Positions 1 through 64,000 of a DNA stretch of 64,000 nucleotides are shown here, one piece after another. The first letter of the stretch is position 1, and each line of letters opens with the position of its first letter. The position numbers and the translations under genes are program-made. Under the pieces are notes generated by a model. The model had not been told where the DNA came from, searched no databases, and worked only from the letters and a program-made list of their open reading frames with translations. The DNA comes from Escherichia phage vB_Ec-G1, in the sequence record PQ433349.1. One strand, written 5' to 3'.

Positions 1-207
1 AGTGAAAGGCCAAATAACAACATTGTCATCAGCGTCAACAACGATTCCGCGACATTCTAGAAGACGAGAATCAATGCTCCATAAGTTATCCCAGAAAACT
101 TTGTTCTTATACTTAAGAACAGATAGACCAGAATACTCTCCTTCTTTATATGTTTTCTTATGAACTAAACCTTTTTCAACCAAATCGTCGCAATTAAATT
201 TAGCCAC
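1..207 (-). CDS. hypothetical protein, partial (start codon in window, body runs past window edge)
   Basis: GTG at 205-207 (minus) 2 nt after stop of upstream gene with AAGGAG in front; open frame VAKFNCDDLVEKGLVHKKTY... continues to position 1. Confidence 0.4.
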   Translation of the reverse strand, partial: MAKFNCDDLVEKGLVHKKTYKEGEYSGLSVLKYKNKVFWDNLWSIDSRLLECRGIVVDADDNVVIWPFT

Positions 208-208
208 A

Positions 209-760
209 TTACTCTCCTTTGATTATTTTGTGATGGTCTACAGTCACGATATCTCGTTTACTCATCATAGAAATTATCTCATCAAAATGCAAGATTTTTC
301 CGTGTGCATCCCAACCCACATCTAACATTTTACCATAAGCTTCATCAGGGAAAGATCCGTGGGAATGCCCGTGTAGCATGATTGATCCACGACCTTGTTT
401 ATTCCAGGAGGCCATAGGGTAATGGCTTAAGACGAAGAACAGCTTCTGATATTTCACTTCGTCATAATACACCACTTCTCCATACTCTGCAAGCACTTCT
501 CGGTGTTTGCTGTAGTCATGGTTCCCAACACAGTAGGTGATATCTCCTTGGAGACGGGAAGCAATTTTACGGGTATCTTCTTCAGTTCCGAAACAGAAGT
601 CGCCCAAATGCCACATCTTAACACCAGGAGTAGTAGCACATTTGTTCCATGCTTCGATCAAGGCTTCTGTCATGTGGTCCATATCTTCCCAGGGACGATA
701 TTCAGGAGCAAACTCTCGAATACGTTTATGCATAAAATGCAAATCGCTTGTAATAAACAT
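209..760 (-). CDS. metallophosphoesterase (calcineurin-like Ser/Thr phosphatase family)
   Basis: 183 aa; motifs ITSDLHFMH, GDF, GNHD, HGHSH typical of binuclear metallophosphatases. Confidence 0.8.
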   Translation of the reverse strand: MFITSDLHFMHKRIREFAPEYRPWEDMDHMTEALIEAWNKCATTPGVKMWHLGDFCFGTEEDTRKIASRLQGDITYCVGNHDYSKHREVLAEYGEVVYYDEVKYQKLFFVLSHYPMASWNKQGRGSIMLHGHSHGSFPDEAYGKMLDVGWDAHGKILHFDEIISMMSKRDIVTVDHHKIIKGE

Positions 761-1116
761 TAGTATAATCCCTCGCTAAATAATTCATGGTCGTGACCAT
801 TACGCTCATGGTCGATCTGGTCAGCATTTTCCGCGATGATGTAAGCATCCGCACGACTCCACCAATTGTAATACTGATCGATAAAGCCTTGATTATCTGG
901 TCTGCACAAAGTTTTGTTGATTACACCTGCTTCTTTCAACACGTTTAACTGTGCATATAGTACAGGATTTGCATGTCGAACACAAGGAATAATTAACTCT
1001 TCACCATTATTCAAAATATACTTATTTGCAGCACAGACGATAACACGTTGCGCATAATGACCCTCACCCATCCAAGTGAGAGGTTGGTAACAAATGTTCT
1101 GATCAATACTGCTCAT
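760..1116 (-). CDS. hypothetical protein
   Basis: 118 aa ORF, start/stop coupled to neighbours in leftward operon. Confidence 0.55.
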   Translation of the reverse strand: MSSIDQNICYQPLTWMGEGHYAQRVIVCAANKYILNNGEELIIPCVRHANPVLYAQLNVLKEAGVINKTLCRPDNQGFIDQYYNWWSRADAYIIAENADQIDHERNGHDHELFSEGLY

Positions 1117-1127
1117 TAAGTTTCTCC

Positions 1128-1484
1128 TTAATAGTGAACACGCTTCATTTGAATACCATAACGCAGCATGGATTCTTTTGCAAGCATGAATTTATCCCCA
1201 GCGGAGGGATTAGAAGTATGCACGAAAATAGTAGGTGAACCAAAACAAGGTTTACCAAACATCAGGAGTTCTTCCAAACGTAAGAAAACATCATACCCAT
1301 CTTGATCAGAGTCTTCACCCAAATCGTTGTCAAAATGCCACTCGTCTACAAAACGATAACCCTTCTGCACCTCGTTCATGTAACGAGAGGCAAGAAGTTC
1401 CTGTGATGTTTTAAACCAGATTGCATCTGGATAACCATAATCTTTTGGATCACGTAAATCATCAAGCCAAATAATAGTATCCAT
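1128..1484 (-). CDS. hypothetical protein
   Basis: 118 aa ORF in leftward operon. Confidence 0.55.
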   Translation of the reverse strand: MDTIIWLDDLRDPKDYGYPDAIWFKTSQELLASRYMNEVQKGYRFVDEWHFDNDLGEDSDQDGYDVFLRLEELLMFGKPCFGSPTIFVHTSNPSAGDKFMLAKESMLRYGIQMKRVHY

Positions 1485-1494
1485 ATAACCTCCT

Positions 1495-1965
1495 CTAAGC
1501 AGGCATGATTAAAAAAGAACTCTCTACTTCAAAATGCCAATCCTCCACAAGCCCTGATTCCCAATCCTTCTCTTCATGGAAAGAGCAAATCCAACGGTAC
1601 ATACCTGGCGGTGTATTCTCAACATCTTCTGGCAACCCATAATCCAAAGCTGTCTTACCGTTCTCTGTAAAACTAGGATGGAGATTAGGAGCTTTCAATA
1701 CAGAAACCCTGCCTCCAACATCTACAGCCACAATCCACTCTGTCATGTATGGGCTGTCATATTGAGGCTCATCAGAACCTAACTCAACAGCCTCTGTGCG
1801 TAAGATGATAATAGCCTGCTCTGTGATTGGAGCTTTGACAATATAACCGTGGTCCTCAAAAAGATCGATAACCTCGAACTCATCGCCGTTTTCGACACCA
1901 TAACTCTTATTCAAAGAGATAAACTTCGGGTTATCATCGTAAGCTTTAGTTACTTTAATTCTCAT
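1495..1965 (-). CDS. hypothetical protein
   Basis: 156 aa ORF in leftward operon. Confidence 0.55.
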   Translation of the reverse strand: MRIKVTKAYDDNPKFISLNKSYGVENGDEFEVIDLFEDHGYIVKAPITEQAIIILRTEAVELGSDEPQYDSPYMTEWIVAVDVGGRVSVLKAPNLHPSFTENGKTALDYGLPEDVENTPPGMYRWICSFHEEKDWESGLVEDWHFEVESSFLIMPA

Positions 1966-2186
1966 TTTTCCTCCTTCACTTTAACCTCAAATTCTACAGG
2001 CTTACCCTCAATGTAAAAACACTGATACTCTGCCTTATCATCCTCGTCACGAGGCCAAGTTACCAAGGAGTTATAGCAATCTTCTGGTGCTTTGAAGATG
2101 TTTTTAGTCTCCACAGTAACATTCCCATTAAGTGTTGCCAATACCACCCAACCAGCTACAGGGATCATAGTGTCTCCACTTTCCAC
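1962..2186 (-). CDS. hypothetical protein
   Basis: 74 aa ORF, 4-nt overlap with downstream gene. Confidence 0.5.
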   Translation of the reverse strand: MESGDTMIPVAGWVVLATLNGNVTVETKNIFKAPEDCYNSLVTWPRDEDDKAEYQCFYIEGKPVEFEVKVKEEK

Positions 2187-2347
2187 GTTTTACCATTATC
2201 AACCAAGGTCTTTGCTACAGCATACTCCTTCCCATTAATAATGAAATAATAAACTATAAAAGATTTTCCGATTGTTACTGTCTTAGTAACCTCTACGCGT
2301 TTAACACCTTGCATGTATTTCGCCTTACCGGAATAGAGTAAAATCAT
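2165..2347 (-). CDS. hypothetical protein
   Basis: 60 aa ORF; true start may be internal. Confidence 0.4.
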   Translation of the reverse strand: MILLYSGKAKYMQGVKRVEVTKTVTIGKSFIVYYFIINGKEYAVAKTLVDNGKTWKVETL

Positions 2348-2625
2348 TTTGCATTCCTCTTGTTGTTGATAACATCCATAGCAGTATATGGTTTATTAGT
2401 GCCATGATACTCTAGAATCATTGGAGAGCCTTCTTGCACTACTTCAAAGATACCATAAACAGAACTTTCAGCAAATACCATTTGCTTCGTGCCTTCATCG
2501 TTTACAACGAGAGAAAACTTCTTGCCTGTCCCGTTGAGGATCTCGTATTTCTTGCCAGCAGTGAATAATCCAGAGTACCACTCATTATCTGTTGCTTTTA
2601 CACACTTCAGGAAAGTCTTGATCAT
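2344..2625 (-). CDS. hypothetical protein
   Basis: 93 aa ORF, coupled stops/starts. Confidence 0.5.
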   Translation of the reverse strand: MIKTFLKCVKATDNEWYSGLFTAGKKYEILNGTGKKFSLVVNDEGTKQMVFAESSVYGIFEVVQEGSPMILEYHGTNKPYTAMDVINNKRNAK

Positions 2626-2975
2626 TTCTTTTTGCTCCTCTTTTTAGATTTCTCATACAAACCTAACACAGCCGCTTCTTTTGCACAAGTAGGAACTGAA
2701 GTCATTCCTCTTCTTTTTGCTTCTGGTAGTTGCAAAGTCCATATTCCCCACCAATAAATTTGGTCTGCCGTGAGTGGTTCAGCCATTGGATCTGCCTCCT
2801 GCTCCTCAAGACGTTGCAACGCTTCTTCAATCTTCGCGATTGGTGTGTCAAAGACGAATGCCTCCGTATCAAATTTATCTTTCTTAGGAACTGATTTGGC
2901 TACTTTGAGAACCTCGTTTTTCGGTTTCTTAGTAACGTTCTTTGGCTTTGATAACTTCTTCGGTGTTTTCGCCAC
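2622..2975 (-). CDS. hypothetical lysine-rich basic protein (possible nucleic-acid binding)
   Basis: 117 aa; N-terminus MAKTPKKLSKPKNVTKKPKN and C-terminal KKRSKKK. Confidence 0.5.
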   Translation of the reverse strand: MAKTPKKLSKPKNVTKKPKNEVLKVAKSVPKKDKFDTEAFVFDTPIAKIEEALQRLEEQEADPMAEPLTADQIYWWGIWTLQLPEAKRRGMTSVPTCAKEAAVLGLYEKSKKRSKKK

Positions 2976-3168
2976 TTACTACCTCCATACGATCTAAAAA
3001 GTCATTCACAAATCTCCAATAACGTTGACCTGTTCTAAGATCTTCATAGATAACAACAGGATCAAACACTTTAGATATTCCGGCAGGTTTTGGAAATTCC
3101 ACGACCGTATATAAGCCACCTTTTGATACACAAGAATAGGTTACACCTGTAATTGGATATTTGCTCAT
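2929..3168 (-). CDS. hypothetical protein
   Basis: 79 aa ORF. Confidence 0.45.
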   Translation of the reverse strand: MSKYPITGVTYSCVSKGGLYTVVEFPKPAGISKVFDPVVIYEDLRTGQRYWRFVNDFLDRMEVVSGENTEEVIKAKERY

Positions 3169-3359
3169 TTCTTTACGTACTCCATGATTGGGGTATGGTC
3201 GCCAGTGAGCGTCACACGGTTGTAGGAAACGTTTTGTGTCTTCAACGTCTCAATCCATTCCAGGAAATGTTCTTTCGCTTCTGTGTAGTTCTGGGTGCCT
3301 TTAACAACATGAATATCATCCAGGGTGACACGGAATACCATTTGAATAACGTCTTTCAT
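3165..3359 (-). CDS. hypothetical protein
   Basis: 64 aa ORF. Confidence 0.45.
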   Translation of the reverse strand: MKDVIQMVFRVTLDDIHVVKGTQNYTEAKEHFLEWIETLKTQNVSYNRVTLTGDHTPIMEYVKK

Positions 3360-3455
3360 TTCTTACCTCCTTTGCTGTCAAAATAGCTTACCAGAACATC
3401 GTGAACCACACAAATGGCGAAAATCAGAACAATTGTTGCCAGGACTGGGTGCTCA

Positions 3456-3779
3456 CTAATTAGTGCTATCATCTTTAACTACCTCCAGTTGCCTTTCGAG
3501 TTTAACTTTGTTTGAGAACTGATAATGACACAGCTTACAATCAATGTCAACAATCTGATCGTGATTTAACCCTACAATTTTAACTTCCTTTGCACCATCC
3601 CACTCTAAGTATTCGAAGTCTGATAAACAACTACTCTTACTTAAAATAAAATCCACCTGTTGCCACTCCACCTGCATATCATCGATATGATAAGCTGCAC
3701 AGAATACATCATGGTAGTAAAATGCTATCATAACCATCTTTTCATCAATAGCAACTACTTCCCGCCTTGTAAATCTCAT
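3456..3779 (-). CDS. hypothetical protein (first gene of leftward early operon)
   Basis: 107 aa ORF immediately left of divergent intergenic region. Confidence 0.5.
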   Translation of the reverse strand: MRFTRREVVAIDEKMVMIAFYYHDVFCAAYHIDDMQVEWQQVDFILSKSSCLSDFEYLEWDGAKEVKIVGLNHDQIVDIDCKLCHYQFSNKVKLERQLEVVKDDSTN

Positions 3780-4030
3780 TCTAGCCTCCTAAACGCGTCT
3801 CTGACGCACTTTTTATATATAAGATGATAAATCACCTTACCTCGTAAGTAAACTTGCTCTACGAGCCTCTTATGAAGCTTGTGTTATAGGCTATACTATT
3901 GCTACCTGCTTAAGCAAGGTTTTTGCACACAGAAAATAATTTTAATAAAACTCTTGACTTTTGTGTTCGAAGTATGCTACCCTAGAAATCTATTAACGAG
4001 CGCAGCGAGTTAAGGTTTTAGGTTGTTGAT

Positions 4031-4232
4031 GTAGTACTCTGTACTCAAGTACTGTACTCCGTACTAGATTAATAATTATTAAATATTAATAATAAATAAT
4101 TATTAGATCTAACAAACAGGTACAGTGTATCAGAACTGGTACGTACAGATCAACTTCTATCAATTAAAAAATAAAATAATAAATTATTATAAATAATAGT
4201 TGATCTATAGATCAGTATGAAGTACAGTACGG
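4031..4232. repeat. GTAC-rich array with perfect AT-rich palindromes (candidate origin or operator region)
   Basis: about ten GTAC tetramers in ~200 bp (five as GTACT within 4034-4065), 14-bp palindrome TTAATAATTATTAA, 12-bp palindrome GATCTATAGATC, inverted copies of CAGATCAACT / AGTTGATCT. Confidence 0.6.
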
Positions 4233-4260
4233 AACATCTTAACAAGAATGGAGGTGTGCA

Positions 4261-4446
4261 ATGATTAGTGAGAATCCGTGCAAATGGCATCATGTGCCTA
4301 TTAAAGATTGTATGTCTTGTAATCCACGTTCTATTTATAACATTGCATCTTATGACGATGACAATGTGTTAGACGATGATGAAGGCTGGGAGGATTTAGA
4401 TTGGACTGGTTATGAAACCAAAAAGGATAAAATTATTCCTAGTTGA
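4261..4446 (+). CDS. hypothetical small acidic protein
   Basis: 61 aa, RBS GGAGGTG before ATG. Confidence 0.5.
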   Translation: MISENPCKWHHVPIKDCMSCNPRSIYNIASYDDDNVLDDDEGWEDLDWTGYETKKDKIIPS

Positions 4447-4483
4447 CTTAAGATATCCTTCGTGCTAAACTAGAAGTGAGGAG

Positions 4484-4735
4484 ATGCCGATCACTCCCCA
4501 TTTGGGGTTCGAAGGATATATGCAAAATAGTTTTTATTTTAGGTGCCGTGCTTGTAATAGGCATTTGACAAACCACTCCAGACGTGATAAAAATGGAGTC
4601 ATCAAGGAATCAGACCTCTGTTCTATTTGCACAGGTTTGGCTTTTGATGATAGTCCCGAAAGGGTTTATCAGCATCAATGTATAACAGACGTTCTCGTGT
4701 CAAACTTGGTAGAGGACGAACAACTAACAGATTAG
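4484..4735 (+). CDS. hypothetical Cys-rich protein (possible zinc ribbon)
   Basis: 83 aa with CRACN...CSIC pairs; RBS GAGGAG. Confidence 0.5.
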   Translation: MPITPHLGFEGYMQNSFYFRCRACNRHLTNHSRRDKNGVIKESDLCSICTGLAFDDSPERVYQHQCITDVLVSNLVEDEQLTD

Positions 4736-4743
4736 GAGGAACA

Positions 4744-4992
4744 ATGTCTCTATTAGAAAAACACGTGTTTGAAGATGGTAACGGCAATGCAGTTTTTCTT
4801 TTCCATCCAGAAAAATACACATCTGAAAACAATGGTACAACTTCTATTGTAATCACTAAAGATGTTAAAGTTATTGATTTCTTGGCTCTGATGCGAGAGA
4901 TGGATCTTGAAATTAATACTTTTAACGCAGAAGCTTTGGTTGTTGCTCTTCTGGAAAAGAAAGATAGTGAAGAAGTAGCAGAATATGCTTAA
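4744..4992 (+). CDS. hypothetical protein
   Basis: ATG at 4744 preceded by AGGAGGA; in-frame upstream extension to 4678 lacks RBS. Confidence 0.5.
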   Translation: MSLLEKHVFEDGNGNAVFLFHPEKYTSENNGTTSIVITKDVKVIDFLALMREMDLEINTFNAEALVVALLEKKDSEEVAEYA

Positions 4993-4999
4993 ATAACTA

Positions 5000-5029
5000 T
5001 TGACAAACGTATCCTTCATATGTTAGGAT
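5000..5029 (+). promoter_or_regulatory. sigma70-like promoter upstream of tRNA cluster
   Basis: TTGACA 5000-5005, 17/18-nt spacer, TTAGGAT; shares extended motif ACTATTGACAA...TATGTTAG with promoter at 5586. Confidence 0.5.
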
Positions 5030-5238
5030 ACGTTCATCAAGTGTGGTAACAGGGTCGTTGACTTTTGTTAAGAGGGGCTTGCACTGCGGTAGTGTTAGAG
5101 ACTACTTCTTCAGAGGTTAGCTACCAAAGAGGAAAAGGAATAGTCTCGGCTCAAGAACTTTTACGCTGAAAGTTGGGCTTGGTCTTAGAGAATGTAGCGG
5201 TTCTCTGCAATTGTCAGCGTCTCTGTTACCACATTTAT

Positions 5239-5313
5239 GGCCCTGTAGCTCAATGGGAGAGCTGTCGGCTCATAACCGATAGGTAGCTGGATCGAAACCA
5301 GCCAGGGCCACCA
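5239..5313 (+). tRNA. tRNA-Met: tRNA with CAT anticodon (Met/fMet/Ile2 not distinguishable)
   Basis: acceptor GGCCCTG/CAGGGCC, D-stem GCTC/GAGC, anticodon loop CTCATAA, T-arm GCTGG-ATCGAAA-CCAGC, CCA encoded. Confidence 0.75.
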
Positions 5314-5315
5314 AC

Positions 5316-5390
5316 GTCTTTATGGTGTAATGGATAGCACAGGAGTCTTCTAAACTCTTAGTCAAGGTTCGATTCCTTGTAAAGACACCA
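5316..5390 (+). tRNA. tRNA-Arg: tRNA-Arg (anticodon TCT)
   Basis: acceptor GTCTTTA/TAAAGAC, anticodon loop CTTCTAA, T-arm CAAGG-TTCGATT-CCTTG, CCA encoded. Confidence 0.75.
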
Positions 5391-5585
5391 GAACATTTTA
5401 ACATGAATTAGCTCAAGTGATTTGAACCCACTACTGATCATGGTGGCAGAGAATGAGGCAAGTATGTCAGACATTATAAACAAAGGCCACGGTTATATTA
5501 GAAGACATAAATGCTCGAAGAGCACCGTTCGTGGAGAACGGGGGTTGGTGGAGTCACCATTCATGGTAAAATGTTTTAAAAAACT

Positions 5586-5614
5586 ATTGACAACAAACAT
5601 TATTTTATGTTAGA
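5586..5614 (+). promoter_or_regulatory. sigma70-like promoter
   Basis: TTGACA 5586-5591, 17-nt spacer, TTAGAT. Confidence 0.5.
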
Positions 5615-5622
5615 TTATAAAT

Positions 5623-5713
5623 ATGGAAGGGCAAATCGACGTGGCGACGAAAACGGTCTTGAAAACCGCCGAGCTTGAAAGAGCCTTGGGAGTTCGACTC
5701 TCCCTCCTTCCGC
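5623..5713 (+). tRNA. tRNA-Ser: tRNA-Ser (anticodon TGA), long variable arm
   Basis: acceptor GGAAGGG/TCCTTCC, anticodon loop CTTGAAA, variable hairpin GAGC-TTGAAA-GAGC, T-arm GGGAG-TTCGACT-CTCCC, CCA; D-region spacing slightly atypical. Confidence 0.6.
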
Positions 5714-5737
5714 CAGATTGGTAGATTGGTAGATTGG
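5714..5737 (+). repeat. perfect tandem repeat (GATTGGTA)x3 spanning 5' end of tRNA-Ser(GCT)
   Basis: GATTGGTAGATTGGTAGATTGGTG read directly; second copy supplies the tRNA acceptor strand. Confidence 0.8.
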
Positions 5738-5811
5738 TGAAATGGTAGCCACAACAGTTTGCTAAACTGTAGTCGGAAACGGCGTGTAGGTTCGAGTCCT
5801 ACATCTACCGC
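5726..5811 (+). tRNA. tRNA-Ser: tRNA-Ser (anticodon GCT), long variable arm
   Basis: acceptor GGTAGAT/ATCTACC, anticodon stem ACAGT/ACTGT with loop TTGCTAA, T-arm GTAGG-TTCGAGT-CCTAC, CCA. Confidence 0.7.
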
Positions 5812-5941
5812 CAAGTTCTTTTTAATATAGCTTACTTTAATAGAGTAAATTTTCGGCAGATGGCCCCCATCATCTTACCGATACCTCATAGTTAGTGGTG
5901 CGAACACTGGCTATTTTAAAAAGAATTTAAATATTAGTATT

Positions 5942-6029
5942 TAGGTGAGTTAATTCCGTAGGGGTAGCGGGGCAGACTGTAAATCTGTTATCATTGCGAT
6001 TCGGGTGGTTCGACTCCATCACTCACCAC
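5942..6029 (+). tRNA. tRNA-Tyr: tRNA-Tyr (anticodon GTA), long variable arm
   Basis: acceptor GGTGAGT/ACTCACC, anticodon arm GCAGA-CTGTAAA-TCTGT, T-arm GGTGG-TTCGACT-CCATC, CCA; anticodon arm matches E. coli tRNA-Tyr as recalled. Confidence 0.8.
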
Positions 6030-6035
6030 CAAATT

Positions 6036-6121
6036 AAGATGAGTTGGCTGAATGGTTTAAGCAGCGGACTGTTAATCCGTGTTCGAAAGAACAATATAGG
6101 TTCGAATCCTATACTCATCGC
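6036..6121 (+). tRNA. tRNA, probable anticodon GTT (Asn) but with atypical long variable arm
   Basis: perfect acceptor GATGAGT/ACTCATC, T-arm ATAGG-TTCGAAT-CCTAT, CCA; best anticodon arm GCGGA-CTGTTAA-TCCGT; 15-nt extra hairpin GTTC-GAAA-GAAC. Confidence 0.45.
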
Positions 6122-6128
6122 CAGAATT

Positions 6129-6205
6129 ATGGACTTGTAGAGTTAAGGTAAACCCCCAGTCGCCAATAGGCTTCTGGAATTGCAGGTATCGAATCCTGCC
6201 GAGTC
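6129..6205 (+). pseudogene. tRNA-like element, probably non-functional or non-canonical
   Basis: acceptor-like GGACTTG/CGAGTCC and T-arm-like GCAGG-TATCGAAT-CCTGC (8-nt loop) but no convincing anticodon arm and no CCA. Confidence 0.3.
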
Positions 6206-6211
6206 CCAGCA

Positions 6212-6286
6212 TTGCTCCTATAGTATAATGGCTATTACAACGGTTTTGTAATCCGTGGATCTCTGTTCGATTCAGTGTGGGAGCAC
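6212..6286 (+). tRNA. tRNA-Thr: tRNA-Thr (anticodon TGT)
   Basis: acceptor GCTCCTA/TGGGAGC, anticodon stem ACGG/CCGT with loop containing TTTGTAA, T-loop TTCGATT, CCA. Confidence 0.6.
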
Positions 6287-6561
6287 CAACACAACATTAA
6301 GAGCACTGTGATTGATCGTCGTATCCTGTGCACAAGGTCTGCTCGAAAGACAGTGTTCTTAGTATTGTGTTGATCACAAAAAGAGTCACCCGAAACTTGA
6401 CCGGAGTAGGGTTGGATGGGGCAAAATGAGAAGCGGCTCTCCCATCGACAGCAACGAAGAATAATATTTGACTTTGGTTTTGTATTATTTTAAGTTAGCT
6501 TACCGAACGTAGGGCTAGTCACCCAACGGGATACTCGTCACTGTCCCAATCAATAAAAGTC

Positions 6562-6591
6562 TTGACAACAAATAGTAAAATGTAGTATAGT
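6562..6591 (+). promoter_or_regulatory. sigma70-like promoter upstream of tRNA-Gly
   Basis: TTGACA 6562-6567, 18-nt spacer, TATAGT. Confidence 0.55.
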
Positions 6592-6602
6592 AAATATATA
6601 GG

Positions 6603-6676
6603 GCGTTCTTGGTGTAGCGGTAGCATTCCGTCCTTCCAAGTCGGCGGCACGAGTTCGATCCTCGTAGAACGCTCCA
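6603..6676 (+). tRNA. tRNA-Gly: tRNA-Gly (anticodon TCC)
   Basis: acceptor GCGTTCT/AGAACGC, anticodon loop CTTCCAA, T-arm ACGAG-TTCGATC-CTCGT, CCA. Confidence 0.7.
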
Positions 6677-6772
6677 AATTATTTAATAAAGGGTTGCCAG
6701 AAAACTTTCTCTTTTACTCATGGTTTTCTCCTTCTCTCACACTTCTTCTGGTTGCCCTTCATTAAATGATTT

Positions 6773-6850
6773 ATTGGTTTGTAGTGTAGTCCGGTAGCAC
6801 ACGACACTTTGACTGTCGTAGGTTTGGTTCAAATCCAGACAGACCAGCCA
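6773..6850 (+). tRNA. tRNA-Gln: tRNA-Gln (anticodon TTG)
   Basis: acceptor TGGTTTG/CAGACCA (U1-A72), anticodon arm CGACA-CTTTGAC-TGTCG, T-arm TTTGG-TTCAAAT-CCAGA, CCA. Confidence 0.7.
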
Positions 6851-6855
6851 TATAA

Positions 6856-6932
6856 CGGAGTTTAGCTCAGTTTGGTAGAGCATACGCTTTGGGAGCGTAG
6901 GGTCGCAGGTTCGAATCCTGCAATTCCGACCA
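6856..6932 (+). tRNA. tRNA-Pro: tRNA-Pro (anticodon TGG)
   Basis: acceptor CGGAGTT/AATTCCG, D-stem GCTC/GAGC, anticodon arm TACGC-TTTGGGA-GCGTA, T-arm GCAGG-TTCGAAT-CCTGC, CCA. Confidence 0.8.
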
Positions 6933-6938
6933 ATTAAA

Positions 6939-7012
6939 TGTTTCGTAGTTCAATGGTAGAACCCACGACTGATAATCGTGAGACACAAGTTCGATTCTTG
7001 TCGAAACAACCA
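6939..7012 (+). tRNA. tRNA-Ile: tRNA-Ile (anticodon GAT)
   Basis: acceptor TGTTTCG/CGAAACA, D-stem GTTC/GAAC, anticodon arm CACGA-CTGATAA-TCGTG, T-arm ACAAG-TTCGATT-CTTGT, CCA. Confidence 0.8.
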
Positions 7013-7014
7013 GT

Positions 7015-7084
7015 TTCCCGTTAGACTTACAGGATAAGAGTTCCACAGCTTATTGTGATGCTGGTTCGAATCCAGCACGGGATA
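7015..7084 (+). tRNA. tRNA-like gene, anticodon unresolved (possible pseudo-tRNA)
   Basis: T-arm GCTGG-TTCGAAT-CCAGC and acceptor TTCCCGT/ACGGGAT (1:72 mismatch) but only a 4-bp CACA/TGTG stem with 6-nt loop where the anticodon arm should be; no CCA. Confidence 0.35.
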
Positions 7085-7090
7085 CATAAT

Positions 7091-7169
7091 AGCGGGATAG
7101 AGGAGTCTGGTCGTCCTCGCCAGTTTCATATGCTGGAGATCATCGGTTCAAATCCGATTCCCGCCTCCA
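7091..7169 (+). tRNA. tRNA-Met: tRNA with CAT anticodon, second copy (1:72 mismatch, initiator-like feature)
   Basis: acceptor AGCGGGA/TCCCGCC, D-stem GAGG/CCTC, anticodon arm CCAGT-TTCATAT-GCTGG, T-arm ATCGG-TTCAAAT-CCGAT, CCA. Confidence 0.65.
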
Positions 7170-7284
7170 AATATCGCTTGCCAGCGGTATCTTTGAAGAC
7201 CTTGCCTGGTTCCTTCTAAGATGGAGGGGTGCGACTCCTTAACGCACAATTATAATAAAGCATTTCAACTTAACAGTATTTACT

Positions 7285-7307
7285 AGCCTCCTTATTGGAG
7301 GCTTTTT
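7285..7307 (+). terminator. rho-independent terminator closing the tRNA cluster
   Basis: AGCCTCC-TTATT-GGAGGCT followed by TTTT. Confidence 0.7.
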
Positions 7308-7325
7308 GCTATCTATTGAATAAAA

Positions 7326-7354
7326 CTTGACTTATTATTTTTTATATGCTAAGA
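7326..7354 (+). promoter_or_regulatory. sigma70-like promoter
   Basis: TTGACT, 17-nt spacer, TAAGAT, then RBS AGGAGG and ATG at 7377. Confidence 0.6.
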
Positions 7355-7376
7355 TAAAGTTTAGGAGGATTTTATT

Positions 7377-7673
7377 ATGCCTAAACTAAAACGTGGTCGT
7401 GGAAGACCAACAGCCGAAATGCAACAGATCTATGCAATGGATGCGGCGCAAGCAAGTGTAAAAGAATTATTTGCAGAGCATTATTTAGAAGCTATGCGAT
7501 ATATTGTTGAACTTGTTAATGATAAGGATGCAGCAAAACCTCTCCGCTTCCAAGCAGCCAAAGCTATTAAAGAGCAAGTAGAAGAATGGTTAGAAGAACA
7601 TTATGAAGCTATGGAAGAAGAAACTCCTGCCGTGCAGAATACAGATGACGTTCCTAAAAAGATCGTAATCTAA
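7377..7673 (+). CDS. hypothetical DNA-binding protein (AT-hook-like N-terminus; small-terminase role not excluded)
   Basis: 98 aa; N-terminal PKLKRGRGRPT; strong RBS. Confidence 0.55.
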   Translation: MPKLKRGRGRPTAEMQQIYAMDAAQASVKELFAEHYLEAMRYIVELVNDKDAAKPLRFQAAKAIKEQVEEWLEEHYEAMEEETPAVQNTDDVPKKIVI

Positions 7674-7721
7674 TCCCTCTCCTCTCTTGGGGCTTTGCCC
7701 CTCCTCCTTGTTATTTTTAAC

Positions 7722-7760
7722 ACCCCTCTCCGAAAGGTTAGGGGCTTTTTTATTTTTAAT
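7722..7760 (+). terminator. rho-independent terminator
   Basis: CCCCT...AGGGG hairpin followed by CTTTTTTATTTTT; a second small hairpin GGGGC-TTT-GCCCC at 7689-7701. Confidence 0.6.
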
Positions 7761-7762
7761 AC

Positions 7763-7792
7763 TTGCAATTGTATATACTTTTGTGATAAGAT
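7763..7792 (+). promoter_or_regulatory. sigma70-like promoter
   Basis: TTGCAA, 18-nt spacer, TAAGAT (same -10 as promoter at 7326). Confidence 0.5.
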
Positions 7793-7813
7793 CAGATATG
7801 AGGAGGATAAAAT

Positions 7814-7984
7814 ATGCGCAATTTTGTAGTTAAAAATGATTTTAACCGTTCTTCTTATCATAAAGATAAAAAGAATGATTACACACGGGCTTGGAACTTG
7901 GAGGAAGAACTTTATGATGACAGAGAAGACGTGGGAAGAGATCCTAGCGGAGGCTCAACCAATGGAAGTGAAGAAGATAGTTAA
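7814..7984 (+). CDS. hypothetical small protein (alternative to overlapping frame 7914-8051)
   Basis: ATG 6 nt after AGGAGGA; 56 codons; not in supplied ORF track (<60 aa). Confidence 0.3.
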   Translation: MRNFVVKNDFNRSSYHKDKKNDYTRAWNLEEELYDDREDVGRDPSGGSTNGSEEDS

Positions 7985-8051
7985 TAATGCCCCTTCTCTT
8001 CCTAAAATAAAATTTTACGAGGAAGTAGAAGATAATGAATCTAAAGACTAA
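7914..8051 (+). CDS. hypothetical small protein (alternative frame)
   Basis: ATGATG after GGAGGAAG; 45 codons; overlaps 7814-7984 in another frame so at most one is likely real. Confidence 0.3.
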   Translation: MMTEKTWEEILAEAQPMEVKKIVNNAPSLPKIKFYEEVEDNESKD

Positions 8052-8427
8052 AACTGTATTAGGTTTTGTTTTAATTGTTGTTCTTATTCTTGCCGGAATG
8101 TTTGCTTATAACAAGATACGTGAGTCTGGCTACAAAGATGGTGTTGCCTATCAAACGCAATTATATCAAGCAGCCCAAGCAAAAGCAAAACAGGATTTTG
8201 ATGTTCTTCAAAAAAGAGCCGATGAAGAAAGAGCATTATTAAATACCCAAATAAACAACTTGTCTAAAAACAATGCACAATTAAAAGCAGATTTAGAGAA
8301 GAAGAAACAAACGATCAATGAGGATACAACGAATTATGCAAAAACTAATTCTGGCAGTATGTCTTGCTTTGCCCCTAATGATGACGGGTTGTTCATCATC
8401 AACAAAAGTTTCCCCAGTTCTTATTGA
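8035..8427 (+). CDS. putative i-spanin (Rz-like inner-membrane spanin subunit)
   Basis: 130 aa; N-terminal TM segment VLGFVLIVVLILAGMFAY then coiled-coil-like segment; o-spanin-like lipoprotein gene overlaps its 3' end in another frame. Confidence 0.6.
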   Translation: MNLKTKTVLGFVLIVVLILAGMFAYNKIRESGYKDGVAYQTQLYQAAQAKAKQDFDVLQKRADEERALLNTQINNLSKNNAQLKADLEKKKQTINEDTTNYAKTNSGSMSCFAPNDDGLFIINKSFPSSY

Positions 8428-8662
8428 TGAGTGTAAGGCTGTAGCCATAGAAAAGGTTAAAGGTCCAGATTCAGACTTGATGGATAAAGTATCGACACCT
8501 GTGCCATACACTAAAAATAAAATTGCAAAAGGGGTCAGTAGATCTGAAGTTGTTAACAACCAAACTCAAAACAACGCTCTTTGGGAGCAAGATAGACGAA
8601 AGGTTTTAGGTTTACAAACATATATTAAAACACTGCAAGAAAAAGGTATTATTGCTGAATAA
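8336..8662 (+). CDS. putative o-spanin (Rz1-like outer-membrane lipoprotein)
   Basis: signal peptide with lipobox LMMTGC; overlaps i-spanin out of frame; alternative start at 8318. Confidence 0.6.
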   Translation: MQKLILAVCLALPLMMTGCSSSTKVSPVLIDECKAVAIEKVKGPDSDLMDKVSTPVPYTKNKIAKGVSRSEVVNNQTQNNALWEQDRRKVLGLQTYIKTLQEKGIIAE

Positions 8663-8671
8663 GGAGGAAAT

Positions 8672-10747
8672 GTGGCAAAGAAAAAGGCAGCAGGTAGTTT
8701 AGCTGGAGTAGATATTGAAGTAAAGGCTCAACCAGGTAAACAGACTCTTGCAATGGATTTAATGCCAGAAGTTATGATTTATGGTGGTGCCGCTGGATGT
8801 GTTTCTGCTGAAACGGAATATCTTACAAAAGATGGTTGGAGACAGATTAGTGAATATTCAGGAGAGGATATTTACCAATACAACCCTAAGAATAAGCGTT
8901 TAGAATTGGTAACACCTTATTTTGTAGAATACGATTTAAATGGAGATAACCTATACAGAATAACAAATGGTGTAGGGTTGTTCCAAGAACTTAGTATGGA
9001 ACACCGTTTTGTATTCTATAAGAAAAAGAAATCAAAGAAACATTTCGAGATTCTTGTAGGAGATCTTATTGCATTACAGCAAATAGGAAAACCCCTTCAA
9101 GGTTATGTAGAAAATCCATTCGGTAAACGTGTTCCTTTTAACATACCTGGTAAAAAGAGCACTTACTTAAAAATACACGAGGTTATTTCAACAGATGATA
9201 AGAAATATTGTTTTGAGACTCCAAGCAGTTATATTGTCTTTAGACGTGGCGATCACTGCTTCGTTACTGGGAATAGCGGCAAGTCTCGTCTGCTATTGCT
9301 GAAAGCTTTAAAATACGCCTACAAAGATCCTTTGTTTGGTGGAATACTTTTTCGTAAGAACACCACTGCTCACCGTAAACCAGGTGGTCTGTTTACAGAA
9401 GCAAAACGTTTGTATCTTCCTTTACAACCGCACGTAAAAGAAAGTACAATGGATATCATTTTTGAAGCCACTGGTGGCGGAACCCTCAAATTCGACCATT
9501 TGGAAAATGATAACGTAACAGCAGAAACAAACCATCAGGGTACACAGTATTCAATGGTAGGTTTTGACGAGTTAACCCACTTCACGCAATATGAAATGCT
9601 CTATCTTCTGGGACGTATGCGTTCAGAATCAGAAACAAGCTTCATGTTGTGCACATGTAACCCCGATGCAGATAGTTGGGTTTTGAATTGGGTGTTACCT
9701 TATCTTGATGAGGGTGGTTATCCTAGAGAAGATATGTGTGGTAAACAAAAATATTTCATCATTGTTAACGATGAACCTGTTTTTGCTGACACACCTGAAG
9801 AACTGAAAGAAAAATATCCAGAAAACTGTTTCATGGAAAACCCTAATACAGGGGAGACAGTTGTTATTGAACCACAAACTTTCGTATTTATTGGTGGGAC
9901 AATATTTGATAACCCAGAACTGATTAGGCTTAACCCTAATTACTTAGCACAGCTTAAATCACAAACAGCAATTAAAAGAGCACAGCTTCTGGATGGTTGT
10001 TGGTTTGCACGTATTCAGAAAGAATCTTTCTTTCAACGTGAATGGTTACATAAAATATCTTATAAAGATGTTCCTAACAATCTTAAACTAATGCGAGCCT
10101 GGGATAAAGCTGTTTCAGTTCCTACAGAAACTTATCGTTATCCAGACTATACAACGTCTGTCAAAATGGGTAAAGATCAAGATGGTAATATCTACATCTT
10201 TGGTGACTATGACTATGACGCTGTGGATGAGAAAAGTAAAATTTTCGGAAGGTTTAGAAGACTACCTGGGGAAAGGGATAATCTGATTCTTAATCAATGT
10301 AAGATTGATGGACCAGAAGTTACAGTAGTGCTTCCTAAAGACCCATCTGGTGCTGGGACAATAGAATATACAGAGTCTGCAAAGAAACTTATTCTAGAAG
10401 GTTTTGTTGTTAAACCAGATGCTATGCCAGGTAACAAGAAAAAGCTTCAGCGTTTTATGCCTTTTAGTAGCGCGTGTCAAAATGGTTTTGTTTATATTGT
10501 TGAAGATTCTTTCCCTAATGTGGAAACTCTAACCCACTTTTATAAAGAATTGGAATCTTTCAATGGTGAAAGATCTACAGCCACTATTAAAGATGACATT
10601 CCCGATGCTGCTGCTTCTTGTTTCAATACTCTGTCAAAAGAGAATACTTTCAAGGCAGTAGCTATCCCTGCAACAACAAATGCTCCTACAGGATACAGTA
10701 GAATGAACAGCGGATTTCACCAACCGTATAGTGTCCGTAAAAGATAA
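8672..10747 (+). CDS. terminase large subunit, intein-containing precursor
   Basis: 691 aa; GTG start after AAGGAGG; Walker A split as GGAAG/SGKS around an insert, Walker B MVGFDELTHF; C-terminal nuclease-like region. Confidence 0.85.
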   Translation: MAKKKAAGSLAGVDIEVKAQPGKQTLAMDLMPEVMIYGGAAGCVSAETEYLTKDGWRQISEYSGEDIYQYNPKNKRLELVTPYFVEYDLNGDNLYRITNGVGLFQELSMEHRFVFYKKKKSKKHFEILVGDLIALQQIGKPLQGYVENPFGKRVPFNIPGKKSTYLKIHEVISTDDKKYCFETPSSYIVFRRGDHCFVTGNSGKSRLLLLKALKYAYKDPLFGGILFRKNTTAHRKPGGLFTEAKRLYLPLQPHVKESTMDIIFEATGGGTLKFDHLENDNVTAETNHQGTQYSMVGFDELTHFTQYEMLYLLGRMRSESETSFMLCTCNPDADSWVLNWVLPYLDEGGYPREDMCGKQKYFIIVNDEPVFADTPEELKEKYPENCFMENPNTGETVVIEPQTFVFIGGTIFDNPELIRLNPNYLAQLKSQTAIKRAQLLDGCWFARIQKESFFQREWLHKISYKDVPNNLKLMRAWDKAVSVPTETYRYPDYTTSVKMGKDQDGNIYIFGDYDYDAVDEKSKIFGRFRRLPGERDNLILNQCKIDGPEVTVVLPKDPSGAGTIEYTESAKKLILEGFVVKPDAMPGNKKKLQRFMPFSSACQNGFVYIVEDSFPNVETLTHFYKELESFNGERSTATIKDDIPDAAASCFNTLSKENTFKAVAIPATTNAPTGYSRMNSGFHQPYSVRKR
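8798..9274 (+). mobile_element. mini-intein (159 aa) inserted in terminase Walker A P-loop
   Basis: insert begins Cys43 (CVSAETEYLTKDGW), has TxxH-like SMEH, ends ...FVTGN201 followed by Ser; excision restores GGAAGSGKS. Confidence 0.7.
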
Positions 10748-10750
10748 TTG

Positions 10751-10779
10751 TTGACAAAAGTCACTTTAAAGTGTATTAT
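10751..10779 (+). promoter_or_regulatory. sigma70-like promoter upstream of portal gene
   Basis: TTGACA-N17-TATTAT with TG immediately upstream of -10. Confidence 0.65.
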
Positions 10780-10848
10780 AACTAGATAGGTGAGGTTGTA
10801 TATAATACAGCCTTGCCTTAACGATTTTATACCTGACTGGAGGAACAA

Positions 10849-12414
10849 GTGTCAACAGGAAAAAGAACGTACACTAAAAAGTCAGAATACTGGGACAAAG
10901 GTGCTGCAAATAAAGCTGCTCTCTCTCCAACAAAAGAAGCAGAGAAAGAGAAAACGTTACTCCTGTCACCTGAAATAGGAACGATCGGATTAAACTCAAT
11001 CAAAGCATTTACGAATTTCATGCAACCTTATGAGACTCGTTTCCCAGAATGTATTCGAACTTTTAAAGAGATGGGTGAAGACCCTGATGTAGCTACTGCT
11101 CTTGATGCTACGTATATCTTTGTAGATAGAGCATTCTTTGATTTTAAGATAAAATACAATGTAAGCTCGGCAAAGTCAAGAAAAGCTGCTAAGTTTATTG
11201 ATTATATGTTACGTAATATGCAAGCCCCTCTACGTCAATATGTTAGATCACTTTTGACATATAAGCAATATGGGTTTGCATTCGCAGAAAAAGTTTATGA
11301 GTTGGATGAAGATCCTAAGAGTCCTTACTTTGGGTATTGGCGATTAACTAAGCTGGCTTTTAGACCACAAGATACTCTTCACATGGCTCAACCTTTTACA
11401 TATTCGGCAGACGGACGTTCTATCTTGTCTGTTAACCAGAATATCACCAATACAATGTTAGCCCCAGGGAATACAACTTTAGAAACTGGTATTAAAGAAA
11501 TTCCTTTCAGTAAAGTTTTATTTGTTGGTAGCAACATTACAGAGAATAACCCACTAGGAGTTAGTCCGCTTTTAGCTGTATATCGTAGCTGGCGTGAAAA
11601 ATCTCTTATTCAGGAATTTGAGGTTATTGGGGTATCTAAAGATTTAGGCGGTATGCCAGTTCTTAAGGTTCCAAGTGACATTCTAAACAGGGCATCTTTA
11701 GATCCTGCTGGGGATGAAGCACAATCTCTTCGAGTTCTCCAAGCCAACATCGCTAACCTGCACTCTGGTGAGCAAGCCTACATGGTATTGCCTTCAGACG
11801 TTTATGAAGGTACAGTGATGCGTCAATACGATCTTGTATTCCAAGGTGTTGATGGCACGGGTAAACAGTTTGACACTCAAGCACTAATCAAACAACGCAA
11901 ACTGGATATTTATAACCGCTTTGGTGCGGGTGTGTTGATTATGGGTGATGGTGATGCAGGAAGTTTTGCGCTTTCTGACAACAAACAAACACTATTGTCT
12001 CATTTTATTGAGCGAGATGTAGATATTGTTGTAGAAGCTATAAACTCTCAACTGATCCCTCAAACACTACGACTAAACAATATCTTCCTTTCTGATGAAG
12101 ATATGCCTAAGTTTGTTAGTGGTGAAATGGGTGATCCTGATATTGAAGTAAATGCTAAAGCTATTCAACAGTTGGTAGCCTCTGGTGCAATACCTTTAAC
12201 CCCAGAAGTTATTAACGAGTTCCTTGAAAAAATTGGTTTTGAATATCGCATCCCTGACGATATTGTTGCCAATAAAGAGAAATTCTTTGAATTCATGGAT
12301 AACTATATGCCTGACAAAACTTCACGATCAGGAGATGGTTTAGCTACAGCGGGAACTGGAACGTCTGATACTGTTTCTGCTTTAGATCCTTCAGCACAAA
12401 ACCTGTCGAATTAA
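10849..12414 (+). CDS. portal protein (putative)
   Basis: 521 aa immediately after terminase; GTG start after GGAGGAA; size and position typical of portal. Confidence 0.7.
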   Translation: MSTGKRTYTKKSEYWDKGAANKAALSPTKEAEKEKTLLLSPEIGTIGLNSIKAFTNFMQPYETRFPECIRTFKEMGEDPDVATALDATYIFVDRAFFDFKIKYNVSSAKSRKAAKFIDYMLRNMQAPLRQYVRSLLTYKQYGFAFAEKVYELDEDPKSPYFGYWRLTKLAFRPQDTLHMAQPFTYSADGRSILSVNQNITNTMLAPGNTTLETGIKEIPFSKVLFVGSNITENNPLGVSPLLAVYRSWREKSLIQEFEVIGVSKDLGGMPVLKVPSDILNRASLDPAGDEAQSLRVLQANIANLHSGEQAYMVLPSDVYEGTVMRQYDLVFQGVDGTGKQFDTQALIKQRKLDIYNRFGAGVLIMGDGDAGSFALSDNKQTLLSHFIERDVDIVVEAINSQLIPQTLRLNNIFLSDEDMPKFVSGEMGDPDIEVNAKAIQQLVASGAIPLTPEVINEFLEKIGFEYRIPDDIVANKEKFFEFMDNYMPDKTSRSGDGLATAGTGTSDTVSALDPSAQNLSN

Positions 12415-12443
12415 AAATATTTAATATTTTTTAATTTTTCTAT

Positions 12444-12472
12444 TGACAAAACAACAAATATCCTGTAGACTA
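12444..12472 (+). promoter_or_regulatory. possible sigma70-like promoter (weak -10)
   Basis: TTGACA 12444-12449 then TAGACT about 17 nt downstream. Confidence 0.35.
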
Positions 12473-12507
12473 AGATTTATGGGATATCTGTTTTTAAGAG
12501 GTTTCAA

Positions 12508-12987
12508 ATGGAACTCAATAAAGATACACTGTGGGAACTCTTCAAAACCTTCGCTGGTTTTAAAGAGAATTCTGAATCCCAACAAGATTCTATACCATCT
12601 CAAAAACCTGAAACTCTAGTCAAACAAAATAAATTTGATGAAGAAAAGATGCAGGTTATTGAGGTCTTGTATTGTCCACCTGAAGAAGACGATCTCCACG
12701 GAGAGCGCATGTCTGATTTGGAAATCAGGAAGATGGTTGACAACTTCAATGAGAATATTACCAATATTAGTGGTAATCTTGGTCACATGAAGAACACCGA
12801 TAAGTTTTCTCCAATTAAAGCTTGGGTAAATGAAGTCGATTGTTACATTGGTGACGAACTCGTTGTGGAAGGAACTCCCCTCGTTAAAATCCAATTCAAC
12901 GACCCTGAATTATATCAAGCTCGTAAAGACGGCGTTCTTAAAGGTTTGAGTATAGGCGCAATGGGCGTTAAAGTCAAGAAGGACTAA
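12508..12987 (+). CDS. head morphogenesis protein (function unassigned)
   Basis: 159 aa between portal and scaffold-like gene. Confidence 0.45.
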   Translation: MELNKDTLWELFKTFAGFKENSESQQDSIPSQKPETLVKQNKFDEEKMQVIEVLYCPPEEDDLHGERMSDLEIRKMVDNFNENITNISGNLGHMKNTDKFSPIKAWVNEVDCYIGDELVVEGTPLVKIQFNDPELYQARKDGVLKGLSIGAMGVKVKKD

Positions 12988-12989
12988 TC

Positions 12990-14105
12990 GTGGCAAATAC
13001 ATATTTAACTAACGTAGACTTTTCTGGAAAAGCTACGGAAGAGTCACTAGGTGCTCATATTGCTTACACTTTTGATTTTCAAGGTGGAGCGGCATCTGGT
13101 TATAATACCCCCCTTTTATTTAAGTCAGACGGATCTCCAGACATAACTTTTGAAAAGTTAGAAGCTCTCACTAAAATGGGAGAAGATGTTACAGAGTTAC
13201 GTAAAAGCTATATTCAACAAGTAATGGATCGCATTTCTGAAAAAGTGCGTGAAAAATTTGAAGCTGGTTGGGATTGGGTTTACGTTATTGATGCTGACTT
13301 CGATGCGAACGTTGCAATTTTCTGTTCAGATAACGGTATGTTCTCTGTTGGCTTTAAAGTTGACGGACTGAATGTTGAAGTTGAAGAGGTTGCTAAACCT
13401 GTTGTTCGTGTTACTGATTATCAAGTTGTTGATGGTGATGTAATGATCTCCATTGATTTCTTTGAGGACGTTTTAGACGATGCTTTGAGTAATCTCGTTA
13501 AGAGTTCCTTGAAACAAAGTCAAGTTAAAGATTATTTAGTGAAAGCTCACGCTAAAGCTAATACAAACTCTGTGGATGCAGAGGCTAACCCCGCAGGTGA
13601 TAAATCTGCAAACACAACTGGAATCAATAAAGGAGAAACCCCTTTGGAAAATATCAACAAAGAAGAATTCCTGAAATCTGCTGAATTCCAAGAACTGATG
13701 AAAGCACAGATCGCTGAAGCTGTAGAAAAAGCAGCCGCAGATGCACGTGCAGCCGCAGAACTTGAAGCACAGGAAAAAATCGCTAAGGCAGAACAGGAAG
13801 CAGAAGAACTTCGTAAAGCTGAACAAGCTCGTATCGAAGAAGAATATACAACTGTTGTTAAATCCTATTCTTTCGTAGAAGAAGACAAAGTTGAAGCTCT
13901 CGTTAAATATCTGGTAGACAATAAAGATATCGCTGAAACTATCGTCAAAGCATTCGAAAAAGCACGTGCAGAAGTGGACGCAGTTAAGAAAGAATTTGGA
14001 ACAGAACGTGGTGTTGATGTGATCAATACTCAACCTGTAGCTAAATCTTCTTCTGAACTGATTAGTCAGAAAGCTGCTGAACTTAAAAAAGCCCAGAAAC
14101 AATAA
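12990..14105 (+). CDS. scaffolding-like protein
   Basis: 371 aa; C-terminal half Ala/Glu/Lys-rich and coiled-coil-like (AAADARAAAELEAQEKIAKAEQEAEELRKAEQARIEEE); GTG start. Confidence 0.55.
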   Translation: MANTYLTNVDFSGKATEESLGAHIAYTFDFQGGAASGYNTPLLFKSDGSPDITFEKLEALTKMGEDVTELRKSYIQQVMDRISEKVREKFEAGWDWVYVIDADFDANVAIFCSDNGMFSVGFKVDGLNVEVEEVAKPVVRVTDYQVVDGDVMISIDFFEDVLDDALSNLVKSSLKQSQVKDYLVKAHAKANTNSVDAEANPAGDKSANTTGINKGETPLENINKEEFLKSAEFQELMKAQIAEAVEKAAADARAAAELEAQEKIAKAEQEAEELRKAEQARIEEEYTTVVKSYSFVEEDKVEALVKYLVDNKDIAETIVKAFEKARAEVDAVKKEFGTERGVDVINTQPVAKSSSELISQKAAELKKAQKQ

Positions 14106-14124
14106 TCTTAGGAGATTAAATTAA

Positions 14125-14523
14125 ATGGCTAAAGGAATTACTTTATCTAACTCTCGCCAGGAATTCGGACACCTGGTTCTGGGTGGAGTGTTTAGCTCTG
14201 ACCTTGGACACTGTGTACGTGAAGTTAACCTGGTTAAAACAGCAACCATGAAAATTGGTTCTATCCTGAAAGCTGACAACACTGAAGCTGCTAAAGCTGA
14301 AGCTGCCGATGCTGCTAAAGTTCTGATTTGGACTGATGCTCTGTTCGGTATTGACGATGTAGCAGTAGGTGACACTTTCACCGCAGTTGTTGGCGTACGT
14401 GATCTTACTCTGAACCGCTTTGCAGTATACTACAAAGATGGCTCCCTGGTAGATGACGCTGGCGTAGCAGCACTGGAAACACATGATCTGAAACTGACCG
14501 AAAAAGTCGTTTTCACTTCTTAA
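14125..14523 (+). CDS. head decoration protein (putative)
   Basis: 132 aa directly upstream of major capsid gene, strong RBS, high-expression codon usage. Confidence 0.5.
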   Translation: MAKGITLSNSRQEFGHLVLGGVFSSDLGHCVREVNLVKTATMKIGSILKADNTEAAKAEAADAAKVLIWTDALFGIDDVAVGDTFTAVVGVRDLTLNRFAVYYKDGSLVDDAGVAALETHDLKLTEKVVFTS

Positions 14524-14544
14524 TTTTAATAGGAGATTAATATA

Positions 14545-15546
14545 ATGCCAGCAGTAATTTTAGATCAGGTTGTAGATTTCAGCCCTATGATCGAACTTCA
14601 GGATTCCCCTGATACACTGATTGCCAGCCTGAATCTGTTCAGCGTTGACTATCATTCAACTACCGCTATTGAAATCGGTAAAGAAAAAGCTGAAGATGCG
14701 CTGATCTCCGCTCGTGAGCGTGGTGGTGAGCGTAACTTCCTGACCATGAAAAATCCAGAACTGAAAGCATTCCGTATTCCGTTCTTCCCTCTGGATAAAA
14801 ACATCAAAGCTCAAGATATTCAATCTTTCCGTAGCTTTGCGATGGCAGGAATCAATGACTCTCTGCGCACAGACGCTGAAGTTGTTAACCGCTATATGTC
14901 CCAGATTCTGCGTGACGTAGCAAAAACCAAAGAGAAAATCTTTGCAGAAGCAGTTATGGGTCGTGCCTATAACGGCGTAGGTGGTGCAGCTAACTCTGCA
15001 TACAACTGGTATACCGAGTGGAATGCTACCCAGAAATCTGTTGCTGTAGACTTTGCTTCTACCACTGTTTCTCCAGCAGCCACTATCGAGCAAGAAGCTC
15101 GTGCTTACATCATCGATACTAAACAAGATGGCTCTACCGCTACTCGTATCGTAGCTCTGTGTTCTCGTGAATTTTTCGCATCTCTGGTTAACTCTCCATT
15201 TGTTCGCCAGGCGTATCAGTATTTCCAGGGAACTCCTAACCTTCTGCGTGACCGCCTTAGCGGTAACATGGATGTTCAGGTGTTCGAATGGAACGGTGTA
15301 ACTTACATTGAAGATATCCACGGTAACATCCCTGCTGGTGAAGCATATGTTCTGCCTATGGGTATCGAAGGTATGTTCCAGGCGCACTACGCTCCTGCGG
15401 ATACTCCAGAACTGGCTAACACCCAGGCTCGTGAACTGTATACCTTCATGATCAGCCAGCACCGCACCATTCAGCTTCAGTCTGAATTCTCGCTGCTCGC
15501 AGTTAACACCCGTCCAGAACTGGTAGTTAAACTGACTACGGCTTAA
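14545..15546 (+). CDS. major capsid protein (lambda gpE-like family)
   Basis: 333 aa; C-terminal region with LANTQARELYTF resembles lambda E motif as recalled; strong RBS, E. coli-like optimal codons, strong terminator downstream. Confidence 0.8.
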   Translation: MPAVILDQVVDFSPMIELQDSPDTLIASLNLFSVDYHSTTAIEIGKEKAEDALISARERGGERNFLTMKNPELKAFRIPFFPLDKNIKAQDIQSFRSFAMAGINDSLRTDAEVVNRYMSQILRDVAKTKEKIFAEAVMGRAYNGVGGAANSAYNWYTEWNATQKSVAVDFASTTVSPAATIEQEARAYIIDTKQDGSTATRIVALCSREFFASLVNSPFVRQAYQYFQGTPNLLRDRLSGNMDVQVFEWNGVTYIEDIHGNIPAGEAYVLPMGIEGMFQAHYAPADTPELANTQARELYTFMISQHRTIQLQSEFSLLAVNTRPELVVKLTTA

Positions 15547-15567
15547 CAGAACTCTGTTAATATTAGA

Positions 15568-15600
15568 GGCTCGTCCGTGATGGGCGAGCCTTTTCTGTTT
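15568..15600 (+). terminator. rho-independent terminator after major capsid gene
   Basis: 9-bp stem GGCTCGTCC/GGGCGAGCC with GTGAT loop, then TTTTCTGTTT. Confidence 0.8.
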
Positions 15601-15630
15601 ACAACAAGAGTTTACAATGAGGAGATTGAT

Positions 15631-15975
15631 ATGTCAAACCCAGAATTGAAACGTTACTTTAGTTATCACGAAATGATTCGTGATTTCGAATCGCTTTCAC
15701 CACTGATTGATGCTGATAAAACATTAGTATCTGCGCCACCAATGTCTTTCTATCTGAAAGATGGTCGTATTGCATTAGGTGGAAACTTCATTCACTTCCT
15801 CACACGTTTGAGAGAAGAAACAGGTATTCTTGTGCATCCTTTTGCAAGTGAAGAACACATGGGTTACTATCTTGTAAGTTACGAAGATTATGCACCTGTA
15901 AAAATCAAAGAAGAAGTTTTAAAAGTAGAAGCGGTAGACACTCCAGCTAAAAAACGTTCCCTTCGTAAAAAATAA
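15631..15975 (+). CDS. hypothetical head-tail joining protein
   Basis: ATG at 15631 after GAGGAG; the track ORF start at 15577 lies inside the terminator loop. Confidence 0.5.
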   Translation: MSNPELKRYFSYHEMIRDFESLSPLIDADKTLVSAPPMSFYLKDGRIALGGNFIHFLTRLREETGILVHPFASEEHMGYYLVSYEDYAPVKIKEEVLKVEAVDTPAKKRSLRKK

Positions 15976-15984
15976 GGTGGGCTT

Positions 15985-16533
15985 ATGCTGAATGCGGTAG
16001 AGTTGGCACCACTGATCCGAATTCTTGTTTATAACCCTTCTCAAGAAGTATTGCCAGATGCAATGCTGATTCAGATCATCCAGACTTGGATTGATATTAT
16101 AGGGAATGAAGATAAGGATAAGTGTGCAGTATTGTGGAACAGCTTGATTTCTGTTTTAGAGTATTTATGGAACAACGATGTTCTTAATAACAATACTCAA
16201 ACAGGAGGAGCTATGTCCCGCAGAGAAAAGATGGGTGAAGTCGAAGTTGAAGTTAAATTTAACAACGGTCAAGTAACTTATAAGTCTCCGTGGGAAGATA
16301 TTTATCATAACTATTTAAATGGTCTTATGGTTATTCCTGGGTGCACGGCAGGACGAGGAGCAACCAGTAAAGTTCTTATTGGTGGTGTTGATGCTCGTGA
16401 GATTGATCGAGTAAACAGTGATCCTAACTCTGTAAATGGTCTTGGTAATGTTGCAAGTGTTGATCGTAATACACGCAACGTTAATTATTTGCGAAATTAT
16501 GGACCTGTTTCTTTTTATCGTAGGGACAAATAA
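15985..16533 (+). CDS. hypothetical structural protein (head completion/connector region)
   Basis: 182 aa, position between capsid and tail genes. Confidence 0.45.
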   Translation: MLNAVELAPLIRILVYNPSQEVLPDAMLIQIIQTWIDIIGNEDKDKCAVLWNSLISVLEYLWNNDVLNNNTQTGGAMSRREKMGEVEVEVKFNNGQVTYKSPWEDIYHNYLNGLMVIPGCTAGRGATSKVLIGGVDAREIDRVNSDPNSVNGLGNVASVDRNTRNVNYLRNYGPVSFYRRDK

Positions 16534-17021
16534 TGGAAAGTGAGATCTTACCAGGTGATGATACGGATTGGGAAACCATTATCAAAAAGATGATGGACCT
16601 TGAACAAGTTCAAATCGAAGCTGGTTTTTTAACAAACAAAAGGCATCCTGAATCAGATCTCACTATTCCTGCAATAGCAGCTATTCAACAATATGGTAAT
16701 GAAACAAATAACATACCTGCTCGCCCTTTTATAACAGATGGCGCTGTTATCTCACAGAACAATATCGCTAAAAAGATGAAGCAGGTGTTTGCAAATTACT
16801 TAATGAATAATGTCGGGTTAGCTGTTTTTGAGCCTATAGCGAGAGCCTCTAGAGAAGGAATAGCTCAAGCGATTGCAATGCAACGTTATCGTCCTTTATC
16901 TCCTGTGACAATTAAGATACGACAAGATAAAGGCAACTATTCTAATCATATCTTAATAGATACGGCACACATGATAAATGCAATCGAAACAAAAATCACA
17001 AAAAGCAAGTCTAAAAAATAA
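16533..17021 (+). CDS. hypothetical structural protein
   Basis: 162 aa, ATGA start/stop overlap with upstream gene. Confidence 0.45.
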   Translation: MESEILPGDDTDWETIIKKMMDLEQVQIEAGFLTNKRHPESDLTIPAIAAIQQYGNETNNIPARPFITDGAVISQNNIAKKMKQVFANYLMNNVGLAVFEPIARASREGIAQAIAMQRYRPLSPVTIKIRQDKGNYSNHILIDTAHMINAIETKITKSKSKK

Positions 17022-17066
17022 CTTGCATAAACTTTGTTTTTGATGTATACTAAAAAGGAGATACAA

Positions 17067-17483
17067 GTGTTACTAGATCAATTTACTCTCCTTGATCTAA
17101 CTGAATACCAAGGTCGTAGACGAATCTACAAAGAGGCAGTTGATTCAGTTATTGCTAACTTAGACAGTAGTGTAGAATATGAACCATTTACTATTGAAGC
17201 GGCAAGCTTACAACCGATATCTGGTAAAACACTGAATGCACTACCTGAAGGTTACAGATCTAAGGCTCAATATAGTTTCTGGACTAAAACAGAAATGAAG
17301 GGGTTACAACAAGGAACAGAACAGTTATCAGATCAGATATTGATAGATGGTAAATGGTATTCTGTTTATTCCCTTAAAGATTGGACCAGAACATCTTTCT
17401 TAGTCCATCATCACTGTGTTGCAATATTAGACGATCAAAACAACTCCTGGTCTTATGGAACAGAAGGAGGAAACTTTGGCTAA
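17067..17483 (+). CDS. hypothetical structural protein
   Basis: GTG start after AAAGGAGA; track start at 17034 lacks RBS. Confidence 0.45.
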   Translation: MLLDQFTLLDLTEYQGRRRIYKEAVDSVIANLDSSVEYEPFTIEAASLQPISGKTLNALPEGYRSKAQYSFWTKTEMKGLQQGTEQLSDQILIDGKWYSVYSLKDWTRTSFLVHHHCVAILDDQNNSWSYGTEGGNFG

Positions 17484-18114
17484 TATTTACCAACAAATAG
17501 AAGCATACGAAAATGCCATCTACTTAAATATAGGTGGCTTCCTTCAAGAATTAGTGGGGTTGCCAGTCTATGTTATGGATAAGCCATTCATTAAACCGGA
17601 TACTCCTTACCTAGCACTACGTATTATCACTTCCAGCGATTCTGGAGGTTGGTCTTACCGAAGCTCTATTCAAAATGATATGTATTCCTACGAGATGGAT
17701 AATACCTACGAGATTGAACTTGTAGCCTATCGTGGAAGACCTACCACTTTGATGAGCTATGTTCTGGCTGCTCTCCGTGGTGCAGAGGAATTAAAATACA
17801 AACATCTCTATTCTAAAGGTCTTGGTTTTTTAGGAGCCTCTAATATAGCTCAAGCCAATACGATTGTAGACGGAGATAAGACTGAATTAAGAGCGCGTAT
17901 GGTTATGACGTTCAACACTCGTATGAGTATTGAAGATATTGCTACTACACCAATAGAAGCAATCAACATGCACATCCGTTCATTCAGAGATAGTTACAAT
18001 GATCCTATCCCTTTAGATTTAATTCTAAACAGGGTTTATGCAATTACTTTGGTTCCAGGCGAATACTCGTCAGTTAATCAAAATGGATCATTATTTAACA
18101 ACCCTACCGAATAA
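17455..18114 (+). CDS. hypothetical tail-associated protein
   Basis: 219 aa ORF; alternative TTG start at 17476 directly after GAAGGAGG. Confidence 0.45.
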   Translation: MEQKEETLANIYQQIEAYENAIYLNIGGFLQELVGLPVYVMDKPFIKPDTPYLALRIITSSDSGGWSYRSSIQNDMYSYEMDNTYEIELVAYRGRPTTLMSYVLAALRGAEELKYKHLYSKGLGFLGASNIAQANTIVDGDKTELRARMVMTFNTRMSIEDIATTPIEAINMHIRSFRDSYNDPIPLDLILNRVYAITLVPGEYSSVNQNGSLFNNPTE

Positions 18115-18148
18115 ACTCATTGGAATTAAGTTTCTAACAGGAGCATAA

Positions 18149-19522
18149 ATGGCAACTTTTCGTGAAAAGGTAGCAACCGTAACTTTACTGTATGGTGCTA
18201 CATCAATTCGTGAAACCCAGTTCGATATTCCTCTGATCCTTACAGGTCAGAACGTAACTGGCGAAGCGATTCAATATTACTCTTCTTCCGATGCACTTTT
18301 GGAAGCAGGTTATGGATTAAATGATCCAGCGTATATTATGGCAGTCAAACTGTTTAACGGTTTGTTCCCACCAGATCAAGTCATGGTTGGTAAGCGTGAA
18401 GTTACAAACTTTACTCTAACTCCAATCGTAGAAGATAGTGCAACTTACACAATTACCATCAAAAATGGTACCAAGAAAAAAGAATTTAAATTCATTGCTG
18501 ATGACACTGCAACTGCACAAGAGATTGTAGTTGGTCTGACTGAAATGATCAATGCAGATCTTGTTTATGGCCCACTGTTTACAGTAGCTAACAACGGCGC
18601 TGCAATGACTTTCACTCCAGTAGAAGGTAAGTTTGGTTCTATTGACAGCACAGGTTTCACTCAAGAAACTGTCTATGCTAATGCTATTACGGAAGATATC
18701 GCTGCTCTGCATGATATTGATAGTAGCTGGTTCTGGACCCTTTCAGATTCCCATGAAACAGAAGATGTTCTAGCTTTGGCTGCATGGGTAGAAGAGAATG
18801 ATAAAGTTTACTTCTTCTCTAGCTCTGAACCTGGAATTAAAACGAAAGCAGAAGATAACGTTCTGGAACGACTGAATGACCTCGGTTATAATAACACTTG
18901 CTTTGCTTTGTGGATGACTGATGCAGATTCTGTATTCCCAGAAGCAGCAGTTGTTGGTGCAATCTGTTCTCGTCAACCTGGTTTAACTACCCTTCACGGT
19001 AAAACACTGGTAGGAGTAGAGATCGAGAAACTGGATCAGACTTCGGAAAACAATATTGTTCAACAGAACGGTAACATCTATCGTAAAGAGCATGGAACTC
19101 TGTTCTATCGTGATGGATTGATGGTTAGCGGTTTCTTTGTTGACTATGTTGTTCATGCTTTGTGGTTTAAAGCTCGCACAGAAGAATCACTGTTTACACT
19201 GTTTAAACAACAGTCTATGCTGGGTGGTGGTGTTCGTGCTACTTCAAACGGTCTGGCTTTGATTCGACAAGCTGTTCTGGCTAACCCGATCCAAGTAGGT
19301 ATCCTCAACGGTTCCATCGCTAATGAAGTTGTTACTTCTGAAGAGACTGGTTTGCGTGTCGATCTGAAACCTATTGTTTATATTCCTTCTCGTGCCGATA
19401 TGACCGATGCGCAAATCAATGCTCGTCTGGTTGATGGGATGAAGATTGAATATGTTTACGCTGGCTTCTTCCATTACGTTAAAGTTCAGGTCAACGTCCT
19501 GACTAACCGTACTGCAAACTAA
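18149..19522 (+). CDS. tail sheath protein (putative)
   Basis: 457 aa immediately upstream of a ~160 aa tube-sized gene and chaperone/tape-measure set; strong RBS. Confidence 0.7.
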   Translation: MATFREKVATVTLLYGATSIRETQFDIPLILTGQNVTGEAIQYYSSSDALLEAGYGLNDPAYIMAVKLFNGLFPPDQVMVGKREVTNFTLTPIVEDSATYTITIKNGTKKKEFKFIADDTATAQEIVVGLTEMINADLVYGPLFTVANNGAAMTFTPVEGKFGSIDSTGFTQETVYANAITEDIAALHDIDSSWFWTLSDSHETEDVLALAAWVEENDKVYFFSSSEPGIKTKAEDNVLERLNDLGYNNTCFALWMTDADSVFPEAAVVGAICSRQPGLTTLHGKTLVGVEIEKLDQTSENNIVQQNGNIYRKEHGTLFYRDGLMVSGFFVDYVVHALWFKARTEESLFTLFKQQSMLGGGVRATSNGLALIRQAVLANPIQVGILNGSIANEVVTSEETGLRVDLKPIVYIPSRADMTDAQINARLVDGMKIEYVYAGFFHYVKVQVNVLTNRTAN

Positions 19523-19527
19523 TACGG

Positions 19528-19547
19528 CGGGGGTTAAGCCCCCGTTA
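19528..19547 (+). terminator. GC hairpin (attenuator or partial terminator) between sheath and tube genes
   Basis: CGGGGG-TTAAG-CCCCCG, weak T-tract. Confidence 0.4.
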
Positions 19548-19568
19548 TCAAAATAAAGAGGATCTATA

Positions 19569-20048
19569 ATGGATAAAATGCTTACTGGCGTAATGGCCTA
19601 CGACCCATCTCAAGTTATCCTTTCATTAGGTGGTTGGGAACCGTGGGGTTTTGCGGCTGATACTAAAATCGTTATTGCTAAATCTAACGATATTATCAAC
19701 CCTTATTCAGGGACTGATGGTGACGTTTCACTAGCTTTGAGTCGTAACCGTTTGGGAACACTCACAATGTCTTTGCAACGCACATCTCCAGCTAACGAAG
19801 TACTTGCAACATATGCACAAACAATGTATTCTACTCGTCAAGTAGCATTCAGCGTTTACTTGGAAGACCCACGTGGCTATTACATTAGCACGATTGGATG
19901 GATTCAAAGTCAGCCTGAAGATACTATTGGCGAAATGATTACAGAGAACCAATGGGTTATTGGTCTTAAAGATGCAAGCCTTCTGCGTAATGAAGTTGGT
20001 GTAGGTTTGAGCACCCTTAACTCAATCTCTGCTCTGACAATTCAATAA
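19569..20048 (+). CDS. tail tube protein (putative)
   Basis: 159 aa directly after sheath gene. Confidence 0.65.
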   Translation: MDKMLTGVMAYDPSQVILSLGGWEPWGFAADTKIVIAKSNDIINPYSGTDGDVSLALSRNRLGTLTMSLQRTSPANEVLATYAQTMYSTRQVAFSVYLEDPRGYYISTIGWIQSQPEDTIGEMITENQWVIGLKDASLLRNEVGVGLSTLNSISALTIQ

Positions 20049-20054
20049 TAAATA

Positions 20055-20076
20055 AAGGGCAGAAATGCCCTTTTTA
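20055..20076 (+). terminator. rho-independent terminator
   Basis: AAGGGCA-GAAA-TGCCCTT followed by TTT. Confidence 0.7.
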
Positions 20077-20093
20077 TCATTAGAGAGGAAAAT

Positions 20094-20576
20094 ATGTCAC
20101 AAGAACAAGATAACACAATTCAAAAATATGCTCGACCAGAAGAAGTAGTTGAGATTCCGTTAGATGGAAACAGATCTGTTACTTTCCGTATTATGAAGTG
20201 GAGTCCATCTAAAGTGTTTGACAGGATTCCAGAATTGGGTAGTGTTCTGGTTGTTCCTATGACTATGTATAGCACAGCAACAATGTCAGCAGACGAAGAC
20301 CTTGAGTCACGTATTGCTATGGCACTGATCCAACTTTTTGCGGGTTTGGAAGAAAAGAATTTAACTGTCTTTTTGCGTAAAATTTTAGATGAGGTTTATA
20401 CTCAAGACGGTTATAACGTTGCAGAAAATTTTGATGAATTATTTATGGCTCACCCAGAACTAGTGTTAGATCTTACTGCTAAAGTTCTGGAGGTAAACTA
20501 CGGCCCTTTTTTCAAACGAGGTTTCGGAAAACTGTTCACACAGCTTCAGGCGATGACGAGTTTAGCAGCAAATTAA
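20094..20576 (+). CDS. tail assembly chaperone (gpG-like)
   Basis: 160 aa between tube and tape measure; contains slippery TTTTTTC near 3' end. Confidence 0.6.
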   Translation: MSQEQDNTIQKYARPEEVVEIPLDGNRSVTFRIMKWSPSKVFDRIPELGSVLVVPMTMYSTATMSADEDLESRIAMALIQLFAGLEEKNLTVFLRKILDEVYTQDGYNVAENFDELFMAHPELVLDLTAKVLEVNYGPFFKRGFGKLFTQLQAMTSLAAN

Positions 20577-20842
20577 CACCTGCGATTGAACATGCTATCG
20601 ACACAGCAACGAAAACCCTTACTTTGAAGTGGTATGAGGTTATTCTTTGCAAAGTCGTTAAAGATACCTCGGAAACACTGAAAACATTGGATAACTACGG
20701 TGTAGATTATCTTTTAAAACTATATGAGTATTTAACATACGAAGAGTATGTTGAAGCCATGTATGTTAAAGACACTTCAATAAAGAGAAAACATCAAAAC
20801 CAGACAAATAAAATGTCAGATTTGTTTAAGAAACTTGTTTAA
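20094..20842 (+). CDS. predicted chaperone frameshift fusion product (gpGT-like)
   Basis: chaperone frame to 20512 joined to -1 frame 20513-20842, ending 21 nt before tape measure start. Confidence 0.5.
20507..20513 (+). other. candidate -1 programmed ribosomal frameshift site
   Basis: T TTT TTC in X_XXY_YYZ register of chaperone frame, 21 codons before its stop; -1 frame stays open to 20842. Confidence 0.55.
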
Positions 20843-20862
20843 TCCAACACGAGGAACATACT

Positions 20863-22851
20863 TTGTTAGAAATTAACGCCTCCAAAATTAGTAACGTGGT
20901 TACGTTTAAGGTGGACAAGAACAGTCTCAAGGAAGCAAAAGATGCCGTGTTGAGTGTTCAGAAGTTTGCAAATAAAATGCAACCCACTATGAACATGACC
21001 AAGTTTAGACAACAAATGAAAGAGATTGAGCGTGAACTTAAGAAAGCTCAAACTCAAAGTCAAAAACCTATGCGAGCACCTACTCCCGCTGGAGCGGGTG
21101 CTCCTGTAGGCGGATCTGGCAGACCTAGAACTCCTAAAACCCCGCAAGGAAGAGAAGAAGAAAAAGCTCGTAAAGCTGCTGAACGCGAAGCTAAAGCAGC
21201 AGCACGTAGGGAAGACTTAGGTAATCTTCGTTTGCAGAACTTTAACTATCGAGCAAGAGCATTTAGTAAAGCCAGTCCTGGCGCTATGCAAGAAGCTAGA
21301 GACGTTATGGGTAAAGCTGTAGAGCAATACAAAAAGGGTGAAATAACTCTTCAACGTATGAACCAAGCTCTTGCTCACCAGTTGGATGCTTTACGCAGAT
21401 CTCATCGTGAAAAGAATGCTGAAATAGAAGACGAGGTTCGCGGTCGTCGCCGTATTCGTAGAGAGTTAGAAGCAGAAGCTAAAATGCGTATACGTATGCG
21501 AAATCGTGAACTTAGGGATATAGAACGCAATCGTAAACGTGAATTAGCTCAACAAAGACGTGACCGTGATCGTCGATATGGACAATTAAAAGAAGGTGCA
21601 GCAGGTCTTAATCCACGCATGATTGCATCCTCTTTGATTGGTGCTGGGCTGTTTGCGGGTGGTTCTGTAGTTGGTAATACGTTGATGAATACTAATGAAA
21701 GAATTAAACTTGTAAGCCGTGGTGCTGAAAACGTTCAGACAAACGCCAACGCTATTTTGGCAATGACAGCTTGGGGTGAACAGAACGGTGTAGACTCTGC
21801 AAATATTATTAAGTCAATAGATAATATTAAAGACGTTCGTGAACGTCTTGGTAATACAGTTTTAGCCTCAAAATGGAATGAGAAAGAAGGGAAGTGGAAA
21901 GGCGGCGATAATGGCATAAATGACATTATGAACTTGTTTGGATGGAATCCAGAACAGCTTAAACCTTTACAGAACGATCCTTTAGCTTTTATTCAGGCTA
22001 CTGTTAATGAAGGTGAGCGTCGAGGTATGAACTCTGCTCAAATCGGGCGACTTCTTGAAAACCTTGGTGATGACCTTATGCACTACCAACGTATGTTTAG
22101 TAAAAACGGCGAAGGGTATAATGAAGTATTGAAAATGCTTCAAAGAACAGGTGCAACATTAACTCAAGAACAAATAGATGCTTCTAAAGAGTTTACTCGT
22201 TTTGCTGCAACAGTTCAGCTTGTAGGTCAAGGTATGCAGAACCATTTCTTAGAGGGTTTTGTGAAAGCCTTACCTAAAGATGATTCTTGGTTGGATAACG
22301 TTAAAGTGCTAGATCAGTTTGCCAAAGATTTAGGTGAAGAACTTGGTAAGACAACAGTGCAATTAGGAGGTTTTGCTAAAGAATTGGGAGATGGTTTCGG
22401 ATCTTTTACCAATTGGCTTAAAGAAACATTCCCAGATACATTCGGAGACAACACAGATCCTAATAAATCTATGGCACAAAAAGCATACGAGGCAACGCAA
22501 AGTGGAGACAGCAATCCTGTAGCAGATTGGTTGTACAATTTAACAGGTATTGATACACAAGATATTGGTCGTATGTGGAGAGGAGAACAAACAAGGACAC
22601 GTGCTTTTGGATTTGGTAATCCTCTTGAAGATTTACGTGAATCAGCCTATACACCTAACGTAAGTTTGGCTCGTAATCAACCTGTTGTTGAGAATACGGT
22701 AGCAATACCAAGTGATCTTATCAAAGTTACGATCAGCCCTTCTTCAGAGTTTGGAAATATTCTTGATGCAAGAATTCAAAATAGCGGAAATAGCATTTTC
22801 CAACGTTTGTCTCTTTCAACTCTAAGTGGACAATCTAACACTGGTGGTTAA
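20863..22851 (+). CDS. tail tape measure protein
   Basis: 662 aa, charged coiled-coil-like N-half, Gly-rich TM-like segment SSLIGAGLFAGGSVVG; TTG start after GAGGAA; follows chaperone pair. Confidence 0.75.
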   Translation: MLEINASKISNVVTFKVDKNSLKEAKDAVLSVQKFANKMQPTMNMTKFRQQMKEIERELKKAQTQSQKPMRAPTPAGAGAPVGGSGRPRTPKTPQGREEEKARKAAEREAKAAARREDLGNLRLQNFNYRARAFSKASPGAMQEARDVMGKAVEQYKKGEITLQRMNQALAHQLDALRRSHREKNAEIEDEVRGRRRIRRELEAEAKMRIRMRNRELRDIERNRKRELAQQRRDRDRRYGQLKEGAAGLNPRMIASSLIGAGLFAGGSVVGNTLMNTNERIKLVSRGAENVQTNANAILAMTAWGEQNGVDSANIIKSIDNIKDVRERLGNTVLASKWNEKEGKWKGGDNGINDIMNLFGWNPEQLKPLQNDPLAFIQATVNEGERRGMNSAQIGRLLENLGDDLMHYQRMFSKNGEGYNEVLKMLQRTGATLTQEQIDASKEFTRFAATVQLVGQGMQNHFLEGFVKALPKDDSWLDNVKVLDQFAKDLGEELGKTTVQLGGFAKELGDGFGSFTNWLKETFPDTFGDNTDPNKSMAQKAYEATQSGDSNPVADWLYNLTGIDTQDIGRMWRGEQTRTRAFGFGNPLEDLRESAYTPNVSLARNQPVVENTVAIPSDLIKVTISPSSEFGNILDARIQNSGNSIFQRLSLSTLSGQSNTGG

Positions 22852-22858
22852 TAAAATA

Positions 22859-22880
22859 CCTCGCTTCGGCGGGGTTTTTT
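22859..22880 (+). terminator. rho-independent terminator after tape measure
   Basis: CCTCGC-TTCG-GCGGGG then TTTTTT. Confidence 0.75.
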
Positions 22881-22888
22881 CGTTTCCC

Positions 22889-22918
22889 TTGACACGAAGT
22901 TTCTATATGTGTTACAAT
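22889..22918 (+). promoter_or_regulatory. sigma70-like promoter for baseplate genes
   Basis: TTGACA-N18-TACAAT. Confidence 0.6.
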
Positions 22919-22977
22919 AATCAATATGGGAAGATCTTGCATCTTCCTTTTGGCATTATCATTACTACGAGGTTATC

Positions 22978-23679
22978 ATGGCAGCAATGACTCCACAACA
23001 GTCGGTGAGAGCCGTCTATAAGGCAGAACAGGAAATCAACTCTACCGAGAATAAAAATACCTCGGCATCTACCGTAAAGGGTGATAATGGTTTCTGTATT
23101 TTAGCAAGTGTTTATAATAGTTCAAGCGATCAATACATTCAAAACTTTAAAGCAATTACTTTCGATTCAGTCCCTGAAATAGGTGTAACTCGTGAAGCAG
23201 ACGTTACAAGTTTTCCTGTGGAATCAGGATCGGATGTAAGCGATCATGTTCAGATAAAAAATAACAGATTTAAACTTTCAGGTATAATTACCGAAACACC
23301 AATTCGGCTTATGCGAGATCAATTATACAGTGCAGGTGTAAATGGAGCAAGGATTTCTCAAGCAATAGAATATCTAGACCAAATATTTGAGGCAAGACAA
23401 CCAATAGTTCTTTTGACAGAACACAGAACTTTTGAAAATGTTATCCTCAAAGGTTATTCGTATGATTATAAATCTGAATTTGCTATGCAATTTGATTTAG
23501 AGTTTGAACAAATCCGTCTCGTTTCTAAGGCCACTACTAACGCTATTGCTGTAAAAACAGCACCAAATAAGTCAACTGGTGGTGATGTGAAAGGTCAAGT
23601 TGCTTCGAATGGTCCTAAGTCAGATATTACAGTAAGAACTGCTGAAGCTACTAATACCCCAACAAACAACGGAGGTTAA
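22978..23679 (+). CDS. tail/baseplate assembly protein (putative)
   Basis: 233 aa, first gene after tape measure. Confidence 0.45.
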   Translation: MAAMTPQQSVRAVYKAEQEINSTENKNTSASTVKGDNGFCILASVYNSSSDQYIQNFKAITFDSVPEIGVTREADVTSFPVESGSDVSDHVQIKNNRFKLSGIITETPIRLMRDQLYSAGVNGARISQAIEYLDQIFEARQPIVLLTEHRTFENVILKGYSYDYKSEFAMQFDLEFEQIRLVSKATTNAIAVKTAPNKSTGGDVKGQVASNGPKSDITVRTAEATNTPTNNGG

Positions 23680-23681
23680 TA

Positions 23682-24095
23682 GTGACAACTTATTCTAAAA
23701 CAACAAGGTCTACAAGTAATACAGGCTACAGTGCAGTTTATCTGGAGGACCATTCTACTTATTTTGCATGGTATCTGAAAACTGAAGAGTACCCTGATCA
23801 AACATATACAGTTACATTGGATGGAGTTGATTATGACATTCGTTTAAGGTGGAACACTAGGGACGAGTCTTGGCAATGTCAGATAGGATTATCTGGAGAT
23901 GATCCAAGTATAAGTTTCAAAGTTACAAATGGTTTAGATCTTCTTAAACCTTATAAATATCTTGAAAGTGTGCCAGATGGTCAATTGTATATAGTAGATA
24001 CAGTTAAGATTAATGGTCGTCCTGGGTATACAACTACAGGTCGAGATAAACGTTTTGTATTGGTTTATATTGATAACAAACCTAATCAGGCGTAA
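23682..24095 (+). CDS. tail/baseplate protein (putative)
   Basis: 137 aa, GTG start after ACGGAGG. Confidence 0.45.
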   Translation: MTTYSKTTRSTSNTGYSAVYLEDHSTYFAWYLKTEEYPDQTYTVTLDGVDYDIRLRWNTRDESWQCQIGLSGDDPSISFKVTNGLDLLKPYKYLESVPDGQLYIVDTVKINGRPGYTTTGRDKRFVLVYIDNKPNQA

Positions 24096-24104
24096 GGAGA
24101 TAAT

Positions 24105-25115
24105 ATGGCAGAAAGAGAGTATACAAAAGCTCCTGCCCCTAATTTAAACAGGGCATACAAATTATTAATTGGTTCTGCCACAAACACAATACAGAAGAGA
24201 ACTAAGAACTCGGCATTTAAATCTACAGTAGATTTGGATACCAAGTTAGGGACAACAGAAAAATCCTCTTCTAATTTGTATTTGTTGCAAGACCATCAAA
24301 TAACCTTCAGTATTAAGAAAGATAATAACAAAGATCCTAACCAAGCAGAGATTGTAGTTTATAACCTTTCGGATGATACTGTTAACTATATAAACCGTGG
24401 TATCCGAAATAACTTGGCTGTTGCTTTAGCGGTAGGATACGAAGGTGAAGAGTTGGTTATGGTCTTCAAAGGAACTATCCAGTGGGTTAGTGATACTTTT
24501 GACTCGGTAGACAGGAAAACCACTTTACACTGTTTGGATGGCGGTATTAACATTGCAGAAGCAAGAACAAGCCGCAGTTATCCAAAAGGAACTAAAATCA
24601 AACGTGTTGTGACAGATTTGGTAAAGGATTTAGGAACTACAGAAGGTAATATACACGTAGATAATGATCAAACCTTATCCTCAGCAACAGCTATGTGTGG
24701 AAACACTTCACATTACCTAGAACATATTTGTAAAAGTATTGATCACAATGTGTCAATACAAGATGGATCTGTTTATGTCACTCCTCGTTCACAAATGTCT
24801 AGTGCACGTAGCGCCTACATTAGCCCTGAAACTGGTCTGATAGGAAGTCCAGAACCATTCCACAACGATATAAAACCTACTAAAAAAGTTACCAAGTCAT
24901 CTAAGAAGGCAAAGAAACCTACAGATGGTGTTAAATTCAAATGCCAAATGAATGGTGCAATATTACCAGAAAAAACAATCTGGTTAAAAAGCCGAGATTA
25001 TGATGGTCCATTTAAAGTTGTTTCTGTTTCTCACAATGGTGATAAAGAGGGTAAAGAGTGGGTTACTGAAGTGGAGTGTGTATCCGTGTCTGAAATAATG
25101 ACTAAGGAGAAATAA
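24105..25115 (+). CDS. tail protein (baseplate hub region)
   Basis: 336 aa, position. Confidence 0.45.
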   Translation: MAEREYTKAPAPNLNRAYKLLIGSATNTIQKRTKNSAFKSTVDLDTKLGTTEKSSSNLYLLQDHQITFSIKKDNNKDPNQAEIVVYNLSDDTVNYINRGIRNNLAVALAVGYEGEELVMVFKGTIQWVSDTFDSVDRKTTLHCLDGGINIAEARTSRSYPKGTKIKRVVTDLVKDLGTTEGNIHVDNDQTLSSATAMCGNTSHYLEHICKSIDHNVSIQDGSVYVTPRSQMSSARSAYISPETGLIGSPEPFHNDIKPTKKVTKSSKKAKKPTDGVKFKCQMNGAILPEKTIWLKSRDYDGPFKVVSVSHNGDKEGKEWVTEVECVSVSEIMTKEK

Positions 25116-25849
25116 TGGATGCATTAAATTTTGTCACAGCAATGCGTGGCTTAATGACAGAACAATTAGCAGAAGTCCATACAGCCCTGCCAGTCCGTGT
25201 GACTGGCGTTAATTATGGTGCTAAAACTGTCACTTTAGAATCTATTGTTAAAAACACACGATCTAGTGAAGATGAAATAGATTACCCTACTTTTGAAGAT
25301 GTTCCTTTTATGGTTAATGGGGGTGGGACAGGAAGAATCTCATTCCCTATTAAAGCTGGCGATTTAGGAACTGTTATATTTTCTGAAAGAGATCCTTCTA
25401 ATGCACTGCAAACTAGTGGGGAAACCTCTTCATCATCCACTTTTATGCAGCCTTGTGGATTATACCCTATTTGTTTTATTCCTAAAATAGCTACAGGAAC
25501 AGATTCAACAGAAGCTGTAGATTCTGAAAAGGTGGTTATTTCTAATAACAAAAACACATACGCTTCTTTCGACCCCACAGGAAATATCTCAATATGGAAT
25601 AGTCAAGGGATGAAAATAGATATTACTACCTCTGGCATCACTATTACAGATGGCACAGGGACTTTGGATCTAAAAGGTGGTAATTTAACTTTCAAAGGCG
25701 GCGTAGCAGATATCAATGGTCTTAAAATAGATCAGAATGGTTTGATGACAGATGGCAATGGCATCGGATTCCATACTCACACGCACACGGTTCGTAACAT
25801 TCAGAGCGGTAACTCAAGTGCCGAGTCCTTAAAACCAACAGGAGCCTAA
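25115..25849 (+). CDS. baseplate spike / gpV-like protein (putative)
   Basis: 244 aa; C-terminal IGFHTHTHTV His-rich tip. Confidence 0.5.
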   Translation: MDALNFVTAMRGLMTEQLAEVHTALPVRVTGVNYGAKTVTLESIVKNTRSSEDEIDYPTFEDVPFMVNGGGTGRISFPIKAGDLGTVIFSERDPSNALQTSGETSSSSTFMQPCGLYPICFIPKIATGTDSTEAVDSEKVVISNNKNTYASFDPTGNISIWNSQGMKIDITTSGITITDGTGTLDLKGGNLTFKGGVADINGLKIDQNGLMTDGNGIGFHTHTHTVRNIQSGNSSAESLKPTGA

Positions 25850-25850
25850 C

Positions 25851-26477
25851 ATGGGAATCCCTTTTGACTTAAAACTTGGGCCAAACAACGACCTCATCAT
25901 GGATGATGGGGATTTGGTCCTCACTACAACCAGAACAGAAATTGCAGCACAAACTCTTGGGATAACTCTGAACACGTATCGTGGGGAGTGGTTTTTAAAT
26001 ACTAACTTCGGTGTTCCTTACTTACAAGAGATTATTGGTGTTGCTAGAAAGAAAGATATTGTAGACAGAATATTTTTAGCAGAGATTGCCAAAAACGTTT
26101 ACATAGATACAATAAACAGTTATAAATCTGCTTATGACATGGACCAACGTTATTATTCAATGACAGTTATGGTCACAGTTGGAGCAGATACAGTAACATC
26201 TATATTCAATACTCAACCTTCTGAAGAGTTTATTTACCCTGAAGCTGGTGAAGACAATGCAGCGATCATTTGTGAAGCTTACAGTATTGTTGAGAATTCG
26301 AATAGACTTTATCGCTTTATCAACTTTGTTGGTTTGCCACGTGATACCTACTCTACTTGGTGGAATGAATGGTCTACAGAGTCAGCAGTGGAAAGAATCA
26401 TGGTTAACGAAAAAGGTGATGCATTAGCTACAAACAATAACTTCGGTATAACAGCTATGACAGGAGTAGAAGAGTAA
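25851..26477 (+). CDS. baseplate wedge protein (putative)
   Basis: 208 aa, position after spike gene. Confidence 0.45.
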   Translation: MGIPFDLKLGPNNDLIMDDGDLVLTTTRTEIAAQTLGITLNTYRGEWFLNTNFGVPYLQEIIGVARKKDIVDRIFLAEIAKNVYIDTINSYKSAYDMDQRYYSMTVMVTVGADTVTSIFNTQPSEEFIYPEAGEDNAAIICEAYSIVENSNRLYRFINFVGLPRDTYSTWWNEWSTESAVERIMVNEKGDALATNNNFGITAMTGVEE

Positions 26478-26950
26478 TGGCAGATTTAACTACGATCAAA
26501 ATTTCTGATCTTACACAAACAACCTCTGTGTCTGATACAGATTTCTTTGTAACAGATCAGGCTGGAATAACAAAGAAAACTTCTTTGAAAGTGCTGTTGA
26601 GTGGTGCAGGGGTAACTAGAAACCGTCTGAATGCACGGGGAACAGTAACTAGCACCCTGGCATTAGATATTAGTTCGGCAGAATATTTTTCAGCAACTTT
26701 ATCTTCTGCAACGTGCACAATTAGTTTTACTAATATTCCAGTAGCAACAAATGCAGTTTTAAACTTTACTTTAGCTTTGCGTCAAGGAAGTGGTGCAAAT
26801 AAAGTCGTATGGCCTTCTTCTGTAAAATGGAGTTTTGGTCGTTCCCCAGTTTTGAGTTATCGTCAAGGTGCAACAGACACTTTTGAGTTTATCAGTTATG
26901 ATAATGGAGCAACTTGGACAGGTAGCTTAGTTTTAGCAGGAGTTATTTAA
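26477..26950 (+). CDS. hypothetical baseplate protein
   Basis: 157 aa, ATGA overlap with upstream gene. Confidence 0.45.
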   Translation: MADLTTIKISDLTQTTSVSDTDFFVTDQAGITKKTSLKVLLSGAGVTRNRLNARGTVTSTLALDISSAEYFSATLSSATCTISFTNIPVATNAVLNFTLALRQGSGANKVVWPSSVKWSFGRSPVLSYRQGATDTFEFISYDNGATWTGSLVLAGVI

Positions 26951-29826
26951 TGTCAAGAGTTAAGCACAATATTGACAACACGTTTCAGTTGATTGAAGGG
27001 TTGGTTCAGTTTTTGGAAAGAAATACTGGGCTTACCATAGATCCTACGGTTCAGCATTACATTATCAACCCACAAAACGTATTGGCGAACAACAGACACT
27101 TTATTAACTGGACAGCGCAGGAAGGGCAACCAAACGGTGACGCTACTACCGAAGGTCAATCTGTGCTTATCACTGGTTTTGCTTATGCATATTTGGCTAC
27201 AGGGGATAAAAAATATCTTGAATCTGCCGAGAAGTATTGGCAAGCCTATATAGATCACTTCTTCGGGGGCCAACCTATTCCTGATCCTCCGGCTAAATAT
27301 CGTCCCAACTGGATCATCAATGGTAAAGAACCACGTTTAGCACACTACCCTCTCACAGATGATGGATATCCTACGCACGGCGGGTTCAAAGGTAGCATGA
27401 TGACTTGGATTAACGGAAGGACTGTTATTCCTAAAGGTGCGCCACACTGGGGAGAATACTTAGATAAAGCTTGGTTTGCTTTCAATGGTAATCTTGGTTG
27501 GAACTCTGTTAACGCAACAGTGTATGCAATTAACCCAGATGGTTCAACCAACTGGAAAGAATATGGAGATCAGTGGGACGTTGAATGGATTATAGATCGT
27601 CTAGGACGTAAAGTTGACTGGGATGGTAACATTTTATCTACTGGTCATAGCTTTGCAGAATATGGAACAGTGCAACTTAAAAACGCTTCTGTGAACGGTG
27701 ACTATAAATTCAACTACGCTACATGCAACCCTGTAGAACACGGTGGGTATCTACTTAAGCGTAATGAGATGTGGCATAACCGTCCTGTAAACGTTCCGGT
27801 AGAGTTAGGTTATCAAGATAATGCTTCCGATGCTGAAACGTGGTGGTGTGATGCAAACTACTTGATGTATCAGATCACAGGAGAGAGAAAATACTGGCTT
27901 TGCTGGCAATCTTCTTTATTGTTGTGTCAAGACTACTCAAACATCGATATGTTTGATAAATTCTTCCGTAGATCTACGTCAGCAATAATTCCTTTTACAG
28001 ATGGTATCTCTTATGATTACTCATACCCATCTACAGCAATACCTAAATATTCTCGTGACGAATTAGGATACACAGTAATTCGCCAAGATGTTTCAGCACA
28101 AACAACTCTAGAACAACAGGCAGTTTGGTTCAGAGTGGATCAGAATTCAAAACTGCGTATTGAGTTTCAAGGTGTAGATGATGCAGGGGAAGGCGTTCTT
28201 TTCCGTCCAGAGTTAGAATTAAGCAAGACTAAGAGTGAAACAGACACAGTGACATATCGTTGTGGCTTACCTCTTGGTGCAGCTAATATGACTAAGATGG
28301 ATATACCTCTATCTAGTTTTATGCGCACCGAACCTCCTGGAGGTGGTGTATATATTATTGCTGAACCTAGAATCATTGTTGACTGGGGAAGCAATACTGT
28401 GATACAATATAAATATGCAACTGGTATTGCTGGGACAAATAGTGATCAGATAGTTTCTGCTAATATGGATTCAGATGGTGGTTTTACTATTGGGTTTTGG
28501 TTAACACCAACTAAAACAACCAATTTAAAATCTATTACGTATCGTTCATACGCAGATGATTTTAACATCACTATTACGGATTCCGCAGGTTGGAGATGGT
28601 GGGCCATGTTAGAAAAAACAAATTCTACATGGGTTACTAAAGCTTTAAGTCCTGCTGATTTCAAATTAAGCACTTGGCAACCCAATCATAACGACACAGA
28701 GACAAAACCTTCGTCAATAAACCTGACTGCTGTTGATCAGATCAACATTGCATTGGATTCTGAACCTGCAAATGGCTTGACAGGGGCAATCGACTTTTAT
28801 TGCGTTAACGATATCCCATCTTTGTATTCTTCAGCCGCTGGTGATGATTACACAATGTATTTCAGGGTTACAGTTTCATCTGAAAATCCTTATACAGCAA
28901 AACTTGGAGATTGTACAATACTGGACTACAAACTTGACAGTTTGAATTATACTCCAGGAATCATTCCATTTTCCAATATTAGTGATCCTAACACAGCATT
29001 ATATGACGGTTGGCGTGGTATTCCTTACCCAGGTTATCAATACCCATCCTTATATTGTTTTAAAGGGAGAGATATTGACTGGGTTCGTATGAACAACAGT
29101 ATAGACTTTTTATATGATTCACAAATGTGGTTTTATAATAAGTTTGCTCCTGTAATGCCTGGGCCAATGGCACAAGCTTATGTTTGGGATCGTTGGGATG
29201 CTCATAAATATGGAAACAAAAATGAGTTCACAATGTATCATTGGAACGATAAAGCTTGGGATGGTTATGAAGCACGAGCATTCTTCTGTGCGTGTCATAC
29301 GGTATACGAACTGAAACAACGAGGAGCCGAAGTTCCTGAAAAACTTTTAACAGTTTGTAAAAACTGGATCAACTATCTGAAATGGTTCCAAGATAACAAC
29401 GAAGGAAGAACACCAACAATATTTTATCCCAATGGAGAAGTGGCTGCGCCTGTAGATGACTTTACAAGTCACATGTCTGCGCTCTTTATGGCGGGATGTG
29501 CTATAATGGGGATGGCTGGATATGATTCAGAAATTCCTAACATTAGAATAGTAGCAGACCGCTGTTTTGAACTTATTCAGGAAAACTATATTGTTCTTGG
29601 TCCTAATCACGTCATGAATGGTTGTTGGAGTGCCGCTCCTAGACCAGACAGTGATAACGGAGTCTTCTTTGGCTTCCACGCTGGAGAGTTGTTACGTGGT
29701 TTTGGGTTGTATGCTTTATACAAAAAACTTAATCCCCAAAATGCATTACCTGTTTTGGATTCGAGCAATATTCCTGCACTTACTGTTTTGACAATGGCAA
29801 ACATTAGTGTGGACGTTACCGAGTAA
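26950..29826 (+). CDS. large virion protein, possible glycoside-hydrolase-like barrel domains
   Basis: 958 aa; Trp/Tyr-rich segments (GFAYAYLATGDKKYLESAEKYWQAY) loosely resembling (alpha/alpha)-barrel glycosidases; no firm motif. Confidence 0.5.
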   Translation: MSRVKHNIDNTFQLIEGLVQFLERNTGLTIDPTVQHYIINPQNVLANNRHFINWTAQEGQPNGDATTEGQSVLITGFAYAYLATGDKKYLESAEKYWQAYIDHFFGGQPIPDPPAKYRPNWIINGKEPRLAHYPLTDDGYPTHGGFKGSMMTWINGRTVIPKGAPHWGEYLDKAWFAFNGNLGWNSVNATVYAINPDGSTNWKEYGDQWDVEWIIDRLGRKVDWDGNILSTGHSFAEYGTVQLKNASVNGDYKFNYATCNPVEHGGYLLKRNEMWHNRPVNVPVELGYQDNASDAETWWCDANYLMYQITGERKYWLCWQSSLLLCQDYSNIDMFDKFFRRSTSAIIPFTDGISYDYSYPSTAIPKYSRDELGYTVIRQDVSAQTTLEQQAVWFRVDQNSKLRIEFQGVDDAGEGVLFRPELELSKTKSETDTVTYRCGLPLGAANMTKMDIPLSSFMRTEPPGGGVYIIAEPRIIVDWGSNTVIQYKYATGIAGTNSDQIVSANMDSDGGFTIGFWLTPTKTTNLKSITYRSYADDFNITITDSAGWRWWAMLEKTNSTWVTKALSPADFKLSTWQPNHNDTETKPSSINLTAVDQINIALDSEPANGLTGAIDFYCVNDIPSLYSSAAGDDYTMYFRVTVSSENPYTAKLGDCTILDYKLDSLNYTPGIIPFSNISDPNTALYDGWRGIPYPGYQYPSLYCFKGRDIDWVRMNNSIDFLYDSQMWFYNKFAPVMPGPMAQAYVWDRWDAHKYGNKNEFTMYHWNDKAWDGYEARAFFCACHTVYELKQRGAEVPEKLLTVCKNWINYLKWFQDNNEGRTPTIFYPNGEVAAPVDDFTSHMSALFMAGCAIMGMAGYDSEIPNIRIVADRCFELIQENYIVLGPNHVMNGCWSAAPRPDSDNGVFFGFHAGELLRGFGLYALYKKLNPQNALPVLDSSNIPALTVLTMANISVDVTE

Positions 29827-29834
29827 GGGGTAAA

Positions 29835-31988
29835 ATGAAACAAGCTATATTTACTGTCACGCGAGACAAGAGAGTAAATGCGAGTTCATTTAACTACACG
29901 ACTGTTGACGGAACAGCAGTCGCTGGTAGAGATTATATAGCAAAATCGGGAACACTTGTGTTCCCTGATGATGCTGATTCTGCTACCATTGTGGTTGAAG
30001 TATTTGAACGACCAAAGAACTCAATAGATCTTAACTTCTCCCTCCAAGTTTCAGGGATTAGTCAAAATAACATGATGGTTGAAACGACCATCAATTGTAT
30101 TATAACTACTATCCAAGAAAATACTACTCCAATAACTTGGACTACAAAAGACGTTAAAATGTTCTCTCCTATGTATTGGACAATAGATTCTCAAGCAACG
30201 GAAAGTTGTTCTATTGTATCTCATGGAGACTCTTTTACTGCAAGATTTGTAAACAGAACAACAGCAGGTTTGGCAGGGGTTATCTGGAGCACAGTTGACA
30301 AATATGACCATAAAGGTGTTGGGTATTTACCCCACACAGATTTAAGTTCAGAGAAACTTTGGTTTAAAATGGAAATTAGTCAAAACATGCCAGGTTTTAA
30401 AGAAGAACCTTTGGTGCCAACTTTGACTGTAACTCTCTTGGATAAAAGTGTCCACTATGTTAGTTTAGGATTTTATGCTTCAGATATTTCAGAAGATGGT
30501 AAAACAGCTACAATCAAATTAGATTTTGGTAATATCTTCTCTGGTCCTAATAATGATATTCCTTTGGACATGAGTGCTGTAGATAATATTTTCTTCTCTT
30601 TGATTACAGCAAGGTATGAAGAAATAGAAGAGGTTGTACCTATTGACAGTCAAGAGGCTTGGTTTACTTTCACTCTTCTTGAACCTACCTCTGGTTACAG
30701 TATGATGAAAGTCAGCAACCTTGTCCAGCCTGAACATGATATTCGCATGTGCACATCTTATGATGATATGTATAACCTGACTCCAGAGAGAGTTATTTAT
30801 AATACGTATGCACTAGGTTATCGTGGAATGATTAACCATTACAACGGAATGTCTCACTATTATGAGTTCTCATGGAACGGAACATCTTGGGCTTTAAATA
30901 GATCTGTTTTCCTGAATCCGGCTACAGAAGCTTGGCTTAACAGTTTCCATTCTATAGCTAATGAAAATGGCTACACAATAATGAACTCTTTGAGTTTTGA
31001 GTTGATGAGCACAGTTTGTCCTGTAGAATGGGTTCAACATGATTGGAACGATGCTCTTGCAGCAACAGGTTATGAGCCGCCTAGTTATGTGTTATCTCCA
31101 ACAATTGATGAAGGTATGGAATATTTGCAAAATGTTATTAACAAAATAGCATCTATTTCTCAAGCTAACAATATTCCAGTCGTCATTCAAATTGGTGAAC
31201 CTTGGTGGTGGTATAATACAGCAAGTAAAATGCCTTGTATATATGATTACACTACCAAACTGGCATTCAATACAGAAACAGGCTTATTTGCACAAGATGC
31301 AGGAACAATAGATAATTATAAAACAGGAACGCCATTTGACGAATACTATGCATTTTTGTCTCGTAAACTAGGGTTAAGAGTTACAAAGTTTGCAACAGAT
31401 ACTAGAGCAACTTATCCAGGAGCTAAAGTAACATTGCTTCCATTCTTACCATCAATTATTGGCAACGGGTTGATGGAGAAAGTTAACTTTCCGTCTGATT
31501 ACTACATTCCTGAAGCTTTTGATTTTTACTGTTCGGAGTGTTACGACTGGCTTCTGGAAGGTAAAATGATGAAAGCATTTGATGCAATTACCATACCACA
31601 TGAAAAATTAGGTTTTGAATATTCTGATATTCACTACCTTTCAGGTTTTGTTCCAGATGCTACTCTTGCACCTTTGTATGGCTTTGATCCTAAATCAAAC
31701 TACCGCACATATCTTTGGAAGATGATTATAGGTAACATAGTGTTGAACGCCAATAAGTTTGACGGACTTACACAATATATATGGGCCTATCCTCAAATAA
31801 TGCATGATTCTATCACGGTAGTTAATTCTCAATCCCAAGTTTTCTATATGGGTAACGTGCCTTTGAACGTTTATTTACAGGATATCACTCTTAAACAGGT
31901 AAATGTTGAGATTGCCACCATAAGTGGAATTACATTAGCCACTAAATCTGGAGAAGATTTAGTAACAACACAAAAATTTTATATATAG
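29835..31988 (+). CDS. structural protein with N-terminal Calx-beta-like domain
   Basis: 717 aa; N-terminus NYTTVDGTAVAGRDYIAKSGTLVFPDDADSATIVVEVFE matches Calx-beta pattern as recalled. Confidence 0.5.
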   Translation: MKQAIFTVTRDKRVNASSFNYTTVDGTAVAGRDYIAKSGTLVFPDDADSATIVVEVFERPKNSIDLNFSLQVSGISQNNMMVETTINCIITTIQENTTPITWTTKDVKMFSPMYWTIDSQATESCSIVSHGDSFTARFVNRTTAGLAGVIWSTVDKYDHKGVGYLPHTDLSSEKLWFKMEISQNMPGFKEEPLVPTLTVTLLDKSVHYVSLGFYASDISEDGKTATIKLDFGNIFSGPNNDIPLDMSAVDNIFFSLITARYEEIEEVVPIDSQEAWFTFTLLEPTSGYSMMKVSNLVQPEHDIRMCTSYDDMYNLTPERVIYNTYALGYRGMINHYNGMSHYYEFSWNGTSWALNRSVFLNPATEAWLNSFHSIANENGYTIMNSLSFELMSTVCPVEWVQHDWNDALAATGYEPPSYVLSPTIDEGMEYLQNVINKIASISQANNIPVVIQIGEPWWWYNTASKMPCIYDYTTKLAFNTETGLFAQDAGTIDNYKTGTPFDEYYAFLSRKLGLRVTKFATDTRATYPGAKVTLLPFLPSIIGNGLMEKVNFPSDYYIPEAFDFYCSECYDWLLEGKMMKAFDAITIPHEKLGFEYSDIHYLSGFVPDATLAPLYGFDPKSNYRTYLWKMIIGNIVLNANKFDGLTQYIWAYPQIMHDSITVVNSQSQVFYMGNVPLNVYLQDITLKQVNVEIATISGITLATKSGEDLVTTQKFYI

Positions 31989-31996
31989 GAGTAAAA

Positions 31997-33619
31997 ATGT
32001 CAACTACAATTACTAATTTACCCGAAACATCAAAAGTTAATGGTTCAGATTACCTGGTTTTAGACCAACCTGATAAGACTGTTAAAAGCACAGTTTCCAA
32101 CTTTCTTGCTGACACTGGGGTGGTTTTAGCCACCCAGTTGAAAGATACAGATGGAGCAGATTTAATAGGCTCACCACATGCCGGAACTCTGGCACAAATG
32201 TTGCCGTGGGTTACTCCAGAGCAATTTGGCGCTGTTGGTGACGGTGTAACAGATGATATTGCGGCTCTTGACGCCTGTATGTCATACGCGAGAGAACGCG
32301 GAGTAGATATCGTATTTTCCAAAACTTATGCCATTTCCAGACCCTACGTAATATATATGGGGCTACGGAGGAACCCACGCCATATAGGTATGGGTAATAT
32401 GGCAAAAATAATCATTACAACTACGGCCACATCTGGGCTTCCGGTTGATTCTTATGAGATTCCTATGGACGTTAACGCGGCTGTTATTGTAGCCGCGATC
32501 ACAGGTACAGGGTATAACCAGCAACCACAGAACTTCCGCTGGGAAAACATCGACATTGATACTACTGTAAATGCAGATTACGGCATGTATACGACAAAAA
32601 TGCAATCAGCATCCATACGGAACTTCAGGACTCATAATTTCAAAACAGGTATCCAAGATAACGGGTCATGGAATACTTTGTATGAAAATATAAAAATGAC
32701 AAAACACAGTATTGTTGGCTTCCGTAAGACTAGGGGTACTAGCACTACTATACGTAACTGTTATGTAGAGCAATCCACCGTAGGGTATCACGTTCGCAGT
32801 GGCTATTCTCAGCTTGAGGGTTGTGCTTGTGATACAAGTACAGATGTATCTTATTGGATTGAAGGCAACCCTGTAGCGTCTAGTAGTGACGATACTTTCT
32901 CTATTGTATCTTGTGGCTCAGAGAACTCAGGCAAAGCTGTTATACGATTAACTGGTACAGTTACACTTAGTGTAAGAAACTTCCAAGCATTTAACTGGGC
33001 GCAGCAGCAAGACCCTATACCTGAATACTTCATGGATTTACAGTCAAATAGCGCTAGTATATCTCTTGAAGATATACGGTATTTAGGTATTAGCGCCGGA
33101 CGAATAAAAGATACTGGGGTTAGTAACAATATAACCATTCGCAACATGACTACACGTGGAAGCGATGTGCGCAGCGGCGATGTACTGCCGAATAGCACCA
33201 AGATTATTGAAATGTCGCGTTCAGGTGTTCGTGTGTCTTCCGGTTATTCCCCTGATGGGATACTTATAGATTTTGACAATCTCTTCTTCACCACAGGGTC
33301 TAGCACTCAGCCAGTAAACTACAGTCCATTATTCAATAAGCAGCGTATATACCGCACGAAGGTGACGGTAACAAGAACATCGGGAACATATGGGAGAGCA
33401 CAAGTAACTTTGCCATTCAATTTTTCTGATACAAGTTATGTAGTGCAACTTACACCCAATGTGTACCATACCGACATAGCTACACATGCTCTCGTGGCTA
33501 CTGTTGGGCCTACAGACAAGACAGTAAACAGTTTTTATGTAAATTTAGGTAGCATCAACGGCAGCAGTACGTGGACTAGTTGTCAGGTTGATGTTACCGT
33601 TTTCGGACTGACTCCATAA
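31997..33619 (+). CDS. tailspike with right-handed beta-helix (pectate-lyase-like) domain, putative depolymerase
   Basis: 540 aa; FGAVGDGVTDDIAALDAC motif near N-terminus of the helix domain; N-terminal virion-attachment-like segment. Confidence 0.7.
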   Translation: MSTTITNLPETSKVNGSDYLVLDQPDKTVKSTVSNFLADTGVVLATQLKDTDGADLIGSPHAGTLAQMLPWVTPEQFGAVGDGVTDDIAALDACMSYARERGVDIVFSKTYAISRPYVIYMGLRRNPRHIGMGNMAKIIITTTATSGLPVDSYEIPMDVNAAVIVAAITGTGYNQQPQNFRWENIDIDTTVNADYGMYTTKMQSASIRNFRTHNFKTGIQDNGSWNTLYENIKMTKHSIVGFRKTRGTSTTIRNCYVEQSTVGYHVRSGYSQLEGCACDTSTDVSYWIEGNPVASSSDDTFSIVSCGSENSGKAVIRLTGTVTLSVRNFQAFNWAQQQDPIPEYFMDLQSNSASISLEDIRYLGISAGRIKDTGVSNNITIRNMTTRGSDVRSGDVLPNSTKIIEMSRSGVRVSSGYSPDGILIDFDNLFFTTGSSTQPVNYSPLFNKQRIYRTKVTVTRTSGTYGRAQVTLPFNFSDTSYVVQLTPNVYHTDIATHALVATVGPTDKTVNSFYVNLGSINGSSTWTSCQVDVTVFGLTP

Positions 33620-33624
33620 AACTA

Positions 33625-33643
33625 AGCCCCCGAATTGGGGGGC
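33625..33643 (+). terminator. GC hairpin after tailspike gene
   Basis: GCCCCC-GAATT-GGGGGGC, no clear T-tract. Confidence 0.4.
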
Positions 33644-33660
33644 ACAATTACGGTAATATT

Positions 33661-34104
33661 ATGAATGAATCAGGTGAACTGCTCCTAGTCAGACTGGAGA
33701 AACGATTGAAGACTCTGTTTGATAATCAGGCAATGGATAGACAGGACCGTGAGAAACTGGAGGAAACTTTGGTAGAACTACGGGATTCAATAAACGATAT
33801 AGTAAATAGACTTAACAGCGTGGAGGATATCTTAGCTAAATCTGAACCTACCATCGAAGAGTTCATCACCATTAAACATAAAGTTGCTGGTGCTGGAATT
33901 TTTGGCAAGTGGGCTTCATTAAGGTTCACACAAGATATGTCCTGCAAGCGCATGTCATCGCCATGTGATAAAATGATGAAAACATATCGTAGCAGGGTTA
34001 ATCTTGTCTTTAATTACTATCGTACTAACTCAAAGTGTTGTCACTACCACTGCAAGCCCCTCTTTGGAGGGGGCTTACTTAGAAAAACAAAGAGGTTGTT
34101 ATGA
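33661..34104 (+). CDS. hypothetical protein
   Basis: 147 aa, weak RBS. Confidence 0.4.
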   Translation: MNESGELLLVRLEKRLKTLFDNQAMDRQDREKLEETLVELRDSINDIVNRLNSVEDILAKSEPTIEEFITIKHKVAGAGIFGKWASLRFTQDMSCKRMSSPCDKMMKTYRSRVNLVFNYYRTNSKCCHYHCKPLFGGGLLRKTKRLL

Positions 34105-34409
34105 ATGAAATGTTCTCCCAAGGTGGTAAAGGTTCAACCGGAATCTTAACCAATAAACAAGCAGTAGCCCGTCACTTTGGAGTTAAACAATCTGAGGTTG
34201 TTTACTTCTCAGTTGGTGTGGATTTGGGTGGGTATAAGGTTGTCTATGATAAGGAGACGCAAAGGGCGTATTCCCTACCTGCTGATATTGCCTCAGGTAT
34301 TACTGCCATTAGTCTTAGTGCTGCTGTACTTGTGCATTCAGCGGGTTCTGTAGACCTTGGGGAATTAGCTGTATATCGTGATTTAAAAAGTAATGAGAAC
34401 GCACCATGA
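34101..34409 (+). CDS. hypothetical protein
   Basis: 102 aa, RBS AAAGAGG. Confidence 0.45.
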   Translation: MNEMFSQGGKGSTGILTNKQAVARHFGVKQSEVVYFSVGVDLGGYKVVYDKETQRAYSLPADIASGITAISLSAAVLVHSAGSVDLGELAVYRDLKSNENAP

Positions 34410-34648
34410 GAAAATTTTTAATAGGTATGTTTTGTACATATCCTGATAATAAAGTCAGTTCTACTAAAGTCTGGAACGCTGTAGGCATGTCGGTTATGAC
34501 AGGCATGTTTATCTTTTTAGGAATAGAAAAAGAAATTCCTGAATGGATGGGTTGGGCTTTTGTTTTCATGATAACCCCTTCTCGCCTCATGAAAAATCTT
34601 ATTGATTTACGTTGGGGCAGATCACAATCTACCAAAGAGGATGACTAA
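34406..34648 (+). CDS. small membrane protein with two predicted TM segments (holin-like topology)
   Basis: 80 aa; hydrophobic stretches VWNAVGMSVMTGMFIFLGI and WMGWAFVFMITPS, charged C-terminus. Confidence 0.4.
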   Translation: MRKFLIGMFCTYPDNKVSSTKVWNAVGMSVMTGMFIFLGIEKEIPEWMGWAFVFMITPSRLMKNLIDLRWGRSQSTKEDD

Positions 34649-36135
34649 TGGACGAATATGGTTTGACAGATGCGGGATTTGTAATCCCGACTTTTGACGA
34701 TGTTCTAAACAATTATATGACAGCAGTAAAAAACACATTTGGTGCAGATGCAGCCACTTCGGAAGATACTGTGATCGGACAACTGTTTAGAATAATTGCA
34801 TACACAGATTACACATTGTGGGAAGGTATGCAAGGTGTTTATAATACTCAAACACTGGATGGTGCAGAAGGTATTTATCTTGATGAAATCTTTTCTAAAC
34901 GCGGTTTCTATCGAGCAGGGGCAGCAGCAAGTACAGGTTATGCATATGTTAAGAGTAATAACAAAGCAGCTTGGACTTATGAGCTAGGCACGGATATTTA
35001 CTTCAACTCTGATAGTGATATGAACTACTATGTTAGCACACCAACTATGTTGAATGCTAAGATTGCAGCTTATCAAATCTCTCGTGCTAATGCAACTGCT
35101 ACAGGTGTTCCAAATATTACTTTTTATGCACAAAGTGCGGTAGATGGAGGACTAAACAGTAAAACACTTGCACCTGGTTCTTCTACATTTATAACCGATC
35201 TTGAAACTTTTATCAAGGCAAATTTAACAGAAGCTGATCGTAGTCTTGTATTTTCTGATTCAGGTAACTTATCAATTGGTTTTACTTCTTTAACTAGTGA
35301 TACTCCAGTGGGACTGGTAACTCCTATTAAATTTTATGCTAGTGTTCCGGTTGGAACCAAGTGGAGTGAGATTCCGGTAGTTGCAGCAGAGAAAGGATAC
35401 AATCCTGTTGGTGTGGAGTCTATTACAGGGATATCTTCTACCTTTACAGGTTATCTTGACAGTGGTAACTTCTATTCATTTTCTCCTGGTCGAGATGTTG
35501 AGACAGACGCAGAATTCCGCTCTCGTTTCAATGACAATGTTGATGAAGCTAACGCAGGGACACGAGCAGCCATTGTGAAAGCTCTGCTACTTACAGATGG
35601 TGTTACTAAGGTGAAGATTTACGATAACCCTACGTTACATGATCAAGAACATGCTCCGGCTATGACTTTCCAGACTATAGTTTATGGAGGAAGTGCTGAA
35701 GAAGTTGCTGAAGTTATTTACAAAACTAAACCAATCAACAGTTTGACACATGGAACAACCAACATAACTGTTACAACGGAAGACGGAGGACAAGAAATTA
35801 TTCGCTTCTCCCCTGGTGCTTCTGCTATGTATTCCGTAAAACTTGTTTATCAAACTGTCAACGGAACAACTTTAAGTGGAACAGAAAAACAAAACATCGT
35901 AGAAGCTTTACAAAACCTGCAAGCTTACTTTGAGTTAGGTTCTTCAGTAACGAACGATCAAATCAAAGGTGTTATTTATGCAGCACTTGCTTTTGGACGC
36001 TTGACTTCTCTTCGTGTTTATGTTAAACTTAATACTGAGGATGACAGTAAATATACAGAGAATAATATAGTTCCTGCTTATAATGTTGTCCCTTCTTTTG
36101 ACCTTGATAACATTTCTTACGAGTATGGAGTGTAA
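34648..36135 (+). CDS. baseplate J-like protein (putative)
   Basis: 495 aa, position and size. Confidence 0.5.
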   Translation: MDEYGLTDAGFVIPTFDDVLNNYMTAVKNTFGADAATSEDTVIGQLFRIIAYTDYTLWEGMQGVYNTQTLDGAEGIYLDEIFSKRGFYRAGAAASTGYAYVKSNNKAAWTYELGTDIYFNSDSDMNYYVSTPTMLNAKIAAYQISRANATATGVPNITFYAQSAVDGGLNSKTLAPGSSTFITDLETFIKANLTEADRSLVFSDSGNLSIGFTSLTSDTPVGLVTPIKFYASVPVGTKWSEIPVVAAEKGYNPVGVESITGISSTFTGYLDSGNFYSFSPGRDVETDAEFRSRFNDNVDEANAGTRAAIVKALLLTDGVTKVKIYDNPTLHDQEHAPAMTFQTIVYGGSAEEVAEVIYKTKPINSLTHGTTNITVTTEDGGQEIIRFSPGASAMYSVKLVYQTVNGTTLSGTEKQNIVEALQNLQAYFELGSSVTNDQIKGVIYAALAFGRLTSLRVYVKLNTEDDSKYTENNIVPAYNVVPSFDLDNISYEYGV

Positions 36136-36137
36136 AA

Positions 36138-36767
36138 ATGGCAGTGAGTGTTGACCATGTAACAACTTGGGCCAGTATCAATGAAGACGTTAAAAACCTT
36201 CTGATTGAAGATTTTAAATCTTCTCCTAACATTGTCAAGCTCCTCTACATCGTATCCAGTGAAAAGCAAAAGATAGATCAGGCAATGATCTATCTTGCTA
36301 AACACCGCTTGATCTCCACAGCCACAGGCAAATACCTAGATATCTTAGGAGAAGAAATGGGGATCGAACGTAATGGCTCTGATGATGAAGAGTATAGAAC
36401 AATATTAAAAATCAGGGCTTACCGCGTAGCCTCATCGGGGACTCGTGGTGACATAATTGATATCTTCGCCCGTTTCACAGGAACCGAGCGTGAAACGCTT
36501 AATACTTACGTAGGTTTGAATAAAACCTTTGATGTGTTTTTCTACAACCTGTGTCTTCAATCTGATCAAGCTTTAGAGCAGTTGCTAAGTGTTTTTCCTA
36601 TTATTAGCAGCTACCGTCTTGGAGCAAAAGCAGGATCAGCTTTTGGTTTTAGTTCTTATTATGCTACCAAACCGCCTCATGGTATTGGTGGTTTAGGTTC
36701 CCTGTACATGGAATCTACTGGGGATGAAACAGGACGCATGTGTACGCTTCTCAAGCAAATAGATTAA
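36138..36767 (+). CDS. baseplate/tail protein (gpI-like, putative)
   Basis: 209 aa following J-like gene. Confidence 0.45.
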   Translation: MAVSVDHVTTWASINEDVKNLLIEDFKSSPNIVKLLYIVSSEKQKIDQAMIYLAKHRLISTATGKYLDILGEEMGIERNGSDDEEYRTILKIRAYRVASSGTRGDIIDIFARFTGTERETLNTYVGLNKTFDVFFYNLCLQSDQALEQLLSVFPIISSYRLGAKAGSAFGFSSYYATKPPHGIGGLGSLYMESTGDETGRMCTLLKQID

Positions 36768-36776
36768 GGAGTTTAA

Positions 36777-37838
36777 ATGGCGAAGCCAATATATTATCCT
36801 GACTGGGCTACACAAACTGTAACGCTCCCAGGAACTTTAAACACAAACAAAATTAGACCTAAAGAAACCATCCGCACAGTTGGTATGGATTATGGTCAAA
36901 TCATGACTTGCGAAGAAATGAACTGGATTCTTAATAATATCGGTTTATGGATTCGTTATTTGGTGGATGACTTTATTCCAACTTTACCTAATACTTACTT
37001 GCCTTTAGTTGGAACTAAGATTACAATGGCAGGCGATGCTACTGGTGAGGCTACTTGGAACGGTGATAAAGAAGTTATTTTATCTATCCAAGTTCAAGAT
37101 AACAGTCATAATCACTTATCGGCAAACATTACAGATGCTACTAGTTCAATAGTAACACCAAATGTGTTGGTAAAACGTGATGCAGGTGGTGCTATTTATG
37201 GTGGTGATGTTTATGTTAATGGTACTTCCACAACAGATCCTGCAACCCTGTTTTTCAAGAACTTTGCAGGACAGACTAATGGTGAGATTTCTGCCGAATA
37301 CCAAAGTGGAGGTCAGCTTTATATTTATCGTAGAAATCCTAGCACAGGTAGTGTAGCCGCAGGTGTTCGTTTATATGATGCAGGTTATGTTCTAATAGAC
37401 AATCCAAGATCAAACAATGGACAAGACACTTCTAACGGAAATGCTTTAGTTCGTTTAGATTATCTGAACTCTCGTTTGACTTCCCTTCAGAACACATTGC
37501 AGACGAATATTAACACTGTTCAAAACAACTTGAATAATGTTAACAACAACCTCTCTTCTCGTATAAACAATGTAGAAAGTAATCATCAAAGTCAGATTAC
37601 AAATAACTACAACTATGCTAACGGAACCTTTGTAAGAGATATTCGTTATACTAGCCAAGGTGTGTATTATCCACCAGGGAACGAGGTTTCTTGGACTTAT
37701 ATCTGTTCTTCTGGTTATGTTCTTTCTGGTATTATCGTACAGGAAACAGGACGTAGCTCTGCGGATAACATCGGTGGGGTTTACTTCAAACGCCTCCAGC
37801 GCAACGTTAACGGAAACTGGTACGATATTGGAGGCTAA
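36777..37838 (+). CDS. tail fibre protein
   Basis: 353 aa, Asn/Thr/Ser-rich, followed by assembly-chaperone-like gene. Confidence 0.55.
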   Translation: MAKPIYYPDWATQTVTLPGTLNTNKIRPKETIRTVGMDYGQIMTCEEMNWILNNIGLWIRYLVDDFIPTLPNTYLPLVGTKITMAGDATGEATWNGDKEVILSIQVQDNSHNHLSANITDATSSIVTPNVLVKRDAGGAIYGGDVYVNGTSTTDPATLFFKNFAGQTNGEISAEYQSGGQLYIYRRNPSTGSVAAGVRLYDAGYVLIDNPRSNNGQDTSNGNALVRLDYLNSRLTSLQNTLQTNINTVQNNLNNVNNNLSSRINNVESNHQSQITNNYNYANGTFVRDIRYTSQGVYYPPGNEVSWTYICSSGYVLSGIIVQETGRSSADNIGGVYFKRLQRNVNGNWYDIGG

Positions 37839-38384
37839 ATGATATTTACAAACTTTAAAAAATATATTCCTGAAGACCCTGAAATAAAAGAATTGGTAGA
37901 AGCAGAGAACATTCTTTTTCTTCGTTGCGATCAAGGTTACGATTGGTATGATTTACGTAGCACAGAATTCAATAACGATAAAATGAAAGTCGTTTTTGAC
38001 GATCAAAATCGTATTGTGTTTTGGAACACTGATCCTACATTACTTTGCCCTGAAGATCTTTCTATAGCACAAGTGGACTTTAATATAGACACTTTTGAGG
38101 ATATTAGAAACAAGGTTCTGGATTTAGAAACTTTGACTCTTAAGGATAAAGAGTATTCCCGTGAAGAGTTGATGACACAAGCTAGTGCAAAAATTCGCTC
38201 TTTACAAGAAACAGCGGTAGCACTTATAACACCTTTACAGTATGCTAAAGATTTAGAAATGGCTACTGAAGACGAATTAGCTTATCTTAAAAATCTTCAA
38301 GTTTATGTAGTTAAACTAAATCGTGTTCCGCTTCAAAAAGACTATCCTTACGCTATAGATTGGCCTACATTACCGACAGAATAA
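37839..38384 (+). CDS. tail fibre assembly protein (putative)
   Basis: 181 aa immediately downstream of fibre gene. Confidence 0.5.
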   Translation: MIFTNFKKYIPEDPEIKELVEAENILFLRCDQGYDWYDLRSTEFNNDKMKVVFDDQNRIVFWNTDPTLLCPEDLSIAQVDFNIDTFEDIRNKVLDLETLTLKDKEYSREELMTQASAKIRSLQETAVALITPLQYAKDLEMATEDELAYLKNLQVYVVKLNRVPLQKDYPYAIDWPTLPTE

Positions 38385-38393
38385 GGGATCACT

Positions 38394-38729
38394 ATGGAAT
38401 TTCAAGAAGCATGGGGACTTGCAAAGGATGCAATAATCCCTTTAATCGGAGTCATCTGGTTCTTTTTCAAACAAAAAATGGATAAATTCGGCTCTGATCT
38501 TGAGGAAATGGAGGAGAAAAGTCGAGAGCTAGAGAAGAAGTTGGTCTTTGTTGAATCAACTTATGCAACTAAAGCCGAACTTACCCAGATGCTAAATCAA
38601 ATTAACTCTACATTAATGGCAAATAATAACACCCTTGAGCAAAAAATTGAAAAGATTATGGACCTCAAGAATGCGACTATCCAAATGATGCTAGATGACA
38701 TAGTTAAACGTACACAGAATAAGGGGTAA
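38394..38729 (+). CDS. membrane-anchored coiled-coil protein, unknown function
   Basis: 111 aa; N-terminal TM AIIPLIGVIWFFF then charged helical region. Confidence 0.45.
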   Translation: MEFQEAWGLAKDAIIPLIGVIWFFFKQKMDKFGSDLEEMEEKSRELEKKLVFVESTYATKAELTQMLNQINSTLMANNNTLEQKIEKIMDLKNATIQMMLDDIVKRTQNKG

Positions 38730-38732
38730 TTA

Positions 38733-41700
38733 ATGGCAACATTCCCAACATATCCAGCAACGTCTCTCGAACAGGGCGTAGACCTGGTTATTTTCTCATC
38801 TAACCAACTCCATGATGTTATTAATGGAAGTGCTACAGAGAGTATTGAAACAGAATCAGGGTTGATACCAACCCTGAGAAAAGCCCTTGTTGACAACTTT
38901 TTCTTTAAAAGCCCATTGGATTGGGCGCAAGGCACAAACGAAACAGTTTTTAACCAACTTCGTTATTTCCAGAATGGAGTATTGAGCGGTTATTACTATG
39001 CCCCTAACGCTACATTGGTTAACCCAATCCCTATGCAAGGGACTCCAGTAGGAGATAACAACTGGGTATTGTGGGGACTGAAAACAGAACAATTAGCAAC
39101 AGAAGTCACCCCGTGGGTATACTCTGGTGCAACGGGTTATGAAACAGTAATTAGTCCTCCTTACATCTTTGATAGTGCTATTGTTACGATCAATGGTGTT
39201 ATTCAGGTTCTGGGGGAAGCTTTCCGTATAGAAGATAGTAAGATCATCCTATCTGAACCTTTGGGACACGATCCTGCAACAGGACTGCCAAACAAGCTTT
39301 TTGCTTACATTGGTAAAATCGTAGCTTCCGCAGATACAGATCCTAACCTAGAGAACCGTCTTGTCAGTTTAGAAACAAAAACGGAAGAACTAACAGAAAG
39401 CATGGATAAAGTCCCTCTGCAAACTATTGCTCGTAAATATGGTTTGTTAGATGATGAGGTGGCTTACGCAACAGCAGGTCAATCGTTAACAGGGATTAAA
39501 GCTCTGTATGATCCAGTAGCACAGTCTTCCTACACATTACCTCCTAACATCACAGGAACTTTAACATCCTTGTCTGTTTCTGGAGTAATGACTTATTCTG
39601 GGGGGTCTGTAGATCTTTCTGCACTAGCTGTTGAACGTGGACAGTTTGTTCATTTGCCTACAAGCTTTGGTAATAACGTAACTCTGACAGCTAAAAATCA
39701 GACGATTGGACGTGGTGCTGGTCGTTATCGTTGGGCTGGAAGTTTACCAAAAAGTATTTTGGCCTCCGATACATTGGAGACAAGTGGTGGATTAGGTCCA
39801 AATGCATGGGTTCTGACCAATACAGAAGGACTGTTAACCCCTCGTGGTGGAACATACAACGATTTATTCGATGTTGTCTACTTGTCAGAATTTGCTAACA
39901 ACACAACAACATATACCACACCAGAAGCAGCTTTCCAAGCGGCACTGTTAGCAGCAAAAGCTTCGAAAAGCAAGATTCTCGATGCTTACGGTTGCGATAT
40001 GACTTTCACGACAAGCTCTTTTGATATTCAAGGTATCACTTTGCGTGGGGGTGTGTTCCGTGGTCAACGCGACTATCGTGTGCAAAATGCTACAGTAGAA
40101 GGCACAACTTTCCGTAACTCTCGTGTTATGTATTGGGGTGGTGCTGTGCGCATGTTCGATTGTTTGTGGGACGGTGCTCCTCGCGCAGGTCAAGTTGGTA
40201 GCTTGGTATTCCAAGGCAACCCAATATCAGGTACTTTTGAAATTGATAATTGTACTTTTAAAAACGGGTTGTATGGCATCCTTCAACAAGGAACAGGGGA
40301 ACCAGTAACACGTGGTGTCTTCCGTAACCTTACCTTCATGGACATGCAAGGTGATGCAATAGAACTGAACGTCATCAATAAACATTATGACGATGGTTGT
40401 GTGATTGAGAATATTTACCTGTCTAATATCGATGGGACTAACGCTCCTATTCCTCTGTCCAACTGGGGTATCGGTATCGGTGTAGCTGGTAAAGGACCAT
40501 ATGGTTACGGAATCCCTGATGATCAATATTGCAAGAATATTACAATTCGTAACGTTTTTGCAAAACGTTGTCGTCAGATTGTCCACGTAGAAGTTGGTCG
40601 TAATATCTCTATCGAAAACATTCATGGCGATCCAGACCAGACCGTATCTGTTGGGACAGGTTTGGCAACTGGCGCAGTTGTAATGTACGGAAGTAAAGAT
40701 TTTACGATTGACGGTGTTTACGGAGAGCCTAAAACAGACGGTAGCACACTTGCAAGTAATATCCGTATGATTTATTTGGAGTGGGGAACTAACGCAGTTC
40801 TGGACGGAGAGGGTAATCCGGTAGTTCCGGCACAGGGTAGACCTTCAAACCCATGCTTTAACTATTCTGTTCGTAATATTCATACCAAAACTGGACGTGT
40901 TTTTGCGGGAGTTTCCGCTGGGCCAGGTTATGAAAACAGAGTTAGCTTTGAAAATATTCGTTGCGCTGCATTGCAGTTGTTCGGTATAGCTTCTTGGCTT
41001 TCAATGTCTAACATCACCTGTAATATCTTCGATTGTGTTGGTCAACCTGAATCTGGTCCAGGGACATTTTATGATGGATTCTTCCGTAGAGAAAAATCTG
41101 TTCTTGAAATGGTTAACGTAAACTGTTACCCAGATGGCAAGACGATGGTTACTGGTCGTCCACAGTGGAGCCGTTGCCGTTACTCGGATATTCATCGTGT
41201 CAACTGTAATGTTGAAGCTAATATGTATACCAATATCGCAGGTGGTATTGGAGCTATTGTAGGGACAACGGGCAAAGTTTATTACTTAGAGCCTAATCCT
41301 AGTCGAAACATTGATGGAATGCATTTCCCAACAGGGAAAGAGTTTGACAAAGGGGATATGATAGTCAAGGCGGATAATACGTTCTTCCTTGTAACAACAA
41401 GTGGGGCATATATTCCAGATATCCCAGCTTTCGGTATTCGAGCTACACAGGCAGGAGATACCTTCCTGACACAGAACTTGACTCCTAACGGGACAGCAAC
41501 AAATGCTTCTTGGTTGTATCATTACCCTCTGTCAGCAGGGACACGTATCCGTATTCCTGGTGCTGGCGTAGGTGGAGCAGATTTGGACACAGTTATTACT
41601 CGTGCACCTTATCAAGATAATGATACGTGGACTAACCCAGTTAAAATAGACATTGCAGATCCAATTGTAACGCCTACAAGTGCTGGAGTTAGAATTAAAA

Positions 41701-41786
41701 CCATACCTAATGATTCCAGTAATGTTTCTGTAGGTAATACTGCGGTTATTCGCCCAACGCCAGTAGTAGATGTGCCAACAACCTAA
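38733..41786 (+). CDS. large tailspike/fibre with parallel beta-helix repeats (second putative depolymerase)
   Basis: 1017 aa; repeated beta-helix-like rungs (NCTFKNGLYGIL..., NLTFMDMQGDAIELNV..., IENIYLSNIDG..., NITIRNVFAKRCRQIVHVEVG...). Confidence 0.6.
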   Translation: MATFPTYPATSLEQGVDLVIFSSNQLHDVINGSATESIETESGLIPTLRKALVDNFFFKSPLDWAQGTNETVFNQLRYFQNGVLSGYYYAPNATLVNPIPMQGTPVGDNNWVLWGLKTEQLATEVTPWVYSGATGYETVISPPYIFDSAIVTINGVIQVLGEAFRIEDSKIILSEPLGHDPATGLPNKLFAYIGKIVASADTDPNLENRLVSLETKTEELTESMDKVPLQTIARKYGLLDDEVAYATAGQSLTGIKALYDPVAQSSYTLPPNITGTLTSLSVSGVMTYSGGSVDLSALAVERGQFVHLPTSFGNNVTLTAKNQTIGRGAGRYRWAGSLPKSILASDTLETSGGLGPNAWVLTNTEGLLTPRGGTYNDLFDVVYLSEFANNTTTYTTPEAAFQAALLAAKASKSKILDAYGCDMTFTTSSFDIQGITLRGGVFRGQRDYRVQNATVEGTTFRNSRVMYWGGAVRMFDCLWDGAPRAGQVGSLVFQGNPISGTFEIDNCTFKNGLYGILQQGTGEPVTRGVFRNLTFMDMQGDAIELNVINKHYDDGCVIENIYLSNIDGTNAPIPLSNWGIGIGVAGKGPYGYGIPDDQYCKNITIRNVFAKRCRQIVHVEVGRNISIENIHGDPDQTVSVGTGLATGAVVMYGSKDFTIDGVYGEPKTDGSTLASNIRMIYLEWGTNAVLDGEGNPVVPAQGRPSNPCFNYSVRNIHTKTGRVFAGVSAGPGYENRVSFENIRCAALQLFGIASWLSMSNITCNIFDCVGQPESGPGTFYDGFFRREKSVLEMVNVNCYPDGKTMVTGRPQWSRCRYSDIHRVNCNVEANMYTNIAGGIGAIVGTTGKVYYLEPNPSRNIDGMHFPTGKEFDKGDMIVKADNTFFLVTTSGAYIPDIPAFGIRATQAGDTFLTQNLTPNGTATNASWLYHYPLSAGTRIRIPGAGVGGADLDTVITRAPYQDNDTWTNPVKIDIADPIVTPTSAGVRIKTIPNDSSNVSVGNTAVIRPTPVVDVPTT

Positions 41787-41792
41787 TGGAAT

Positions 41793-41812
41793 AGAGGGGG
41801 AATTCCCCCTCT
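41793..41812 (+). terminator. perfect palindromic hairpin between tailspike and collagen-like fibre genes
   Basis: AGAGGGGG-AATT-CCCCCTCT. Confidence 0.4.
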
Positions 41813-41848
41813 TCTTCCAATAGAATGGTCTAATGATAGGAGAGATAA

Positions 41849-43873
41849 ATGAATTTAACAAGACCTAATAGTGCGATAGCCGATCTGGTAGAAGCTACTT
41901 ATCGAAAACGTCGCAGCTTTGAGGCAGGTTTTACATTACGTAATTCCCGTGAAGTTTTGCTGTTAGCAGCAGAAGGGAATTATTACCAATGGAAAGGAAC
42001 TTTTCCTAAAGTAGTTCCAGCAAACTCTACGCCAGCCACCACAGGTGGTATTTCTTCCCTTGCATGGCAAAGTGTTGGGACCGCTGATGATATAGCAATT
42101 ATCAATGCCAAGTTTACGGCAATGCAGCAACAGATTGATGATCTGTCGGAAACAATACCTGAAGCTGGTAAATCGGCTTATCAGATCGCACTTGATAATG
42201 GTTTTGTTGGAACAGAAGCACAATGGCTTGCTTCTTTGAAAGGGGATACTGGTGCTCAACTTAATATTAAAGGATCATTAGCAAGCACTAGTGAACTACC
42301 ATCCACAGGTAACGTTGCAGGGGATGGTTATATCGTAGGTGATGTAATCTACGCTTGGGATGGTTCTGTTTGGAAACTTATTTCTTCTCTTGGGCCAGAA
42401 GGTAAATCAGCTTACGAGGTATGGTTGGCAGATGGTAATACAGGATCTGTTTATGATTTTCTTACCTCTATAAAAGGTGATAAAGGCGATGTTGGTCCTA
42501 CAGGGCCACAGGGAGCACCTGGTGTTAACGCCAACGGTTTTGATTATCGTGGGGATTTGCCTTCTACAAGTAACTTACCACAACCTAACTCTGAAAACGT
42601 AAGCCAAGCTTATTCTATCAATGGTAATCTTTATGTCTCTAATGGGACAGCTTGGGTCAACATGGGTAATATTGTTGGTCCTCAAGGTCCACAAGGTGAG
42701 GCAGGTAAAGACGGTCTAGATGGAACAGATGGGGATGAAGGGAAATCTGCATATCAAAGTTGGCTGGATGCTGGTAATGAAGGGACAGAAGTAGATTTTA
42801 TTGCCTCACTTAAAGGTCCAAAAGGAGACAAGGGTGATCAAGGAGAGCGAGGTCCACAAGGTGAACTAGGTCCACAAGGACCAGTGGGTGCAACAGGATC
42901 AGGCTTAGAGATTATCGGGGTTCTGAACAGTGAAGCTGAACTTCCTCCTACTGGAGAAGTAGGTGATGCATATAAAATTAATAATGATTTGTATGTTTGG
43001 GTTCAAGATGCTACGGAATGGATGAATGTTGGCAGTCTTGGAGGAACATCAATTACAGCTAAAGGTCATGTTCCGAACAGTGAAGCTCTCCCTGTTTATA
43101 ATAACTATGGTGATGCCTACTTAACTGAAGATACTAGTAATCTTTACATCTATACCTACGATCAAGACACCAATTCCGCATCTTTTGTTGACATGGGAAG
43201 TATTAAAGGCGACAAAGGTGAAAAAGGGGATAAAGGAGATAAGGGTGATCCTGGAACAAACGGAACCAACGGTACTAATGGGACCAACGGTAAGGACGGC
43301 GCACAGTGGTTTGTAGCAACAACTAATCCAGTCGCAGGTGATGGTGTTATCAATGATTACGCTTTCAATACTACCACTGGGGCAGTGTTTAAGAAAACAG
43401 ATTCTTCTACGTGGACACTTATAGGAACTCTTCCTAGTATACCAGAAGCCCCTCAAGATGGCTTGACGTATGGTCGTTCTGATGGAAACTGGATCGAAAT
43501 ATCAGGATCAGATCCTACGGAAGCTATAACACCAACTAGAGTTACAGCAGGTTTCATGGAACTTGAAACAACTACTGCCAACTCTGGAGCATCTTGGACT
43601 CCTTCTGGAACTTCCAATATGTATGTTGTTACAGTAACTGATGCTCTGACAGTTGGAGCATGGCCTGGTGTCACTGGCTCTACAAAACCTAAAGCGTTTT
43701 CAGCAATGATTTATTTGATTCAAGATACAACGGGACACACGGTTACACTAGATGCGTCTTATGGAGCACTAAATGATACAGAAATAGCAACTGCTGCTAA
43801 CGCAGTAACAATTTTGCAATTAACGTATCCTGGTGTGGGTGATATCGTGGACATGGTTGTTGTAACACGATAA
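41849..43873 (+). CDS. collagen-like tail fibre protein
   Basis: 674 aa; Gly-X-Y runs (GPQGPQGEAGKDGLDGTDGDEGK; GDKGEKGDKGDKGDPGTNGTNGTNGTNGKDG) and three ~30-aa repeats GKSAYxxWLxxGxxG...SLKG. Confidence 0.7.
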   Translation: MNLTRPNSAIADLVEATYRKRRSFEAGFTLRNSREVLLLAAEGNYYQWKGTFPKVVPANSTPATTGGISSLAWQSVGTADDIAIINAKFTAMQQQIDDLSETIPEAGKSAYQIALDNGFVGTEAQWLASLKGDTGAQLNIKGSLASTSELPSTGNVAGDGYIVGDVIYAWDGSVWKLISSLGPEGKSAYEVWLADGNTGSVYDFLTSIKGDKGDVGPTGPQGAPGVNANGFDYRGDLPSTSNLPQPNSENVSQAYSINGNLYVSNGTAWVNMGNIVGPQGPQGEAGKDGLDGTDGDEGKSAYQSWLDAGNEGTEVDFIASLKGPKGDKGDQGERGPQGELGPQGPVGATGSGLEIIGVLNSEAELPPTGEVGDAYKINNDLYVWVQDATEWMNVGSLGGTSITAKGHVPNSEALPVYNNYGDAYLTEDTSNLYIYTYDQDTNSASFVDMGSIKGDKGEKGDKGDKGDPGTNGTNGTNGTNGKDGAQWFVATTNPVAGDGVINDYAFNTTTGAVFKKTDSSTWTLIGTLPSIPEAPQDGLTYGRSDGNWIEISGSDPTEAITPTRVTAGFMELETTTANSGASWTPSGTSNMYVVTVTDALTVGAWPGVTGSTKPKAFSAMIYLIQDTTGHTVTLDASYGALNDTEIATAANAVTILQLTYPGVGDIVDMVVVTR

Positions 43874-43875
43874 CA

Positions 43876-43900
43876 GAAGCCCCGAAAGGGGCTTTCTTTT
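43876..43900 (+). terminator. rho-independent terminator
   Basis: GAAGCCCC-GAAA-GGGGCTTTC then TTTTT. Confidence 0.7.
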
Positions 43901-43914
43901 TATGGAGGGTTTAA

Positions 43915-46587
43915 ATGTTTCCAATTCCAATATTTACTATTATGACCAGCACTGGTGTCGTTCCTCTGCCAGCAGGTATTGTTAAAAAAGTAATTACTTT
44001 AGATTACCCAGATAACGCTGGTAATTCTAACAGCAGTTTAGCAATTTTGCTTAATGATGGTAGATTGTTTACTCAAGGTGCAAACCTCTTTGGTGAGATT
44101 GCAGATGGAACTCGTAGTGCACGATTCAATAATTTCCACTTAGCTTCTACTGTAGTAGCAGATGTGTTTACCGCAGATCGTTGTTTTGTTATTAAAACTA
44201 ACAGTGGGGGATGGCAATATTCAGGATTGACAGCAGGGTTGGTAGGATCTATAGCAGCAGGTGGTACGGATGCATGTGTAACTACTTGGACCAGCTTTCC
44301 ATCTGTGATAACAGGGACTATTTCTTTAGCCAATCTTAAAGAGGTTAAAGGAGGGTATAACAATACTCTCTGGTTAATGAATAGCGGCGTTCTTTATGGA
44401 TCGGGTCAAAACACAGTAGGCAGTTTAGGTGCAAGTACTACTAACGAAGTTTCTACTCCTCGTCAGATAACAAGCGCAGCAGTTGCTTTTGATGCAGGTT
44501 ACAACCAATGCTCTTATGTCAACAATGTGGGAACCTTGCGTGTTTGTGGAGCTAGTAAAGGTTTAGCAGGTAATAATAACACAACAACAGCTTTTGTCAA
44601 TGCCAAGATATCCGCTACTGAAACAGTGTATGTCAAAGATTACATCAATACAGTTTCCCAGACAATAGTTGTAGGAGATACCTCCGGTGGCACGGGTACA
44701 GTAAACTACTTATATGTTAGATCTAATACAGAAACAACCTACACTAAACTGGATACCTTTGCAGCAGGTTTCTCAACATGGAAGTTTCCACCAAGCCGCC
44801 ACTCTTTTTTCGTTGGGATCAATAATTCCTTGTGGGCTATTGGTAAGAACTACACTGCAAACTTAGGTTTGGGGTATGATTCTGCGAGCGGAGATCCACT
44901 CCAAGTGGGAAAACCAGTTAAACCTGAAGGAGTGGGTTCCTGGGATATAAACAAGCTCACAAGCGTTCATACGCTGAATATGGATGTTACTAACCAATTA
45001 GGTTATCAAGGAACCTTTTTCGTTTATAATGGAGATATGTATTATTCCGGTATTTGGAAAGATGGGAAAGCCTCGTATCTGTTCAATAGTGGTCTAAACT
45101 ATAATAAATTCACACCAATAGCAAGCTCCGTGATTACGGGTGATATTCTGGCAACTGGTTTAACTACAGATTCTTTAGGAATTTGTATTGTAGGTGGAAC
45201 TAAACAGTTGACACATTCTGTTAGCCCAGAAGGAGGTAAACTTTTCAATATTAAATACACTTCTTCTGCCCCTCCAAACATGACAATATCATCTACTGGT
45301 TTAATGACTTTCCATGCAGAAGGTGGTTTTGATGCAGGTATGACAGCCTTAAACGCTGAAGGAACAACTTTATCAGATACCTCTGGAGGATATGCTTCAA
45401 CATTGAGCGTTTACACCCCTAGCTTATCTGCGATGGATGTAGGAACAACACAAACAATGGTAGCAGAAATAACACCAACAGGAGCAGCAAGCTTACCTGA
45501 TATGGTTGTTGAGTATACAACTACAGATCCTAATGTTGCTACAGTAGATCCTACAACTGGTGTAATAACTGGTGTTGGTGATGGTGGTTGTAGGATTGGT
45601 TGCACAGCTACGTATCAAGGTGTTGTTACCGCTTCTGATAGTTCTTATTTAACGGTGAATGCTGTTGCGGGAAAGGAGTTAGCTCCATCTCCGAGTAGTA
45701 GTTTAACGGTTCTAAACGGATATTTCAACCACTCGGCAGATGGGGCAATTACGTTCCCAACTTTATCGGGTACTGTTACACCAGCTAACTTTGTAGTTAA
45801 GGTGGATGACGTTGTAGTTCCTTCAAGTAAAGTAATATTTAGAAACAAAGCTTTCTCTACAGTGGATAGTTATCCAGCAGGAGAATATAGACTGACTATT
45901 GAATTTGCAAGTGCTTCAGTAGTTAATAGTGTGGAAGTGTCTATGGAAGCAAACCCAAGTCTTTTAGAACTTTGGGGCGGTAATAGAATCAGTTATTCTA
46001 CAAGCCCAGCCTCACAATTCTTAAAAGGTTGTGCTAACTTAAGACGAATAACTTCTGATTGTTTTAGTAACACATCTTACACCGGAACATCTATAAGCGG
46101 TATCTTCTCTGGCTGCACAAGTTTGACAGCTATCCCTGAAGGATTATTCAGTGATGCTTTATTTCCTTCAATGACAACAATGTCAAGCACGTTTGAAGGT
46201 TGTACATCTTTAACATCTATTCCTTCAGATTTATTTAAGAATCTGTCAAAAGTTACAAGATATTCTTACACCTTTAAAGATTGCACCTCTCTTGCAGAAG
46301 TTCCAGCAGGAATGTTTGATAATATTCCAACGAAAGTGACCTCTTTAACAGCTACATTCCAAGGTTGTTTAGGACTTACAGATTTTAATAAGATCTTTAA
46401 TGACAACCCAGGGTTAACTGTTTGTGGTAAACGTGGAGCATTATCTTCTTTCTTTAGTGGATGCACAAATCTTACAGGAACAGGAACAACATTAACAAAT
46501 ACATTAGGCGGAGTAGCTAATAGTTACCTATTCAGGTATTGCACAAAACTTTCTGATTATAACAACATTCCTTCGGGTTATAAATAA
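43915..46587 (+). CDS. tail fibre / receptor-binding protein with Ig-like (Big_2-like) region and C-terminal BspA-type leucine-rich-repeat-like units
   Basis: 890 aa; C-terminal repeats FSGCTSLTAIP, FEGCTSLTSIP, FKDCTSLAEVP, FQGCLGLTDF, FSGCTNLTG; upstream DPNVATVDPTTGVITGVGDG Ig-like signature. Confidence 0.6.
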   Translation: MFPIPIFTIMTSTGVVPLPAGIVKKVITLDYPDNAGNSNSSLAILLNDGRLFTQGANLFGEIADGTRSARFNNFHLASTVVADVFTADRCFVIKTNSGGWQYSGLTAGLVGSIAAGGTDACVTTWTSFPSVITGTISLANLKEVKGGYNNTLWLMNSGVLYGSGQNTVGSLGASTTNEVSTPRQITSAAVAFDAGYNQCSYVNNVGTLRVCGASKGLAGNNNTTTAFVNAKISATETVYVKDYINTVSQTIVVGDTSGGTGTVNYLYVRSNTETTYTKLDTFAAGFSTWKFPPSRHSFFVGINNSLWAIGKNYTANLGLGYDSASGDPLQVGKPVKPEGVGSWDINKLTSVHTLNMDVTNQLGYQGTFFVYNGDMYYSGIWKDGKASYLFNSGLNYNKFTPIASSVITGDILATGLTTDSLGICIVGGTKQLTHSVSPEGGKLFNIKYTSSAPPNMTISSTGLMTFHAEGGFDAGMTALNAEGTTLSDTSGGYASTLSVYTPSLSAMDVGTTQTMVAEITPTGAASLPDMVVEYTTTDPNVATVDPTTGVITGVGDGGCRIGCTATYQGVVTASDSSYLTVNAVAGKELAPSPSSSLTVLNGYFNHSADGAITFPTLSGTVTPANFVVKVDDVVVPSSKVIFRNKAFSTVDSYPAGEYRLTIEFASASVVNSVEVSMEANPSLLELWGGNRISYSTSPASQFLKGCANLRRITSDCFSNTSYTGTSISGIFSGCTSLTAIPEGLFSDALFPSMTTMSSTFEGCTSLTSIPSDLFKNLSKVTRYSYTFKDCTSLAEVPAGMFDNIPTKVTSLTATFQGCLGLTDFNKIFNDNPGLTVCGKRGALSSFFSGCTNLTGTGTTLTNTLGGVANSYLFRYCTKLSDYNNIPSGYK

Positions 46588-46589
46588 GA

Positions 46590-46619
46590 AAAGGAGCCAT
46601 TTGGCTCCTTTCTTTTATT
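46590..46619. terminator. bidirectional terminator between convergent late and replication blocks
   Basis: AAAGGAGCC-ATTT-GGCTCCTTT flanked by A-run on one side and T-run on the other. Confidence 0.7.
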
Positions 46620-46651
46620 CAGCGTTCAACCTCATACACTTGAAACAAACC

Positions 46652-47578
46652 TTAGAAGCAATGCAGGAAGTTTCTACCATATTGCAGTCCAATAGGGGCA
46701 AATGGAATATCATCATCGAAGTCCATTGGAGGTTCTTCTTGATTACTTGGTTCTGGTTGTGGTTCAGGTTTCTTCTCTTCTTTCTTCTCTTCTTTCTTAG
46801 GTTGTTCTGCGGAACCACGAATGGCAGCAGCAACTTTATCAGACAGAGCCAGAACTTTACGAGCAGAATCAATCAGATCTTCTACAGATACAGTCTTAAT
46901 GGTATGGTCTTTACAAGCATTGAGAATAGCGTGACCAACAGATGCCCCAAGATCATAATCATTAATATCAACGCCACGAGATTCAGCAATTTCAGATTTC
47001 AGCGTGACAGTTGCAGATTGAACAACCCCAGCGATATCGAAAGCATCGCCTTTAACACCATTACGAATCAGTTCCAGTGCACCATTTACTGCGTGACCAG
47101 TTTCCAGACCTACAGTATCACGTTTTTTATAGGACTGTTTAGGAGCAGCATCGTTGGAACCTTTATTGCCAGAAGATTTGTTAGACTTCTGAACACCATC
47201 GGTAGACAATACTGTAATACGAGATTTTTTAGTATTGTAGTAAGTTTTACCGCCTTTATTATCAACGCGATCAATATCAATACTTACTTCTACACCTTTT
47301 TCAATAGTGATCCAATTATCACCTTCTTTGACTTGCAGGTTTTCATAACCTTCTTTCAGTTCAATATCACCAAGAGAAATCCAAACACCTTTCTCATCTG
47401 GTTTAGCACCTTTCTCTTTCAGAACAAGAGAAGCTCGGTGAGTTGAAACAATCGTTTTTCCTTCCCAATGAAAAGTTTTAGGTTCAGCGAATTTATCCAG
47501 TTTAACGTAGTCTACGATACCAGTTGCATAAGTTACGGTTTTGCCTTTACGATCAGTTTCAGTATTAATTACGGACAT
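46652..47578 (-). CDS. ssb: single-stranded DNA-binding protein
   Basis: 308 aa; OB-fold-like N-terminus, Gly/Lys-rich linker, acidic C-terminal tail ending DFDDDIPF; RBS GAGGAGA. Confidence 0.8.
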   Translation of the reverse strand: MSVINTETDRKGKTVTYATGIVDYVKLDKFAEPKTFHWEGKTIVSTHRASLVLKEKGAKPDEKGVWISLGDIELKEGYENLQVKEGDNWITIEKGVEVSIDIDRVDNKGGKTYYNTKKSRITVLSTDGVQKSNKSSGNKGSNDAAPKQSYKKRDTVGLETGHAVNGALELIRNGVKGDAFDIAGVVQSATVTLKSEIAESRGVDINDYDLGASVGHAILNACKDHTIKTVSVEDLIDSARKVLALSDKVAAAIRGSAEQPKKEEKKEEKKPEPQPEPSNQEEPPMDFDDDIPFAPIGLQYGRNFLHCF

Positions 47579-47594
47579 TATTATCTCCTCTACA

Positions 47595-47987
47595 TTACAT
47601 TAATTTTGCACAGAAAGAGCGGAGTCTTTCCATATCATCTTGCTCTAACAGGTATTTACCTTTACCTATTCCAACTCCAATTTCACCATTAGGGAAATGA
47701 ACTATTTGCACTGGAAAACCTCCGAGTTTAATTGTGGCAGCTTTGCCTTCTTCGTCTATAACGTTTCGGATTGTATCTTGCAGTGAAATGAATTCTTTGT
47801 TTGTAACAGTGGTTTCAATTATTTCAGATGCTTCAACACGAGCAGTTAGCTTCTTGTTTCCACCTTGAATAACCAAAATCTGAAAATAAAAAGAGTTGTC
47901 AAGACCTACAACATTTTTCTCAACTAGTGTTAAACTGGTATAGTTTCCATAAACAGTTTCAACAGCTATCTTAGAACGTTCAGTCAT
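47595..47987 (-). CDS. hypothetical protein
   Basis: 130 aa. Confidence 0.5.
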   Translation of the reverse strand: MTERSKIAVETVYGNYTSLTLVEKNVVGLDNSFYFQILVIQGGNKKLTARVEASEIIETTVTNKEFISLQDTIRNVIDEEGKAATIKLGGFPVQIVHFPNGEIGVGIGKGKYLLEQDDMERLRSFCAKLM

Positions 47988-48032
47988 TGAATGCTATCCT
48001 ATCATAAAATGTTTAATATTGTCAAGCTTTAA

Positions 48033-48626
48033 TTACCAAGGAATATCATCTTCTTCTAATCTGGTATCTACTTGAGGTGGACGTGGAACCTTAACCTCTT
48101 TCACAAAACGAAGATATGGGAAACGTGTAGCAATTTTAATAACATGTTTGGCATCTTCTCTAACATCTTTGTGCAAGAAGCAGATCCCTGTTTCCAAGGT
48201 TGTTTCAAAATCTTTAGAATAATAACAGTCCTTCCCATCAAATGCAGCCTGGCAGATGGATAGATCGAACTCATTTAGAAAGGTTGTCATTACGCTTGGT
48301 TCCATAATCATAAGGTTGCAAAGCTGACCATCACGTTCAAACTCAAAAACGTGTTTAAGACCAGTAACACCCTCGTAGTTATCCGAAGCTTCTTTGTTTC
48401 CTAATTTACGAACATTAGTTCCCATCAAAGCAGATGCAATCAATTCTTGTATTTGCTCTTCTGATCGATGTGCAGGAAGAGACGTGTAAAAATCCAGATC
48501 ACGTCCAGCAATATCAAGAATACGCCAATCACGAACAGCGCCGCCAGCCAAGACAGAATTAGGATCAGCAATCTTTAATACGGTAAGAATTTCTTTGGCA
48601 ATATTGATTTGTTTTGATTTAGTCAT
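48033..48626 (-). CDS. nucleotidyltransferase (pol-beta superfamily) with SSB-like acidic C-terminal tail
   Basis: 197 aa; GGAVRD...DLDF motif; C-terminus EEDDIPW. Confidence 0.55.
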   Translation of the reverse strand: MTKSKQINIAKEILTVLKIADPNSVLAGGAVRDWRILDIAGRDLDFYTSLPAHRSEEQIQELIASALMGTNVRKLGNKEASDNYEGVTGLKHVFEFERDGQLCNLMIMEPSVMTTFLNEFDLSICQAAFDGKDCYYSKDFETTLETGICFLHKDVREDAKHVIKIATRFPYLRFVKEVKVPRPPQVDTRLEEDDIPW

Positions 48627-48837
48627 GGATACGCTCCACAGTTACTTTTACAACATCGTCCATATTAATCTCATCCCCCAAGACCTCAATAACACCTTCC
48701 TCATAAAGTCGAGCACATTCTTCCCACACTTCAGCTTCCGTCATTCCACCTGCAATCTTATTTGCAAGACCTTTAATAACATCTTCATTTTGTTCATCAA
48801 CAAGAATTGAAACATTAAAGCTCACTAATTTACGCAT
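48619..48837 (-). CDS. hypothetical protein
   Basis: 72 aa, RBS AAGGAGA. Confidence 0.5.
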   Translation of the reverse strand: MRKLVSFNVSILVDEQNEDVIKGLANKIAGGMTEAEVWEECARLYEEGVIEVLGDEINMDDVVKVTVERIHD

Positions 48838-48848
48838 TGTTTTCTCCT

Positions 48849-49015
48849 TATACTTCTAAACGGAAAGTTTCTTTAGATACAAAATCGTATCCACCTTTTT
48901 CAAGCCAGTCATTGTAAACCTCATCGGCTTGAGACTCTATCATAAAATACCGAGTGATAACTTCGTCTCCGACAATACGCACAATTTTATAGCAAATCAT
49001 GATACCATTTCCCAT
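48849..49015 (-). CDS. hypothetical small protein (not in ORF track)
   Basis: 55 codons MGNGIMICYKIVRIVGDEV...; ATG after GGAGGAAG, TAATG coupling to upstream gene. Confidence 0.4.
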
Positions 49016-49206
49016 TAATCTTCCTCCAGATCAATTTCATTATAACAATGTATGCAGAAACCATCATTGTGCATATGTTGTTCATAGGACATATCTTTAC
49101 CACAAGACCAACAACGGATATCCCCATCGTCCCATTCACGTTCTTCTTCACCTTCAAATTCATCTGGTAGGTAAGGCATACCAAGACAATCTAAATCGTA
49201 ATGCAT
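49015..49206 (-). CDS. small zinc-ribbon-like protein
   Basis: 63 aa; CWSCG...CIHCY; RBS AGGAGGAG. Confidence 0.5.
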   Translation of the reverse strand: MHYDLDCLGMPYLPDEFEGEEEREWDDGDIRCWSCGKDMSYEQHMHNDGFCIHCYNEIDLEED

Positions 49207-49219
49207 ATCTCCTCCTATA

Positions 49220-49237
49220 AAGGGGCAGAAGCCCCTT
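49220..49237 (-). terminator. hairpin downstream of DNA polymerase gene
   Basis: AAGGGGC-AGAA-GCCCCTT. Confidence 0.45.
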
Positions 49238-49254
49238 ATAAAACAATGAGTTAA

Positions 49255-52200
49255 CTAGTGACAGGACGCCCAGGAGTTACCCACATCATATCCGGCAGTA
49301 AGCTGAACATTAAGATTGTAAAATTCTCCAGCCTTAGTAACAGCTAAAGCAGCAAGTTCACCTGCCCGACTATAGGCTGTAAACCATCCACCTTTGGGAG
49401 ATTCATGAATGTTAGCCCAAATTTGCCCTGTCTCTTTTTCCTTATTATGCTTCCATTCTTCAACTTTAGCAAGGCATTCTTTATCAATTTTCTTTTGTTC
49501 TTCAGGATCGTCTACTTTCTTCCAACCTAATGATTCAGGTGAAAACCATTTAAATTCTACAAGGTTACGAGAAACTTCAAGCTGGGCTTCATCGTGATAT
49601 GCAATCATTTGTTGCACGAAGTCTTTATTCTTCCAGTCATCTTTAAAGAAGTCAACACTTAGCCCTTCTTCTTCGATCATGTCGTCATAAATAACCATTG
49701 CACGTTTAGCACAGATAACCCCACCACTTTGGAACAGAGAGTTAAGAATCGCGTGAGCAGAACGAGTAGGAACCTTACGACCGTCAATACCCAAAACATA
49801 CTGTTTACCAGTCTTAACCCAGAAATCGTTTAAACGTTCTTTAAGACGCGCCAGTGGGAATGCAGCTTCCCAGAAAGCATCGAACACCAACTGACCTGTA
49901 AACTTATCGCTACCAATTGTTTTAGCAACCTTGTCGGCTTGTGCACCATAAGTAATACCATACTTAACAGATTTAGCAGGACTACGTTCAAATTTACGTC
50001 CAATAGTTTCAGTGATACGTTTTGCCATCATTGTGTGAACATCATTAGGTTTCTCTAACAACAGAGCGTTACAATATTCATGTGGCTCCGGCTCGTACCG
50101 CCAACAGTTTCCTGTGATGGTAATGCAGTCTTTCTGACGCATGACCCACGTACCAAGTTCTGTTTGTGGACACCAAACATCCTCTACACCCCACTCTTCA
50201 ATAGTCAAACTTTGAACAGGAATGTGAGAGCGGTTAGCCAATGTTACCACTTTTACTTTCTGCTCTTTTGTATTGAAAGCTACAGAGATATTGCCTCCAT
50301 GCACCAGGTACGAGGCAGTTAAAGCTGCTTCAAAAAGTTCACCTGGGTTCTGCGCCCAACGCCAAACAGGTTTTTGTTTATGTTCATGCCAGTAACCATC
50401 TGCAATCAAGAAACCTTCCAAGAAAGCTACACGCTCGGCATGAGACATATTAACTACACGCTCTACCCACGGAACATCCCATTTACCTTGTTGAACAGAA
50501 GTTAAACTATTTACCTGATCTTGTTCCATGTTAAATGGAGCATTACAAATAATATTATCTCCTGTGCAAAGCTCGGCAGTTGTTCTGACTTTAGGCACAT
50601 AAGTATTCCCTTTACTACGGGTATTAACATACCAACGGTGATCTGCTGTTGCACGGTAAGTGTGTGATTTCCCTTTAATCTCAAACGTCTTACTATTTTT
50701 ATAGAAGACCTTACCTTTTACTTTAGTCCATTCTTTCAGACCTGTTTCAGCATTGTACCCTAAAATCTCATCCCCTTCCTTCAGGTCGTGATATCCTACC
50801 CAACCTTTACGAGTCAAAGCTTGAGCATCCATCGGCACACAGTAGTGTGACTCAATCTTTGCTTCCAAAGAGTCGAAGTCATAACCGATCTGGAAGTATT
50901 TAGGAACTTCTACACCAAACAAGTTACGCATCTCCCATCCAAACAAAGATGTGACACGAGGAATATTAGCTACAGATCTATGTTTCATACGAGAGGTTGC
51001 AGCATCACATGTAGCGGCTGGGGTAGGAATACGCCCATCTGCCCTTACTGCGGCTAAGAAACCTTTATCGTATTCTTGATCTTCTTCATCTTCTTCCCAA
51101 TCAGCACCGCCACCTAAAATAGAGTTCCTACGATGCTTATACGTTAAGTATTCTACAATCTGTGTAGCATAGGGAAATTTCTCACCCAAAGCTTGCAAAT
51201 TGGGACAGATTTCTTTTTCCTGACCTTTGGTAAAACATGGGTTAGTCAATACTTTAAGACCGCGACCTTTACCTTTTGCTATACGCTCTTGAATCTTCCT
51301 TTCCAAGGTTTCCGGTGTGCACTCCAGATGATCACAACGGTCCTGACAAAAATTAGAAGATAAAGTTTGCTCAACGTAAGCTCGAATACCTTTCTGAAGT
51401 TCTTCCTCACTCTTTTTAATCTTGGTGCCAGATTTAAGAGTCAAATCTTTATCTTTATATTCTGATGGTACCCAACCTAATCCTACAAGCCAGTTTTTAA
51501 TATGGGTTGTATCGTTCAATGTTGCAGGGATGTTAGGATCACACAGAGGCTCATCTGCTGCAACTGGCAGTTTCCACTCTTTCCCCAACATAACTAACCA
51601 CCAATCGCCATCCCTCTCTTCCAAATGACCATCATGTTTCTTAGCAAAATTGATCATATGGTTAGTTGGTTCTAGGTTCTTTTTAATTTGCAATTTAGGC
51701 GGAATAAAAGCTTTAAGATAACCTTTTGTTGCTGGTTTAGGTGGCAAAATAGGCTCAACGAGTAAACGAAGACGCTCCATTTCTGCATCCAAAAAAGCAA
51801 GGTTCTCTTCTGCTTGTTTCATGTTAAAAGCAAACCCACGGTGTTCCTGGCGTGTAATAATGTCTGCTACACGTTGTTCAAGTTCAAATGGACCTTCCCA
51901 TTTATCATAATCACCCCATTCTTCCATAAGGTAATTATATACGCTCGTATTGGCTTTGTTGTCATAGATACAGTAATAAAGCATATCCGCAGCAAAAGTC
52001 TTAAATCGATCTTCTTCTGGAATCTCTTTACGGAAATCTATTTTTACATCACCACCTGCTTTTCGAGAAAGTGCTGCCAAGCTATGTCCTGATTTGCCCT
52101 CAATCTTTCGATCTGGGTTTAACACTTTACTCAAAATCAAGGAGTCAATAAGTTTTACCTTATTTTTGCCCCACGTATTATATTTAACACTGTAATCTAA

Positions 52201-52587
52201 TCCATAAAACAGTTTTGTAGCCAACCAGTCGTAGTTGATACCGTTGTGAGCCACAGCCATTTCAACCAGATATTCAGGCTTGTCTTTAAAATAACCTTCA
52301 TGATTAATAAAATCTGGGAAATCTTTTAGTTGAAAATGCGTGTAATCTTGCGCCACATACTCTTTAAGAACATATGTGTATTTACCATCTGACTCTTCAT
52401 AAGGACGCCCATCAAAGATGTATTTAGGGCCATCGTGGAAAGCTACTATTTCTCCTGTTTCATGGTTCTCTAAGACAATACAGTGCATTTGAAATGTGTC
52501 TTTGAGACGATAAGGACTAGCTAAATAATCAATAGTGTCATTATTCAACAATCCGTTTGCTTCAATATCCCATGTAAACTTACTCAC
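49255..52587 (-). CDS. family A DNA polymerase with 3'-5' exonuclease domain, intein-containing precursor
   Basis: 1110 aa; exo motif DIEANGL; motif A GYDFDSLEAKIESHY, motif B RSPAKSVKYGITYG, motif C YHDEAQLEV; GTG start after AAAGGAGG. Confidence 0.9.
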   Translation of the reverse strand: MSKFTWDIEANGLLNNDTIDYLASPYRLKDTFQMHCIVLENHETGEIVAFHDGPKYIFDGRPYEESDGKYTYVLKEYVAQDYTHFQLKDFPDFINHEGYFKDKPEYLVEMAVAHNGINYDWLATKLFYGLDYSVKYNTWGKNKVKLIDSLILSKVLNPDRKIEGKSGHSLAALSRKAGGDVKIDFRKEIPEEDRFKTFAADMLYYCIYDNKANTSVYNYLMEEWGDYDKWEGPFELEQRVADIITRQEHRGFAFNMKQAEENLAFLDAEMERLRLLVEPILPPKPATKGYLKAFIPPKLQIKKNLEPTNHMINFAKKHDGHLEERDGDWWLVMLGKEWKLPVAADEPLCDPNIPATLNDTTHIKNWLVGLGWVPSEYKDKDLTLKSGTKIKKSEEELQKGIRAYVEQTLSSNFCQDRCDHLECTPETLERKIQERIAKGKGRGLKVLTNPCFTKGQEKEICPNLQALGEKFPYATQIVEYLTYKHRRNSILGGGADWEEDEEDQEYDKGFLAAVRADGRIPTPAATCDAATSRMKHRSVANIPRVTSLFGWEMRNLFGVEVPKYFQIGYDFDSLEAKIESHYCVPMDAQALTRKGWVGYHDLKEGDEILGYNAETGLKEWTKVKGKVFYKNSKTFEIKGKSHTYRATADHRWYVNTRSKGNTYVPKVRTTAELCTGDNIICNAPFNMEQDQVNSLTSVQQGKWDVPWVERVVNMSHAERVAFLEGFLIADGYWHEHKQKPVWRWAQNPGELFEAALTASYLVHGGNISVAFNTKEQKVKVVTLANRSHIPVQSLTIEEWGVEDVWCPQTELGTWVMRQKDCITITGNCWRYEPEPHEYCNALLLEKPNDVHTMMAKRITETIGRKFERSPAKSVKYGITYGAQADKVAKTIGSDKFTGQLVFDAFWEAAFPLARLKERLNDFWVKTGKQYVLGIDGRKVPTRSAHAILNSLFQSGGVICAKRAMVIYDDMIEEEGLSVDFFKDDWKNKDFVQQMIAYHDEAQLEVSRNLVEFKWFSPESLGWKKVDDPEEQKKIDKECLAKVEEWKHNKEKETGQIWANIHESPKGGWFTAYSRAGELAALAVTKAGEFYNLNVQLTAGYDVGNSWASCH
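50107..50841 (-). mobile_element. intein (245 aa) with LAGLIDADG-type homing endonuclease motif in DNA polymerase
   Basis: insert starts Cys583 right after motif A, has TxxH-like TADH, LEGFLIADG, ends ...ITITGN827 followed by Cys828; separates motifs A and B. Confidence 0.75.
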
Positions 52588-53381
52588 TATTCCTCCTTTC
52601 TAATGTTCTCCAGAACCCACTGAAGTTCTTTTAAACTTAAACTTCTTACTCCCGCAGTTTTACTAGCTTCAGCTTTAAGTAACGGGTAAGCCTCAATGAT
52701 ACGCGTTTTAAGATCAGAAGTCAAGGCTTTTAAAAAATAGGTAGATGCTTCAGATAAAGAATCTTCTTCTGATAACACTTTACCTGCACTTGCTCCCGCT
52801 CTCCTAACGGCTATATCGTAGTCTTTACTGTTACCTAATACGAATAGTCGATTCTCTCCTAAAACAACGGGAGAACGCTTCTCGTTGCGTTTAATCCATA
52901 TCTGGAATACACAAGGAACATCCCAAGGTTCTCCATGAAGAATAAAAGATCCTTTTGGACATTCTTCTTCGTAAAGAAGATGCATGTGGGGATTTAGTTT
53001 GTGTGCAAAAAAGATTTTTTGAAATGTGCGAGGCAAGATAAAACAAATACCACCTTCGTTATCCAACATTTCAGCACAATGGTTAAAGAACTTAATGGCA
53101 AGACTAGCATTTTTTCCAAACGGAGGATTACCGACAAAAGCAGTTACACTACCAACAGACTCAACAGATTGAGCTAAAAAATCTGCCTCAATACAATCTT
53201 CAAACTTAGGGTCAATATCAAAAGAAGTTATGTTTTTAAAACAAGAAGAGAAAGCTCCTTCTCCCGCAGATGGTTCTACGTAGTTAGCTTCCTCTCCAAA
53301 AATTTCTTTGATCTTATCACATAAGAACCCCGCATAAGCGGGGTTAGTGTAATATTGATCAAGTGTGTTCAACTTGCTCAA
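52587..53381 (-). CDS. N6-adenine DNA methyltransferase (motif I before NPPF; N4-cytosine not excluded)
   Basis: 264 aa; VEPSAGEGAF then VGNPPFG; TTG start after AAGGAGG; 1-nt overlap with polymerase start. Confidence 0.7.
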   Translation of the reverse strand: MSKLNTLDQYYTNPAYAGFLCDKIKEIFGEEANYVEPSAGEGAFSSCFKNITSFDIDPKFEDCIEADFLAQSVESVGSVTAFVGNPPFGKNASLAIKFFNHCAEMLDNEGGICFILPRTFQKIFFAHKLNPHMHLLYEEECPKGSFILHGEPWDVPCVFQIWIKRNEKRSPVVLGENRLFVLGNSKDYDIAVRRAGASAGKVLSEEDSLSEASTYFLKALTSDLKTRIIEAYPLLKAEASKTAGVRSLSLKELQWVLENIRKEE

Positions 53382-53390
53382 TAGTCCTCC

Positions 53391-53822
53391 TTAGTTGTTA
53401 GCGAACTCAATAGTGAGGTCAACTTTACCATCATCAGAAATAACCATGTTTTTAGTATTTTTAAAGATGATATCTACTTTACCTTCACTTACACGACAGA
53501 ATGCAACACCATCTGCAACTTTATCGATATAATATTTGTAAGAAAGAATACCCACTTTACTACGACCAGCACCTTTTGTGAAAGAAGGGCTTACATCGAA
53601 ACGGAAACCTTTAGAAGAAACAACACGGTAAGAACGTCCAGTTGGGATATGTTCAATAACAGAGACATTGTTCTCAACAACTTTTACAGCAAACTCTTCA
53701 GGATGATCCTCAACAATCATGTGCGGAATGGCAAATGCCAACGCTTGTTTGTGTTTAATAACACCAGCACCCAGAGCACCAGCAGCTTTAACTTTTGCAT
53801 TCAGATCGATTGTCATACGCAT
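53391..53822 (-). CDS. hypothetical protein
   Basis: 143 aa, RBS AGAGGAGAAG. Confidence 0.5.
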   Translation of the reverse strand: MRMTIDLNAKVKAAGALGAGVIKHKQALAFAIPHMIVEDHPEEFAVKVVENNVSVIEHIPTGRSYRVVSSKGFRFDVSPSFTKGAGRSKVGILSYKYYIDKVADGVAFCRVSEGKVDIIFKNTKNMVISDDGKVDLTIEFANN

Positions 53823-53855
53823 TTTTACTTCTCCTCTTGTTTGGTTGATGAGACA

Positions 53856-53884
53856 AGTATAAGTCCCTTCCGCAAAGTTGTCAA
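53856..53884 (-). promoter_or_regulatory. sigma70-like promoter (minus strand)
   Basis: minus-strand TTGACA-N17-TATACT between terminator hairpin and gene 53391-53822. Confidence 0.6.
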
Positions 53885-53888
53885 CAGG

Positions 53889-53916
53889 TATTTTTAATAA
53901 AAGGGCCGAAGCCCTT
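53889..53916 (-). terminator. terminator hairpin at primase-helicase stop codon
   Basis: AAGGGC-CGAA-GCCCTT overlapping stop, T/A-rich tract on minus strand. Confidence 0.55.
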
Positions 53917-55693
53917 AATAGTTGCTATCCGTAGGCAAATTAGCAGGATTGTTGAAATACTGCTCTTTGTCATGCAGAGTTGCAGTTCTAATATCATAGT
54001 AAAACTGCCCTGCTGGACCAGTTTCCGAGAACTCACGGTTTTTTAGGATAAAGCAATGAGTCGTATTGCGTTCTACAGGGTCTTCAGCGGCTTTATCTCG
54101 TTCCAAAGCCAAGGTAATACCAGCACCTTTAGCCAAGAAACTACTACCCATTGCATCGTCCTCTGTTAAGTGTTCATTGCCACCATTAGCCGATTTCTTA
54201 ACGTGTGAGATGACGATAATAGTTATAGCATACTCTTTCATGATGCGCTTCAACCATGTTGCTAACTCTTCCTGGGCTTGAACATCCATACCAGAAAGCA
54301 AATCAGAATAAGGGTCGATAACAAGAATTGTTACTCCAAAATAGATGATCATCTCCAAAACTTTTTCTTTGATAGACTCCACATCTGCTCCACGATCATC
54401 ACACACATAAAAACGTGGTGATCCATCTTCTCTTTCGTAAAAATCTAGGATTTTTTCTTTATTCTCTTCCAAGATTTGAAATTTCTCTTCCGGTGTTTTC
54501 CTGTGTAGAGGAATATGCAGGAACGAGGACAACAGGTTACGAGAATATTTCTTATAAGTTGCTTCCAAGGACAGAATACCTAGGGTATGTTCTGGGTGCG
54601 CAACAATAATATGTTTGGTGATCTCGTTCACCATCAAAGTTTTACCGATACTGGTCTTTGCCAGGATGACTGTAATCTCTTCCTCTACTAAACCACCACC
54701 CAGCATATTTGCAGCAACACGCATAAAAGGAGGCAAGGTAATCATCTTGGATTCCAAGCATTCTAATGCAGCTTCATACAAGACATTAGAAGCATAAACA
54801 CCTGCTGGGGTGTATAGACGAGCACTCCAAAAAGCTTTTACGAAATCTTTTGCACGACCTTCTTCCAGATACTGATTGGCATCCTTAAGATCCATCTGCA
54901 TACGGTAGACTTTGTTACGAGGCAGCACCTTAACAATATTTTCAAATGCCTCATTACCTGCTTTGTCATTATCCATGCAAACAATAATCTTCTTAAATTT
55001 TTCAAAGAAAGGGTATTGTGCCTGAACTTGTTTATACATACTGGTTTCACCAGTTGTGCCACTAACTACTGCTGGAAGTTCATATTTGTTGTCCAAGTTT
55101 TCAGACAGCATTTGATAAGCTGCCAGAGCATCGTGTTCACCACCTGTAATTACCACAGTATGAGAACGGTCTGCAAAACGGATTTGTCCAAAAAGATCTA
55201 CATCTTTACCTACTTGACCAATAGGTTTACTGAAATCTTTAGGATGAATACGACGCTTAAAACCAACCAATTCTTTACCGATAGTAGTTGGATATAAACA
55301 ACTTTCTACTACCATCTGATCCCCTTCCTGACGGTATTCATAACGAACACCATAGAAAGATGAAACTTTTTCTTTAATGCCTCGATAACCACGTGGGTTG
55401 GTTGATGTTTCTTGAACAATTTTACGATGAATCTGTTTATTAAATTCCGAACCCACAATCTCCTCCTCTTCTTCTAAAACTTCACCATTTTCTCGTAACC
55501 ATTCTACGCTAGGAATAGTGTATTCACACGCAAAGCACTTAGCACCTTTATGCTCTCCATTAGAATCTAATCCATAAACCATCAGGTTATTACGAGAGCG
55601 ATCCTTGCCATTTTTCATGCAGCGCGGACAACCTGTATGCCCTTCCTTGCTAAGATCAACATCAAATCCATATTTAGTTATAATGTGCGACAC
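53915..55693 (-). CDS. bifunctional primase-helicase (T7 gp4-like)
   Basis: 592 aa; N-terminal zinc ribbon CPRC...CFAC, TOPRIM-like region, helicase Walker A AKTSIGKT and Walker B LVIDPYSD; GTG start. Confidence 0.85.
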   Translation of the reverse strand: MSHIITKYGFDVDLSKEGHTGCPRCMKNGKDRSRNNLMVYGLDSNGEHKGAKCFACEYTIPSVEWLRENGEVLEEEEEIVGSEFNKQIHRKIVQETSTNPRGYRGIKEKVSSFYGVRYEYRQEGDQMVVESCLYPTTIGKELVGFKRRIHPKDFSKPIGQVGKDVDLFGQIRFADRSHTVVITGGEHDALAAYQMLSENLDNKYELPAVVSGTTGETSMYKQVQAQYPFFEKFKKIIVCMDNDKAGNEAFENIVKVLPRNKVYRMQMDLKDANQYLEEGRAKDFVKAFWSARLYTPAGVYASNVLYEAALECLESKMITLPPFMRVAANMLGGGLVEEEITVILAKTSIGKTLMVNEITKHIIVAHPEHTLGILSLEATYKKYSRNLLSSFLHIPLHRKTPEEKFQILEENKEKILDFYEREDGSPRFYVCDDRGADVESIKEKVLEMIIYFGVTILVIDPYSDLLSGMDVQAQEELATWLKRIMKEYAITIIVISHVKKSANGGNEHLTEDDAMGSSFLAKGAGITLALERDKAAEDPVERNTTHCFILKNREFSETGPAGQFYYDIRTATLHDKEQYFNNPANLPTDSNY

Positions 55694-55705
55694 TTTGTTC
55701 TCCTG

Positions 55706-55984
55706 TTAAAATGGTTCGTTAGTCTCCATCATATATTCTGCTTCTAGTTCTTCCATGTGCTTTCTAAATTGGAAAGCAATTTCTGCTACAGTTACATTTA
55801 AATCTTTTTCAAAAACTTCTGTAGAGCCTTCATAAAAACGAATACCGTCAATTAAAAGCCCTCCGTGGTAATCCCAATCACTTTCACGAGAAAGCGGGTT
55901 AGGCTCTTCATAATAGTAATCCACCTCCACGACTAAGGCTTTCCCGTTACGAGTGGTGTATTCAAAATCAAAAGTGTTAATCAT
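55706..55984 (-). CDS. hypothetical protein
   Basis: 92 aa. Confidence 0.5.
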   Translation of the reverse strand: MINTFDFEYTTRNGKALVVEVDYYYEEPNPLSRESDWDYHGGLLIDGIRFYEGSTEVFEKDLNVTVAEIAFQFRKHMEELEAEYMMETNEPF

Positions 55985-56928
55985 TATAGCTCCTCAAATA
56001 AAAGTCTACGACGCTCATTCAACACATCAATGTGATAATGAGTCCTGACATACTTAGCTAATGCTAATCCTTTCTCCATGCAAACATCGGGAGCACTTAA
56101 TAAGTATTCCGTAATATCTTTCCACTCGGAAGGTGTTTCAGCAAAGAATAACAGATCTTTAAACTCTTGTGTATGATAATTCTCACGAGGAGAACAGATC
56201 AAAGGTAAACCCTTAGCACCTGCCTCAAGAATTTTAAGATTGCTTTTTGCATTATTAAACACGTTATCAATCAATGGCGCAAGACTGATTTGATGACCAT
56301 CGTAAGATTCCATGTAGTTGGCATATGGTCTTACACCTTCATAAACACAAGTTGGTGCTACATTTTCCCTGATTACAGACCATTCACGACTACTTAAAAC
56401 TTCAGAATCCCTACGAAAACCACATATTGTAAGATCTTTACCAAAATCGGGCAAGATAGCCAAATCTTGTTTATGTGTTTCACTTCCAGCCCAGACTAAT
56501 GGAGTTTTGGAGTAGCGATCACGGGTCAACACAAATTGACCTTCATCGTAAGGAAGTCCATTAGGGATTATGTGCACATTATCATTGTATTGTGAAAGTT
56601 CAACTTGCAAGGCAGGTGTCGTAGTTGTAACAAGGTCACTGTGCTCTAAAAACCATTTTAAATGTTCACGAATACCTGATTCAAAAATACCTTCTAACAT
56701 GTGTCCTTTTGGAATAACTAAAGAGTCATCCAAATCCATAACCATTTTAAAGCCTAGGTTTTTAAGGGCTAAAAAGCCCTCTTTACCTTTTGTTGGCACC
56801 CCGTTAAAAACGAAAACGTTGTGTTTAGGTTGTGAAGAGAACTGCCTTGAGTAAGGCAGCACTACCCTATGGAAATCGCAGACACTATAATTGATTCCGT
56901 TACGATTGTCAAGAATTATTTGTCCCAT
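55984..56928 (-). CDS. glycosyltransferase-like protein (GT-B-like)
   Basis: 314 aa; KILEAGAKGLPLICS; paralogous to 56936-57883. Confidence 0.55.
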   Translation of the reverse strand: MGQIILDNRNGINYSVCDFHRVVLPYSRQFSSQPKHNVFVFNGVPTKGKEGFLALKNLGFKMVMDLDDSLVIPKGHMLEGIFESGIREHLKWFLEHSDLVTTTTPALQVELSQYNDNVHIIPNGLPYDEGQFVLTRDRYSKTPLVWAGSETHKQDLAILPDFGKDLTICGFRRDSEVLSSREWSVIRENVAPTCVYEGVRPYANYMESYDGHQISLAPLIDNVFNNAKSNLKILEAGAKGLPLICSPRENYHTQEFKDLLFFAETPSEWKDITEYLLSAPDVCMEKGLALAKYVRTHYHIDVLNERRRLLFEEL

Positions 56929-56935
56929 ACATCAC

Positions 56936-57883
56936 CTACAAACTTTCAATAACCTGGCGTCGCAATTCGTTTGCATCTGCCAGATTGTAGTGTGTTCGAA
57001 CATGTTCAGCCAAGAACAAGCCACGATCTTCCCGATAGTTTGGATTGCGAAGAAGCTTAACAATTTCGTAATGCCATTCTGCTTTATTCTCTGCGTAAGC
57101 AACAGCACGAGCATCTACAGGGTTAAAATAAGGTAACACCTTAGAACAAACAATCGGAATACCTTTTGCCCCAGCTTCCAGGATTTTGAGATTACTTTTG
57201 CAATTATTAAAATCATTATCTACCAAAGGAGCTATAGCAATAGCATGACTTTCGTAAACATTCATGTAATTATCTAAATCTTTTACAGCAGCTTTATATT
57301 TGGCATTTGGTAAATTTCTGCGAATCTTAATCCACTCTTGTCCCGTGATGCTCTGCGATGCTTCATATCCCGCAATAGTAAGAAGTTCATCATCGAAAGT
57401 ATTAGAGACTAGTCGTAAATCGGGTTCGTGACTAGCACCGCCAGCCCATACAACAGGGGTACCGGATGAACGATCATTTGACAAAGTGAATTGTCCACTA
57501 TCAAAAGGAAGTGCATTTCGGATCACAACAACATTCCTATTTAAGTGACGGATCTTATATGCCAAGTATTCCGTAGTCACAATAACCACATCAGCAAGCT
57601 TAACCATAGCCACAATAGCATGAGTGTTTGACTCGTATAAACTTGCCAAATAATGCTCTGGATTAAGTTGGTAAAAATCATCTAAGTCTACAACAATCTT
57701 AACACCTTGGCGTTTCAAAGATAAAACGTATTCTGCACCTTTAGAGTGGATACGGTTAAACACAACAACATCTTTCTTAGGTTGAATATTATTGTTGTTA
57801 AATGGTATAACAATACGATGATAGTCACAACCGCTGTGAGGTTTTGCATCAATTTTTAGTTTAGACCATTTTTTATTTGACAT
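56936..57883 (-). CDS. glycosyltransferase-like protein (GT-B-like), paralog
   Basis: 315 aa; shares CD(F/Y)HR, VDLDD, P(L/V)VWAG, APL(I/V)DN.FNN.KSNLKILEAGAKG, VRTHY with neighbour. Confidence 0.55.
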   Translation of the reverse strand: MSNKKWSKLKIDAKPHSGCDYHRIVIPFNNNNIQPKKDVVVFNRIHSKGAEYVLSLKRQGVKIVVDLDDFYQLNPEHYLASLYESNTHAIVAMVKLADVVIVTTEYLAYKIRHLNRNVVVIRNALPFDSGQFTLSNDRSSGTPVVWAGGASHEPDLRLVSNTFDDELLTIAGYEASQSITGQEWIKIRRNLPNAKYKAAVKDLDNYMNVYESHAIAIAPLVDNDFNNCKSNLKILEAGAKGIPIVCSKVLPYFNPVDARAVAYAENKAEWHYEIVKLLRNPNYREDRGLFLAEHVRTHYNLADANELRRQVIESL

Positions 57884-58556
57884 GTGCTAGTGCCTCCTCA
57901 TAAGAAAGTCGGATTTTCCCATTTTTAATATCCTCTAAAGATGCTTTGTATTCTTCCCAGTTAATACCAATAGCAGCTTCTTTCTCTTCTTTTGTCAGAT
58001 TAGCAAAAGGCATAGGATTGTTTCCAAAAACATCGTCTGGGTGGATATAAGCCATGATACGAAGTGGACAAGGTGTTGCCTGAATACCATGATTCAAACC
58101 AGCAGCTTTCAAACGGTGTCCCCATTCAGCATCTTCAAAACCATAACCGTGAGTGTAAGGGCGGAAATAACCCATCTTCTCAACAACGGCACGAGAATAC
58201 ATTGCAAATTGACACATTGCAAGTTCCCAGAGAATAACTTCTCCTTTGCTTCCAACAACTTTATCTTTGAAATACTCCGGCATACCAAAGAAATCCCATC
58301 CTCCAGAAACAGCCTGATCTACAAAGTATGTTTCCCATCCTTCCATGACTGGGTAGCAATCATCGTCAAAAATAAACCAATAATCATAACCTTCTTCATA
58401 AAACTGGTGCATAAGTTCATTCCTGGCATAAGCTACACCTTTACGATCTGGATCGTTGAATACTCGAAAATCTGCACGTGGATCTGTTACAAGGTAGTCT
58501 TTAAGTGGACGGACGCCTACAGTGATAACACCCACTCCGATTTTAATATTTTCCAT
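57873..58556 (-). CDS. glycosyltransferase (GT-A-like, DxD motif)
   Basis: 227 aa; YWFIFDDDCYP. Confidence 0.55.
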   Translation of the reverse strand: MENIKIGVGVITVGVRPLKDYLVTDPRADFRVFNDPDRKGVAYARNELMHQFYEEGYDYWFIFDDDCYPVMEGWETYFVDQAVSGGWDFFGMPEYFKDKVVGSKGEVILWELAMCQFAMYSRAVVEKMGYFRPYTHGYGFEDAEWGHRLKAAGLNHGIQATPCPLRIMAYIHPDDVFGNNPMPFANLTKEEKEAAIGINWEEYKASLEDIKNGKIRLSYEEALAHVK

Positions 58557-58564
58557 TATCTCTC

Positions 58565-59128
58565 CTAAATAGTTTTACTGTGATCGTGACAGTGTAATAA
58601 ATGATGTATAGACCGTTGAGGATTTGTTTGACCTAATCTGTAAATGTGAAACAGATACATTCCCCGCATCAATCCTAACCTCTTTCCTTTTTCATGTAAA
58701 GTGCGAGAGAAAATTAAGTCGAATTGGATAGATTTTTCTTCGAAAGGAATTTCATTCCACAACGATTTTCTAAAAAGCAAAAAGAAACCTGCCAGAGGTG
58801 TTCCGAAAGGAACTTCTTCAACACTCACTTTATGATATTCTCTTGCAATCTTAGCATATTCTATATGGTTTAGAATATCTGGATCATCGTTAATTTGGTT
58901 AGAGAAAAGCTGATAACCACTACCTAACCTGTTACAAGTTGCACCTATTACATCAAAAGGTGGGTTTGAAATAACAAGCTCTTCAAGCATAGATGGTTGA
59001 TCAGGCAGGAGGAACATTGTATCGGTATCTCTTAAGCACACCCAACTATCATCTGGAAGAACGGCAATAGCTTCATTGATAGCCTTGCCGATATTTCCTG
59101 TCAGATAGGGAGTAATATAATAAATCAT
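58565..59128 (-). CDS. putative glycosyltransferase-like protein
   Basis: 187 aa; N-terminal YYITPY...LRDTDTMFL DxD-like pattern; weak assignment. Confidence 0.4.
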   Translation of the reverse strand: MIYYITPYLTGNIGKAINEAIAVLPDDSWVCLRDTDTMFLLPDQPSMLEELVISNPPFDVIGATCNRLGSGYQLFSNQINDDPDILNHIEYAKIAREYHKVSVEEVPFGTPLAGFFLLFRKSLWNEIPFEEKSIQFDLIFSRTLHEKGKRLGLMRGMYLFHIYRLGQTNPQRSIHHLLHCHDHSKTI

Positions 59129-59144
59129 TCTCCCCTCCGTTATA

Positions 59145-59336
59145 TTAACTGTCAGCTACAATCCCACGTTTAATCATTTCTTGTTGGATTTGGATGACAC
59201 GATCTCGTGCTTCCATATATTCTTTAAAAGATTCTTGGAGATGGTCACGAGCTACATCCCGTAGTTTAATCAGTTTGTCGTTTGTCACTTCTTGAAGAGA
59301 GATCTCGCCAGTTTCATTGGTCCCAAGCGTTTTCAT
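59145..59336 (-). CDS. hypothetical protein
   Basis: 63 aa, RBS AAGGAGG. Confidence 0.45.
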   Translation of the reverse strand: MKTLGTNETGEISLQEVTNDKLIKLRDVARDHLQESFKEYMEARDRVIQIQQEMIKRGIVADS

Positions 59337-59544
59337 TTACAACCTCCTTAATAGCTACTGCACAGTTCTTACAAATACATTGACCTTTGTTCTTAGAAAT
59401 TTCAATGTAAGGTTCATTTTCGTTTTCTCCGCGTCGTGAATCGTATATTACAGTATTGAAGCAGACAACGCAAATGTTTTTAATAACGACATATTTTTGC
59501 ACTTTCTGTTTAGTGCGGAAATTGACTTCAATGACTTCTCCCAT
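59314..59544 (-). CDS. small Cys-rich protein
   Basis: start at internal ATG (MGEVIEV...) after AGGGGAG; two CxxC pairs. Confidence 0.45.
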   Translation of the reverse strand: MGEVIEVNFRTKQKVQKYVVIKNICVVCFNTVIYDSRRGENENEPYIEISKNKGQCICKNCAVAIKEVVNENAWDQ

Positions 59545-59828
59545 CAGTGAATCTCCCCTAAAATGTTGTTTTGAGACATTACTGCGGAGCATTCTACAGC
59601 ATCATGAGTCCTTGCAAAACGCTCCCACAGCACAGCATCTACTTTAAGAACCATACAAGGATAAATACTGTCGTTGATCATATCAATGCTATATTTATCT
59701 ACATCCTTTTCATCTTCCATAAACAAAGTAGCGTATGCTTCCAAATGTTTACGGGTGTAGTATACGTCCTCTTCGGTAAGACCGACAACCAGGTAACTTG
59801 CTACAACAACAGTATTATCTTCTTGCAT
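59544..59828 (-). CDS. hypothetical protein
   Basis: start at internal ATG 59828 after AAAGGGGAG; track start at 59891 is GTG without RBS. Confidence 0.45.
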   Translation of the reverse strand: MQEDNTVVVASYLVVGLTEEDVYYTRKHLEAYATLFMEDEKDVDKYSIDMINDSIYPCMVLKVDAVLWERFARTHDAVECSAVMSQNNILGEIH

Positions 59829-59829
59829 T

Positions 59830-60351
59830 TTAACTCCCCTTTGGTAGATAGAAACCATGCACTTTATCTCGATAAACAAGACGCATATCACGCTCCCAGT
59901 GTGTCCTTATATTCCGTTTCTTGAAGTATAGAGCACCTTTAGTAACATCTAAAACAGACCGCAATTCAGGAAAATGTTTCTCTAAATAAAGTAAACGCTC
60001 CGCTATTGCTTTTGCTTCCTGCCACTTATCTTTCTCTGTTACGTTAAAAGTTTTCGCATATGAGAATTGCCCTTTCTGGAACAAGACTCCTCTGACTGTG
60101 TTAGGAAAGTAGGCATCATTTCTTCTATTGATTACCACATTCCCAACGGCATTCATTCCTTTTTTACCCAGACCGCGACCTTCTGCGTAAATTGCACAAG
60201 CTAATAGAATTTTATCATTATATTGCTTTGTACATTTGTGAACTACTTTAGCGGTTTTTACGTTTGCAGCTTCGGCTTTCGCCACAACAGGTGTAAATGT
60301 AAAAGCAGTTAAGGATAGTAACGCAACTGTTACAAAGTTTTTTATCAGCAA
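59830..60351 (-). CDS. secreted cell-wall hydrolase (SleB-like), candidate endolysin
   Basis: 173 aa; N-terminal signal peptide-like FVTVALLSLTAFTFTPVVAKA; CAIYAEGRG...GNVVINR; TTG start after AAGGAGG. Confidence 0.65.
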   Translation of the reverse strand: MLIKNFVTVALLSLTAFTFTPVVAKAEAANVKTAKVVHKCTKQYNDKILLACAIYAEGRGLGKKGMNAVGNVVINRRNDAYFPNTVRGVLFQKGQFSYAKTFNVTEKDKWQEAKAIAERLLYLEKHFPELRSVLDVTKGALYFKKRNIRTHWERDMRLVYRDKVHGFYLPKGS

Positions 60352-60383
60352 ATTTTGCCTCCTTTTTAAGTTAACGAATTTCT

Positions 60384-60412
60384 AGTATAACACGATAGAG
60401 GCTTTATTGCAA
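60384..60412 (-). promoter_or_regulatory. sigma70-like promoter (minus strand) for hydrolase gene
   Basis: minus-strand TTGCAA-N17-TATACT. Confidence 0.55.
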
Positions 60413-60432
60413 GAGGGGGATTTCTCCCCCTC
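60413..60432 (-). terminator. GC hairpin downstream of TerD-like gene
   Basis: GAGGGGGA-TTTC-TCCCCCTC; no clear T-tract. Confidence 0.4.
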
Positions 60433-60450
60433 AAAATCATTTGTTAATTA

Positions 60451-61053
60451 TTATGGACATTCATACCATTCTTTTTTACCACCGAAGGCCATCACCACAT
60501 CACAAATATCCAGACCAGCTTTGCCTACACCATATGCTTTCAGCTTCCATTCCCCATCTTCACGAACCAAGGAAGCCACGTGGCAGATTGTGTTGCCAGC
60601 TACTTCAGGAGCCAGGAAGTCAAAATCCAGAATTTCCACATTGCGCTCGGAGTCGAAGATTTTAAGCATACCTTCAGAAGCATGACCAAAACGTTTCAGA
60701 CCTGTATCATCATCAATGGTCAGAACAAAGGCAATCTCTTGTGCATCAGGGGAGATTTTAGCCAGAGTAATATCAATCTGCTCCATGCTGCCAGTTCCAT
60801 CACGAACATCGTCACCAGCGAAGGTAGAACGTTCAGGATCAAACTTGTTAGCATAGCAAACCAGATGACGTGCAGACAGCATTTCAGGATTGCCAGCGGC
60901 ATTGTGACGACAAACCAGTGCACTTACATCCAGATCCAGTTTAGAATCAGATTTCCAAGAGAATTCCAGGCGCAGTTCTTTCAGAGCCGGAGCAACTTTC
61001 TTCAGGGAAATTTTTTCGCTAGAGCCTTTTTTCAGGGAAATTTTATCAGTCAT
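60451..61053 (-). CDS. TerD-domain protein
   Basis: 200 aa; duplicated ISLKK N-terminus, LDLDVSALV, GDDVRDG, GEWK consistent with TerD family as recalled. Confidence 0.75.
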   Translation of the reverse strand: MTDKISLKKGSSEKISLKKVAPALKELRLEFSWKSDSKLDLDVSALVCRHNAAGNPEMLSARHLVCYANKFDPERSTFAGDDVRDGTGSMEQIDITLAKISPDAQEIAFVLTIDDDTGLKRFGHASEGMLKIFDSERNVEILDFDFLAPEVAGNTICHVASLVREDGEWKLKAYGVGKAGLDICDVVMAFGGKKEWYECP

Positions 61054-61068
61054 CTTTTGTCTCCTCTA

Positions 61069-61338
61069 TTATTTAAGTGTAATACCAGTTACAGTCAATT
61101 CTACTTCCAAAAGCTTAGATGTGTTTTGGATTGATACTAATTGTGCATGATGGTTTAGTTCTACAGCAGAATAATCATTTTCCCCATCGTCTACTTTTAA
61201 ATAAACAATGATTTCACTAAGGTCTAAACCATTTTCGTCAAATGCATTTTCATAGACGAAAGTATCTCCTACATCCAAATCTTTAATGGTAAGGCATCGT
61301 TTATTTACTTTTTGCTCATCAATTTCGAAGTTTAACAC
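61069..61338 (-). CDS. small hypothetical protein, paralog B
   Basis: 89 aa; aligns along its length with 62360-62638 product (shared LDVG.TF, VELTVTGITLK / VDLEVTNITLK). Confidence 0.5.
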   Translation of the reverse strand: MLNFEIDEQKVNKRCLTIKDLDVGDTFVYENAFDENGLDLSEIIVYLKVDDGENDYSAVELNHHAQLVSIQNTSKLLEVELTVTGITLK

Positions 61339-61567
61339 TTCTTCCTCCTAATGTTATCTCCGGTTTGTATATACGAAGAATTATAGCGTTTTCATTTTCT
61401 TTGTCAACCCATTCTTCATAATCAGGCCATACATGAATCTCTACTCTACTTACAATATCTTCCATTCGCACAGTCCCAATGAAATACTCTTTGAGACTGC
61501 GCATAATGAAAGCTTCTCTCTCACGCCAATAATTTTCTATGACTTGAGAGGCAAGCTCGTCGATCAT
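61319..61567 (-). CDS. hypothetical protein
   Basis: 82 aa. Confidence 0.45.
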   Translation of the reverse strand: MIDELASQVIENYWREREAFIMRSLKEYFIGTVRMEDIVSRVEIHVWPDYEEWVDKENENAIILRIYKPEITLGGRSVKLRN

Positions 61568-62358
61568 TTTTTAGCACCTACTTTAACAACCCACTCTCCG
61601 AACTCTTCAGATAAGAGTTTGTCATAAAGCTCTGAATCTGTCAAGTCTAAATCTTTAATACCAATAAAACCAACATTATCATAAGCATTTGCCAGTTCTT
61701 TCAGGAAGCCAAACTTCTCATTACCAACGCCAACCATGAACCAATAAATAGGTTTATTCTTATTCTCTTCGATAAGACGACGAACAGCACTAGGATCACC
61801 ATTCTCACCATCCGTCTGGAAGAATACAACACCAGGGGTAACGTCAGCACCTGGTTCAGATACAGCTACAACTTTTTCACGCTCTACAGACACTGTTTCA
61901 GTTTTACCAAGCAGACGATTAAAGAAGCCTTTCTTTGGAGCCTCCTCTTGTACCACTTGTTTAGTGGTAATATATTTAGTAACAGTGCCAAAATACTCAT
62001 CGTAGATATCCGCCATTACAGGGGCGTAATTTGTTCCACCTCCGATACGAACATTACGCATACATTTACCAACATAGTCATCGTAAACATCTGCTGTTGC
62101 TGGAGTAAGCTCTTGGGAACTCGTATTGAAGGCCCACATATCAATTTGTTGATTATCGTCGAACAGCATACCAAAAGGAAGCAGTTTACCTACAAAATCA
62201 CTCACTACCCCACTAGAATATAGACCATGCATACTACCAGAAATATCTAGAGCACATGCTACACGAAGAACAATCTTACCTTCATTCAGGTTCTTATTCT
62301 TTTTCAGAGAGAAAGCAAGGTTTTCTTGACGTTTTTTCAGGCTGATTTTCTCGGACAT
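61564..62358 (-). CDS. von Willebrand factor A (vWA) domain protein, TerY-like
   Basis: 264 aa; MIDAS motif DISGSM; N-terminus MSEKISLKK echoes TerD N-terminus. Confidence 0.7.
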   Translation of the reverse strand: MSEKISLKKRQENLAFSLKKNKNLNEGKIVLRVACALDISGSMHGLYSSGVVSDFVGKLLPFGMLFDDNQQIDMWAFNTSSQELTPATADVYDDYVGKCMRNVRIGGGTNYAPVMADIYDEYFGTVTKYITTKQVVQEEAPKKGFFNRLLGKTETVSVEREKVVAVSEPGADVTPGVVFFQTDGENGDPSAVRRLIEENKNKPIYWFMVGVGNEKFGFLKELANAYDNVGFIGIKDLDLTDSELYDKLLSEEFGEWVVKVGAKK

Positions 62359-62359
62359 A

Positions 62360-62638
62360 TTATTTCTCCTTCTTAAGTGTGATATTGGTAACTTCTAAAT
62401 CTACTTCCACCATATTTGTATCTGGTGGGATGCAATGAGTATAGCCTCGTTGTGCTAGTGATCCATTAATACAGATCGCACTGTTTGTGGAATTTTTAAT
62501 GAACACCAAGTTACGGTAGGTATCCAACCCTGCGTCTTCATAGGCATCATAATACATGAATGTGGCCCCTACGTCAAGATCTTCGAAAGCAATAGGTAAA
62601 TCCTGACTTTTTTCTTCTTGAATATTGAATCTAAACAC
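62360..62638 (-). CDS. small hypothetical protein, paralog A
   Basis: GTG start overlapping upstream stop after GAGGAGG; product VFRFNIQEEK... Confidence 0.5.
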   Translation of the reverse strand: MFRFNIQEEKSQDLPIAFEDLDVGATFMYYDAYEDAGLDTYRNLVFIKNSTNSAICINGSLAQRGYTHCIPPDTNMVEVDLEVTNITLKKEK

Positions 62639-63194
62639 GCATACCTCCTCTACCAATTTTGAAGCCCAAATCGTAAGCTTCCTTAGTGATCTTTTGTAAC
62701 TCACTTATAGGAAGTGTTACAAGAGGATCATCTTCTTCAATTTCCATCTTGTCATCTTCTGTTTCAATGAGAGTATTATGCACTTTGTGATAAGGGTTGT
62801 CAACACGTTTAAACTTATTCTTTTCTGTGCTGAAAAAACAGTCTGGATCTTCTTCACCATCACCCCAACCTTGGTTAGGATCTCCGTCAGATTGTTCTGT
62901 AGGGATTTCACCTGTAAAGTACTCTTCCAGCACCATAGCAATACCGTCCCTTGGATTTGAGGAATGCATTAAATCACAAACCTTACCCCAATCCATAGCC
63001 CATTCGAACCGTTCACGAATGCCATTTTCATCCTCCTTCCCAGAGAAAACACAACCATAACTATCATAGTTGCCATACATCTCTTCAATAACAACACCGT
63101 CCTTCAAAAGAAAGAGGTAGCAAGGTGATCCGTCGAAAGAAGTAGAAAGGGCAGCTTTGCCCGATTCTTTGCACAAAAAGCTAAAACAACCCAT
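62631..63194 (-). CDS. hypothetical acidic protein
   Basis: 187 aa. Confidence 0.5.
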   Translation of the reverse strand: MGCFSFLCKESGKAALSTSFDGSPCYLFLLKDGVVIEEMYGNYDSYGCVFSGKEDENGIRERFEWAMDWGKVCDLMHSSNPRDGIAMVLEEYFTGEIPTEQSDGDPNQGWGDGEEDPDCFFSTEKNKFKRVDNPYHKVHNTLIETEDDKMEIEEDDPLVTLPISELQKITKEAYDLGFKIGRGGMRV

Positions 63195-63592
63195 TACAAA
63201 CCCTCCTTCAGATTATCAAGAGCTACAGTGGTTTCACAAAATTCTCCATAAGCTTTATGATGTTCCAGAAAAGCTTCGGGTCCACCCCAGTCATTATCTT
63301 GTGTATTCCAGCCATCAATAAAAGCATCTTCAATGATTGTGATCAGTTCCTGTCGAGTCAACGTAATGGTATCAGGTTTCTGCGTAGTTTCCACACGGAA
63401 CCCTGGTTCTTCATAAAAACCTTTAGTTACAATGGATTCTAACTCTTCTGCATCACAGAGGAAGTAGCCACAAAGATAACACCAACCGTCATCATCTTTC
63501 ATTACTTCATAAACTTCACCACTTGCTAACTTGGTGAAAAGAGTAGGGTCTGTTACTGTAAGTTTTAAAAGAATACCTGTTGGATTATACAT
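63194..63592 (-). CDS. hypothetical protein
   Basis: 132 aa. Confidence 0.5.
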   Translation of the reverse strand: MYNPTGILLKLTVTDPTLFTKLASGEVYEVMKDDDGWCYLCGYFLCDAEELESIVTKGFYEEPGFRVETTQKPDTITLTRQELITIIEDAFIDGWNTQDNDWGGPEAFLEHHKAYGEFCETTVALDNLKEGL

Positions 63593-63758
63593 CTTCTTCC
63601 TCCTCTAAAATATGGAACCCGTAATTACAATAATCCTGAAAGGTTTCGTGTGCAAGATCTTCTATATCCTCTTGAGACATATCATCTTCAATTTCGATAT
63701 CCACAACCTCATTGCATCCACACCAAGCAGTTTCAATATTCACTCGTAATATTTTCAT
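63585..63758 (-). CDS. hypothetical small acidic Cys-containing protein (not in ORF track)
   Basis: 57 codons MKILRVNIETAWCGCNEVVD...; ATG after GGAGGAGGAG. Confidence 0.4.
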   Translation of the reverse strand: MKILRVNIETAWCGCNEVVDIEIEDDMSQEDIEDLAHETFQDYCNYGFHILEEEEDV

Positions 63759-63955
63759 TACTCCTCCTCCTCATTGAAGTCAATATCTGCAAGGAGTTCG
63801 AATTTACGGAAGTTACGACAACCTTCATAAATATAACAATCACGACAAACTGCTAGAACACTTGGGGGATATATGCCTCCCATCGGTGCGAATCGTTTTT
63901 CGTCATCATAACGGACACCAATGTCTTCATCAATTATATAGATACGGATTCTCAT
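63758..63955 (-). CDS. hypothetical protein
   Basis: 65 aa; CRDCYIYEGC. Confidence 0.45.
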   Translation of the reverse strand: MRIRIYIIDEDIGVRYDDEKRFAPMGGIYPPSVLAVCRDCYIYEGCRNFRKFELLADIDFNEEEE

Positions 63956-64000
63956 TTACCAAGCCCTCGTTTCACAGCAGCTACCATCCCGTCTTCCAGA
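63956..64000 (-). CDS. hypothetical protein, partial (only last 14 codons in window)
   Basis: open minus-strand frame ending TAA at 63956-63958 overlapping downstream ATG. Confidence 0.3.
   Translation of the reverse strand, partial: SGRRDGSCCETRAW

What the first reader, a model, noticed from the sequence alone, without database searches (positions are those of the whole stretch)
20094..20842. Canonical -1 frameshift site producing an extended tail chaperone
Between the tube and tape-measure genes, the 160 aa chaperone-like ORF carries the heptamer T_TTT_TTC (20507-20513) in exact X_XXY_YYZ register, 21 codons before its stop. The -1 frame is open from that point to 20842, ending 21 nt before the tape-measure start. 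This is the conserved G/GT arrangement of tailed phages and predicts a fusion protein of about 250 aa. I did not look for a downstream stimulatory structure.
Basis: partly seen in the sequence, partly recalled or inferred. Interest (0 to 1): 0.6.

Follow-up and report, generated by a model that had tools for sequence, protein, structure and literature searches.

The report
Tail chaperone frameshift site, real but ordinary
This E. coli phage makes a longer version of its tail assembly chaperone when the ribosome slips back one base at a run of Ts, a standard trick of tailed phages that the public records inspected for this phage group do not annotate.

Summary
The window is a Phapecoctavirus (phAPEC8-like myovirus of E. 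coli). Between the tube gene and the tape-measure gene lies a 160-aa tail assembly chaperone (Pfam Phage_TAC_15). T_TTT_TTC (20507-20513) sits in X_XXY_YYZ register, and the -1 frame is open to 20842, giving a 249-aa fusion.

Comparative evidence is decisive:
- The heptamer is invariant, in register and at the homologous codons, in all 29 distinct sequence contexts recovered, down to about 25-30% chaperone identity. Neighbouring codons vary synonymously, and the preceding residue varies (P/C/S) but its codon always ends in T.
- Substitutions fall on third positions of frame 0 before the site. After the chaperone's stop they fall on third positions of the -1 frame. This includes 20577-20623, upstream of the only possible start (TTG 20624), which has no ribosome-binding site.

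I found no conserved downstream RNA structure. An upstream GGAGG, 13 nt away, is a possible but non-universal stimulator.

None of about 21 GenBank records inspected annotates the fusion. A 2025 paper infers the homologous frameshift in sister phage families.

Verdict: a well-supported, unannotated member of the known G/GT class. Low novelty.

The parts
19569..20048 (+). Tail tube gene (159 aa), directly upstream of the chaperone
   Evidence: phrog_280 E = 3e-35. Pfam KPP10_Orf10 scores 24.4 bits, just under the cut-off of 25. Annotated as putative tail tube in several relatives. The sheath gene (phrog_205) lies at 18149-19522.
20054..20073 (+). Terminator-like hairpin followed by a T-run, between the tube and chaperone genes
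   Evidence: The same feature is annotated as a rho-independent terminator in phage ASO2A. It plausibly lowers transcription of the chaperone and tape-measure genes relative to sheath and tube (inference).
20083..20089 (+). Ribosome-binding site GAGAGGA for the chaperone
   Evidence: Read from the sequence.
20094..20576 (+). Chaperone ORF 'G' (160 aa), the product of normal frame-0 translation
20489..20493 (+). Internal SD-like GGAGG, 13 nt upstream of the heptamer; possible dnaX-type stimulator
   Evidence: Read from the sequence. A GGAG, GAGG or GAGGTG element sits at the same place in most relatives but is absent in some Vequintavirinae. The Glu codon used is GAG, the minor one (27% in this window). 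Its function is inferred, not shown.
20504..20513 (+). Slippery run C_CCT_TTT_TTC: the heptamer T_TTT_TTC (20507-20513) overlapped by a second in-register heptamer C_CCT_TTT (20504-20510)
   Evidence: Register verified. T_TTT_TTC is invariant in 29 distinct contexts. CCCTTTTTTC occurs once in the window. H_HH.U_UU.Y motifs are among the most efficient in E. coli (PMC4066793).
20514..20576 (+). Dual-coded overlap: frame 0 reads KRGFGKLFTQLQAMTSLAAN*, frame -1 reads (Q)TRFRKTVHTASGDDEFSSK
   Evidence: GGTTT is invariant in all 29 contexts; it encodes G-F/L in frame 0 and R-F in frame -1, and RFR follows the site in 27 of 29. KPP10 also has it.
20513..20842 (+). -1 frame 'T' segment: 109 codons plus the TAA at 20840-20842, reached only by the shift
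   Evidence: The -1 frame is open from 20483 to 20842. phrog_16039 E = 5e-44 covers its C-terminal 72 aa. Substitutions fall on -1-frame third positions in 20577-20623 (20/68/28) and 20624-20839 (75/261/155). The first possible start, TTG 20624, has no SD.
20851..20855 (+). Ribosome-binding site GAGGA for the tape-measure gene
   Evidence: Read from the sequence, 7 nt before TTG 20863.
20863..22851 (+). Tape-measure protein gene (662 aa, TTG start)
   Evidence: phrog_16051, 1249 bits, full length. Phage 05F01 has an ATG at the homologous position.
22858..22875 (+). Terminator-like hairpin closing the chaperone and tape-measure unit
   Evidence: annotated as a terminator in ASO2A.

Best explanation
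This is the tail assembly chaperone pair of a phAPEC8-like myovirus, expressed by programmed -1 ribosomal frameshifting.

Most ribosomes translate 20094-20576 and release the 160-aa chaperone. A minority slip back one base when the P- and A-site tRNAs sit on CCU-UUU or UUU-UUC within C_CCU_UUU_UUC (20504-20513). Both tRNAs re-pair perfectly in the -1 frame. Translation then continues to the TAA at 20840-20842 and yields a 249-aa fusion: the chaperone fold (residues 1-140), a variable linker, and a conserved helical C-terminal domain.

By analogy with lambda gpG/gpGT, the shared N-terminal part would coat the tape-measure protein encoded immediately downstream, and the extra domain would recruit tube subunits. 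Neither product is expected in the virion.

Shown here: the anatomy, the family membership, the conservation of the site, and coding constraint in the -1 frame.

Inferred: that slippage is ribosomal, the product ratio (probably a few per cent), and the binding roles of the two parts.
For: 1. Anatomy and register.
3. T_TTT_TTC is in register at the homologous NY-x-x-FF codons in 7 Stephanstirmvirinae and 7 Vequintavirinae GenBank loci and in all 39 IMG/VR loci, 29 distinct contexts in total. Adjacent Asn, Tyr and Gly codons vary synonymously. The preceding codon changes its amino acid (CCT, TGT or AGT) but keeps the final T.
4. The -1 ORF always runs 250-280 nt past the chaperone's stop. In the annotated GenBank loci it ends 8 to about 200 nt before the annotated tape-measure start.
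5. Substitution periodicity is 216/105/487 (frame 0) before the site. It is 20/68/28 and 75/261/155 (frame -1) after the chaperone's stop, including the 47 nt upstream of the only possible start codon.
6. That start has no SD.
7. The AF2 fold ends at residue 141, so the shift sits at the domain boundary.
8. U_UU.U_UU.C and C_CC.U_UU.U belong to the most efficient motif class in E. coli (PMC4066793).
9. The homologous locus in Vandenendeviridae and Andersonviridae has been argued to be a -1 frameshift (PMC12846349). KPP10's chaperone is in the same Pfam family and has the same downstream -1-frame TRFR motif.
Against: - There is no experimental evidence for the fusion protein in this phage group. 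The rV5 proteomics paper does not mention it, which is expected if chaperones are absent from virions.
- No stimulatory RNA structure was found: the fold z-score is -0.05 and no helix covaries. Efficiency may therefore be low.
- The upstream SD-like element is not universal.
- FF is also an invariant protein motif, so part of the conservation is at the protein level. This does not explain the invariant codon choice or the preceding T.
- One of the two search patterns used for the IMG/VR scan required FF, though not particular codons.
- The sequences compared are phylogenetically related, so counts of contexts are not independent events.
Confidence: 0.9

Rival explanations
1. The same fusion is made by transcriptional slippage. 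RNA polymerase adds one extra U while copying the T6 run, so a subset of mRNAs carries the downstream domain in frame and the ribosome does nothing unusual.
For: The site contains a homopolymer run, T6. The protein would be identical (GPFFQTRF...), so conservation of the run and of the -1 ORF does not separate the two mechanisms. A paper I could not read, cited in PMC12846349, argues for a non-translational mechanism in the chaperones of T4-like phages.
Against: From general knowledge of the field, efficient slippage by bacterial RNA polymerase usually needs runs of about 8-9 or more A/T; here the run is 6. What is conserved is the exact codon register and the 3' C of T_TTT_TTC. That matters for tRNA re-pairing but not for polymerase slippage. 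KPP10 has only T5 at the homologous site.
Confidence: 0.05
2. There is no recoding. The downstream ORF is a separate small gene, translated from TTG 20624 or a non-canonical start, as most GenBank records annotate it (72-85 aa hypothetical protein).
For: Gene callers and many records annotate a separate ORF. A TTG exists at 20624.
Against: - There is no SD upstream of TTG 20624.
- Annotated starts differ between relatives and are not conserved.
- There is no ATG, GTG or TTG in the -1 frame between 20483 and 20624. Even so, 20577-20623 shows -1-frame coding periodicity, and a -1-frame motif (RF in all 29 contexts, RFR in 27) begins right after the heptamer.
- Some records annotate nothing there at all.
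Confidence: 0.03
3. The heptamer and the open -1 frame are a coincidence or an evolutionary relic with no function.
For: An in-register heptamer somewhere in a 94-nt overlap would arise by chance about 12% of the time.
Against: The site is invariant and the -1 ORF uninterrupted in every relative examined, down to about 25% chaperone identity. Coding periodicity is present in the -1 frame.
Confidence: 0.02

Closest known systems
Lambda gpG/gpGT and the conserved tail-chaperone frameshift of tailed phages (Levin et al. 1993; Xu, Hendrix & Duda 2004; summarised in PMC5009743)
   Same: - Two overlapping ORFs lie between the major tail or tube gene and the tape-measure gene.
- A -1 shift at a heptamer near the end of the first ORF produces a fusion.
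- No dedicated start exists for the second ORF.
- A stimulatory structure does not seem to be required.
   Different: - The slippery sequence differs: T_TTT_TTC inside a 10-nt run here, against G_GGA_AAG in lambda (from general knowledge).
- This is a contractile-tail phage of about 150 kb.
- The product ratio and binding partners have not been measured.
TAC-N/TAC-NC frameshift proposed for Vandenendeviridae (Pakpunavirus Adele) and Andersonviridae (Moogle-like phages), PMC12846349
   Same: - The module is homologous. KPP10's chaperone hits the same Pfam family (E = 9e-25).
- The shift position is the same, at the end of the chaperone fold.
- The -1 ORF runs into the tape-measure gene (KPP10's ends 11 nt inside the annotated tape-measure ORF).
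- The -1-frame TRFR motif and GGTTTCG block follow the site in both.
- Public records likewise annotate the second part as a hypothetical protein.
   Different: - That paper analysed Vandenendeviridae and Andersonviridae loci, not Stephanstirmvirinae.
- Its invariant motif is GTTTTT. In KPP10 this is G_GTT_TTT, only a U_UUU tetramer-type site.
- Here the G is absent and the site is a full heptamer, doubled into C_CCT_TTT_TTC.
P2 E/E+E' chaperone pair of a contractile-tail phage (recalled from Xu et al. 2004; not re-checked here)
   Same: A myovirus with a -1 shift on a T-rich heptamer between the tube and tape-measure genes.
   Different: The protein family is unrelated by sequence, since no P2-like hits appeared in any search. 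I did not verify the heptamer or its register.
E. coli dnaX -1 frameshift (upstream SD-like element plus downstream hairpin; general knowledge, with PMC4066793)
   Same: An SD-like GGAGG lies 13 nt upstream of the slippery site, within the 10-14 nt range reported to stimulate -1 shifting.
   Different: No downstream hairpin was found. The SD-like element is not conserved in all relatives. The heptamer and the biological purpose differ.

Membership tests
G/GT-type tail assembly chaperone with programmed -1 frameshift | Located between the major tail or tube gene and the tape-measure gene | tested here: met
   Gene order is sheath 18149-19522, tube 19569-20048, chaperone 20094-20576, tape measure 20863-22851.
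G/GT-type tail assembly chaperone with programmed -1 frameshift | A second ORF overlaps the 3' end of the first in the -1 frame and lacks its own conserved start and RBS | tested here: met
   The -1 frame is open from 20483 to 20842. The first possible start, TTG 20624, has no SD. Starts annotated in relatives are not conserved.
G/GT-type tail assembly chaperone with programmed -1 frameshift | An in-register slippery heptamer X_XXY_YYZ lies within the overlap | tested here: met
   T_TTT_TTC at 20507-20513 and C_CCT_TTT at 20504-20510.
G/GT-type tail assembly chaperone with programmed -1 frameshift | Site and frame arrangement are conserved in divergent relatives, with coding constraint in the -1 frame | tested here: met
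   All 29 distinct contexts carry the heptamer. The -1 ORF is uninterrupted in all loci. Substitution periodicity switches frame.
G/GT-type tail assembly chaperone with programmed -1 frameshift | The first ORF belongs to a tail assembly chaperone family or fold | tested here: met
G/GT-type tail assembly chaperone with programmed -1 frameshift | A fusion protein is actually produced at a low, fixed ratio and is needed for tail assembly | not testable with these tools
   This needs a reporter assay, mass spectrometry and genetics. No published proteomic evidence was found.
dnaX-like stimulated -1 frameshift | Upstream SD-like element at 10-14 nt | tested here: inconclusive
   GGAGG lies 13 nt upstream here, and GAGG or GGAG variants occur in most relatives. 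The element is absent in several Vequintavirinae and in KP13-16.
dnaX-like stimulated -1 frameshift | Downstream stimulatory hairpin or pseudoknot | tested here: not met
   The fold of 20514-20600 has z = -0.05. RNAalifold on two sets of relatives gives no supported helix. There is no Rfam match.
Programmed transcriptional slippage | A long homopolymer run (about 8-9 or more A/T for bacterial RNA polymerase; general knowledge) | tested here: not met
   The run is T6 here and T5 in KPP10.

The most novel reading that the evidence does not exclude
The site could be more than a plain lambda-like low-efficiency shift. The tandem 10-nt run C_CCU_UUU_UUC gives two consecutive chances to slip. It may act together with the upstream GGAGG (13 nt) and the invariant GGTTT(CG) block 8-14 nt downstream as a structure-free stimulatory context. 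That context could set an unusually high or tunable ratio of long to short chaperone in this phage lineage. The related phages would then show an evolutionary series from a tetramer site (KPP10), to a heptamer (rV5-like phages), to a decamer (phAPEC8- and phi92-like phages). The downstream block would then act at the RNA level rather than only through dual coding.
Probability: 0.1. Interest if true: 0.4.

Novelty: new member of a known kind. Interest (0 to 1): 0.2.

Why it matters
The main value is for annotation.

- None of about 21 GenBank records inspected from this and sister phage groups annotates the 249-aa fusion. The downstream part is either called a separate hypothetical protein or left as a gap.
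- The exact fusion sequence is absent from a collection of about 15 billion proteins.
- These phages (phAPEC8-, phi92- and rV5-like) are widely used in phage therapy and biocontrol work, so correct gene models have practical use.

The invariance of one heptamer across two subfamilies gives a clean natural data set for how chaperone frameshift sites evolve, from tetramer to heptamer to tandem heptamer. It adds nothing new about mechanism.

Tried and rejected
- **Downstream stimulatory structure.** A single-sequence fold of 20514-20600 has z = -0.05. RNAalifold on 8 Stephanstirmvirinae and 6 Vequintavirinae sequences gives no covariation, and its best helix simply pairs the T-run with downstream purines. 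A weak 6-bp hairpin at 20518-20547 is kept in phi92 but broken in the Klebsiella phages, judged by eye. Rejected.
- **Rfam.** Only tRNAs matched.
- **Other slip sites.** No other in-register heptamer lies in the overlap, and the +1 frame is closed.
- **Second candidate at 63203 (minus strand).** This is an ordinary TAATG overlap with its own SD.
- **Structure of the fusion.** The -1 part alone, without an alignment, gave pLDDT 47.7, helical but unusable, so I did not search with it.
- **Sequence search of the fusion against solved structures.** No hits.
- **Literature.** Searches for a described frameshift in Phapecoctavirus, phi92 or rV5 found nothing specific. Vladimirov et al. 2022 on the chaperones of T4-like phages is not held.
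- **Joined CDS.** About 21 records inspected, none joined.

Full report
**Where the window comes from.** The region 19500-21500 is 99.3-99.7% identical to many Phapecoctavirus genomes. These are phAPEC8-like E. coli myoviruses of about 150 kb in the subfamily Stephanstirmvirinae.

**Gene order on the + strand**:
- Sheath, 18149-19522 (phrog_205, E = 2.9e-100).
- Tube, 19569-20048 (phrog_280).
- A 160-aa ORF, 20094-20576.
- A tape-measure gene, 20863-22851 (phrog_16051, full length).

The 160-aa ORF is a tail assembly chaperone. Pfam PF21822 Phage_TAC_15 scores E = 1.3e-23, 84.3 bits against a cut-off of 22, and phrog_3840 scores E = 2.8e-55. Terminator-like hairpins at 20054-20073 and 22858-22875 bracket the chaperone and tape-measure unit. 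Both are annotated as terminators in phage ASO2A.

**Checking the observation.**
- Frame-0 codons around the site are TAC GGC CCT TTT TTC AAA, so T(20507)_TTT_TTC(20513) is in X_XXY_YYZ register.
- The -1 frame is open from 20483 to the TAA at 20840-20842. The +1 frame is closed.
- Shifting gives ...NYGPFF|QTRFRKTV..., 140 + 109 = 249 aa, ending 20 nt before the TTG start of the tape-measure gene.
- Two things were missed. C_CCT_TTT (20504-20510) is also in register, so the site is a 10-nt tandem slippery run, and either slip gives the same protein. A GGAGG sits 13 nt upstream at 20489-20493.

**Chance.** In-register XXXYYYZ heptamers occur 80 times in about 18,600 codons of a crude set of ORFs of at least 120 aa, taken from both strands without curation. 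One falling within the 94-nt overlap would happen by chance roughly 12% of the time. The heptamer alone is therefore weak evidence. Only this site and one other couple a heptamer with a -1 extension of more than 100 codons. The other, at 63203 on the minus strand, is a plain TAATG gene overlap with its own SD.

**Comparative evidence.** I fetched the locus from these sources:
- Seven more distant Stephanstirmvirinae and related phages, 72-75% nucleotide identity for six of them and a weaker partial match for 05F01. They are phi92, PsgM04F, phiWec190, phiWec181, KP2025, phi1_175008 and 05F01.
- Six Vequintavirinae plus the divergent Stephanstirmvirinae phage KP13-16, with 25-38% chaperone identity. 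They are rV5, Hena1, Ro1, SSE121, CB7, ChuuTotoro and KP13-16.
- 39 IMG/VR contigs.

All of them carry T_TTT_TTC in register at the homologous NY-x-x-FF codons. In all of them the -1 frame runs 250-280 nt beyond the chaperone's stop. In the annotated GenBank loci it ends 8 to about 200 nt before the annotated tape-measure start.

Across the 29 distinct nucleotide contexts:
- The neighbouring Asn, Tyr and Gly codons vary synonymously (AAC/AAT, TAC/TAT, GGC/GGA/GGT).
- The two Phe codons are always TTT TTC.
- The preceding codon changes its amino acid (CCT Pro, TGT Cys, AGT Ser) but always ends in T. Selection on the protein alone cannot explain that.
- In this window's own ORFs, only about 8% of Phe-Phe pairs are written T_TTT_TTC.

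One caveat applies. One of the two patterns used in the IMG/VR scan required FF, though not particular codons, and the sequences are related rather than independent.

**Which frame is translated.** I aligned the window with the seven closer relatives and counted differences by frame-0 codon position.

| Segment | Position 1 | Position 2 | Position 3 | Third positions of |
|---|---|---|---|---|
| Before the site (20094-20506) | 216 | 105 | 487 | frame 0 |
| Dual-coded overlap (20514-20573) | 39 | 30 | 71 | frame 0 |
| 20577-20623 | 20 | 68 | 28 | frame -1 |
| 20624-20839 | 75 | 261 | 155 | frame -1 |

The segment 20577-20623 lies upstream of TTG 20624. That TTG is the first ATG, GTG or TTG in the -1 frame after the stop at 20480-20482, and it has no SD. 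The -1 frame is therefore read from a point where no initiation is possible, which rules out the separate small gene of the public annotations.

A -1-frame motif also begins right after the heptamer, with R-F in all 29 contexts and RFR in 27 (QTRFRK, HERRFRR, RQERFRD). The AF2 model of the chaperone (pLDDT 74, pTM 0.68) is folded from residue 9 to 141 and of low confidence from 142 to 160. The shift at residue 140 thus sits exactly at the end of the domain.

**Fold.**
- Foldseek against the PDB gave nothing significant.
- BFVD hits are phage tail and tape-measure chaperones, including Moogle's.

**Stimulators.** No downstream structure was found. The fold of 20514-20600 has z = -0.05, RNAalifold on two sets of relatives shows no covarying helix, and Rfam finds only tRNAs. 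From general knowledge, lambda G/GT also works without a stimulatory structure.

The upstream GGAGG lies at the spacing at which an SD-like element stimulates the dnaX shift. It uses the minor Glu codon GAG (27% in this window). GGAG, GAGG or GAGGTG recur at this place in most relatives but not in all, for example Ro1, CB7, ChuuTotoro and KP13-16. I treat it as a possible, lineage-variable enhancer.

Both heptamers fall in the H_HH.U_UU.Y class, listed among the most efficient -1 motifs in E. coli (PMC4066793).

**Mechanism.**
- Shown: chaperone identity, site, register, conservation, and -1-frame coding constraint.
- Inferred: a minority of ribosomes slip -1 on C_CCU_UUU_UUC and make a 249-aa fusion.
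- Inferred by analogy with lambda (PMC5009743): the shared N-terminal part binds the tape-measure protein, the C-terminal domain recruits tube subunits, and neither product ends up in the virion.

Transcriptional slippage on T6 would give the same protein and cannot be excluded by sequence alone. It is unlikely because the run is short (T5 in KPP10), and because what is conserved is the codon register and the 3' C.

**What is already known.**
- None of about 21 GenBank records inspected has a joined CDS. The second part is either a 72-85 aa hypothetical protein or unannotated.
- The exact 249-aa fusion is absent from the 15-billion-protein collection, while the 160-aa and 72-aa pieces are present.
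- A homology search with the fusion returns only proteins of about 160 aa covering roughly 60% of it.
- Papers on rV5, and searches on Phapecoctavirus and phi92, do not mention the frameshift.
- A December 2025 paper on Pseudomonas phage Adele argues in silico for a conserved -1 frameshift at an invariant GTTTTT motif in the chaperone locus of Vandenendeviridae and Andersonviridae. It notes that these families are related to Vequintavirinae and Stephanstirmvirinae (PMC12846349).
- I confirmed that KPP10's chaperone is in the same Pfam family (E = 9e-25). It has G_GTT_TTT at the homologous position, followed by the same GGTTTCG block and -1-frame TRFR motif. The site here is therefore the homologue of a published prediction, upgraded from a tetramer-type site to a tandem heptamer.

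**Verdict.** It is a textbook mechanism, and a homologous prediction exists for sister families. I rate it a new, unannotated member of a known kind, with low interest. Its value lies in annotation and in a tidy comparative series of slip sites.

Noticed in passing
window 5239-7169 (+): A cluster of 10 tRNA genes by ARAGORN: Met, Arg-UCU, Ser-GCU, Asn, Thr-UGU, Gly-UCC, Gln-UUG, Pro-UGG, Ile-GAU and Met. Rfam finds an eleventh tRNA-like match at 5944-6028 (39 bits) that ARAGORN did not call. There is a tRNA-Pro but no tRNA-Phe, so the phage supplies only one of the two tRNA species that would decode the C_CCU_UUU part of the slip site.
   Followed up: partly
window 20863 (+); L001 2990, L003 2978, L010 about 2035: The tape-measure gene most likely starts at TTG 20863 (GAGGA SD 7 nt upstream). 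Phage 05F01 has an ATG at the homologous position. Several GenBank and RefSeq records start the gene about 115-127 nt further downstream at an ATG, which truncates the N-terminus.
   Followed up: partly
window 20054-20073 and 22858-22875 (+): Terminator-like hairpins directly after the tube gene and after the tape-measure gene. No strong promoter match lies between them, which suggests the chaperone and tape-measure unit is expressed by read-through at a lower level than sheath and tube.
   Followed up: partly
window 63191-63203 (-): An in-register GGGTTTG heptamer at the very end of a 132-aa ORF, with a 188-codon open -1 frame. It is an ordinary TAATG stop/start overlap preceded by GGAGG, not a frameshift candidate.
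   Followed up: yes
window 20522-20526 and homologous positions in L004-L060: GGTTT, usually GGTTTCG, is invariant 8-14 nt downstream of the slip site in all 29 contexts and in KPP10. It encodes G-F/L in frame 0 and R-F in frame -1. Dual-coding constraint probably explains it, but I did not exclude an RNA-level role.
   Followed up: partly
hit lists (records not fetched as loci): Several GenBank records labelled 'Campylobacter phage' (for example B15 and A150, host C. jejuni), and a 'Pseudomonas phage PsgM04F', carry this locus. B15 is near-identical to E. coli Phapecoctavirus, and A150 and PsgM04F match at about 73-75%. The host labels look doubtful.
   Followed up: no
L020 301-783 (Escherichia phage JohannJBalmer, MZ501084.1): In this record the chaperone homologue is annotated as a second 'tail tube protein', probably a mislabel.
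   Followed up: no

What the first reader, a model, noticed from the sequence alone, without database searches (positions are those of the whole stretch)
31997..41786. At least two beta-helix tailspikes plus extra fibres imply a multi-specificity tail
31997-33619 has the FGAVGDGVTDDIAALDAC entry motif of pectate-lyase-like beta-helices, and 38733-41786 shows repeated parallel beta-helix rungs. Together with the 353 aa fibre, the collagen-like fibre, the LRR protein and the 958 aa possible glycosidase, the tail carries an unusually large set of receptor-binding or depolymerase candidates, consistent with targeting several capsule or O-antigen types.
Basis: partly seen in the sequence, partly recalled or inferred. 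Interest (0 to 1): 0.55.

Follow-up and report, generated by a model that had tools for sequence, protein, structure and literature searches.

The report
Known multi-spike phage tail, new spike
This is the tail gene cluster of a phAPEC8/phi92-type E. coli phage, a group already known for carrying several receptor-binding spikes and fibres at once; the only new item is one spike whose sugar-binding head was swapped in from an unrelated small phage.

Summary
ORF 31997-33619 (540 aa) and ORF 38733-41786 (1017 aa) are both right-handed beta-helix tailspikes, by structure prediction plus fold search. The 1017-aa protein is the orthologue of the solved phi92 gp150 colanidase. The other listed candidates exist: a 353-aa short fibre, a collagen-like fibre, an RCC1/Ig/LRR-like protein and a 958-aa protein.

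The window is a Phapecoctavirus, 97-98% nucleotide identity to Ro121c4YLVW, EF1-1 and DE16, and syntenic with phi92 gp137-gp151.

All tail proteins are at least 97.6% identical to known phages, with two exceptions:
- the 540-aa spike;
- the C-terminal 306 aa of the 890-aa protein, an allele shared with about 35 phages.

The spike is a chimera. A conserved anchor (to nt 32167) is joined to a head (from nt 32152) that is 86% identical in DNA to a spike of a G7C-like podophage. A fragment of the donor's downstream gene came along. No GenBank phage carries this head on this anchor.

The anchor occurs with about 49 different heads, so this is a known hypervariable slot. Substrates and enzyme activity were not testable here. 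Low interest.

The parts
26477..26950 (+). 157-aa small tail fibre protein, phi92 gp140 homologue
   Evidence: 83% aa identity to phi92 gp140 and 100% to Ro121c4YLVW; synteny.
26950..29826 (+). 958-aa conserved tail protein, phi92 gp141 homologue. A glycosidase function is only hinted.
   Evidence: 83% identity to phi92 gp141. PHROG 2871 'tail protein'. No Pfam or PDB match for the single sequence. A family profile gives weak hits to six-hairpin glycosidase, GH76 and cellobiose 2-epimerase, E 0.005-0.06. Listed as 'glycosidase' in PMC5380687, citing Schwarzer 2012.
29835..31988 (+). 717-aa lateral-fibre component, phi92 gp142 homologue: Calx-beta + NCTSP_N + TIM barrel (N4 Gp64-like)
   Evidence: Pfam PF23845 E 5e-79, PF23844, PF03160. 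PDB 9lc0 Gp64 E 8.5e-30. BASEL paper: predicted poly-GlcNAc deacetylase domain shared with N4 Gp64, proposed ECA recognition.
31997..32167 (+). N-terminal anchor of the 540-aa spike (about aa 1-57), Phapecoctavirus backbone, phi92 gp143 slot
   Evidence: DNA 96-97% identical to Ro121c4YLVW and ZCKP1 up to 32167. aa 1-48..69 are 84-98% identical to 72 spike clusters with other heads. 67% identity to phi92 gp143 aa 1-93.
32152..33619 (+). Imported beta-helix head plus C-terminal beta-sandwich of the 540-aa spike
   Evidence: DNA 86% identical to the spike gene of the 72.5-kb G7C-like contig L005. Protein 86-91% identical to the 655-aa Tail_spike_N spikes P0002, P0003 and P0005, of which P0005 lies on the 72.5-kb G7C-like contig L005. 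64-67% to P22-like spikes including IME10. AF2 and Foldseek show a beta-helix tailspike fold.
33626..33643 (.). GC-rich hairpin immediately after the spike stop codon (terminator-like; inside the imported segment)
   Evidence: GCCCCCGAATTGGGGGGC seen and scored as terminator-like on the minus strand. A conserved terminator-like motif downstream of RBD genes is described in PMC10408124; whether it is the same sequence was not checked.
33661..34104 (+). 147-aa chimeric, frameshifted ORF: recombination scar
   Evidence: aa 1-84 are 84-90% identical to the small gene just downstream of the spike in G7C-like phages. A 26-bp deletion relative to sister contig L006, which has a 95-aa ORF, shifts the frame. 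The tail of the ORF runs through a hairpin at 34056-34078. Backbone homology resumes at 33927.
34101..34409 (+). 102-aa free-standing tailspike TD1 (docking) domain with no head
   Evidence: aa 1-94 match CBA120 TSP1 aa 1-95, E 7e-49, about 90% identical. 43% identity to aa 230-302 of the window's own 1017-aa spike. DNA 88.6% identical to the 5' end of the G7C-like spike gene. Present as a 102-aa ORF in Ro121c4YLVW, ZCKP1 and L006. No tblastn match in the phi92 tail locus and no such gene annotated there.
34406..34648 (+). 80-aa membrane protein, phi92 gp144 homologue
   Evidence: 81% identity to phi92 gp144; hydrophobic segments in the translation.
34648..36767 (+). Baseplate wedge proteins (495 aa and 209 aa), phi92 gp145 and gp146 homologues; attachment platform for the fibres
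   Evidence: Pfam Baseplate_J. 80-87% identity to phi92. phi92 cryo-EM: fibres I and III attach to gp145 (PMC13450770).
36777..38384 (+). 353-aa short tail fibre (phi92 gp147 = fibre III homologue) and its 181-aa assembly chaperone
   Evidence: PHROG 4465. PDB 9cuy short tail fibre E 5e-23. Pfam Caudo_TAP. 80% identity to gp147 over aa 1-231.
38394..38729 (+). 111-aa protein, phi92 gp149 homologue, labelled 'lipoprotein' in databases
   Evidence: PHROG 15210. The translation has no cysteine, so no lipobox is possible.
38733..41786 (+). 1017-aa beta-helix tailspike, phi92 gp150 (colanidase) orthologue with inserted TD1/TD2 domains
   Evidence: aa 1-199 are 79% identical to gp150. aa 226-364 match the CBA120 TSP1/3/4 and G7C gp63.1 N-terminal domains, E 1e-26 to 1e-30. 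aa 426-1000 match 6e0v, E 1e-79. AF2 and Foldseek: 6e0v E 7.5e-38. 100% identical to a 169-member cluster.
41849..43873 (+). 674-aa collagen-like fibre, phi92 gp151 homologue, with an N-terminal Tail_spike_N (TD2-like) domain
   Evidence: Pfam PF18668 E 1e-19 and Collagen E 3e-12. 59% identity to gp151. PDB hits to the N-domains of spikes.
43915..46587 (+). 890-aa protein found in Phapecoctavirus and the proposed 'Wecvirus' but absent from Justusliebigvirus: RCC1-like propeller + Big_2 + LRR-like C-terminus. The C-terminal 306 aa are allelic.
   Evidence: Pfam. aa 585-890 have no match in Ro121c4YLVW but are 95-99.7% identical in about 35 phages. 'TfpM1', absent from Justusliebigvirus (PMC12695924).

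Best explanation
The region is the baseplate-periphery and receptor-binding module of a Phapecoctavirus, a phAPEC8/phi92-like myophage. It encodes the lineage's known multivalent adsorption apparatus.

By homology with phi92:
- The wedge proteins (gp145/146 homologues) carry three sets of six trimeric appendages.
- The 353-aa fibre (gp147, fibre III) makes the terminal contact, probably with LPS core.
- The 1017-aa beta-helix spike (gp150 orthologue) cleaves colanic acid.
- The 540-aa beta-helix spike sits in the gp143 slot at the tip of fibre I. It is the exchangeable, strain-specific element and most likely binds and depolymerises an O-antigen or capsule.
- The conserved 958-aa, 717-aa (N4-Gp64-like, putative deacetylase), 674-aa (collagen-like) and 890-aa proteins supply further, mostly invariant, glycan-binding surfaces or fibre arms.

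The 540-aa spike arose by homologous recombination. A conserved anchor is joined, within a linker shared by both parents (nt 32152-32167), to a head imported from a G7C-like podophage. The first 84 codons of the donor's downstream gene came with it, and the right-hand junction lies near nt 33915-33927.

Shown here: the two folds, the synteny, the mosaic junctions and the allelic diversity of the slot. Inferred: virion location, trimerisation, enzymatic activity and substrates.
For: Lineage and synteny: 97-98% nucleotide identity to Phapecoctavirus genomes. Gene-by-gene identity to Ro121c4YLVW of at least 97.6%, and 59-87% to phi92 gp137-gp151.

Folds: 540-aa model and Foldseek. 1017-aa versus 6e0v by sequence and by structure.

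Mosaic:
- Protein junctions and DNA junctions.
- Donor-type contig L005 is an N4/G7C-like genome of 72.5 kb with the spike, then the small gene.
- The frameshifted scar ORF.

Hypervariable slot: 72 cluster representatives share the anchor and carry about 49 head clusters, including endosialidase, SGNH, GDPD, BNR and beta-helix types.

Literature:
- Multivalent phi92 tail, gp143 at the tip of fibre I, gp147 as fibre III, gp150 as colanic-acid hydrolase (PMC13450770).
- 'Swiss army knife', and conserved fibres probably targeting conserved glycans (PMC8594841).
- Conserved motifs flanking RBDs as cross-genus recombination hotspots (PMC10408124).
Against: - No direct evidence that each protein is in the virion or active. 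Even in phi92, fibre II is unassigned and gp141, gp142, gp150 and gp151 are not placed in the density.
- The 540-aa head has no characterised close homologue: the best PDB sequence match to the head is E 8e-8, and the best named phage is IME10 at 67% with no annotation. Its substrate is unknown, and a binding-only role or a different chemistry is possible.
- The models are monomers with a disordered anchor (aa 1-68, pLDDT below 50).
- The Pfam PF12708 score is marginally below the gathering threshold.
- The glycosidase assignment for the 958-aa protein and the LRR assignment for the 890-aa protein rest on sub-threshold hits.
Confidence: 0.85

Rival explanations
1. The tail is functionally close to monovalent. 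Only the 540-aa spike determines strain specificity. The conserved large proteins (958, 717, 674 and 890 aa) are mainly structural arms or scaffolds of the fibres, or bind one shared conserved glycan, rather than being independent receptor-binding or depolymerase activities.
For: All of them are at least 97.6% identical across the genus. The BASEL authors argue that these phages may be 'effectively monovalent' on K-12 and that conserved fibres target conserved glycans. The phi92 cryo-EM sees only three fibre sets and describes fibre I as an arm-like scaffold with the enzyme at its tip. The 958-aa protein has no above-threshold enzyme signature.
Against: gp150 has demonstrated colanidase activity (cited), and the 1017-aa protein keeps that catalytic domain. 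The 717-aa protein has a strong TIM-barrel match to N4 Gp64, predicted to be a deacetylase. phi92 itself infects encapsulated and non-encapsulated E. coli as well as Salmonella.
Confidence: 0.3
2. The 540-aa protein is a beta-helix spike that binds its glycan without cleaving it, or modifies it (for example as a lyase or an esterase in a groove), so 'depolymerase' would be the wrong label.
For: No catalytic residues could be assigned. Identity to solved spikes is 9-17% in the structural alignments. The family includes hydrolases, lyases (LKA1 gp49, PL6) and epimerases among the structural neighbours.
Against: Nearly all characterised phage beta-helix tailspikes with this architecture are endoglycosidases or lyases (established knowledge). 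The head is conserved at 64-91% identity across podophage and P22-like phage spikes that occupy the classical tailspike position.
Confidence: 0.2
3. The 540-aa ORF is a defective, recently rearranged spike that no longer assembles: it is the shortest allele and lacks the Tail_spike_N/TD2 domain of most alleles.
For: Most alleles on this anchor are 580-920 aa and carry PF18668; this one does not. The adjacent ORF is visibly decayed.
Against: The reading frame is intact, with an AGGAG ribosome-binding site 5 nt upstream. A confident full beta-helix and C-terminal domain are predicted. A 98%-identical 540-aa copy is kept in two independent assemblies. A 541-aa, 39%-identical relative with the same architecture exists on another large contig. 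phi92 gp143 also lacks PF18668.
Confidence: 0.07

Closest known systems
Multivalent adsorption apparatus of Escherichia phage phi92 (Justusliebigvirus, Stephanstirmvirinae), gp140-gp151
   Same: Same gene order and homologues for the hub, spike, sheath initiator, gp140, gp141, gp142, the gp143 slot, gp144-gp149, gp150 and gp151, at 59-87% aa identity. Same logic: several co-expressed spikes and fibres on one baseplate.
   Different: - The gp143 slot holds a 540-aa beta-helix spike instead of the 918-aa endosialidase.
- The gp150 orthologue is 1017 aa rather than 804 aa, with inserted TD1/TD2 domains.
- There are two extra small ORFs: the scar ORF and the orphan TD1.
- An 890-aa RCC1/Ig/LRR-like protein replaces the short gp152.
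Phapecoctavirus genomes (phAPEC8, Ro121c4YLVW, ZCKP1, EF1-1, DE16)
   Same: 97-98% nucleotide identity over the tail module. All tail proteins are at least 97.6% identical, including a 99.9% identical 1017-aa spike.
   Different: The head of the gp143-slot spike: Ro121c4YLVW has a 762-aa spike that shares only aa 1-69. The 890-aa C-terminal allele also differs from Ro121c4YLVW.
phi92 gp150 colanidase tailspike (PDB 6e0v/6e0w)
   Same: The catalytic beta-helix and C-terminal region of the 1017-aa protein match at E 1e-79, and the structural match is E 7.5e-38. The N-terminal 199 aa are 79% identical.
   Different: About 225 residues (aa 201-425) replace gp150's short neck. They include CBA120 TSP1-like TD1/TD2 domains. 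Activity was not tested.
G7C-like (Gamaleyavirus) and Kuttervirus (CBA120) branched tailspike systems
   Same: - The head of the 540-aa spike is 86-91% identical to the 655-aa Tail_spike_N spikes P0002, P0003 and P0005; P0005 lies on a G7C-like contig.
- TD1/TD2 docking domains occur in the 102-aa, 1017-aa and 674-aa proteins.
- RBD exchange happens at conserved flanking motifs.
   Different: The host virion is a 150-kb myophage with a phi92-type baseplate. No gp10-like XD branching domains were identified here. The 540-aa spike uses the gp143-type anchor rather than TD1/TD2.
P22-like (Lederbergvirus) tailspikes, e.g. the unannotated spike of phage IME10
   Same: The head domain is 64-67% identical over aa 44-538, with the same beta-helix tailspike fold class as Sf6 and HK620.
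   Different: The N-terminal module is the P22 Head_binding domain (PF09008) in those phages, versus the gp143-type anchor here.

Membership tests
Right-handed parallel beta-helix phage tailspikes (540-aa protein) | Parallel beta-helix central domain | tested here: met
   AF2 pLDDT above 85 over most of aa 70-430 with short repeated strands. The top hits of the Foldseek PDB search are almost all beta-helix tailspikes or related beta-helix enzymes.
Right-handed parallel beta-helix phage tailspikes (540-aa protein) | Curated Pfam pectate-lyase-like signature (PF12708) at or above the gathering score | tested here: inconclusive
   26.4 bits against a cut-off of 27, E 6.9e-6, covering the cap motif only.
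Right-handed parallel beta-helix phage tailspikes (540-aa protein) | N-terminal virion-attachment module separate from the head | tested here: met
   aa 1-48..69 are 84-98% identical to the N-termini of 72 spike clusters in about 150-kb phages, and 67% identical to phi92 gp143.
Right-handed parallel beta-helix phage tailspikes (540-aa protein) | Homotrimer with glycan-cleaving or glycan-binding activity | not testable with these tools
   Only a monomer was modelled; there is no biochemical data.
phi92 gp150-type colanidase tailspikes (1017-aa protein) | Sequence homology across the catalytic domain of the solved enzyme | tested here: met
   aa 426-1000 versus 6e0v aa 95-623, E 1e-79, 257 bits. 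PHROG 6117 'colanic acid degradation', E 1e-282.
phi92 gp150-type colanidase tailspikes (1017-aa protein) | Same fold as 6e0v | tested here: met
   Foldseek rank 1 is 6e0v, E 7.5e-38, TM 0.67 normalised to the target.
phi92 gp150-type colanidase tailspikes (1017-aa protein) | Orthologous position between the gp149 and gp151 homologues, with a shared N-terminal attachment domain | tested here: met
   Synteny. aa 1-199 are 79% identical to gp150.
phi92 gp150-type colanidase tailspikes (1017-aa protein) | Hydrolysis of colanic acid | not testable with these tools
   Activity is reported for phi92 gp150 only (cited in PMC13450770).
phi92-type multivalent adsorption apparatus (Stephanstirmvirinae) | Conserved tail and baseplate locus with several RBP genes in the phi92 order | tested here: met
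phi92-type multivalent adsorption apparatus (Stephanstirmvirinae) | Several distinct fibre and spike sets co-displayed on one virion | not testable with these tools
   Known from cryo-EM of phi92. No particle data exist for this phage.
CBA120/G7C branched tailspike complex | TD1/TD2 N-terminal docking domains | tested here: met
   102-aa ORF versus TSP1 aa 1-95, E 7e-49. 1017-aa protein aa 226-364. 674-aa protein aa 12-77, PF18668.
CBA120/G7C branched tailspike complex | gp10-like XD2/XD3 branching domains that receive the TD1 domains | not tested
   No dedicated search was run. No XD-type hit appeared in the Pfam or PDB results for the window proteins examined. The locus is therefore not filed as a member of this system.

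The most novel reading that the evidence does not exclude
The gp143 slot may be a dedicated landing pad for foreign spike heads. Its left homology arm would be the shared linker at nt 32152-32167. Its right arm would be the remnants of a G7C-type spike locus kept in the backbone: the decayed downstream-gene fragment and the free-standing 102-aa TD1 gene. That TD1 gene is about 90% identical to CBA120 TSP1 and 88.6% identical in DNA to the 5' end of a G7C-like spike gene.

On this reading the orphan TD1 protein would not be junk. It would be either a headless adaptor or plug occupying a docking site in the fibre complex, or a retained recombination arm that lets a 150-kb myophage sample the spike repertoire of N4-like, Ackermannviridae and P22-like phages.
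Probability: 0.2. Interest if true: 0.45.

Novelty: new member of a known kind. Interest (0 to 1): 0.2.

Why it matters
It adds little to biology. The multivalent tail of phi92/phAPEC8-like phages and the modular exchange of tailspike heads across phage families are both established.

The practical value is modest:
- The window gives a cleanly resolved natural example of a podophage spike head grafted onto a myophage anchor, with both crossover points and a hitch-hiking gene fragment visible. That is a useful template for engineering the host range of Phapecoctavirus therapeutic candidates.
- It marks the 540-aa head as an uncharacterised specificity absent from cultured Phapecoctavirus records.
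- The orphan TD1 gene and the still-unassigned fibre II of phi92 are small open questions that this locus could help address.

Tried and rejected
- Single-sequence Pfam and PDB searches for the 958-aa protein found nothing meaningful. An exhaustive representative search found a 188-member family. Its profile gave only sub-threshold (alpha/alpha)6-enzyme hints against the PDB, and scanning its members one by one against Pfam found nothing meaningful. 'Glycosidase' therefore stays a hint.
- A search of complete E. coli genomes for a prophage donor of the spike head found only three weak matches at 68-73% nucleotide identity. A recent prophage origin and a serotype inference were both dropped.
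- The 147-aa ORF was considered as a real accessory gene, for example a chaperone or a holin-like protein. This was rejected: a 26-bp deletion frameshift relative to the sister contig, and read-through of a hairpin, show that its C-terminal 63 aa are out of frame.
- The 'lipoprotein' label of the 111-aa protein was considered as a possible superinfection-exclusion lipoprotein. The protein has no cysteine.
- The promoter scan of the region was no better than shuffled sequence: 33 sites against 40 +/- 6.5 expected, so it is uninformative.
- Schwarzer et al. 2012 could not be read directly. Its content is cited only through papers that quote it.

Full report
**What the window is.** Megablast of 31997-41786 and of the wider tail module 24000-47500 finds 230-238 phage records. 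The best are Phapecoctavirus genomes (Ro121c4YLVW, EF1-1, DE16, ZCKP1) at 97-98% identity covering 80-92% of the query. The uncovered part is essentially the 540-aa gene and its 3' flank. The annotated relative Ro121c4YLVW and phi92 (Justusliebigvirus, same subfamily) show the same gene order from baseplate hub to the last fibre gene. The window's tail proteins are 97.6-100% identical to Ro121c4YLVW and 59-87% identical to phi92 gp137-gp151. The only exceptions are the 540-aa spike and the C-terminal third of the 890-aa protein.

**Checking the observation: the 540-aa protein.**
- ORF coordinates are exact, and FGAVGDGVTDDIAALDAC lies at aa 77-94.
- Pfam PF12708 matches this cap (E 6.9e-6, 26.4 bits, cut-off 27), and the cap of phi92 gp150 matches aa 34-116 (E 3.4e-11).
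- An AlphaFold2 model built on 23 homologues has mean pLDDT 78. It is confident from residue 70. It consists of short repeated strands to about aa 425, followed by a beta-sandwich at aa 449-540.
- Foldseek against the PDB returns only beta-helix tailspikes and depolymerases at the top: Acinetobacter phage spikes 24qi and 6eu4, LKA1 gp49, Det7, K2-2 TSP, CBA120 TSP4 and Sf6.

**Checking the observation: the 1017-aa protein.**
- aa 426-1000 match the solved phi92 gp150 (6e0v) at E 1e-79.
- aa 226-364 match the N-terminal domains of CBA120 TSP1/3/4 and G7C gp63.1 at E 1e-26 to 1e-30.
- aa 1-199 are 79% identical to gp150's own N-terminus.
- The model (pLDDT 71; above 80 for most of aa 380-770) has 6e0v, 'colanidase tailspike gp150', as its best structural hit (E 7.5e-38). 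CBA120, HK620 and Sf6 spikes and PL6 lyases follow.

Both beta-helix claims are therefore confirmed.

**The other candidates.**
- *353-aa protein:* the gp147 (fibre III) homologue, followed by a Caudo_TAP chaperone.
- *674-aa protein:* carries a Tail_spike_N domain and real collagen repeats.
- *890-aa protein:* has an RCC1-like propeller, a Big_2 domain and a C-terminus with only a weak BspA-type LRR signal, E 0.0035.
- *958-aa protein (gp141 homologue):* no above-threshold family or structure match. A profile of its 188-member family touches (alpha/alpha)6 glycosidases and epimerases only at E 0.005-0.06 over about 35 positions. A review lists gp141 and gp142 as 'glycosidase', citing the 2012 phi92 paper.
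It has a strong TIM-barrel match to N4 Gp64 (Pfam E 5e-79; PDB 9lc0 E 8.5e-30). [quoted passage not shown]

**What is already known.** Several papers, all citing Schwarzer et al. 2012, describe phi92 and its relatives as carrying a 'multivalent adsorption apparatus' or 'nanosized Swiss army knife' of co-expressed spikes and fibres.
- The 2026 cryo-EM study places gp145/146 as wedges and gp147 as fibre III. It infers gp143 at the tip of the L-shaped fibre I, cites gp150 as a colanic-acid hydrolase and leaves fibre II unassigned.
- The BASEL paper notes that most of the locus is invariant and probably targets conserved glycans, and that only a few genes are allelic.

**What is specific to this window: a chimeric spike.**
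- *Protein level.* aa 1-48..69 are 84-98% identical to the N-termini of many spikes from about 150-kb phages. aa 25-540 are 86-91% identical to 655-aa spikes with a Tail_spike_N domain. aa 44-538 are 64-67% identical to P22-like spikes with a Head_binding domain, including an unannotated gene of phage IME10.
- *Donor type.* The 655-aa relative lies on a 72.5-kb contig with N4/G7C-like gene content.
- *DNA level.* The Phapecoctavirus backbone runs to nt 32167. G7C-like homology runs from 32152 to 33639 (86%) and again from 33643 to 33913 (88.6%). That second stretch is the first part of the small gene that follows the spike in G7C-like phages. Backbone homology resumes at 33927.
- *Junctions.* The left crossover lies in a 16-nt overlap that encodes the conserved ...DGADLIG... 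linker. This fits the conserved motifs flanking receptor-binding domains that were proposed as cross-genus recombination hotspots.
- *Scar.* The hitch-hiking gene fragment is a 95-aa ORF in a 98%-identical sister contig. In the window it carries a 26-bp deletion that shifts the frame and produces the 147-aa ORF 33661-34104, which reads through a hairpin. It is a recombination scar, not a credible gene.

**How common the allele is.** No record in the phage collection combines this head with this anchor. Two SRA-derived assemblies do. The anchor is found on 72 cluster representatives whose heads fall into about 49 clusters, including endosialidases, SGNH esterases, GDPD, BNR and various beta-helices. 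This is one more allele in a hypervariable slot.

**Side observations.**
- ORF 34101-34409 encodes a 102-aa protein that is about 90% identical to the first 94 residues (TD1 domain) of CBA120 TSP1 (E 7e-49) and 43% identical to aa 230-302 of the window's own 1017-aa spike.
- With 35 nt of upstream sequence, the same ORF is 88.6% identical in DNA to the 5' end of the G7C-like spike gene.
- It is conserved as a headless ORF in Phapecoctavirus. tblastn finds no match to it in the phi92 tail locus, where no such gene is annotated.
- In Kuttervirus, TD1 docks onto XD3 domains, and headless TSP4 genes exist in Limestonevirus. No XD partner was identified here, so its role as adaptor, plug, remnant or recombination arm is open.
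- The 111-aa 'lipoprotein' has no cysteine.
- The C-terminal 306 aa of the 890-aa protein form a second allelic module.

**Mechanism and confidence.**
- *Best explanation (about 0.85 for the overall picture):* a phi92-type multivalent baseplate with three main elements. The 353-aa fibre makes the terminal contact. The 1017-aa spike removes colanic acid. The exchangeable 540-aa spike recognises, and probably cleaves, a strain-specific O-antigen or capsule. The conserved 717/958/674/890-aa proteins add invariant glycan-binding or scaffold functions.
- *The 540-aa protein as a true depolymerase:* about 0.6.
- *Main rival:* the tail is effectively close to monovalent, with most large proteins serving as scaffolds.

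**Verdict.** Interest 0.2.

Noticed in passing
window 34101-34409 (+): A free-standing 102-aa ORF that is about 90% identical to the TD1 docking domain (aa 1-95) of CBA120 tailspike TSP1, with no receptor-binding head. It is conserved in Phapecoctavirus, and tblastn finds no match in the phi92 tail locus. Its DNA, with 35 nt upstream, is 88.6% identical to the 5' end of a G7C-like spike gene.
   Followed up: partly
window 33661-34104 (+): The 147-aa ORF is a chimera. The first 84 codons come from the gene downstream of the spike in G7C-like podophages. A 26-bp deletion relative to sister contig L006 (95-aa ORF) then shifts the frame, and the ORF reads through a hairpin at 34056-34078. It is probably a recombination scar or pseudogene.
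   Followed up: yes
window 45667-46587 (+), C-terminal 306 aa of the 890-aa protein: A second allelic module in the tail locus. It has no detectable match in the Ro121c4YLVW orthologue but is 95-99.7% identical in about 35 other phages (ESCO5, REC, SF1-1). It has weak BspA-type LRR similarity only, and distant similarity (33%) to tail proteins of about 37-kb Klebsiella phages.
   Followed up: partly
window 29835-31988 (+): The 717-aa phi92 gp142 homologue has Calx-beta, NCTSP_N and a TIM barrel homologous to phage N4 Gp64 (PDB 9lc0). The literature proposes it as an ECA-directed deacetylase fibre component.
   Followed up: partly
window 38394-38729 (+): The 111-aa protein labelled 'lipoprotein' in PHROGs and RefSeq has no cysteine, so it cannot be a lipoprotein. 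It looks like an N-terminal transmembrane helix followed by a coiled coil.
   Followed up: partly
window 46589-46612 and 46601-47446 (+) / 46652-47578 (-): A strong bidirectional terminator-like hairpin marks the switch from the plus-strand tail module to minus-strand genes. The 281-aa plus-strand TTG ORF overlapping the 308-aa minus-strand ORF has a low-complexity translation and is almost certainly spurious.
   Followed up: no
L005 7996-8649 (-), G7C-like contig: The G7C-like relative carries a 217-aa minus-strand gene between its spike and the small downstream gene. That gene is absent from the window's imported segment, so the actual donor lacked it or it was deleted during or after transfer.
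   Followed up: no

What the first reader, a model, noticed from the sequence alone, without database searches (positions are those of the whole stretch)
41849..43873. Collagen-like fibre with triplicated ~30-aa modules
The protein has Gly-X-Y tracts of up to about ten triplets and three copies of a module GKSAY(Q/E)xWL(A/D)xGxxG..(Y/V)DF(L/I).S(I/L)KG(D/P)KGD. The nucleotide runs encoding GTNGTNGTNGTNG (around 43260-43290) are prone to slippage, which could vary fibre length.
Basis: seen in the sequence. Interest (0 to 1): 0.45.

Follow-up and report, generated by a model that had tools for sequence, protein, structure and literature searches.

The report
Collagen-like lateral tail fibre of phAPEC8-type phage
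This gene is the already annotated collagen-like tail fibre of a phAPEC8-type E. coli phage, a beads-on-a-string trimer; its last Gly-X-Y tract is where relatives gain and lose triplets, but it is not a fast-slipping DNA repeat.

Summary
ORF 41849-43873 (+, 674 aa) has four Gly-X-Y tracts of 5, 7, 9 and 10 triplets and three copies of a ~30-aa GKSAY module (pairwise z = 12-19 against shuffles).
- four to five copies of a ~47-aa beta module;
- a T4-foldon-like motif;
- an N-terminal tailspike-type domain;
- a phiTE-type C-terminal domain.

The window is a Phapecoctavirus. The gene is 99% identical to phAPEC8 gp087 and orthologous to phi92 gp151 ("potential tail fiber"). GenBank records already call orthologues collagen-domain lateral tail fibres.

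The slippage idea is partly supported.
- **For:** across orthologues, length differences concentrate in tract 4, the KGD/GTN tract (2-12 triplets), and in tract 2 (4-10). Within clusters of at least 90% identity, at least 7 of 8 indel events fall in tract 4. One Phapecoctavirus isolate (ASO2A) has lost exactly one GTN unit.
- **Against:** the DNA units differ at synonymous sites, and the longest exact repeat is 10-12 nt. Nearly all of the roughly 70 close isolates have the same 2025-nt gene.

This looks like slow triplet gain and loss in a tolerant spacer, not programmed hypervariation. Virion location is still unresolved, even for phi92 gp151 in 2026. The gene is ordinary and already known, so interest is low.

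The parts
41849..43873 (+). CDS of the 674-aa collagen-like tail fibre protein. It is the orthologue of phAPEC8 gp087 (G377_gp087) and phi92 gp151.
   Evidence: ORF list. 99.1% nt identity to NC_020079 96254-98278. PHROG 15437 matched end to end at 1338 bits.
41882..42079 (+). N-terminal tailspike-type domain (aa 12-77, Pfam Tail_spike_N PF18668). It is the presumed docking or neck domain.
   Evidence: Pfam E = 1.3e-19, 70.5 bits against a cutoff of 25. PDB sequence hits to CBA120 TSP1/3/4, G7C gp63.1 and other tailspikes, E from 1.8e-13 to 2.6e-5.
42089..42154 (+). Predicted long alpha-helix (aa 81-102), probably a short trimeric coiled coil.
   Evidence: The AF2 monomer model has helix H81-102. 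Coiled-coil pairing is inferred.
42161..42253 (+). Module A copy 1 (aa 105-135, EAGKSAYQIALDNGFVGTEAQWLASLKGDTG), predicted as a two-helix unit.
   Evidence: AF2 helices H110-116 and H123-130.
42254..42400 (+). Module B copy 1 (aa 136-184), predicted as a four-stranded beta unit with the LPxxGxxGDxY...W motif.
   Evidence: AF2 strands E139-144, 159-163, 166-170 and 175-178 with pLDDT about 81-86.
42395..42487 (+). Module A copy 2 (aa 183-213).
42476..42523 (+). Collagen-like tract 1 (aa 210-225, 5 triplets). Its length is invariant in all orthologues examined.
42524..42676 (+). Module B copy 2 (aa 226-276).
42677..42742 (+). Collagen-like tract 2 (aa 277-298, 7 triplets). It ranges from 4 to 10 triplets among orthologues.
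42734..42826 (+). Module A copy 3 (aa 296-326).
42815..42898 (+). Collagen-like tract 3 (aa 323-350, 9 triplets). It ranges from 7 to 9 among orthologues.
   Evidence: TRF finds a period-18 array at 42839-42880.
42899..43048 (+). Module B copy 3 (aa 351-400).
43049..43207 (+). Module B copy 4 (aa 401-453), with a longer insert.
43208..43300 (+). Collagen-like tract 4 (aa 454-484, 10 triplets: GDK GEK GDK GDK GDP GTN GTN GTN GTN GKD G). It is the indel hotspot of the family, ranging from 2 to 12 triplets.
43253..43291 (+). DNA encoding GTNGTNGTNGTNG. The 9-nt units are imperfect. ASO2A lacks 43259-43267.
43298..43435 (+). Probable divergent fifth B-like beta module (aa 484-529).
   Evidence: B1 against B5 gives z = 6.5, but other pairs are not significant. 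AF2 predicts four strands with pLDDT 74-91. It falls below the threshold of the module HMM.
43436..43504 (+). Foldon-like motif (aa 530-552, SIPEAPQDGLTYGRSDGNWIEIS), a predicted beta-hairpin trimerisation clamp.
   Evidence: 13/22 identical to the T4 fibritin foldon. PDB phmmer E = 0.002-0.004 to isolated foldon chains. A534, P535, D537, Y541, R543 and W548 are invariant in orthologues. Relatives pass Pfam Fibritin_C. AF2 predicts a hairpin at E541-544 and E547-550.
43520..43870 (+). C-terminal beta-sandwich domain (aa 558-674, Pfam PF26209 Phage_phiTE_241_C in precomputed annotation). It is the presumed receptor-binding tip.
43876..43905 (+). Intrinsic-terminator-like hairpin (GAAGCCCC GAAA GGGGCTTT) plus a T run, directly after the stop codon.
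   Evidence: The same site is annotated as a terminator in phAPEC8 and ASO2A.

Best explanation
The gene encodes one of the lateral tail fibres of a Phapecoctavirus (phAPEC8-like myovirus).

**Shown by sequence.** The chain runs in this order:
- a tailspike-type N-terminal domain;
- a helix;
- a shaft that alternates three two-helix 'A' modules, four to five beta 'B' modules and four short Gly-X-Y tracts;
- a foldon-like motif;
- a phiTE/rV5-type C-terminal beta-sandwich.

**Inferred assembly and function.**
- Three chains assemble in register. The foldon-like hairpin, the helix and the small modules act as trimerisation and registration nodes.
- The Gly-X-Y tracts form short collagen triple helices. 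At 97 residues and 0.286 nm per residue, they total about 28 nm.
- The result is a segmented, semi-flexible 'beads-on-a-string' fibre.
- The N-terminus docks on the baseplate-associated fibre or tailspike complex, next to the colanic-acid tailspike gp088. The C-terminal domain binds a host surface structure.

**Length variation.**
- The collagen tracts are spacers whose exact length is only loosely constrained. Whole-triplet insertions and deletions therefore accumulate, overwhelmingly in tract 4 and also in tract 2.
- They probably arise by occasional replication slippage or unequal recombination on short (5-10 nt) imperfect repeats.
- The process is slow and evolutionary. It is not a programmed hypervariable switch.
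For: **Identity and context**
- Searches give the PHROG match, the 99% identity to phAPEC8 gp087 and the orthology to phi92 gene 151.
- The gene lies in the baseplate and tail-fibre block, between the colanic-acid tailspike and another tail protein.

**Domains**
- Tail_spike_N.
- Collagen.
- Foldon-like motif.
- C-terminal domain.

**Repeat modules**
- They are significant within the protein.
- They recur at 1-21 (A) and 1-11 (B) copies in more than 160 homologous phage fibre proteins.
- In the AF2 monomer model the A modules are helix pairs, the B modules are four-stranded sheets and the C-terminal domain is confident. The Gly-X-Y tracts have low confidence, as expected for a chain that needs partners.
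- The best Foldseek hit in the PDB is the trimeric Pa223 capsid spike, E = 3.2e-4. The authors of the 2026 phi92 structure paper report the same resemblance for gp151 (PMC13450770).

**Length variation**
- Tract 1 always has 5 triplets, tract 3 has 7-9, tract 2 has 4-10 and tract 4 has 2-12.
- At least 7 of 8 recent indel events are in tract 4, which is 4.6% of the protein. The binomial probability is 3e-9.
- ASO2A has a 9-nt deletion inside the GTN run.
- The units are imperfect.
- Length is constant in nearly all close isolates.

**Precedent**
- Collagen domains of EHEC prophage fibre proteins differ in length by multiples of three residues, and those proteins form trimeric dumbbells (PMC3368898).
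Against: - No direct evidence that the protein is in virions was found. The phAPEC8 and phi92 2012 papers are not held.
- The 2026 phi92 cryo-EM study could not fit predicted gp151 into any of the three fibre densities.
- The PF18668 domain sits at the very N-terminus here, with only 11 residues before it. In solved tailspikes it lies 65-210 residues in. Its docking role is therefore an assumption.
- Triple-helix formation by tracts of 5-10 triplets with only 16% Pro is inferred, not shown.
- Only monomer models were available.
- The receptor is unknown.
- The mutational mechanism (slippage versus recombination) cannot be told from the sequences.
Confidence: 0.75

Rival explanations
1. The KGD/GTN tract would be a slippage-driven, adaptive length tuner: copy number changes often within phage populations and adjusts how far the tip reaches through capsule or O-antigen.
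For: - Tract 4 is the indel hotspot.
- One close isolate differs by one unit.
- TRF detects period-9 arrays here. Two of the only four arrays scoring at least 50 in the 64-kb window lie in this gene.
Against: - The units differ at synonymous sites. The longest exact repeat is 10-12 nt, which is ordinary for this window.
- Apart from ASO2A and the frameshifted SKA64, every close isolate whose hit row I could inspect has the same 2025-nt span. All listed full-length members of the 168-member cluster are 674 aa.
- The observed range within a cluster is 1-4 triplets, about 1-3.5 nm, on a fibre that is probably tens of nanometres long.
- No link to host or capsule type was seen.
Confidence: 0.12
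2. The protein is not a tail fibre. It would be a head, neck or whisker-type fibre, by analogy with T4 fibritin (foldon) and the Pa223 capsid spike.
For: - It has a foldon-like motif.
- The best structural match is the Pa223 capsid spike.
- Predicted phi92 gp151 did not fit the tail-fibre densities.
Against: - The N-terminal domain is the tailspike-type PF18668. The same domain occurs in the adjacent colanic-acid tailspike.
- The gene sits inside the baseplate and tail-fibre block, flanked by tail proteins.
- The C-terminal domain is shared with tail fibres of phiTE and rV5-type phages.
- Foldon-like motifs are common in homologous tail fibre proteins.
Confidence: 0.08
3. The Gly-X-Y tracts do not form collagen triple helices. 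They would be flexible Gly-rich linkers between independently trimerising globular modules.
For: - The tracts are short (5-10 triplets).
- Proline is scarce, at 16% of X/Y positions overall and 5% in tract 4.
- AF2 gives them pLDDT below 50.
Against: - Strict Gly periodicity is kept without a single interruption in all four tracts, and in every orthologue despite sequence turnover. All indels are whole triplets. That is the signature of a triple-helix constraint, not of a linker.
- 45% of X/Y positions are charged, as is typical of bacterial and phage collagens (general knowledge).
- Low pLDDT is expected in a monomer model.
Confidence: 0.08

Closest known systems
[quoted passage not shown] 2012 as tabulated in PMC5380687) and phAPEC8 gp087
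   Same: They are orthologues. phAPEC8 gp087 is 99% identical in DNA. phi92-type proteins are about 60% identical over the full length with the same domain order.
   Different: phi92-type proteins have shorter tracts 2 and 4 (5 and 5-6 triplets) and are 653-656 aa. Neither protein has an experimentally assigned position in the virion.
EHEC prophage collagen-like proteins EPclA-D (Ghosh et al. 2012, PMC3368898)
   Same: They are phage fibre proteins with Gly-X-Y domains flanked by trimerisation domains. Trimeric dumbbell or beaded shapes were seen by EM. Collagen domains differ between alleles by multiples of three residues.
   Different: The flanking domains there are PfN, PCoil, PfC and Pf2 (PF08400, PF06820, PF03406). 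None of these hits this protein. EPcl proteins have one or two long collagen domains, not four short tracts interleaved with A and B modules.
T4 fibritin foldon (Pfam Fibritin_C PF07921) and engineered collagen-foldon fusions (e.g. PDB 1NAY)
   Same: The 22-residue core is 59% identical. The equivalents of the foldon Glu, Tyr, Arg, Asp-Gly turn and Trp are all present. It sits on the C-terminal side of the collagen-like shaft, as in designed fusions where a foldon nucleates the triple helix (the 1NAY hit is; the nucleation role is general knowledge).
   Different: It is not at the C-terminus of the protein and is followed by a 117-aa domain. The Pfam HMM did not report it in this protein. Fibritin's shaft is a coiled coil, not collagen.
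Bacillus anthracis BclA and Streptococcus Scl1/Scl2 collagen-like regions (recalled from the literature, not read here)
   Same: These are surface filaments in which the number of Gly-X-Y triplets is polymorphic between strains. In BclA the number sets filament length. NCBIfam gives sub-threshold collagen-region hits to SclA, SclB and Lcl.
   Different: Those are bacterial proteins with one long, highly repetitive tract and large copy-number ranges. Here the tracts are short, imperfect at the DNA level and nearly invariant among close isolates. The NCBIfam scores (35-62 bits) are far below the cutoffs (325-500), so this protein is not a member.
Pseudomonas phage Pa223 capsid spike gp52 (PDB 9NY6)
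   Different: Identity is 10-14% with no sequence-level relationship. It is a capsid decoration of a podovirus, with no collagen tracts, no A modules and no foldon.

Membership tests
Collagen triple-helix repeat proteins (Pfam PF01391; bacterial and phage collagen-like proteins) | Uninterrupted (Gly-X-Y)n repeats | tested here: met
   There are four tracts of 5, 7, 9 and 10 triplets. Pfam scores 46.5 bits against a cutoff of 27.2. Gly periodicity and whole-triplet indels are conserved in orthologues.
Collagen triple-helix repeat proteins (Pfam PF01391; bacterial and phage collagen-like proteins) | Adjacent trimerisation or registration domain | tested here: inconclusive
   Sequence and prediction show a foldon-like motif, a predicted helix at aa 81-102 and small modules. 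Trimerisation itself was not tested.
Collagen triple-helix repeat proteins (Pfam PF01391; bacterial and phage collagen-like proteins) | Triple-helical conformation (CD signature, protease resistance, cooperative melting) | not testable with these tools
   Only monomer AF2 models were available, and the tracts have pLDDT below 50.
Stephanstirmvirinae tail fibre orthologue group (PHROG 15437; phAPEC8 gp087 and phi92 gp151) | Full-length sequence homology and conserved position in the tail-fibre gene block | tested here: met
   PHROG 15437 covers aa 1-674 at 1338 bits. DNA identity to phAPEC8 96254-98278 is 99.1%, with the same neighbours.
Stephanstirmvirinae tail fibre orthologue group (PHROG 15437; phAPEC8 gp087 and phi92 gp151) | Presence in the virion as a baseplate-attached fibre | not testable with these tools
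   No proteomic or EM assignment was found in the papers held. phi92 gp151 is still unplaced in 2026.
Tailspike N-terminal domain family (Pfam PF18668 Tail_spike_N) | HMM match above the gathering score | tested here: met
   70.5 bits against a cutoff of 25, covering aa 12-77. PDB relatives include CBA120 TSP1/3/4 and G7C gp63.1.
T4 fibritin C-terminal foldon (Pfam PF07921 Fibritin_C) | HMM match above the gathering score | tested here: not met
   Pfam reported no PF07921 hit for the whole protein or for aa 484-674, even at E up to 10. Relatives P0016 and P0020 do pass, at 36.6 and 37.2 bits against a cutoff of 21.
T4 fibritin C-terminal foldon (Pfam PF07921 Fibritin_C) | Foldon core motif with its key residues (Pro, Glu...Arg pair, Tyr, Asp-Gly turn, Trp) | tested here: met
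   IPEAPQDGLTYGRSDGNWIEIS against [22 protein letters not shown] gives 13/22 identities. PDB phmmer E is 0.002-0.004. The residues are invariant in orthologues. So it works like a foldon, but membership by the Pfam criterion is not established for this protein.
Hypermutable simple-sequence (slipped-strand) contingency loci | A run of identical or near-identical tandem DNA units | tested here: not met
   The GTN units differ at 1-3 of 9 positions. The longest exact repeat is 10 nt in the tract and 12 nt in the gene, within the range seen in other 2-kb pieces of the window. TRF reports 75-78% matches.
Hypermutable simple-sequence (slipped-strand) contingency loci | Frequent copy-number differences between very close isolates | tested here: not met
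   Among about 70 Phapecoctavirus records, only ASO2A differs in this tract, by 9 nt. All listed full-length members of the 168-member cluster are 674 aa. Other clusters of at least 90% identity do show differences of 1-4 triplets.
Hypermutable simple-sequence (slipped-strand) contingency loci | Length heterogeneity within one population (read level) | not testable with these tools
   No sequencing reads were available.
EHEC prophage collagen-like proteins (PfN, PCoil, Col, PfC) | PfN (PF08400), PfC (PF06820) or Pf2 (PF03406) flanking domains | tested here: not met
   None of these families was reported by the Pfam scan at E up to 0.1. The family definitions are taken from PMC3368898.

The most novel reading that the evidence does not exclude
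The total collagen length of this fibre may be tuned under selection. In this reading, tracts 2 and 4 act as adjustable spacers that set the reach of the phiTE-type tip relative to the other receptor-binding proteins of the multivalent 'Swiss-army-knife' baseplate. Different lineages would then be matched to different envelope thicknesses. A possible hint is that orthologues with a long tract 2 (9-10 triplets) have a short tract 4 (2-5), and the totals stay within 23-33 triplets. A by-product would be that modules A and B, which have no Pfam family or solved structure, are a general, reusable phage 'fibre construction kit'.
Probability: 0.1. Interest if true: 0.5.

Novelty: already known. Interest (0 to 1): 0.2.

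Why it matters
The practical value is modest.

- **Domain map.** The report gives a residue-level domain map for a fibre protein whose orthologue, phi92 gp151, is still unplaced in the newest cryo-EM work. It also shows which segments tolerate length change, which is useful for fibre engineering or for building trimer models to fit into low-resolution density.
- **Undescribed modules.** Two very widespread fibre-shaft modules (A: GKSAY..G..GT...WL.SLKG; B: LP..G..GD.Y...LYVWDG..W...G) have no Pfam model and no solved relative. A structural study of one fragment would annotate thousands of phage proteins.
- **No new biology.** The finding itself does not reveal new biology.

Tried and rejected
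1. **IMG/VR scan for relatives.** I wanted a distribution of tract lengths. Only one close relative turned up, and the rest were about 30% identical multi-module fibres. I used the GenBank phage records and the protein clusters instead.
2. **PDB profile searches with modules A and B.** Module A gave only chance-level hits (ankyrin designs, HincII). Module B gave marginal hits (8y6v gp184 at E = 0.02, a DUF2793 protein at E = 0.075). I did not use these as evidence.
3. **Pfam and NCBIfam on the modules.** No family was found. The NCBIfam hits to SclA, SclB and Lcl are collagen-composition matches far below the cutoffs, so I rejected membership.
4. **Solved structure of the C-terminal domain.** The phiTE fibre chain 9cuy_g matches by sequence. 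However, the paper modelled only the N-terminal residues of the short and long tail fibres (3-92 and 14-171), so there are probably no coordinates for the tip.
5. **Literature on virion proteomics.** The phi92 (2012) and phAPEC8 (2012) papers are not held. A keyword search found nothing relevant.
6. **EP57 486-nt in-frame deletion and SKA64 76-nt duplication as evidence of repeat-mediated rearrangement.**
   - The EP57 junction has no homology and does not join equivalent module positions. That genome is also about 20 kb short.
   - The SKA64 duplication shifts the frame.
   - Both could be assembly artefacts, so I did not count them.
7. **Antisense ORFs (e.g. 43162-43353, PLVPLVPLV...).** These are mirror images of the Gly-X-Y codons, not genes.
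Full report
**1. What is at the coordinates**

The interval 41849-43873 is one ORF on the + strand, with an ATG start, encoding 674 aa. A terminator-like hairpin and T run follow it directly at 43876-43905. The same site is annotated as a terminator in phAPEC8 and ASO2A.

The protein contains four uninterrupted Gly-X-Y tracts:

| Tract | Residues | Triplets |
|---|---|---|
| 1 | 210-225 | 5 |
| 2 | 277-298 | 7 |
| 3 | 323-350 | 9 |
| 4 | 454-484 | 10 |

Pfam Collagen scores above its gathering threshold.

The GKSAY module occurs at residues 107, 185 and 298. The three copies align with 14-18 identities over about 30 residues, and their scores lie 12-19 standard deviations above shuffled controls. 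GTNGTNGTNGTNG is encoded at 43253-43291.

**2.

- **A second repeat.** It is about 47 aa, with consensus NGLTIKGSLASTAELPATGNEAGDAYLIGGNLYVWDGTAWVNVGSLK.
  - It occurs at residues 136-184, 226-276, 351-400 and 401-453, with z = 5.5-12.
  - Residues 484-529 are a probable divergent fifth copy. B1 against B5 gives z = 6.5, and the predicted four-strand layout is the same.
- **The N-terminus.** Residues 12-77 are a tailspike-type domain, Pfam PF18668, E = 1.3e-19. It has solved relatives in CBA120 TSP1/3/4 and G7C gp63.1.
- **A foldon-like motif.** Residues 530-552 (SIPEAPQDGLTYGRSDGNWIEIS) are 13/22 identical to the T4 fibritin foldon (PDB E = 0.002-0.004).
  - The equivalents of the foldon Glu/Arg pair, Tyr, Asp-Gly turn and Trp are invariant or nearly invariant in orthologues.
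  - The Pfam Fibritin_C model does not report this protein, but it does report relatives.
- **The C-terminus.** Residues 558-674 are a confident beta-sandwich.
  - AF2 pLDDT is 84-90.
  - It is homologous to the C-terminus of the phiTE tail fibre, E = 6.6e-12. The precomputed Pfam name is Phage_phiTE_241_C.
  - It is also homologous to the C-termini of rV5-type fibres, at about 51% identity.

Profile scans of the homologues retrieved find module A at 1-21 copies and module B at 1-11 copies per protein, in more than 160 proteins. Neither module has a Pfam family or a sequence relative in the PDB.

**3. Identity**

The window is a Phapecoctavirus (Stephanstirmvirinae).

- The gene is 99.1% identical in DNA to phAPEC8 96254-98278 (G377_gp087, 'tail fiber protein').
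- It lies between the colanic-acid-degrading tailspike gp088 and the RCC1/Big_2 tail protein gp086, downstream of baseplate wedge and short-tail-fibre genes.
- PHROG 15437 ('tail fiber protein') matches end to end.
- The phi92 orthologue is gene 151, listed as a 'potential tail fiber' from Schwarzer et al. 2012 (PMC5380687).
- GenBank records already call orthologues 'collagen triple helix repeat protein' or 'lateral tail fiber protein with type I collagen domain'.

The BASEL paper states that it is unclear which genes make which of the three lateral fibres in this group (PMC8594841). A 2026 phi92 cryo-EM study lists gp151 as a fibre candidate and notes its similarity to the Pa223 capsid spike. 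That study could not fit gp151 into fibre density (PMC13450770). My Foldseek search of the AF2 model independently returned the same Pa223 spike as the only significant PDB hit, E = 3.2e-4.

**4. How it most likely works**

The domain order is shown by sequence: tailspike-type N-domain, helix, A-B-A-col-B-col-A-col-B-B-col-B, foldon-like motif, C-terminal domain. The rest is inferred from the known behaviour of these elements.

- The protein is probably a homotrimer.
- The foldon-like hairpin, the helix and the small modules probably set the chain register.
- The Gly-X-Y tracts probably form short triple helices.

The 97 tract residues would span about 28 nm. X/Y positions are 16% Pro and 45% charged, which is typical of prokaryotic collagens by general knowledge.

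The strongest argument for a real triple-helix constraint is comparative. Gly periodicity is never broken, and every indel in these tracts is a whole triplet, despite extensive sequence turnover. The AF2 monomer model agrees with the module picture: helix pairs for A, four-stranded sheets for B, and low confidence for the Gly-X-Y tracts. The N-terminal docking role and the C-terminal receptor-binding role are inferences from homology and position.

**5. The slippage hypothesis**

At the DNA level the tract is not a clean repeat.

- The GTN units are GGAACAAAC, GGAACCAAC, GGTACTAAT and GGGACCAAC.
- The longest exact repeat is 10 nt in the tract and 12 nt in the gene. That is unremarkable compared with other 2-kb pieces of the window.

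Among close isolates the length is almost fixed.

- 69 of 70 phage records cover the gene. Every hit row I could inspect spans 2025 nt, with two exceptions.
- ASO2A lacks 43259-43267, exactly one GTN unit.
- SKA64 carries a frame-shifting 76-nt duplication elsewhere in the gene, which may be an artefact.
- All listed full-length members of the 168-member protein cluster are 674 aa.

- Among orthologues of 622-681 aa, length differences concentrate in tracts 2 and 4.
- Tract 1 always has 5 triplets, tract 3 has 7-9, tract 2 has 4-10 and tract 4 has 2-12.
- Within clusters of at least 90% identity, at least 7 of 8 indel events are whole triplets in tract 4, which makes up 4.6% of the protein. 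The binomial probability is 3e-9.

I conclude that tract 4 is a tolerant spacer. It gains and loses triplets occasionally, probably through short imperfect repeats. It is not a contingency-type hypermutable locus. Each triplet changes the length by about 0.9 nm, and no adaptive role is shown. EHEC prophage collagen-like fibres show the same multiples-of-three allelic length variation (PMC3368898).

**6. Rivals**

- **Adaptive, high-rate length tuner.** It cannot be excluded without read-level data or engineered variants, but the evidence above argues against it.
- **Head or neck fibre.** The foldon-like motif, the Pa223 similarity and the failed fit in phi92 suggest this. The tailspike-type N-domain, the gene position and the tail-fibre C-domain argue against it.
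- **Plain flexible linkers.** The strict triplet conservation argues against this.

**7. Verdict**

The object is an already annotated gene of a known kind. Three points remain modestly interesting:

- the unresolved position of this fibre in the virion;
- the two widespread shaft modules that no database describes;
- the natural pairing of collagen-like tracts with a foldon-like motif.

Noticed in passing
L002 (Escherichia phage SKA64, OM362897), insertion after the position equivalent to window 42242: There is a 76-nt tandem duplication of the DNA encoding GKSAY module 1. It shifts the reading frame, and the record annotates only a 545-aa downstream CDS. It could be a real mutant or an assembly artefact.
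   Followed up: partly
L084 (Escherichia phage vB_EcoM_EP57, OR544956), equivalent to window 42802-43287: There is an in-frame 486-nt deletion that removes collagen tract 3, B modules 3-4 and most of tract 4, leaving a 512-aa protein. The junction shows no homology. The genome record is only 130.7 kb against about 150 kb for relatives, so an assembly problem is possible.
   Followed up: partly
window 5239-7169: A cluster of 10 phage tRNA genes includes Gly(UCC), Thr(UGU), Asn(GUU), Pro(UGG) and Gln(UUG). These are the residues that dominate the collagen-like tracts of this fibre. No codon-usage test was done.
   Followed up: no
window 38733-41786 (gp088 orthologue, colanic-acid-degrading tailspike): This protein carries the same PF18668 domain internally (aa 302-361). 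Its residues 9-114 hit PHROG 4549, the family whose C-terminus matches residues 558-674 of the collagen-like fibre. This points to domain shuffling among the receptor-binding proteins and possibly a shared docking scheme.
   Followed up: partly
window 43915-46587: This 890-aa tail protein combines an RCC1-like beta-propeller, Big_2 Ig-like domains and a weak DUF285-like repeat region at the C-terminus. By size it is probably the protein reported as TfpM1 (890 or 891 aa), which is absent from Justusliebigvirus (PMC12695924).
   Followed up: partly
window 46769-46798: A perfect 12-nt tandem repeat (TTTCTTCTCTTC, 2.5 copies) lies in the intergenic region between the convergent tail gene and the replication-module genes.
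   Followed up: no
window 42161-43207 and homologues P0001-P0120: The A (GKSAY...SLKG) and B (LPxxGxxGDxY...W...G) modules recur at 1-21 and 1-11 copies per protein in more than 160 phage fibre proteins from very different hosts. They have no Pfam-A family and no sequence relative of solved structure.
   Followed up: partly
phage records: Records labelled as Acinetobacter (ABPW7) and Klebsiella (ZCKP1) phages carry this gene at 98.4-98.7% nt identity. Records labelled Campylobacter and Pseudomonas also appear among the hits. The listed Campylobacter phages A145 and A110a match only the phi92-type gene, at about 72% identity over 40% of a 321-nt query. The host labels may reflect a broad host range, contamination or mislabelling.
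   Followed up: no
orthologue set: Orthologues with a long collagen tract 2 (9-10 triplets) have a short tract 4 (2-5), while those with 4-8 in tract 2 have 5-12 in tract 4. The total stays within 23-33 triplets. This has not been corrected for phylogeny.
   Followed up: no
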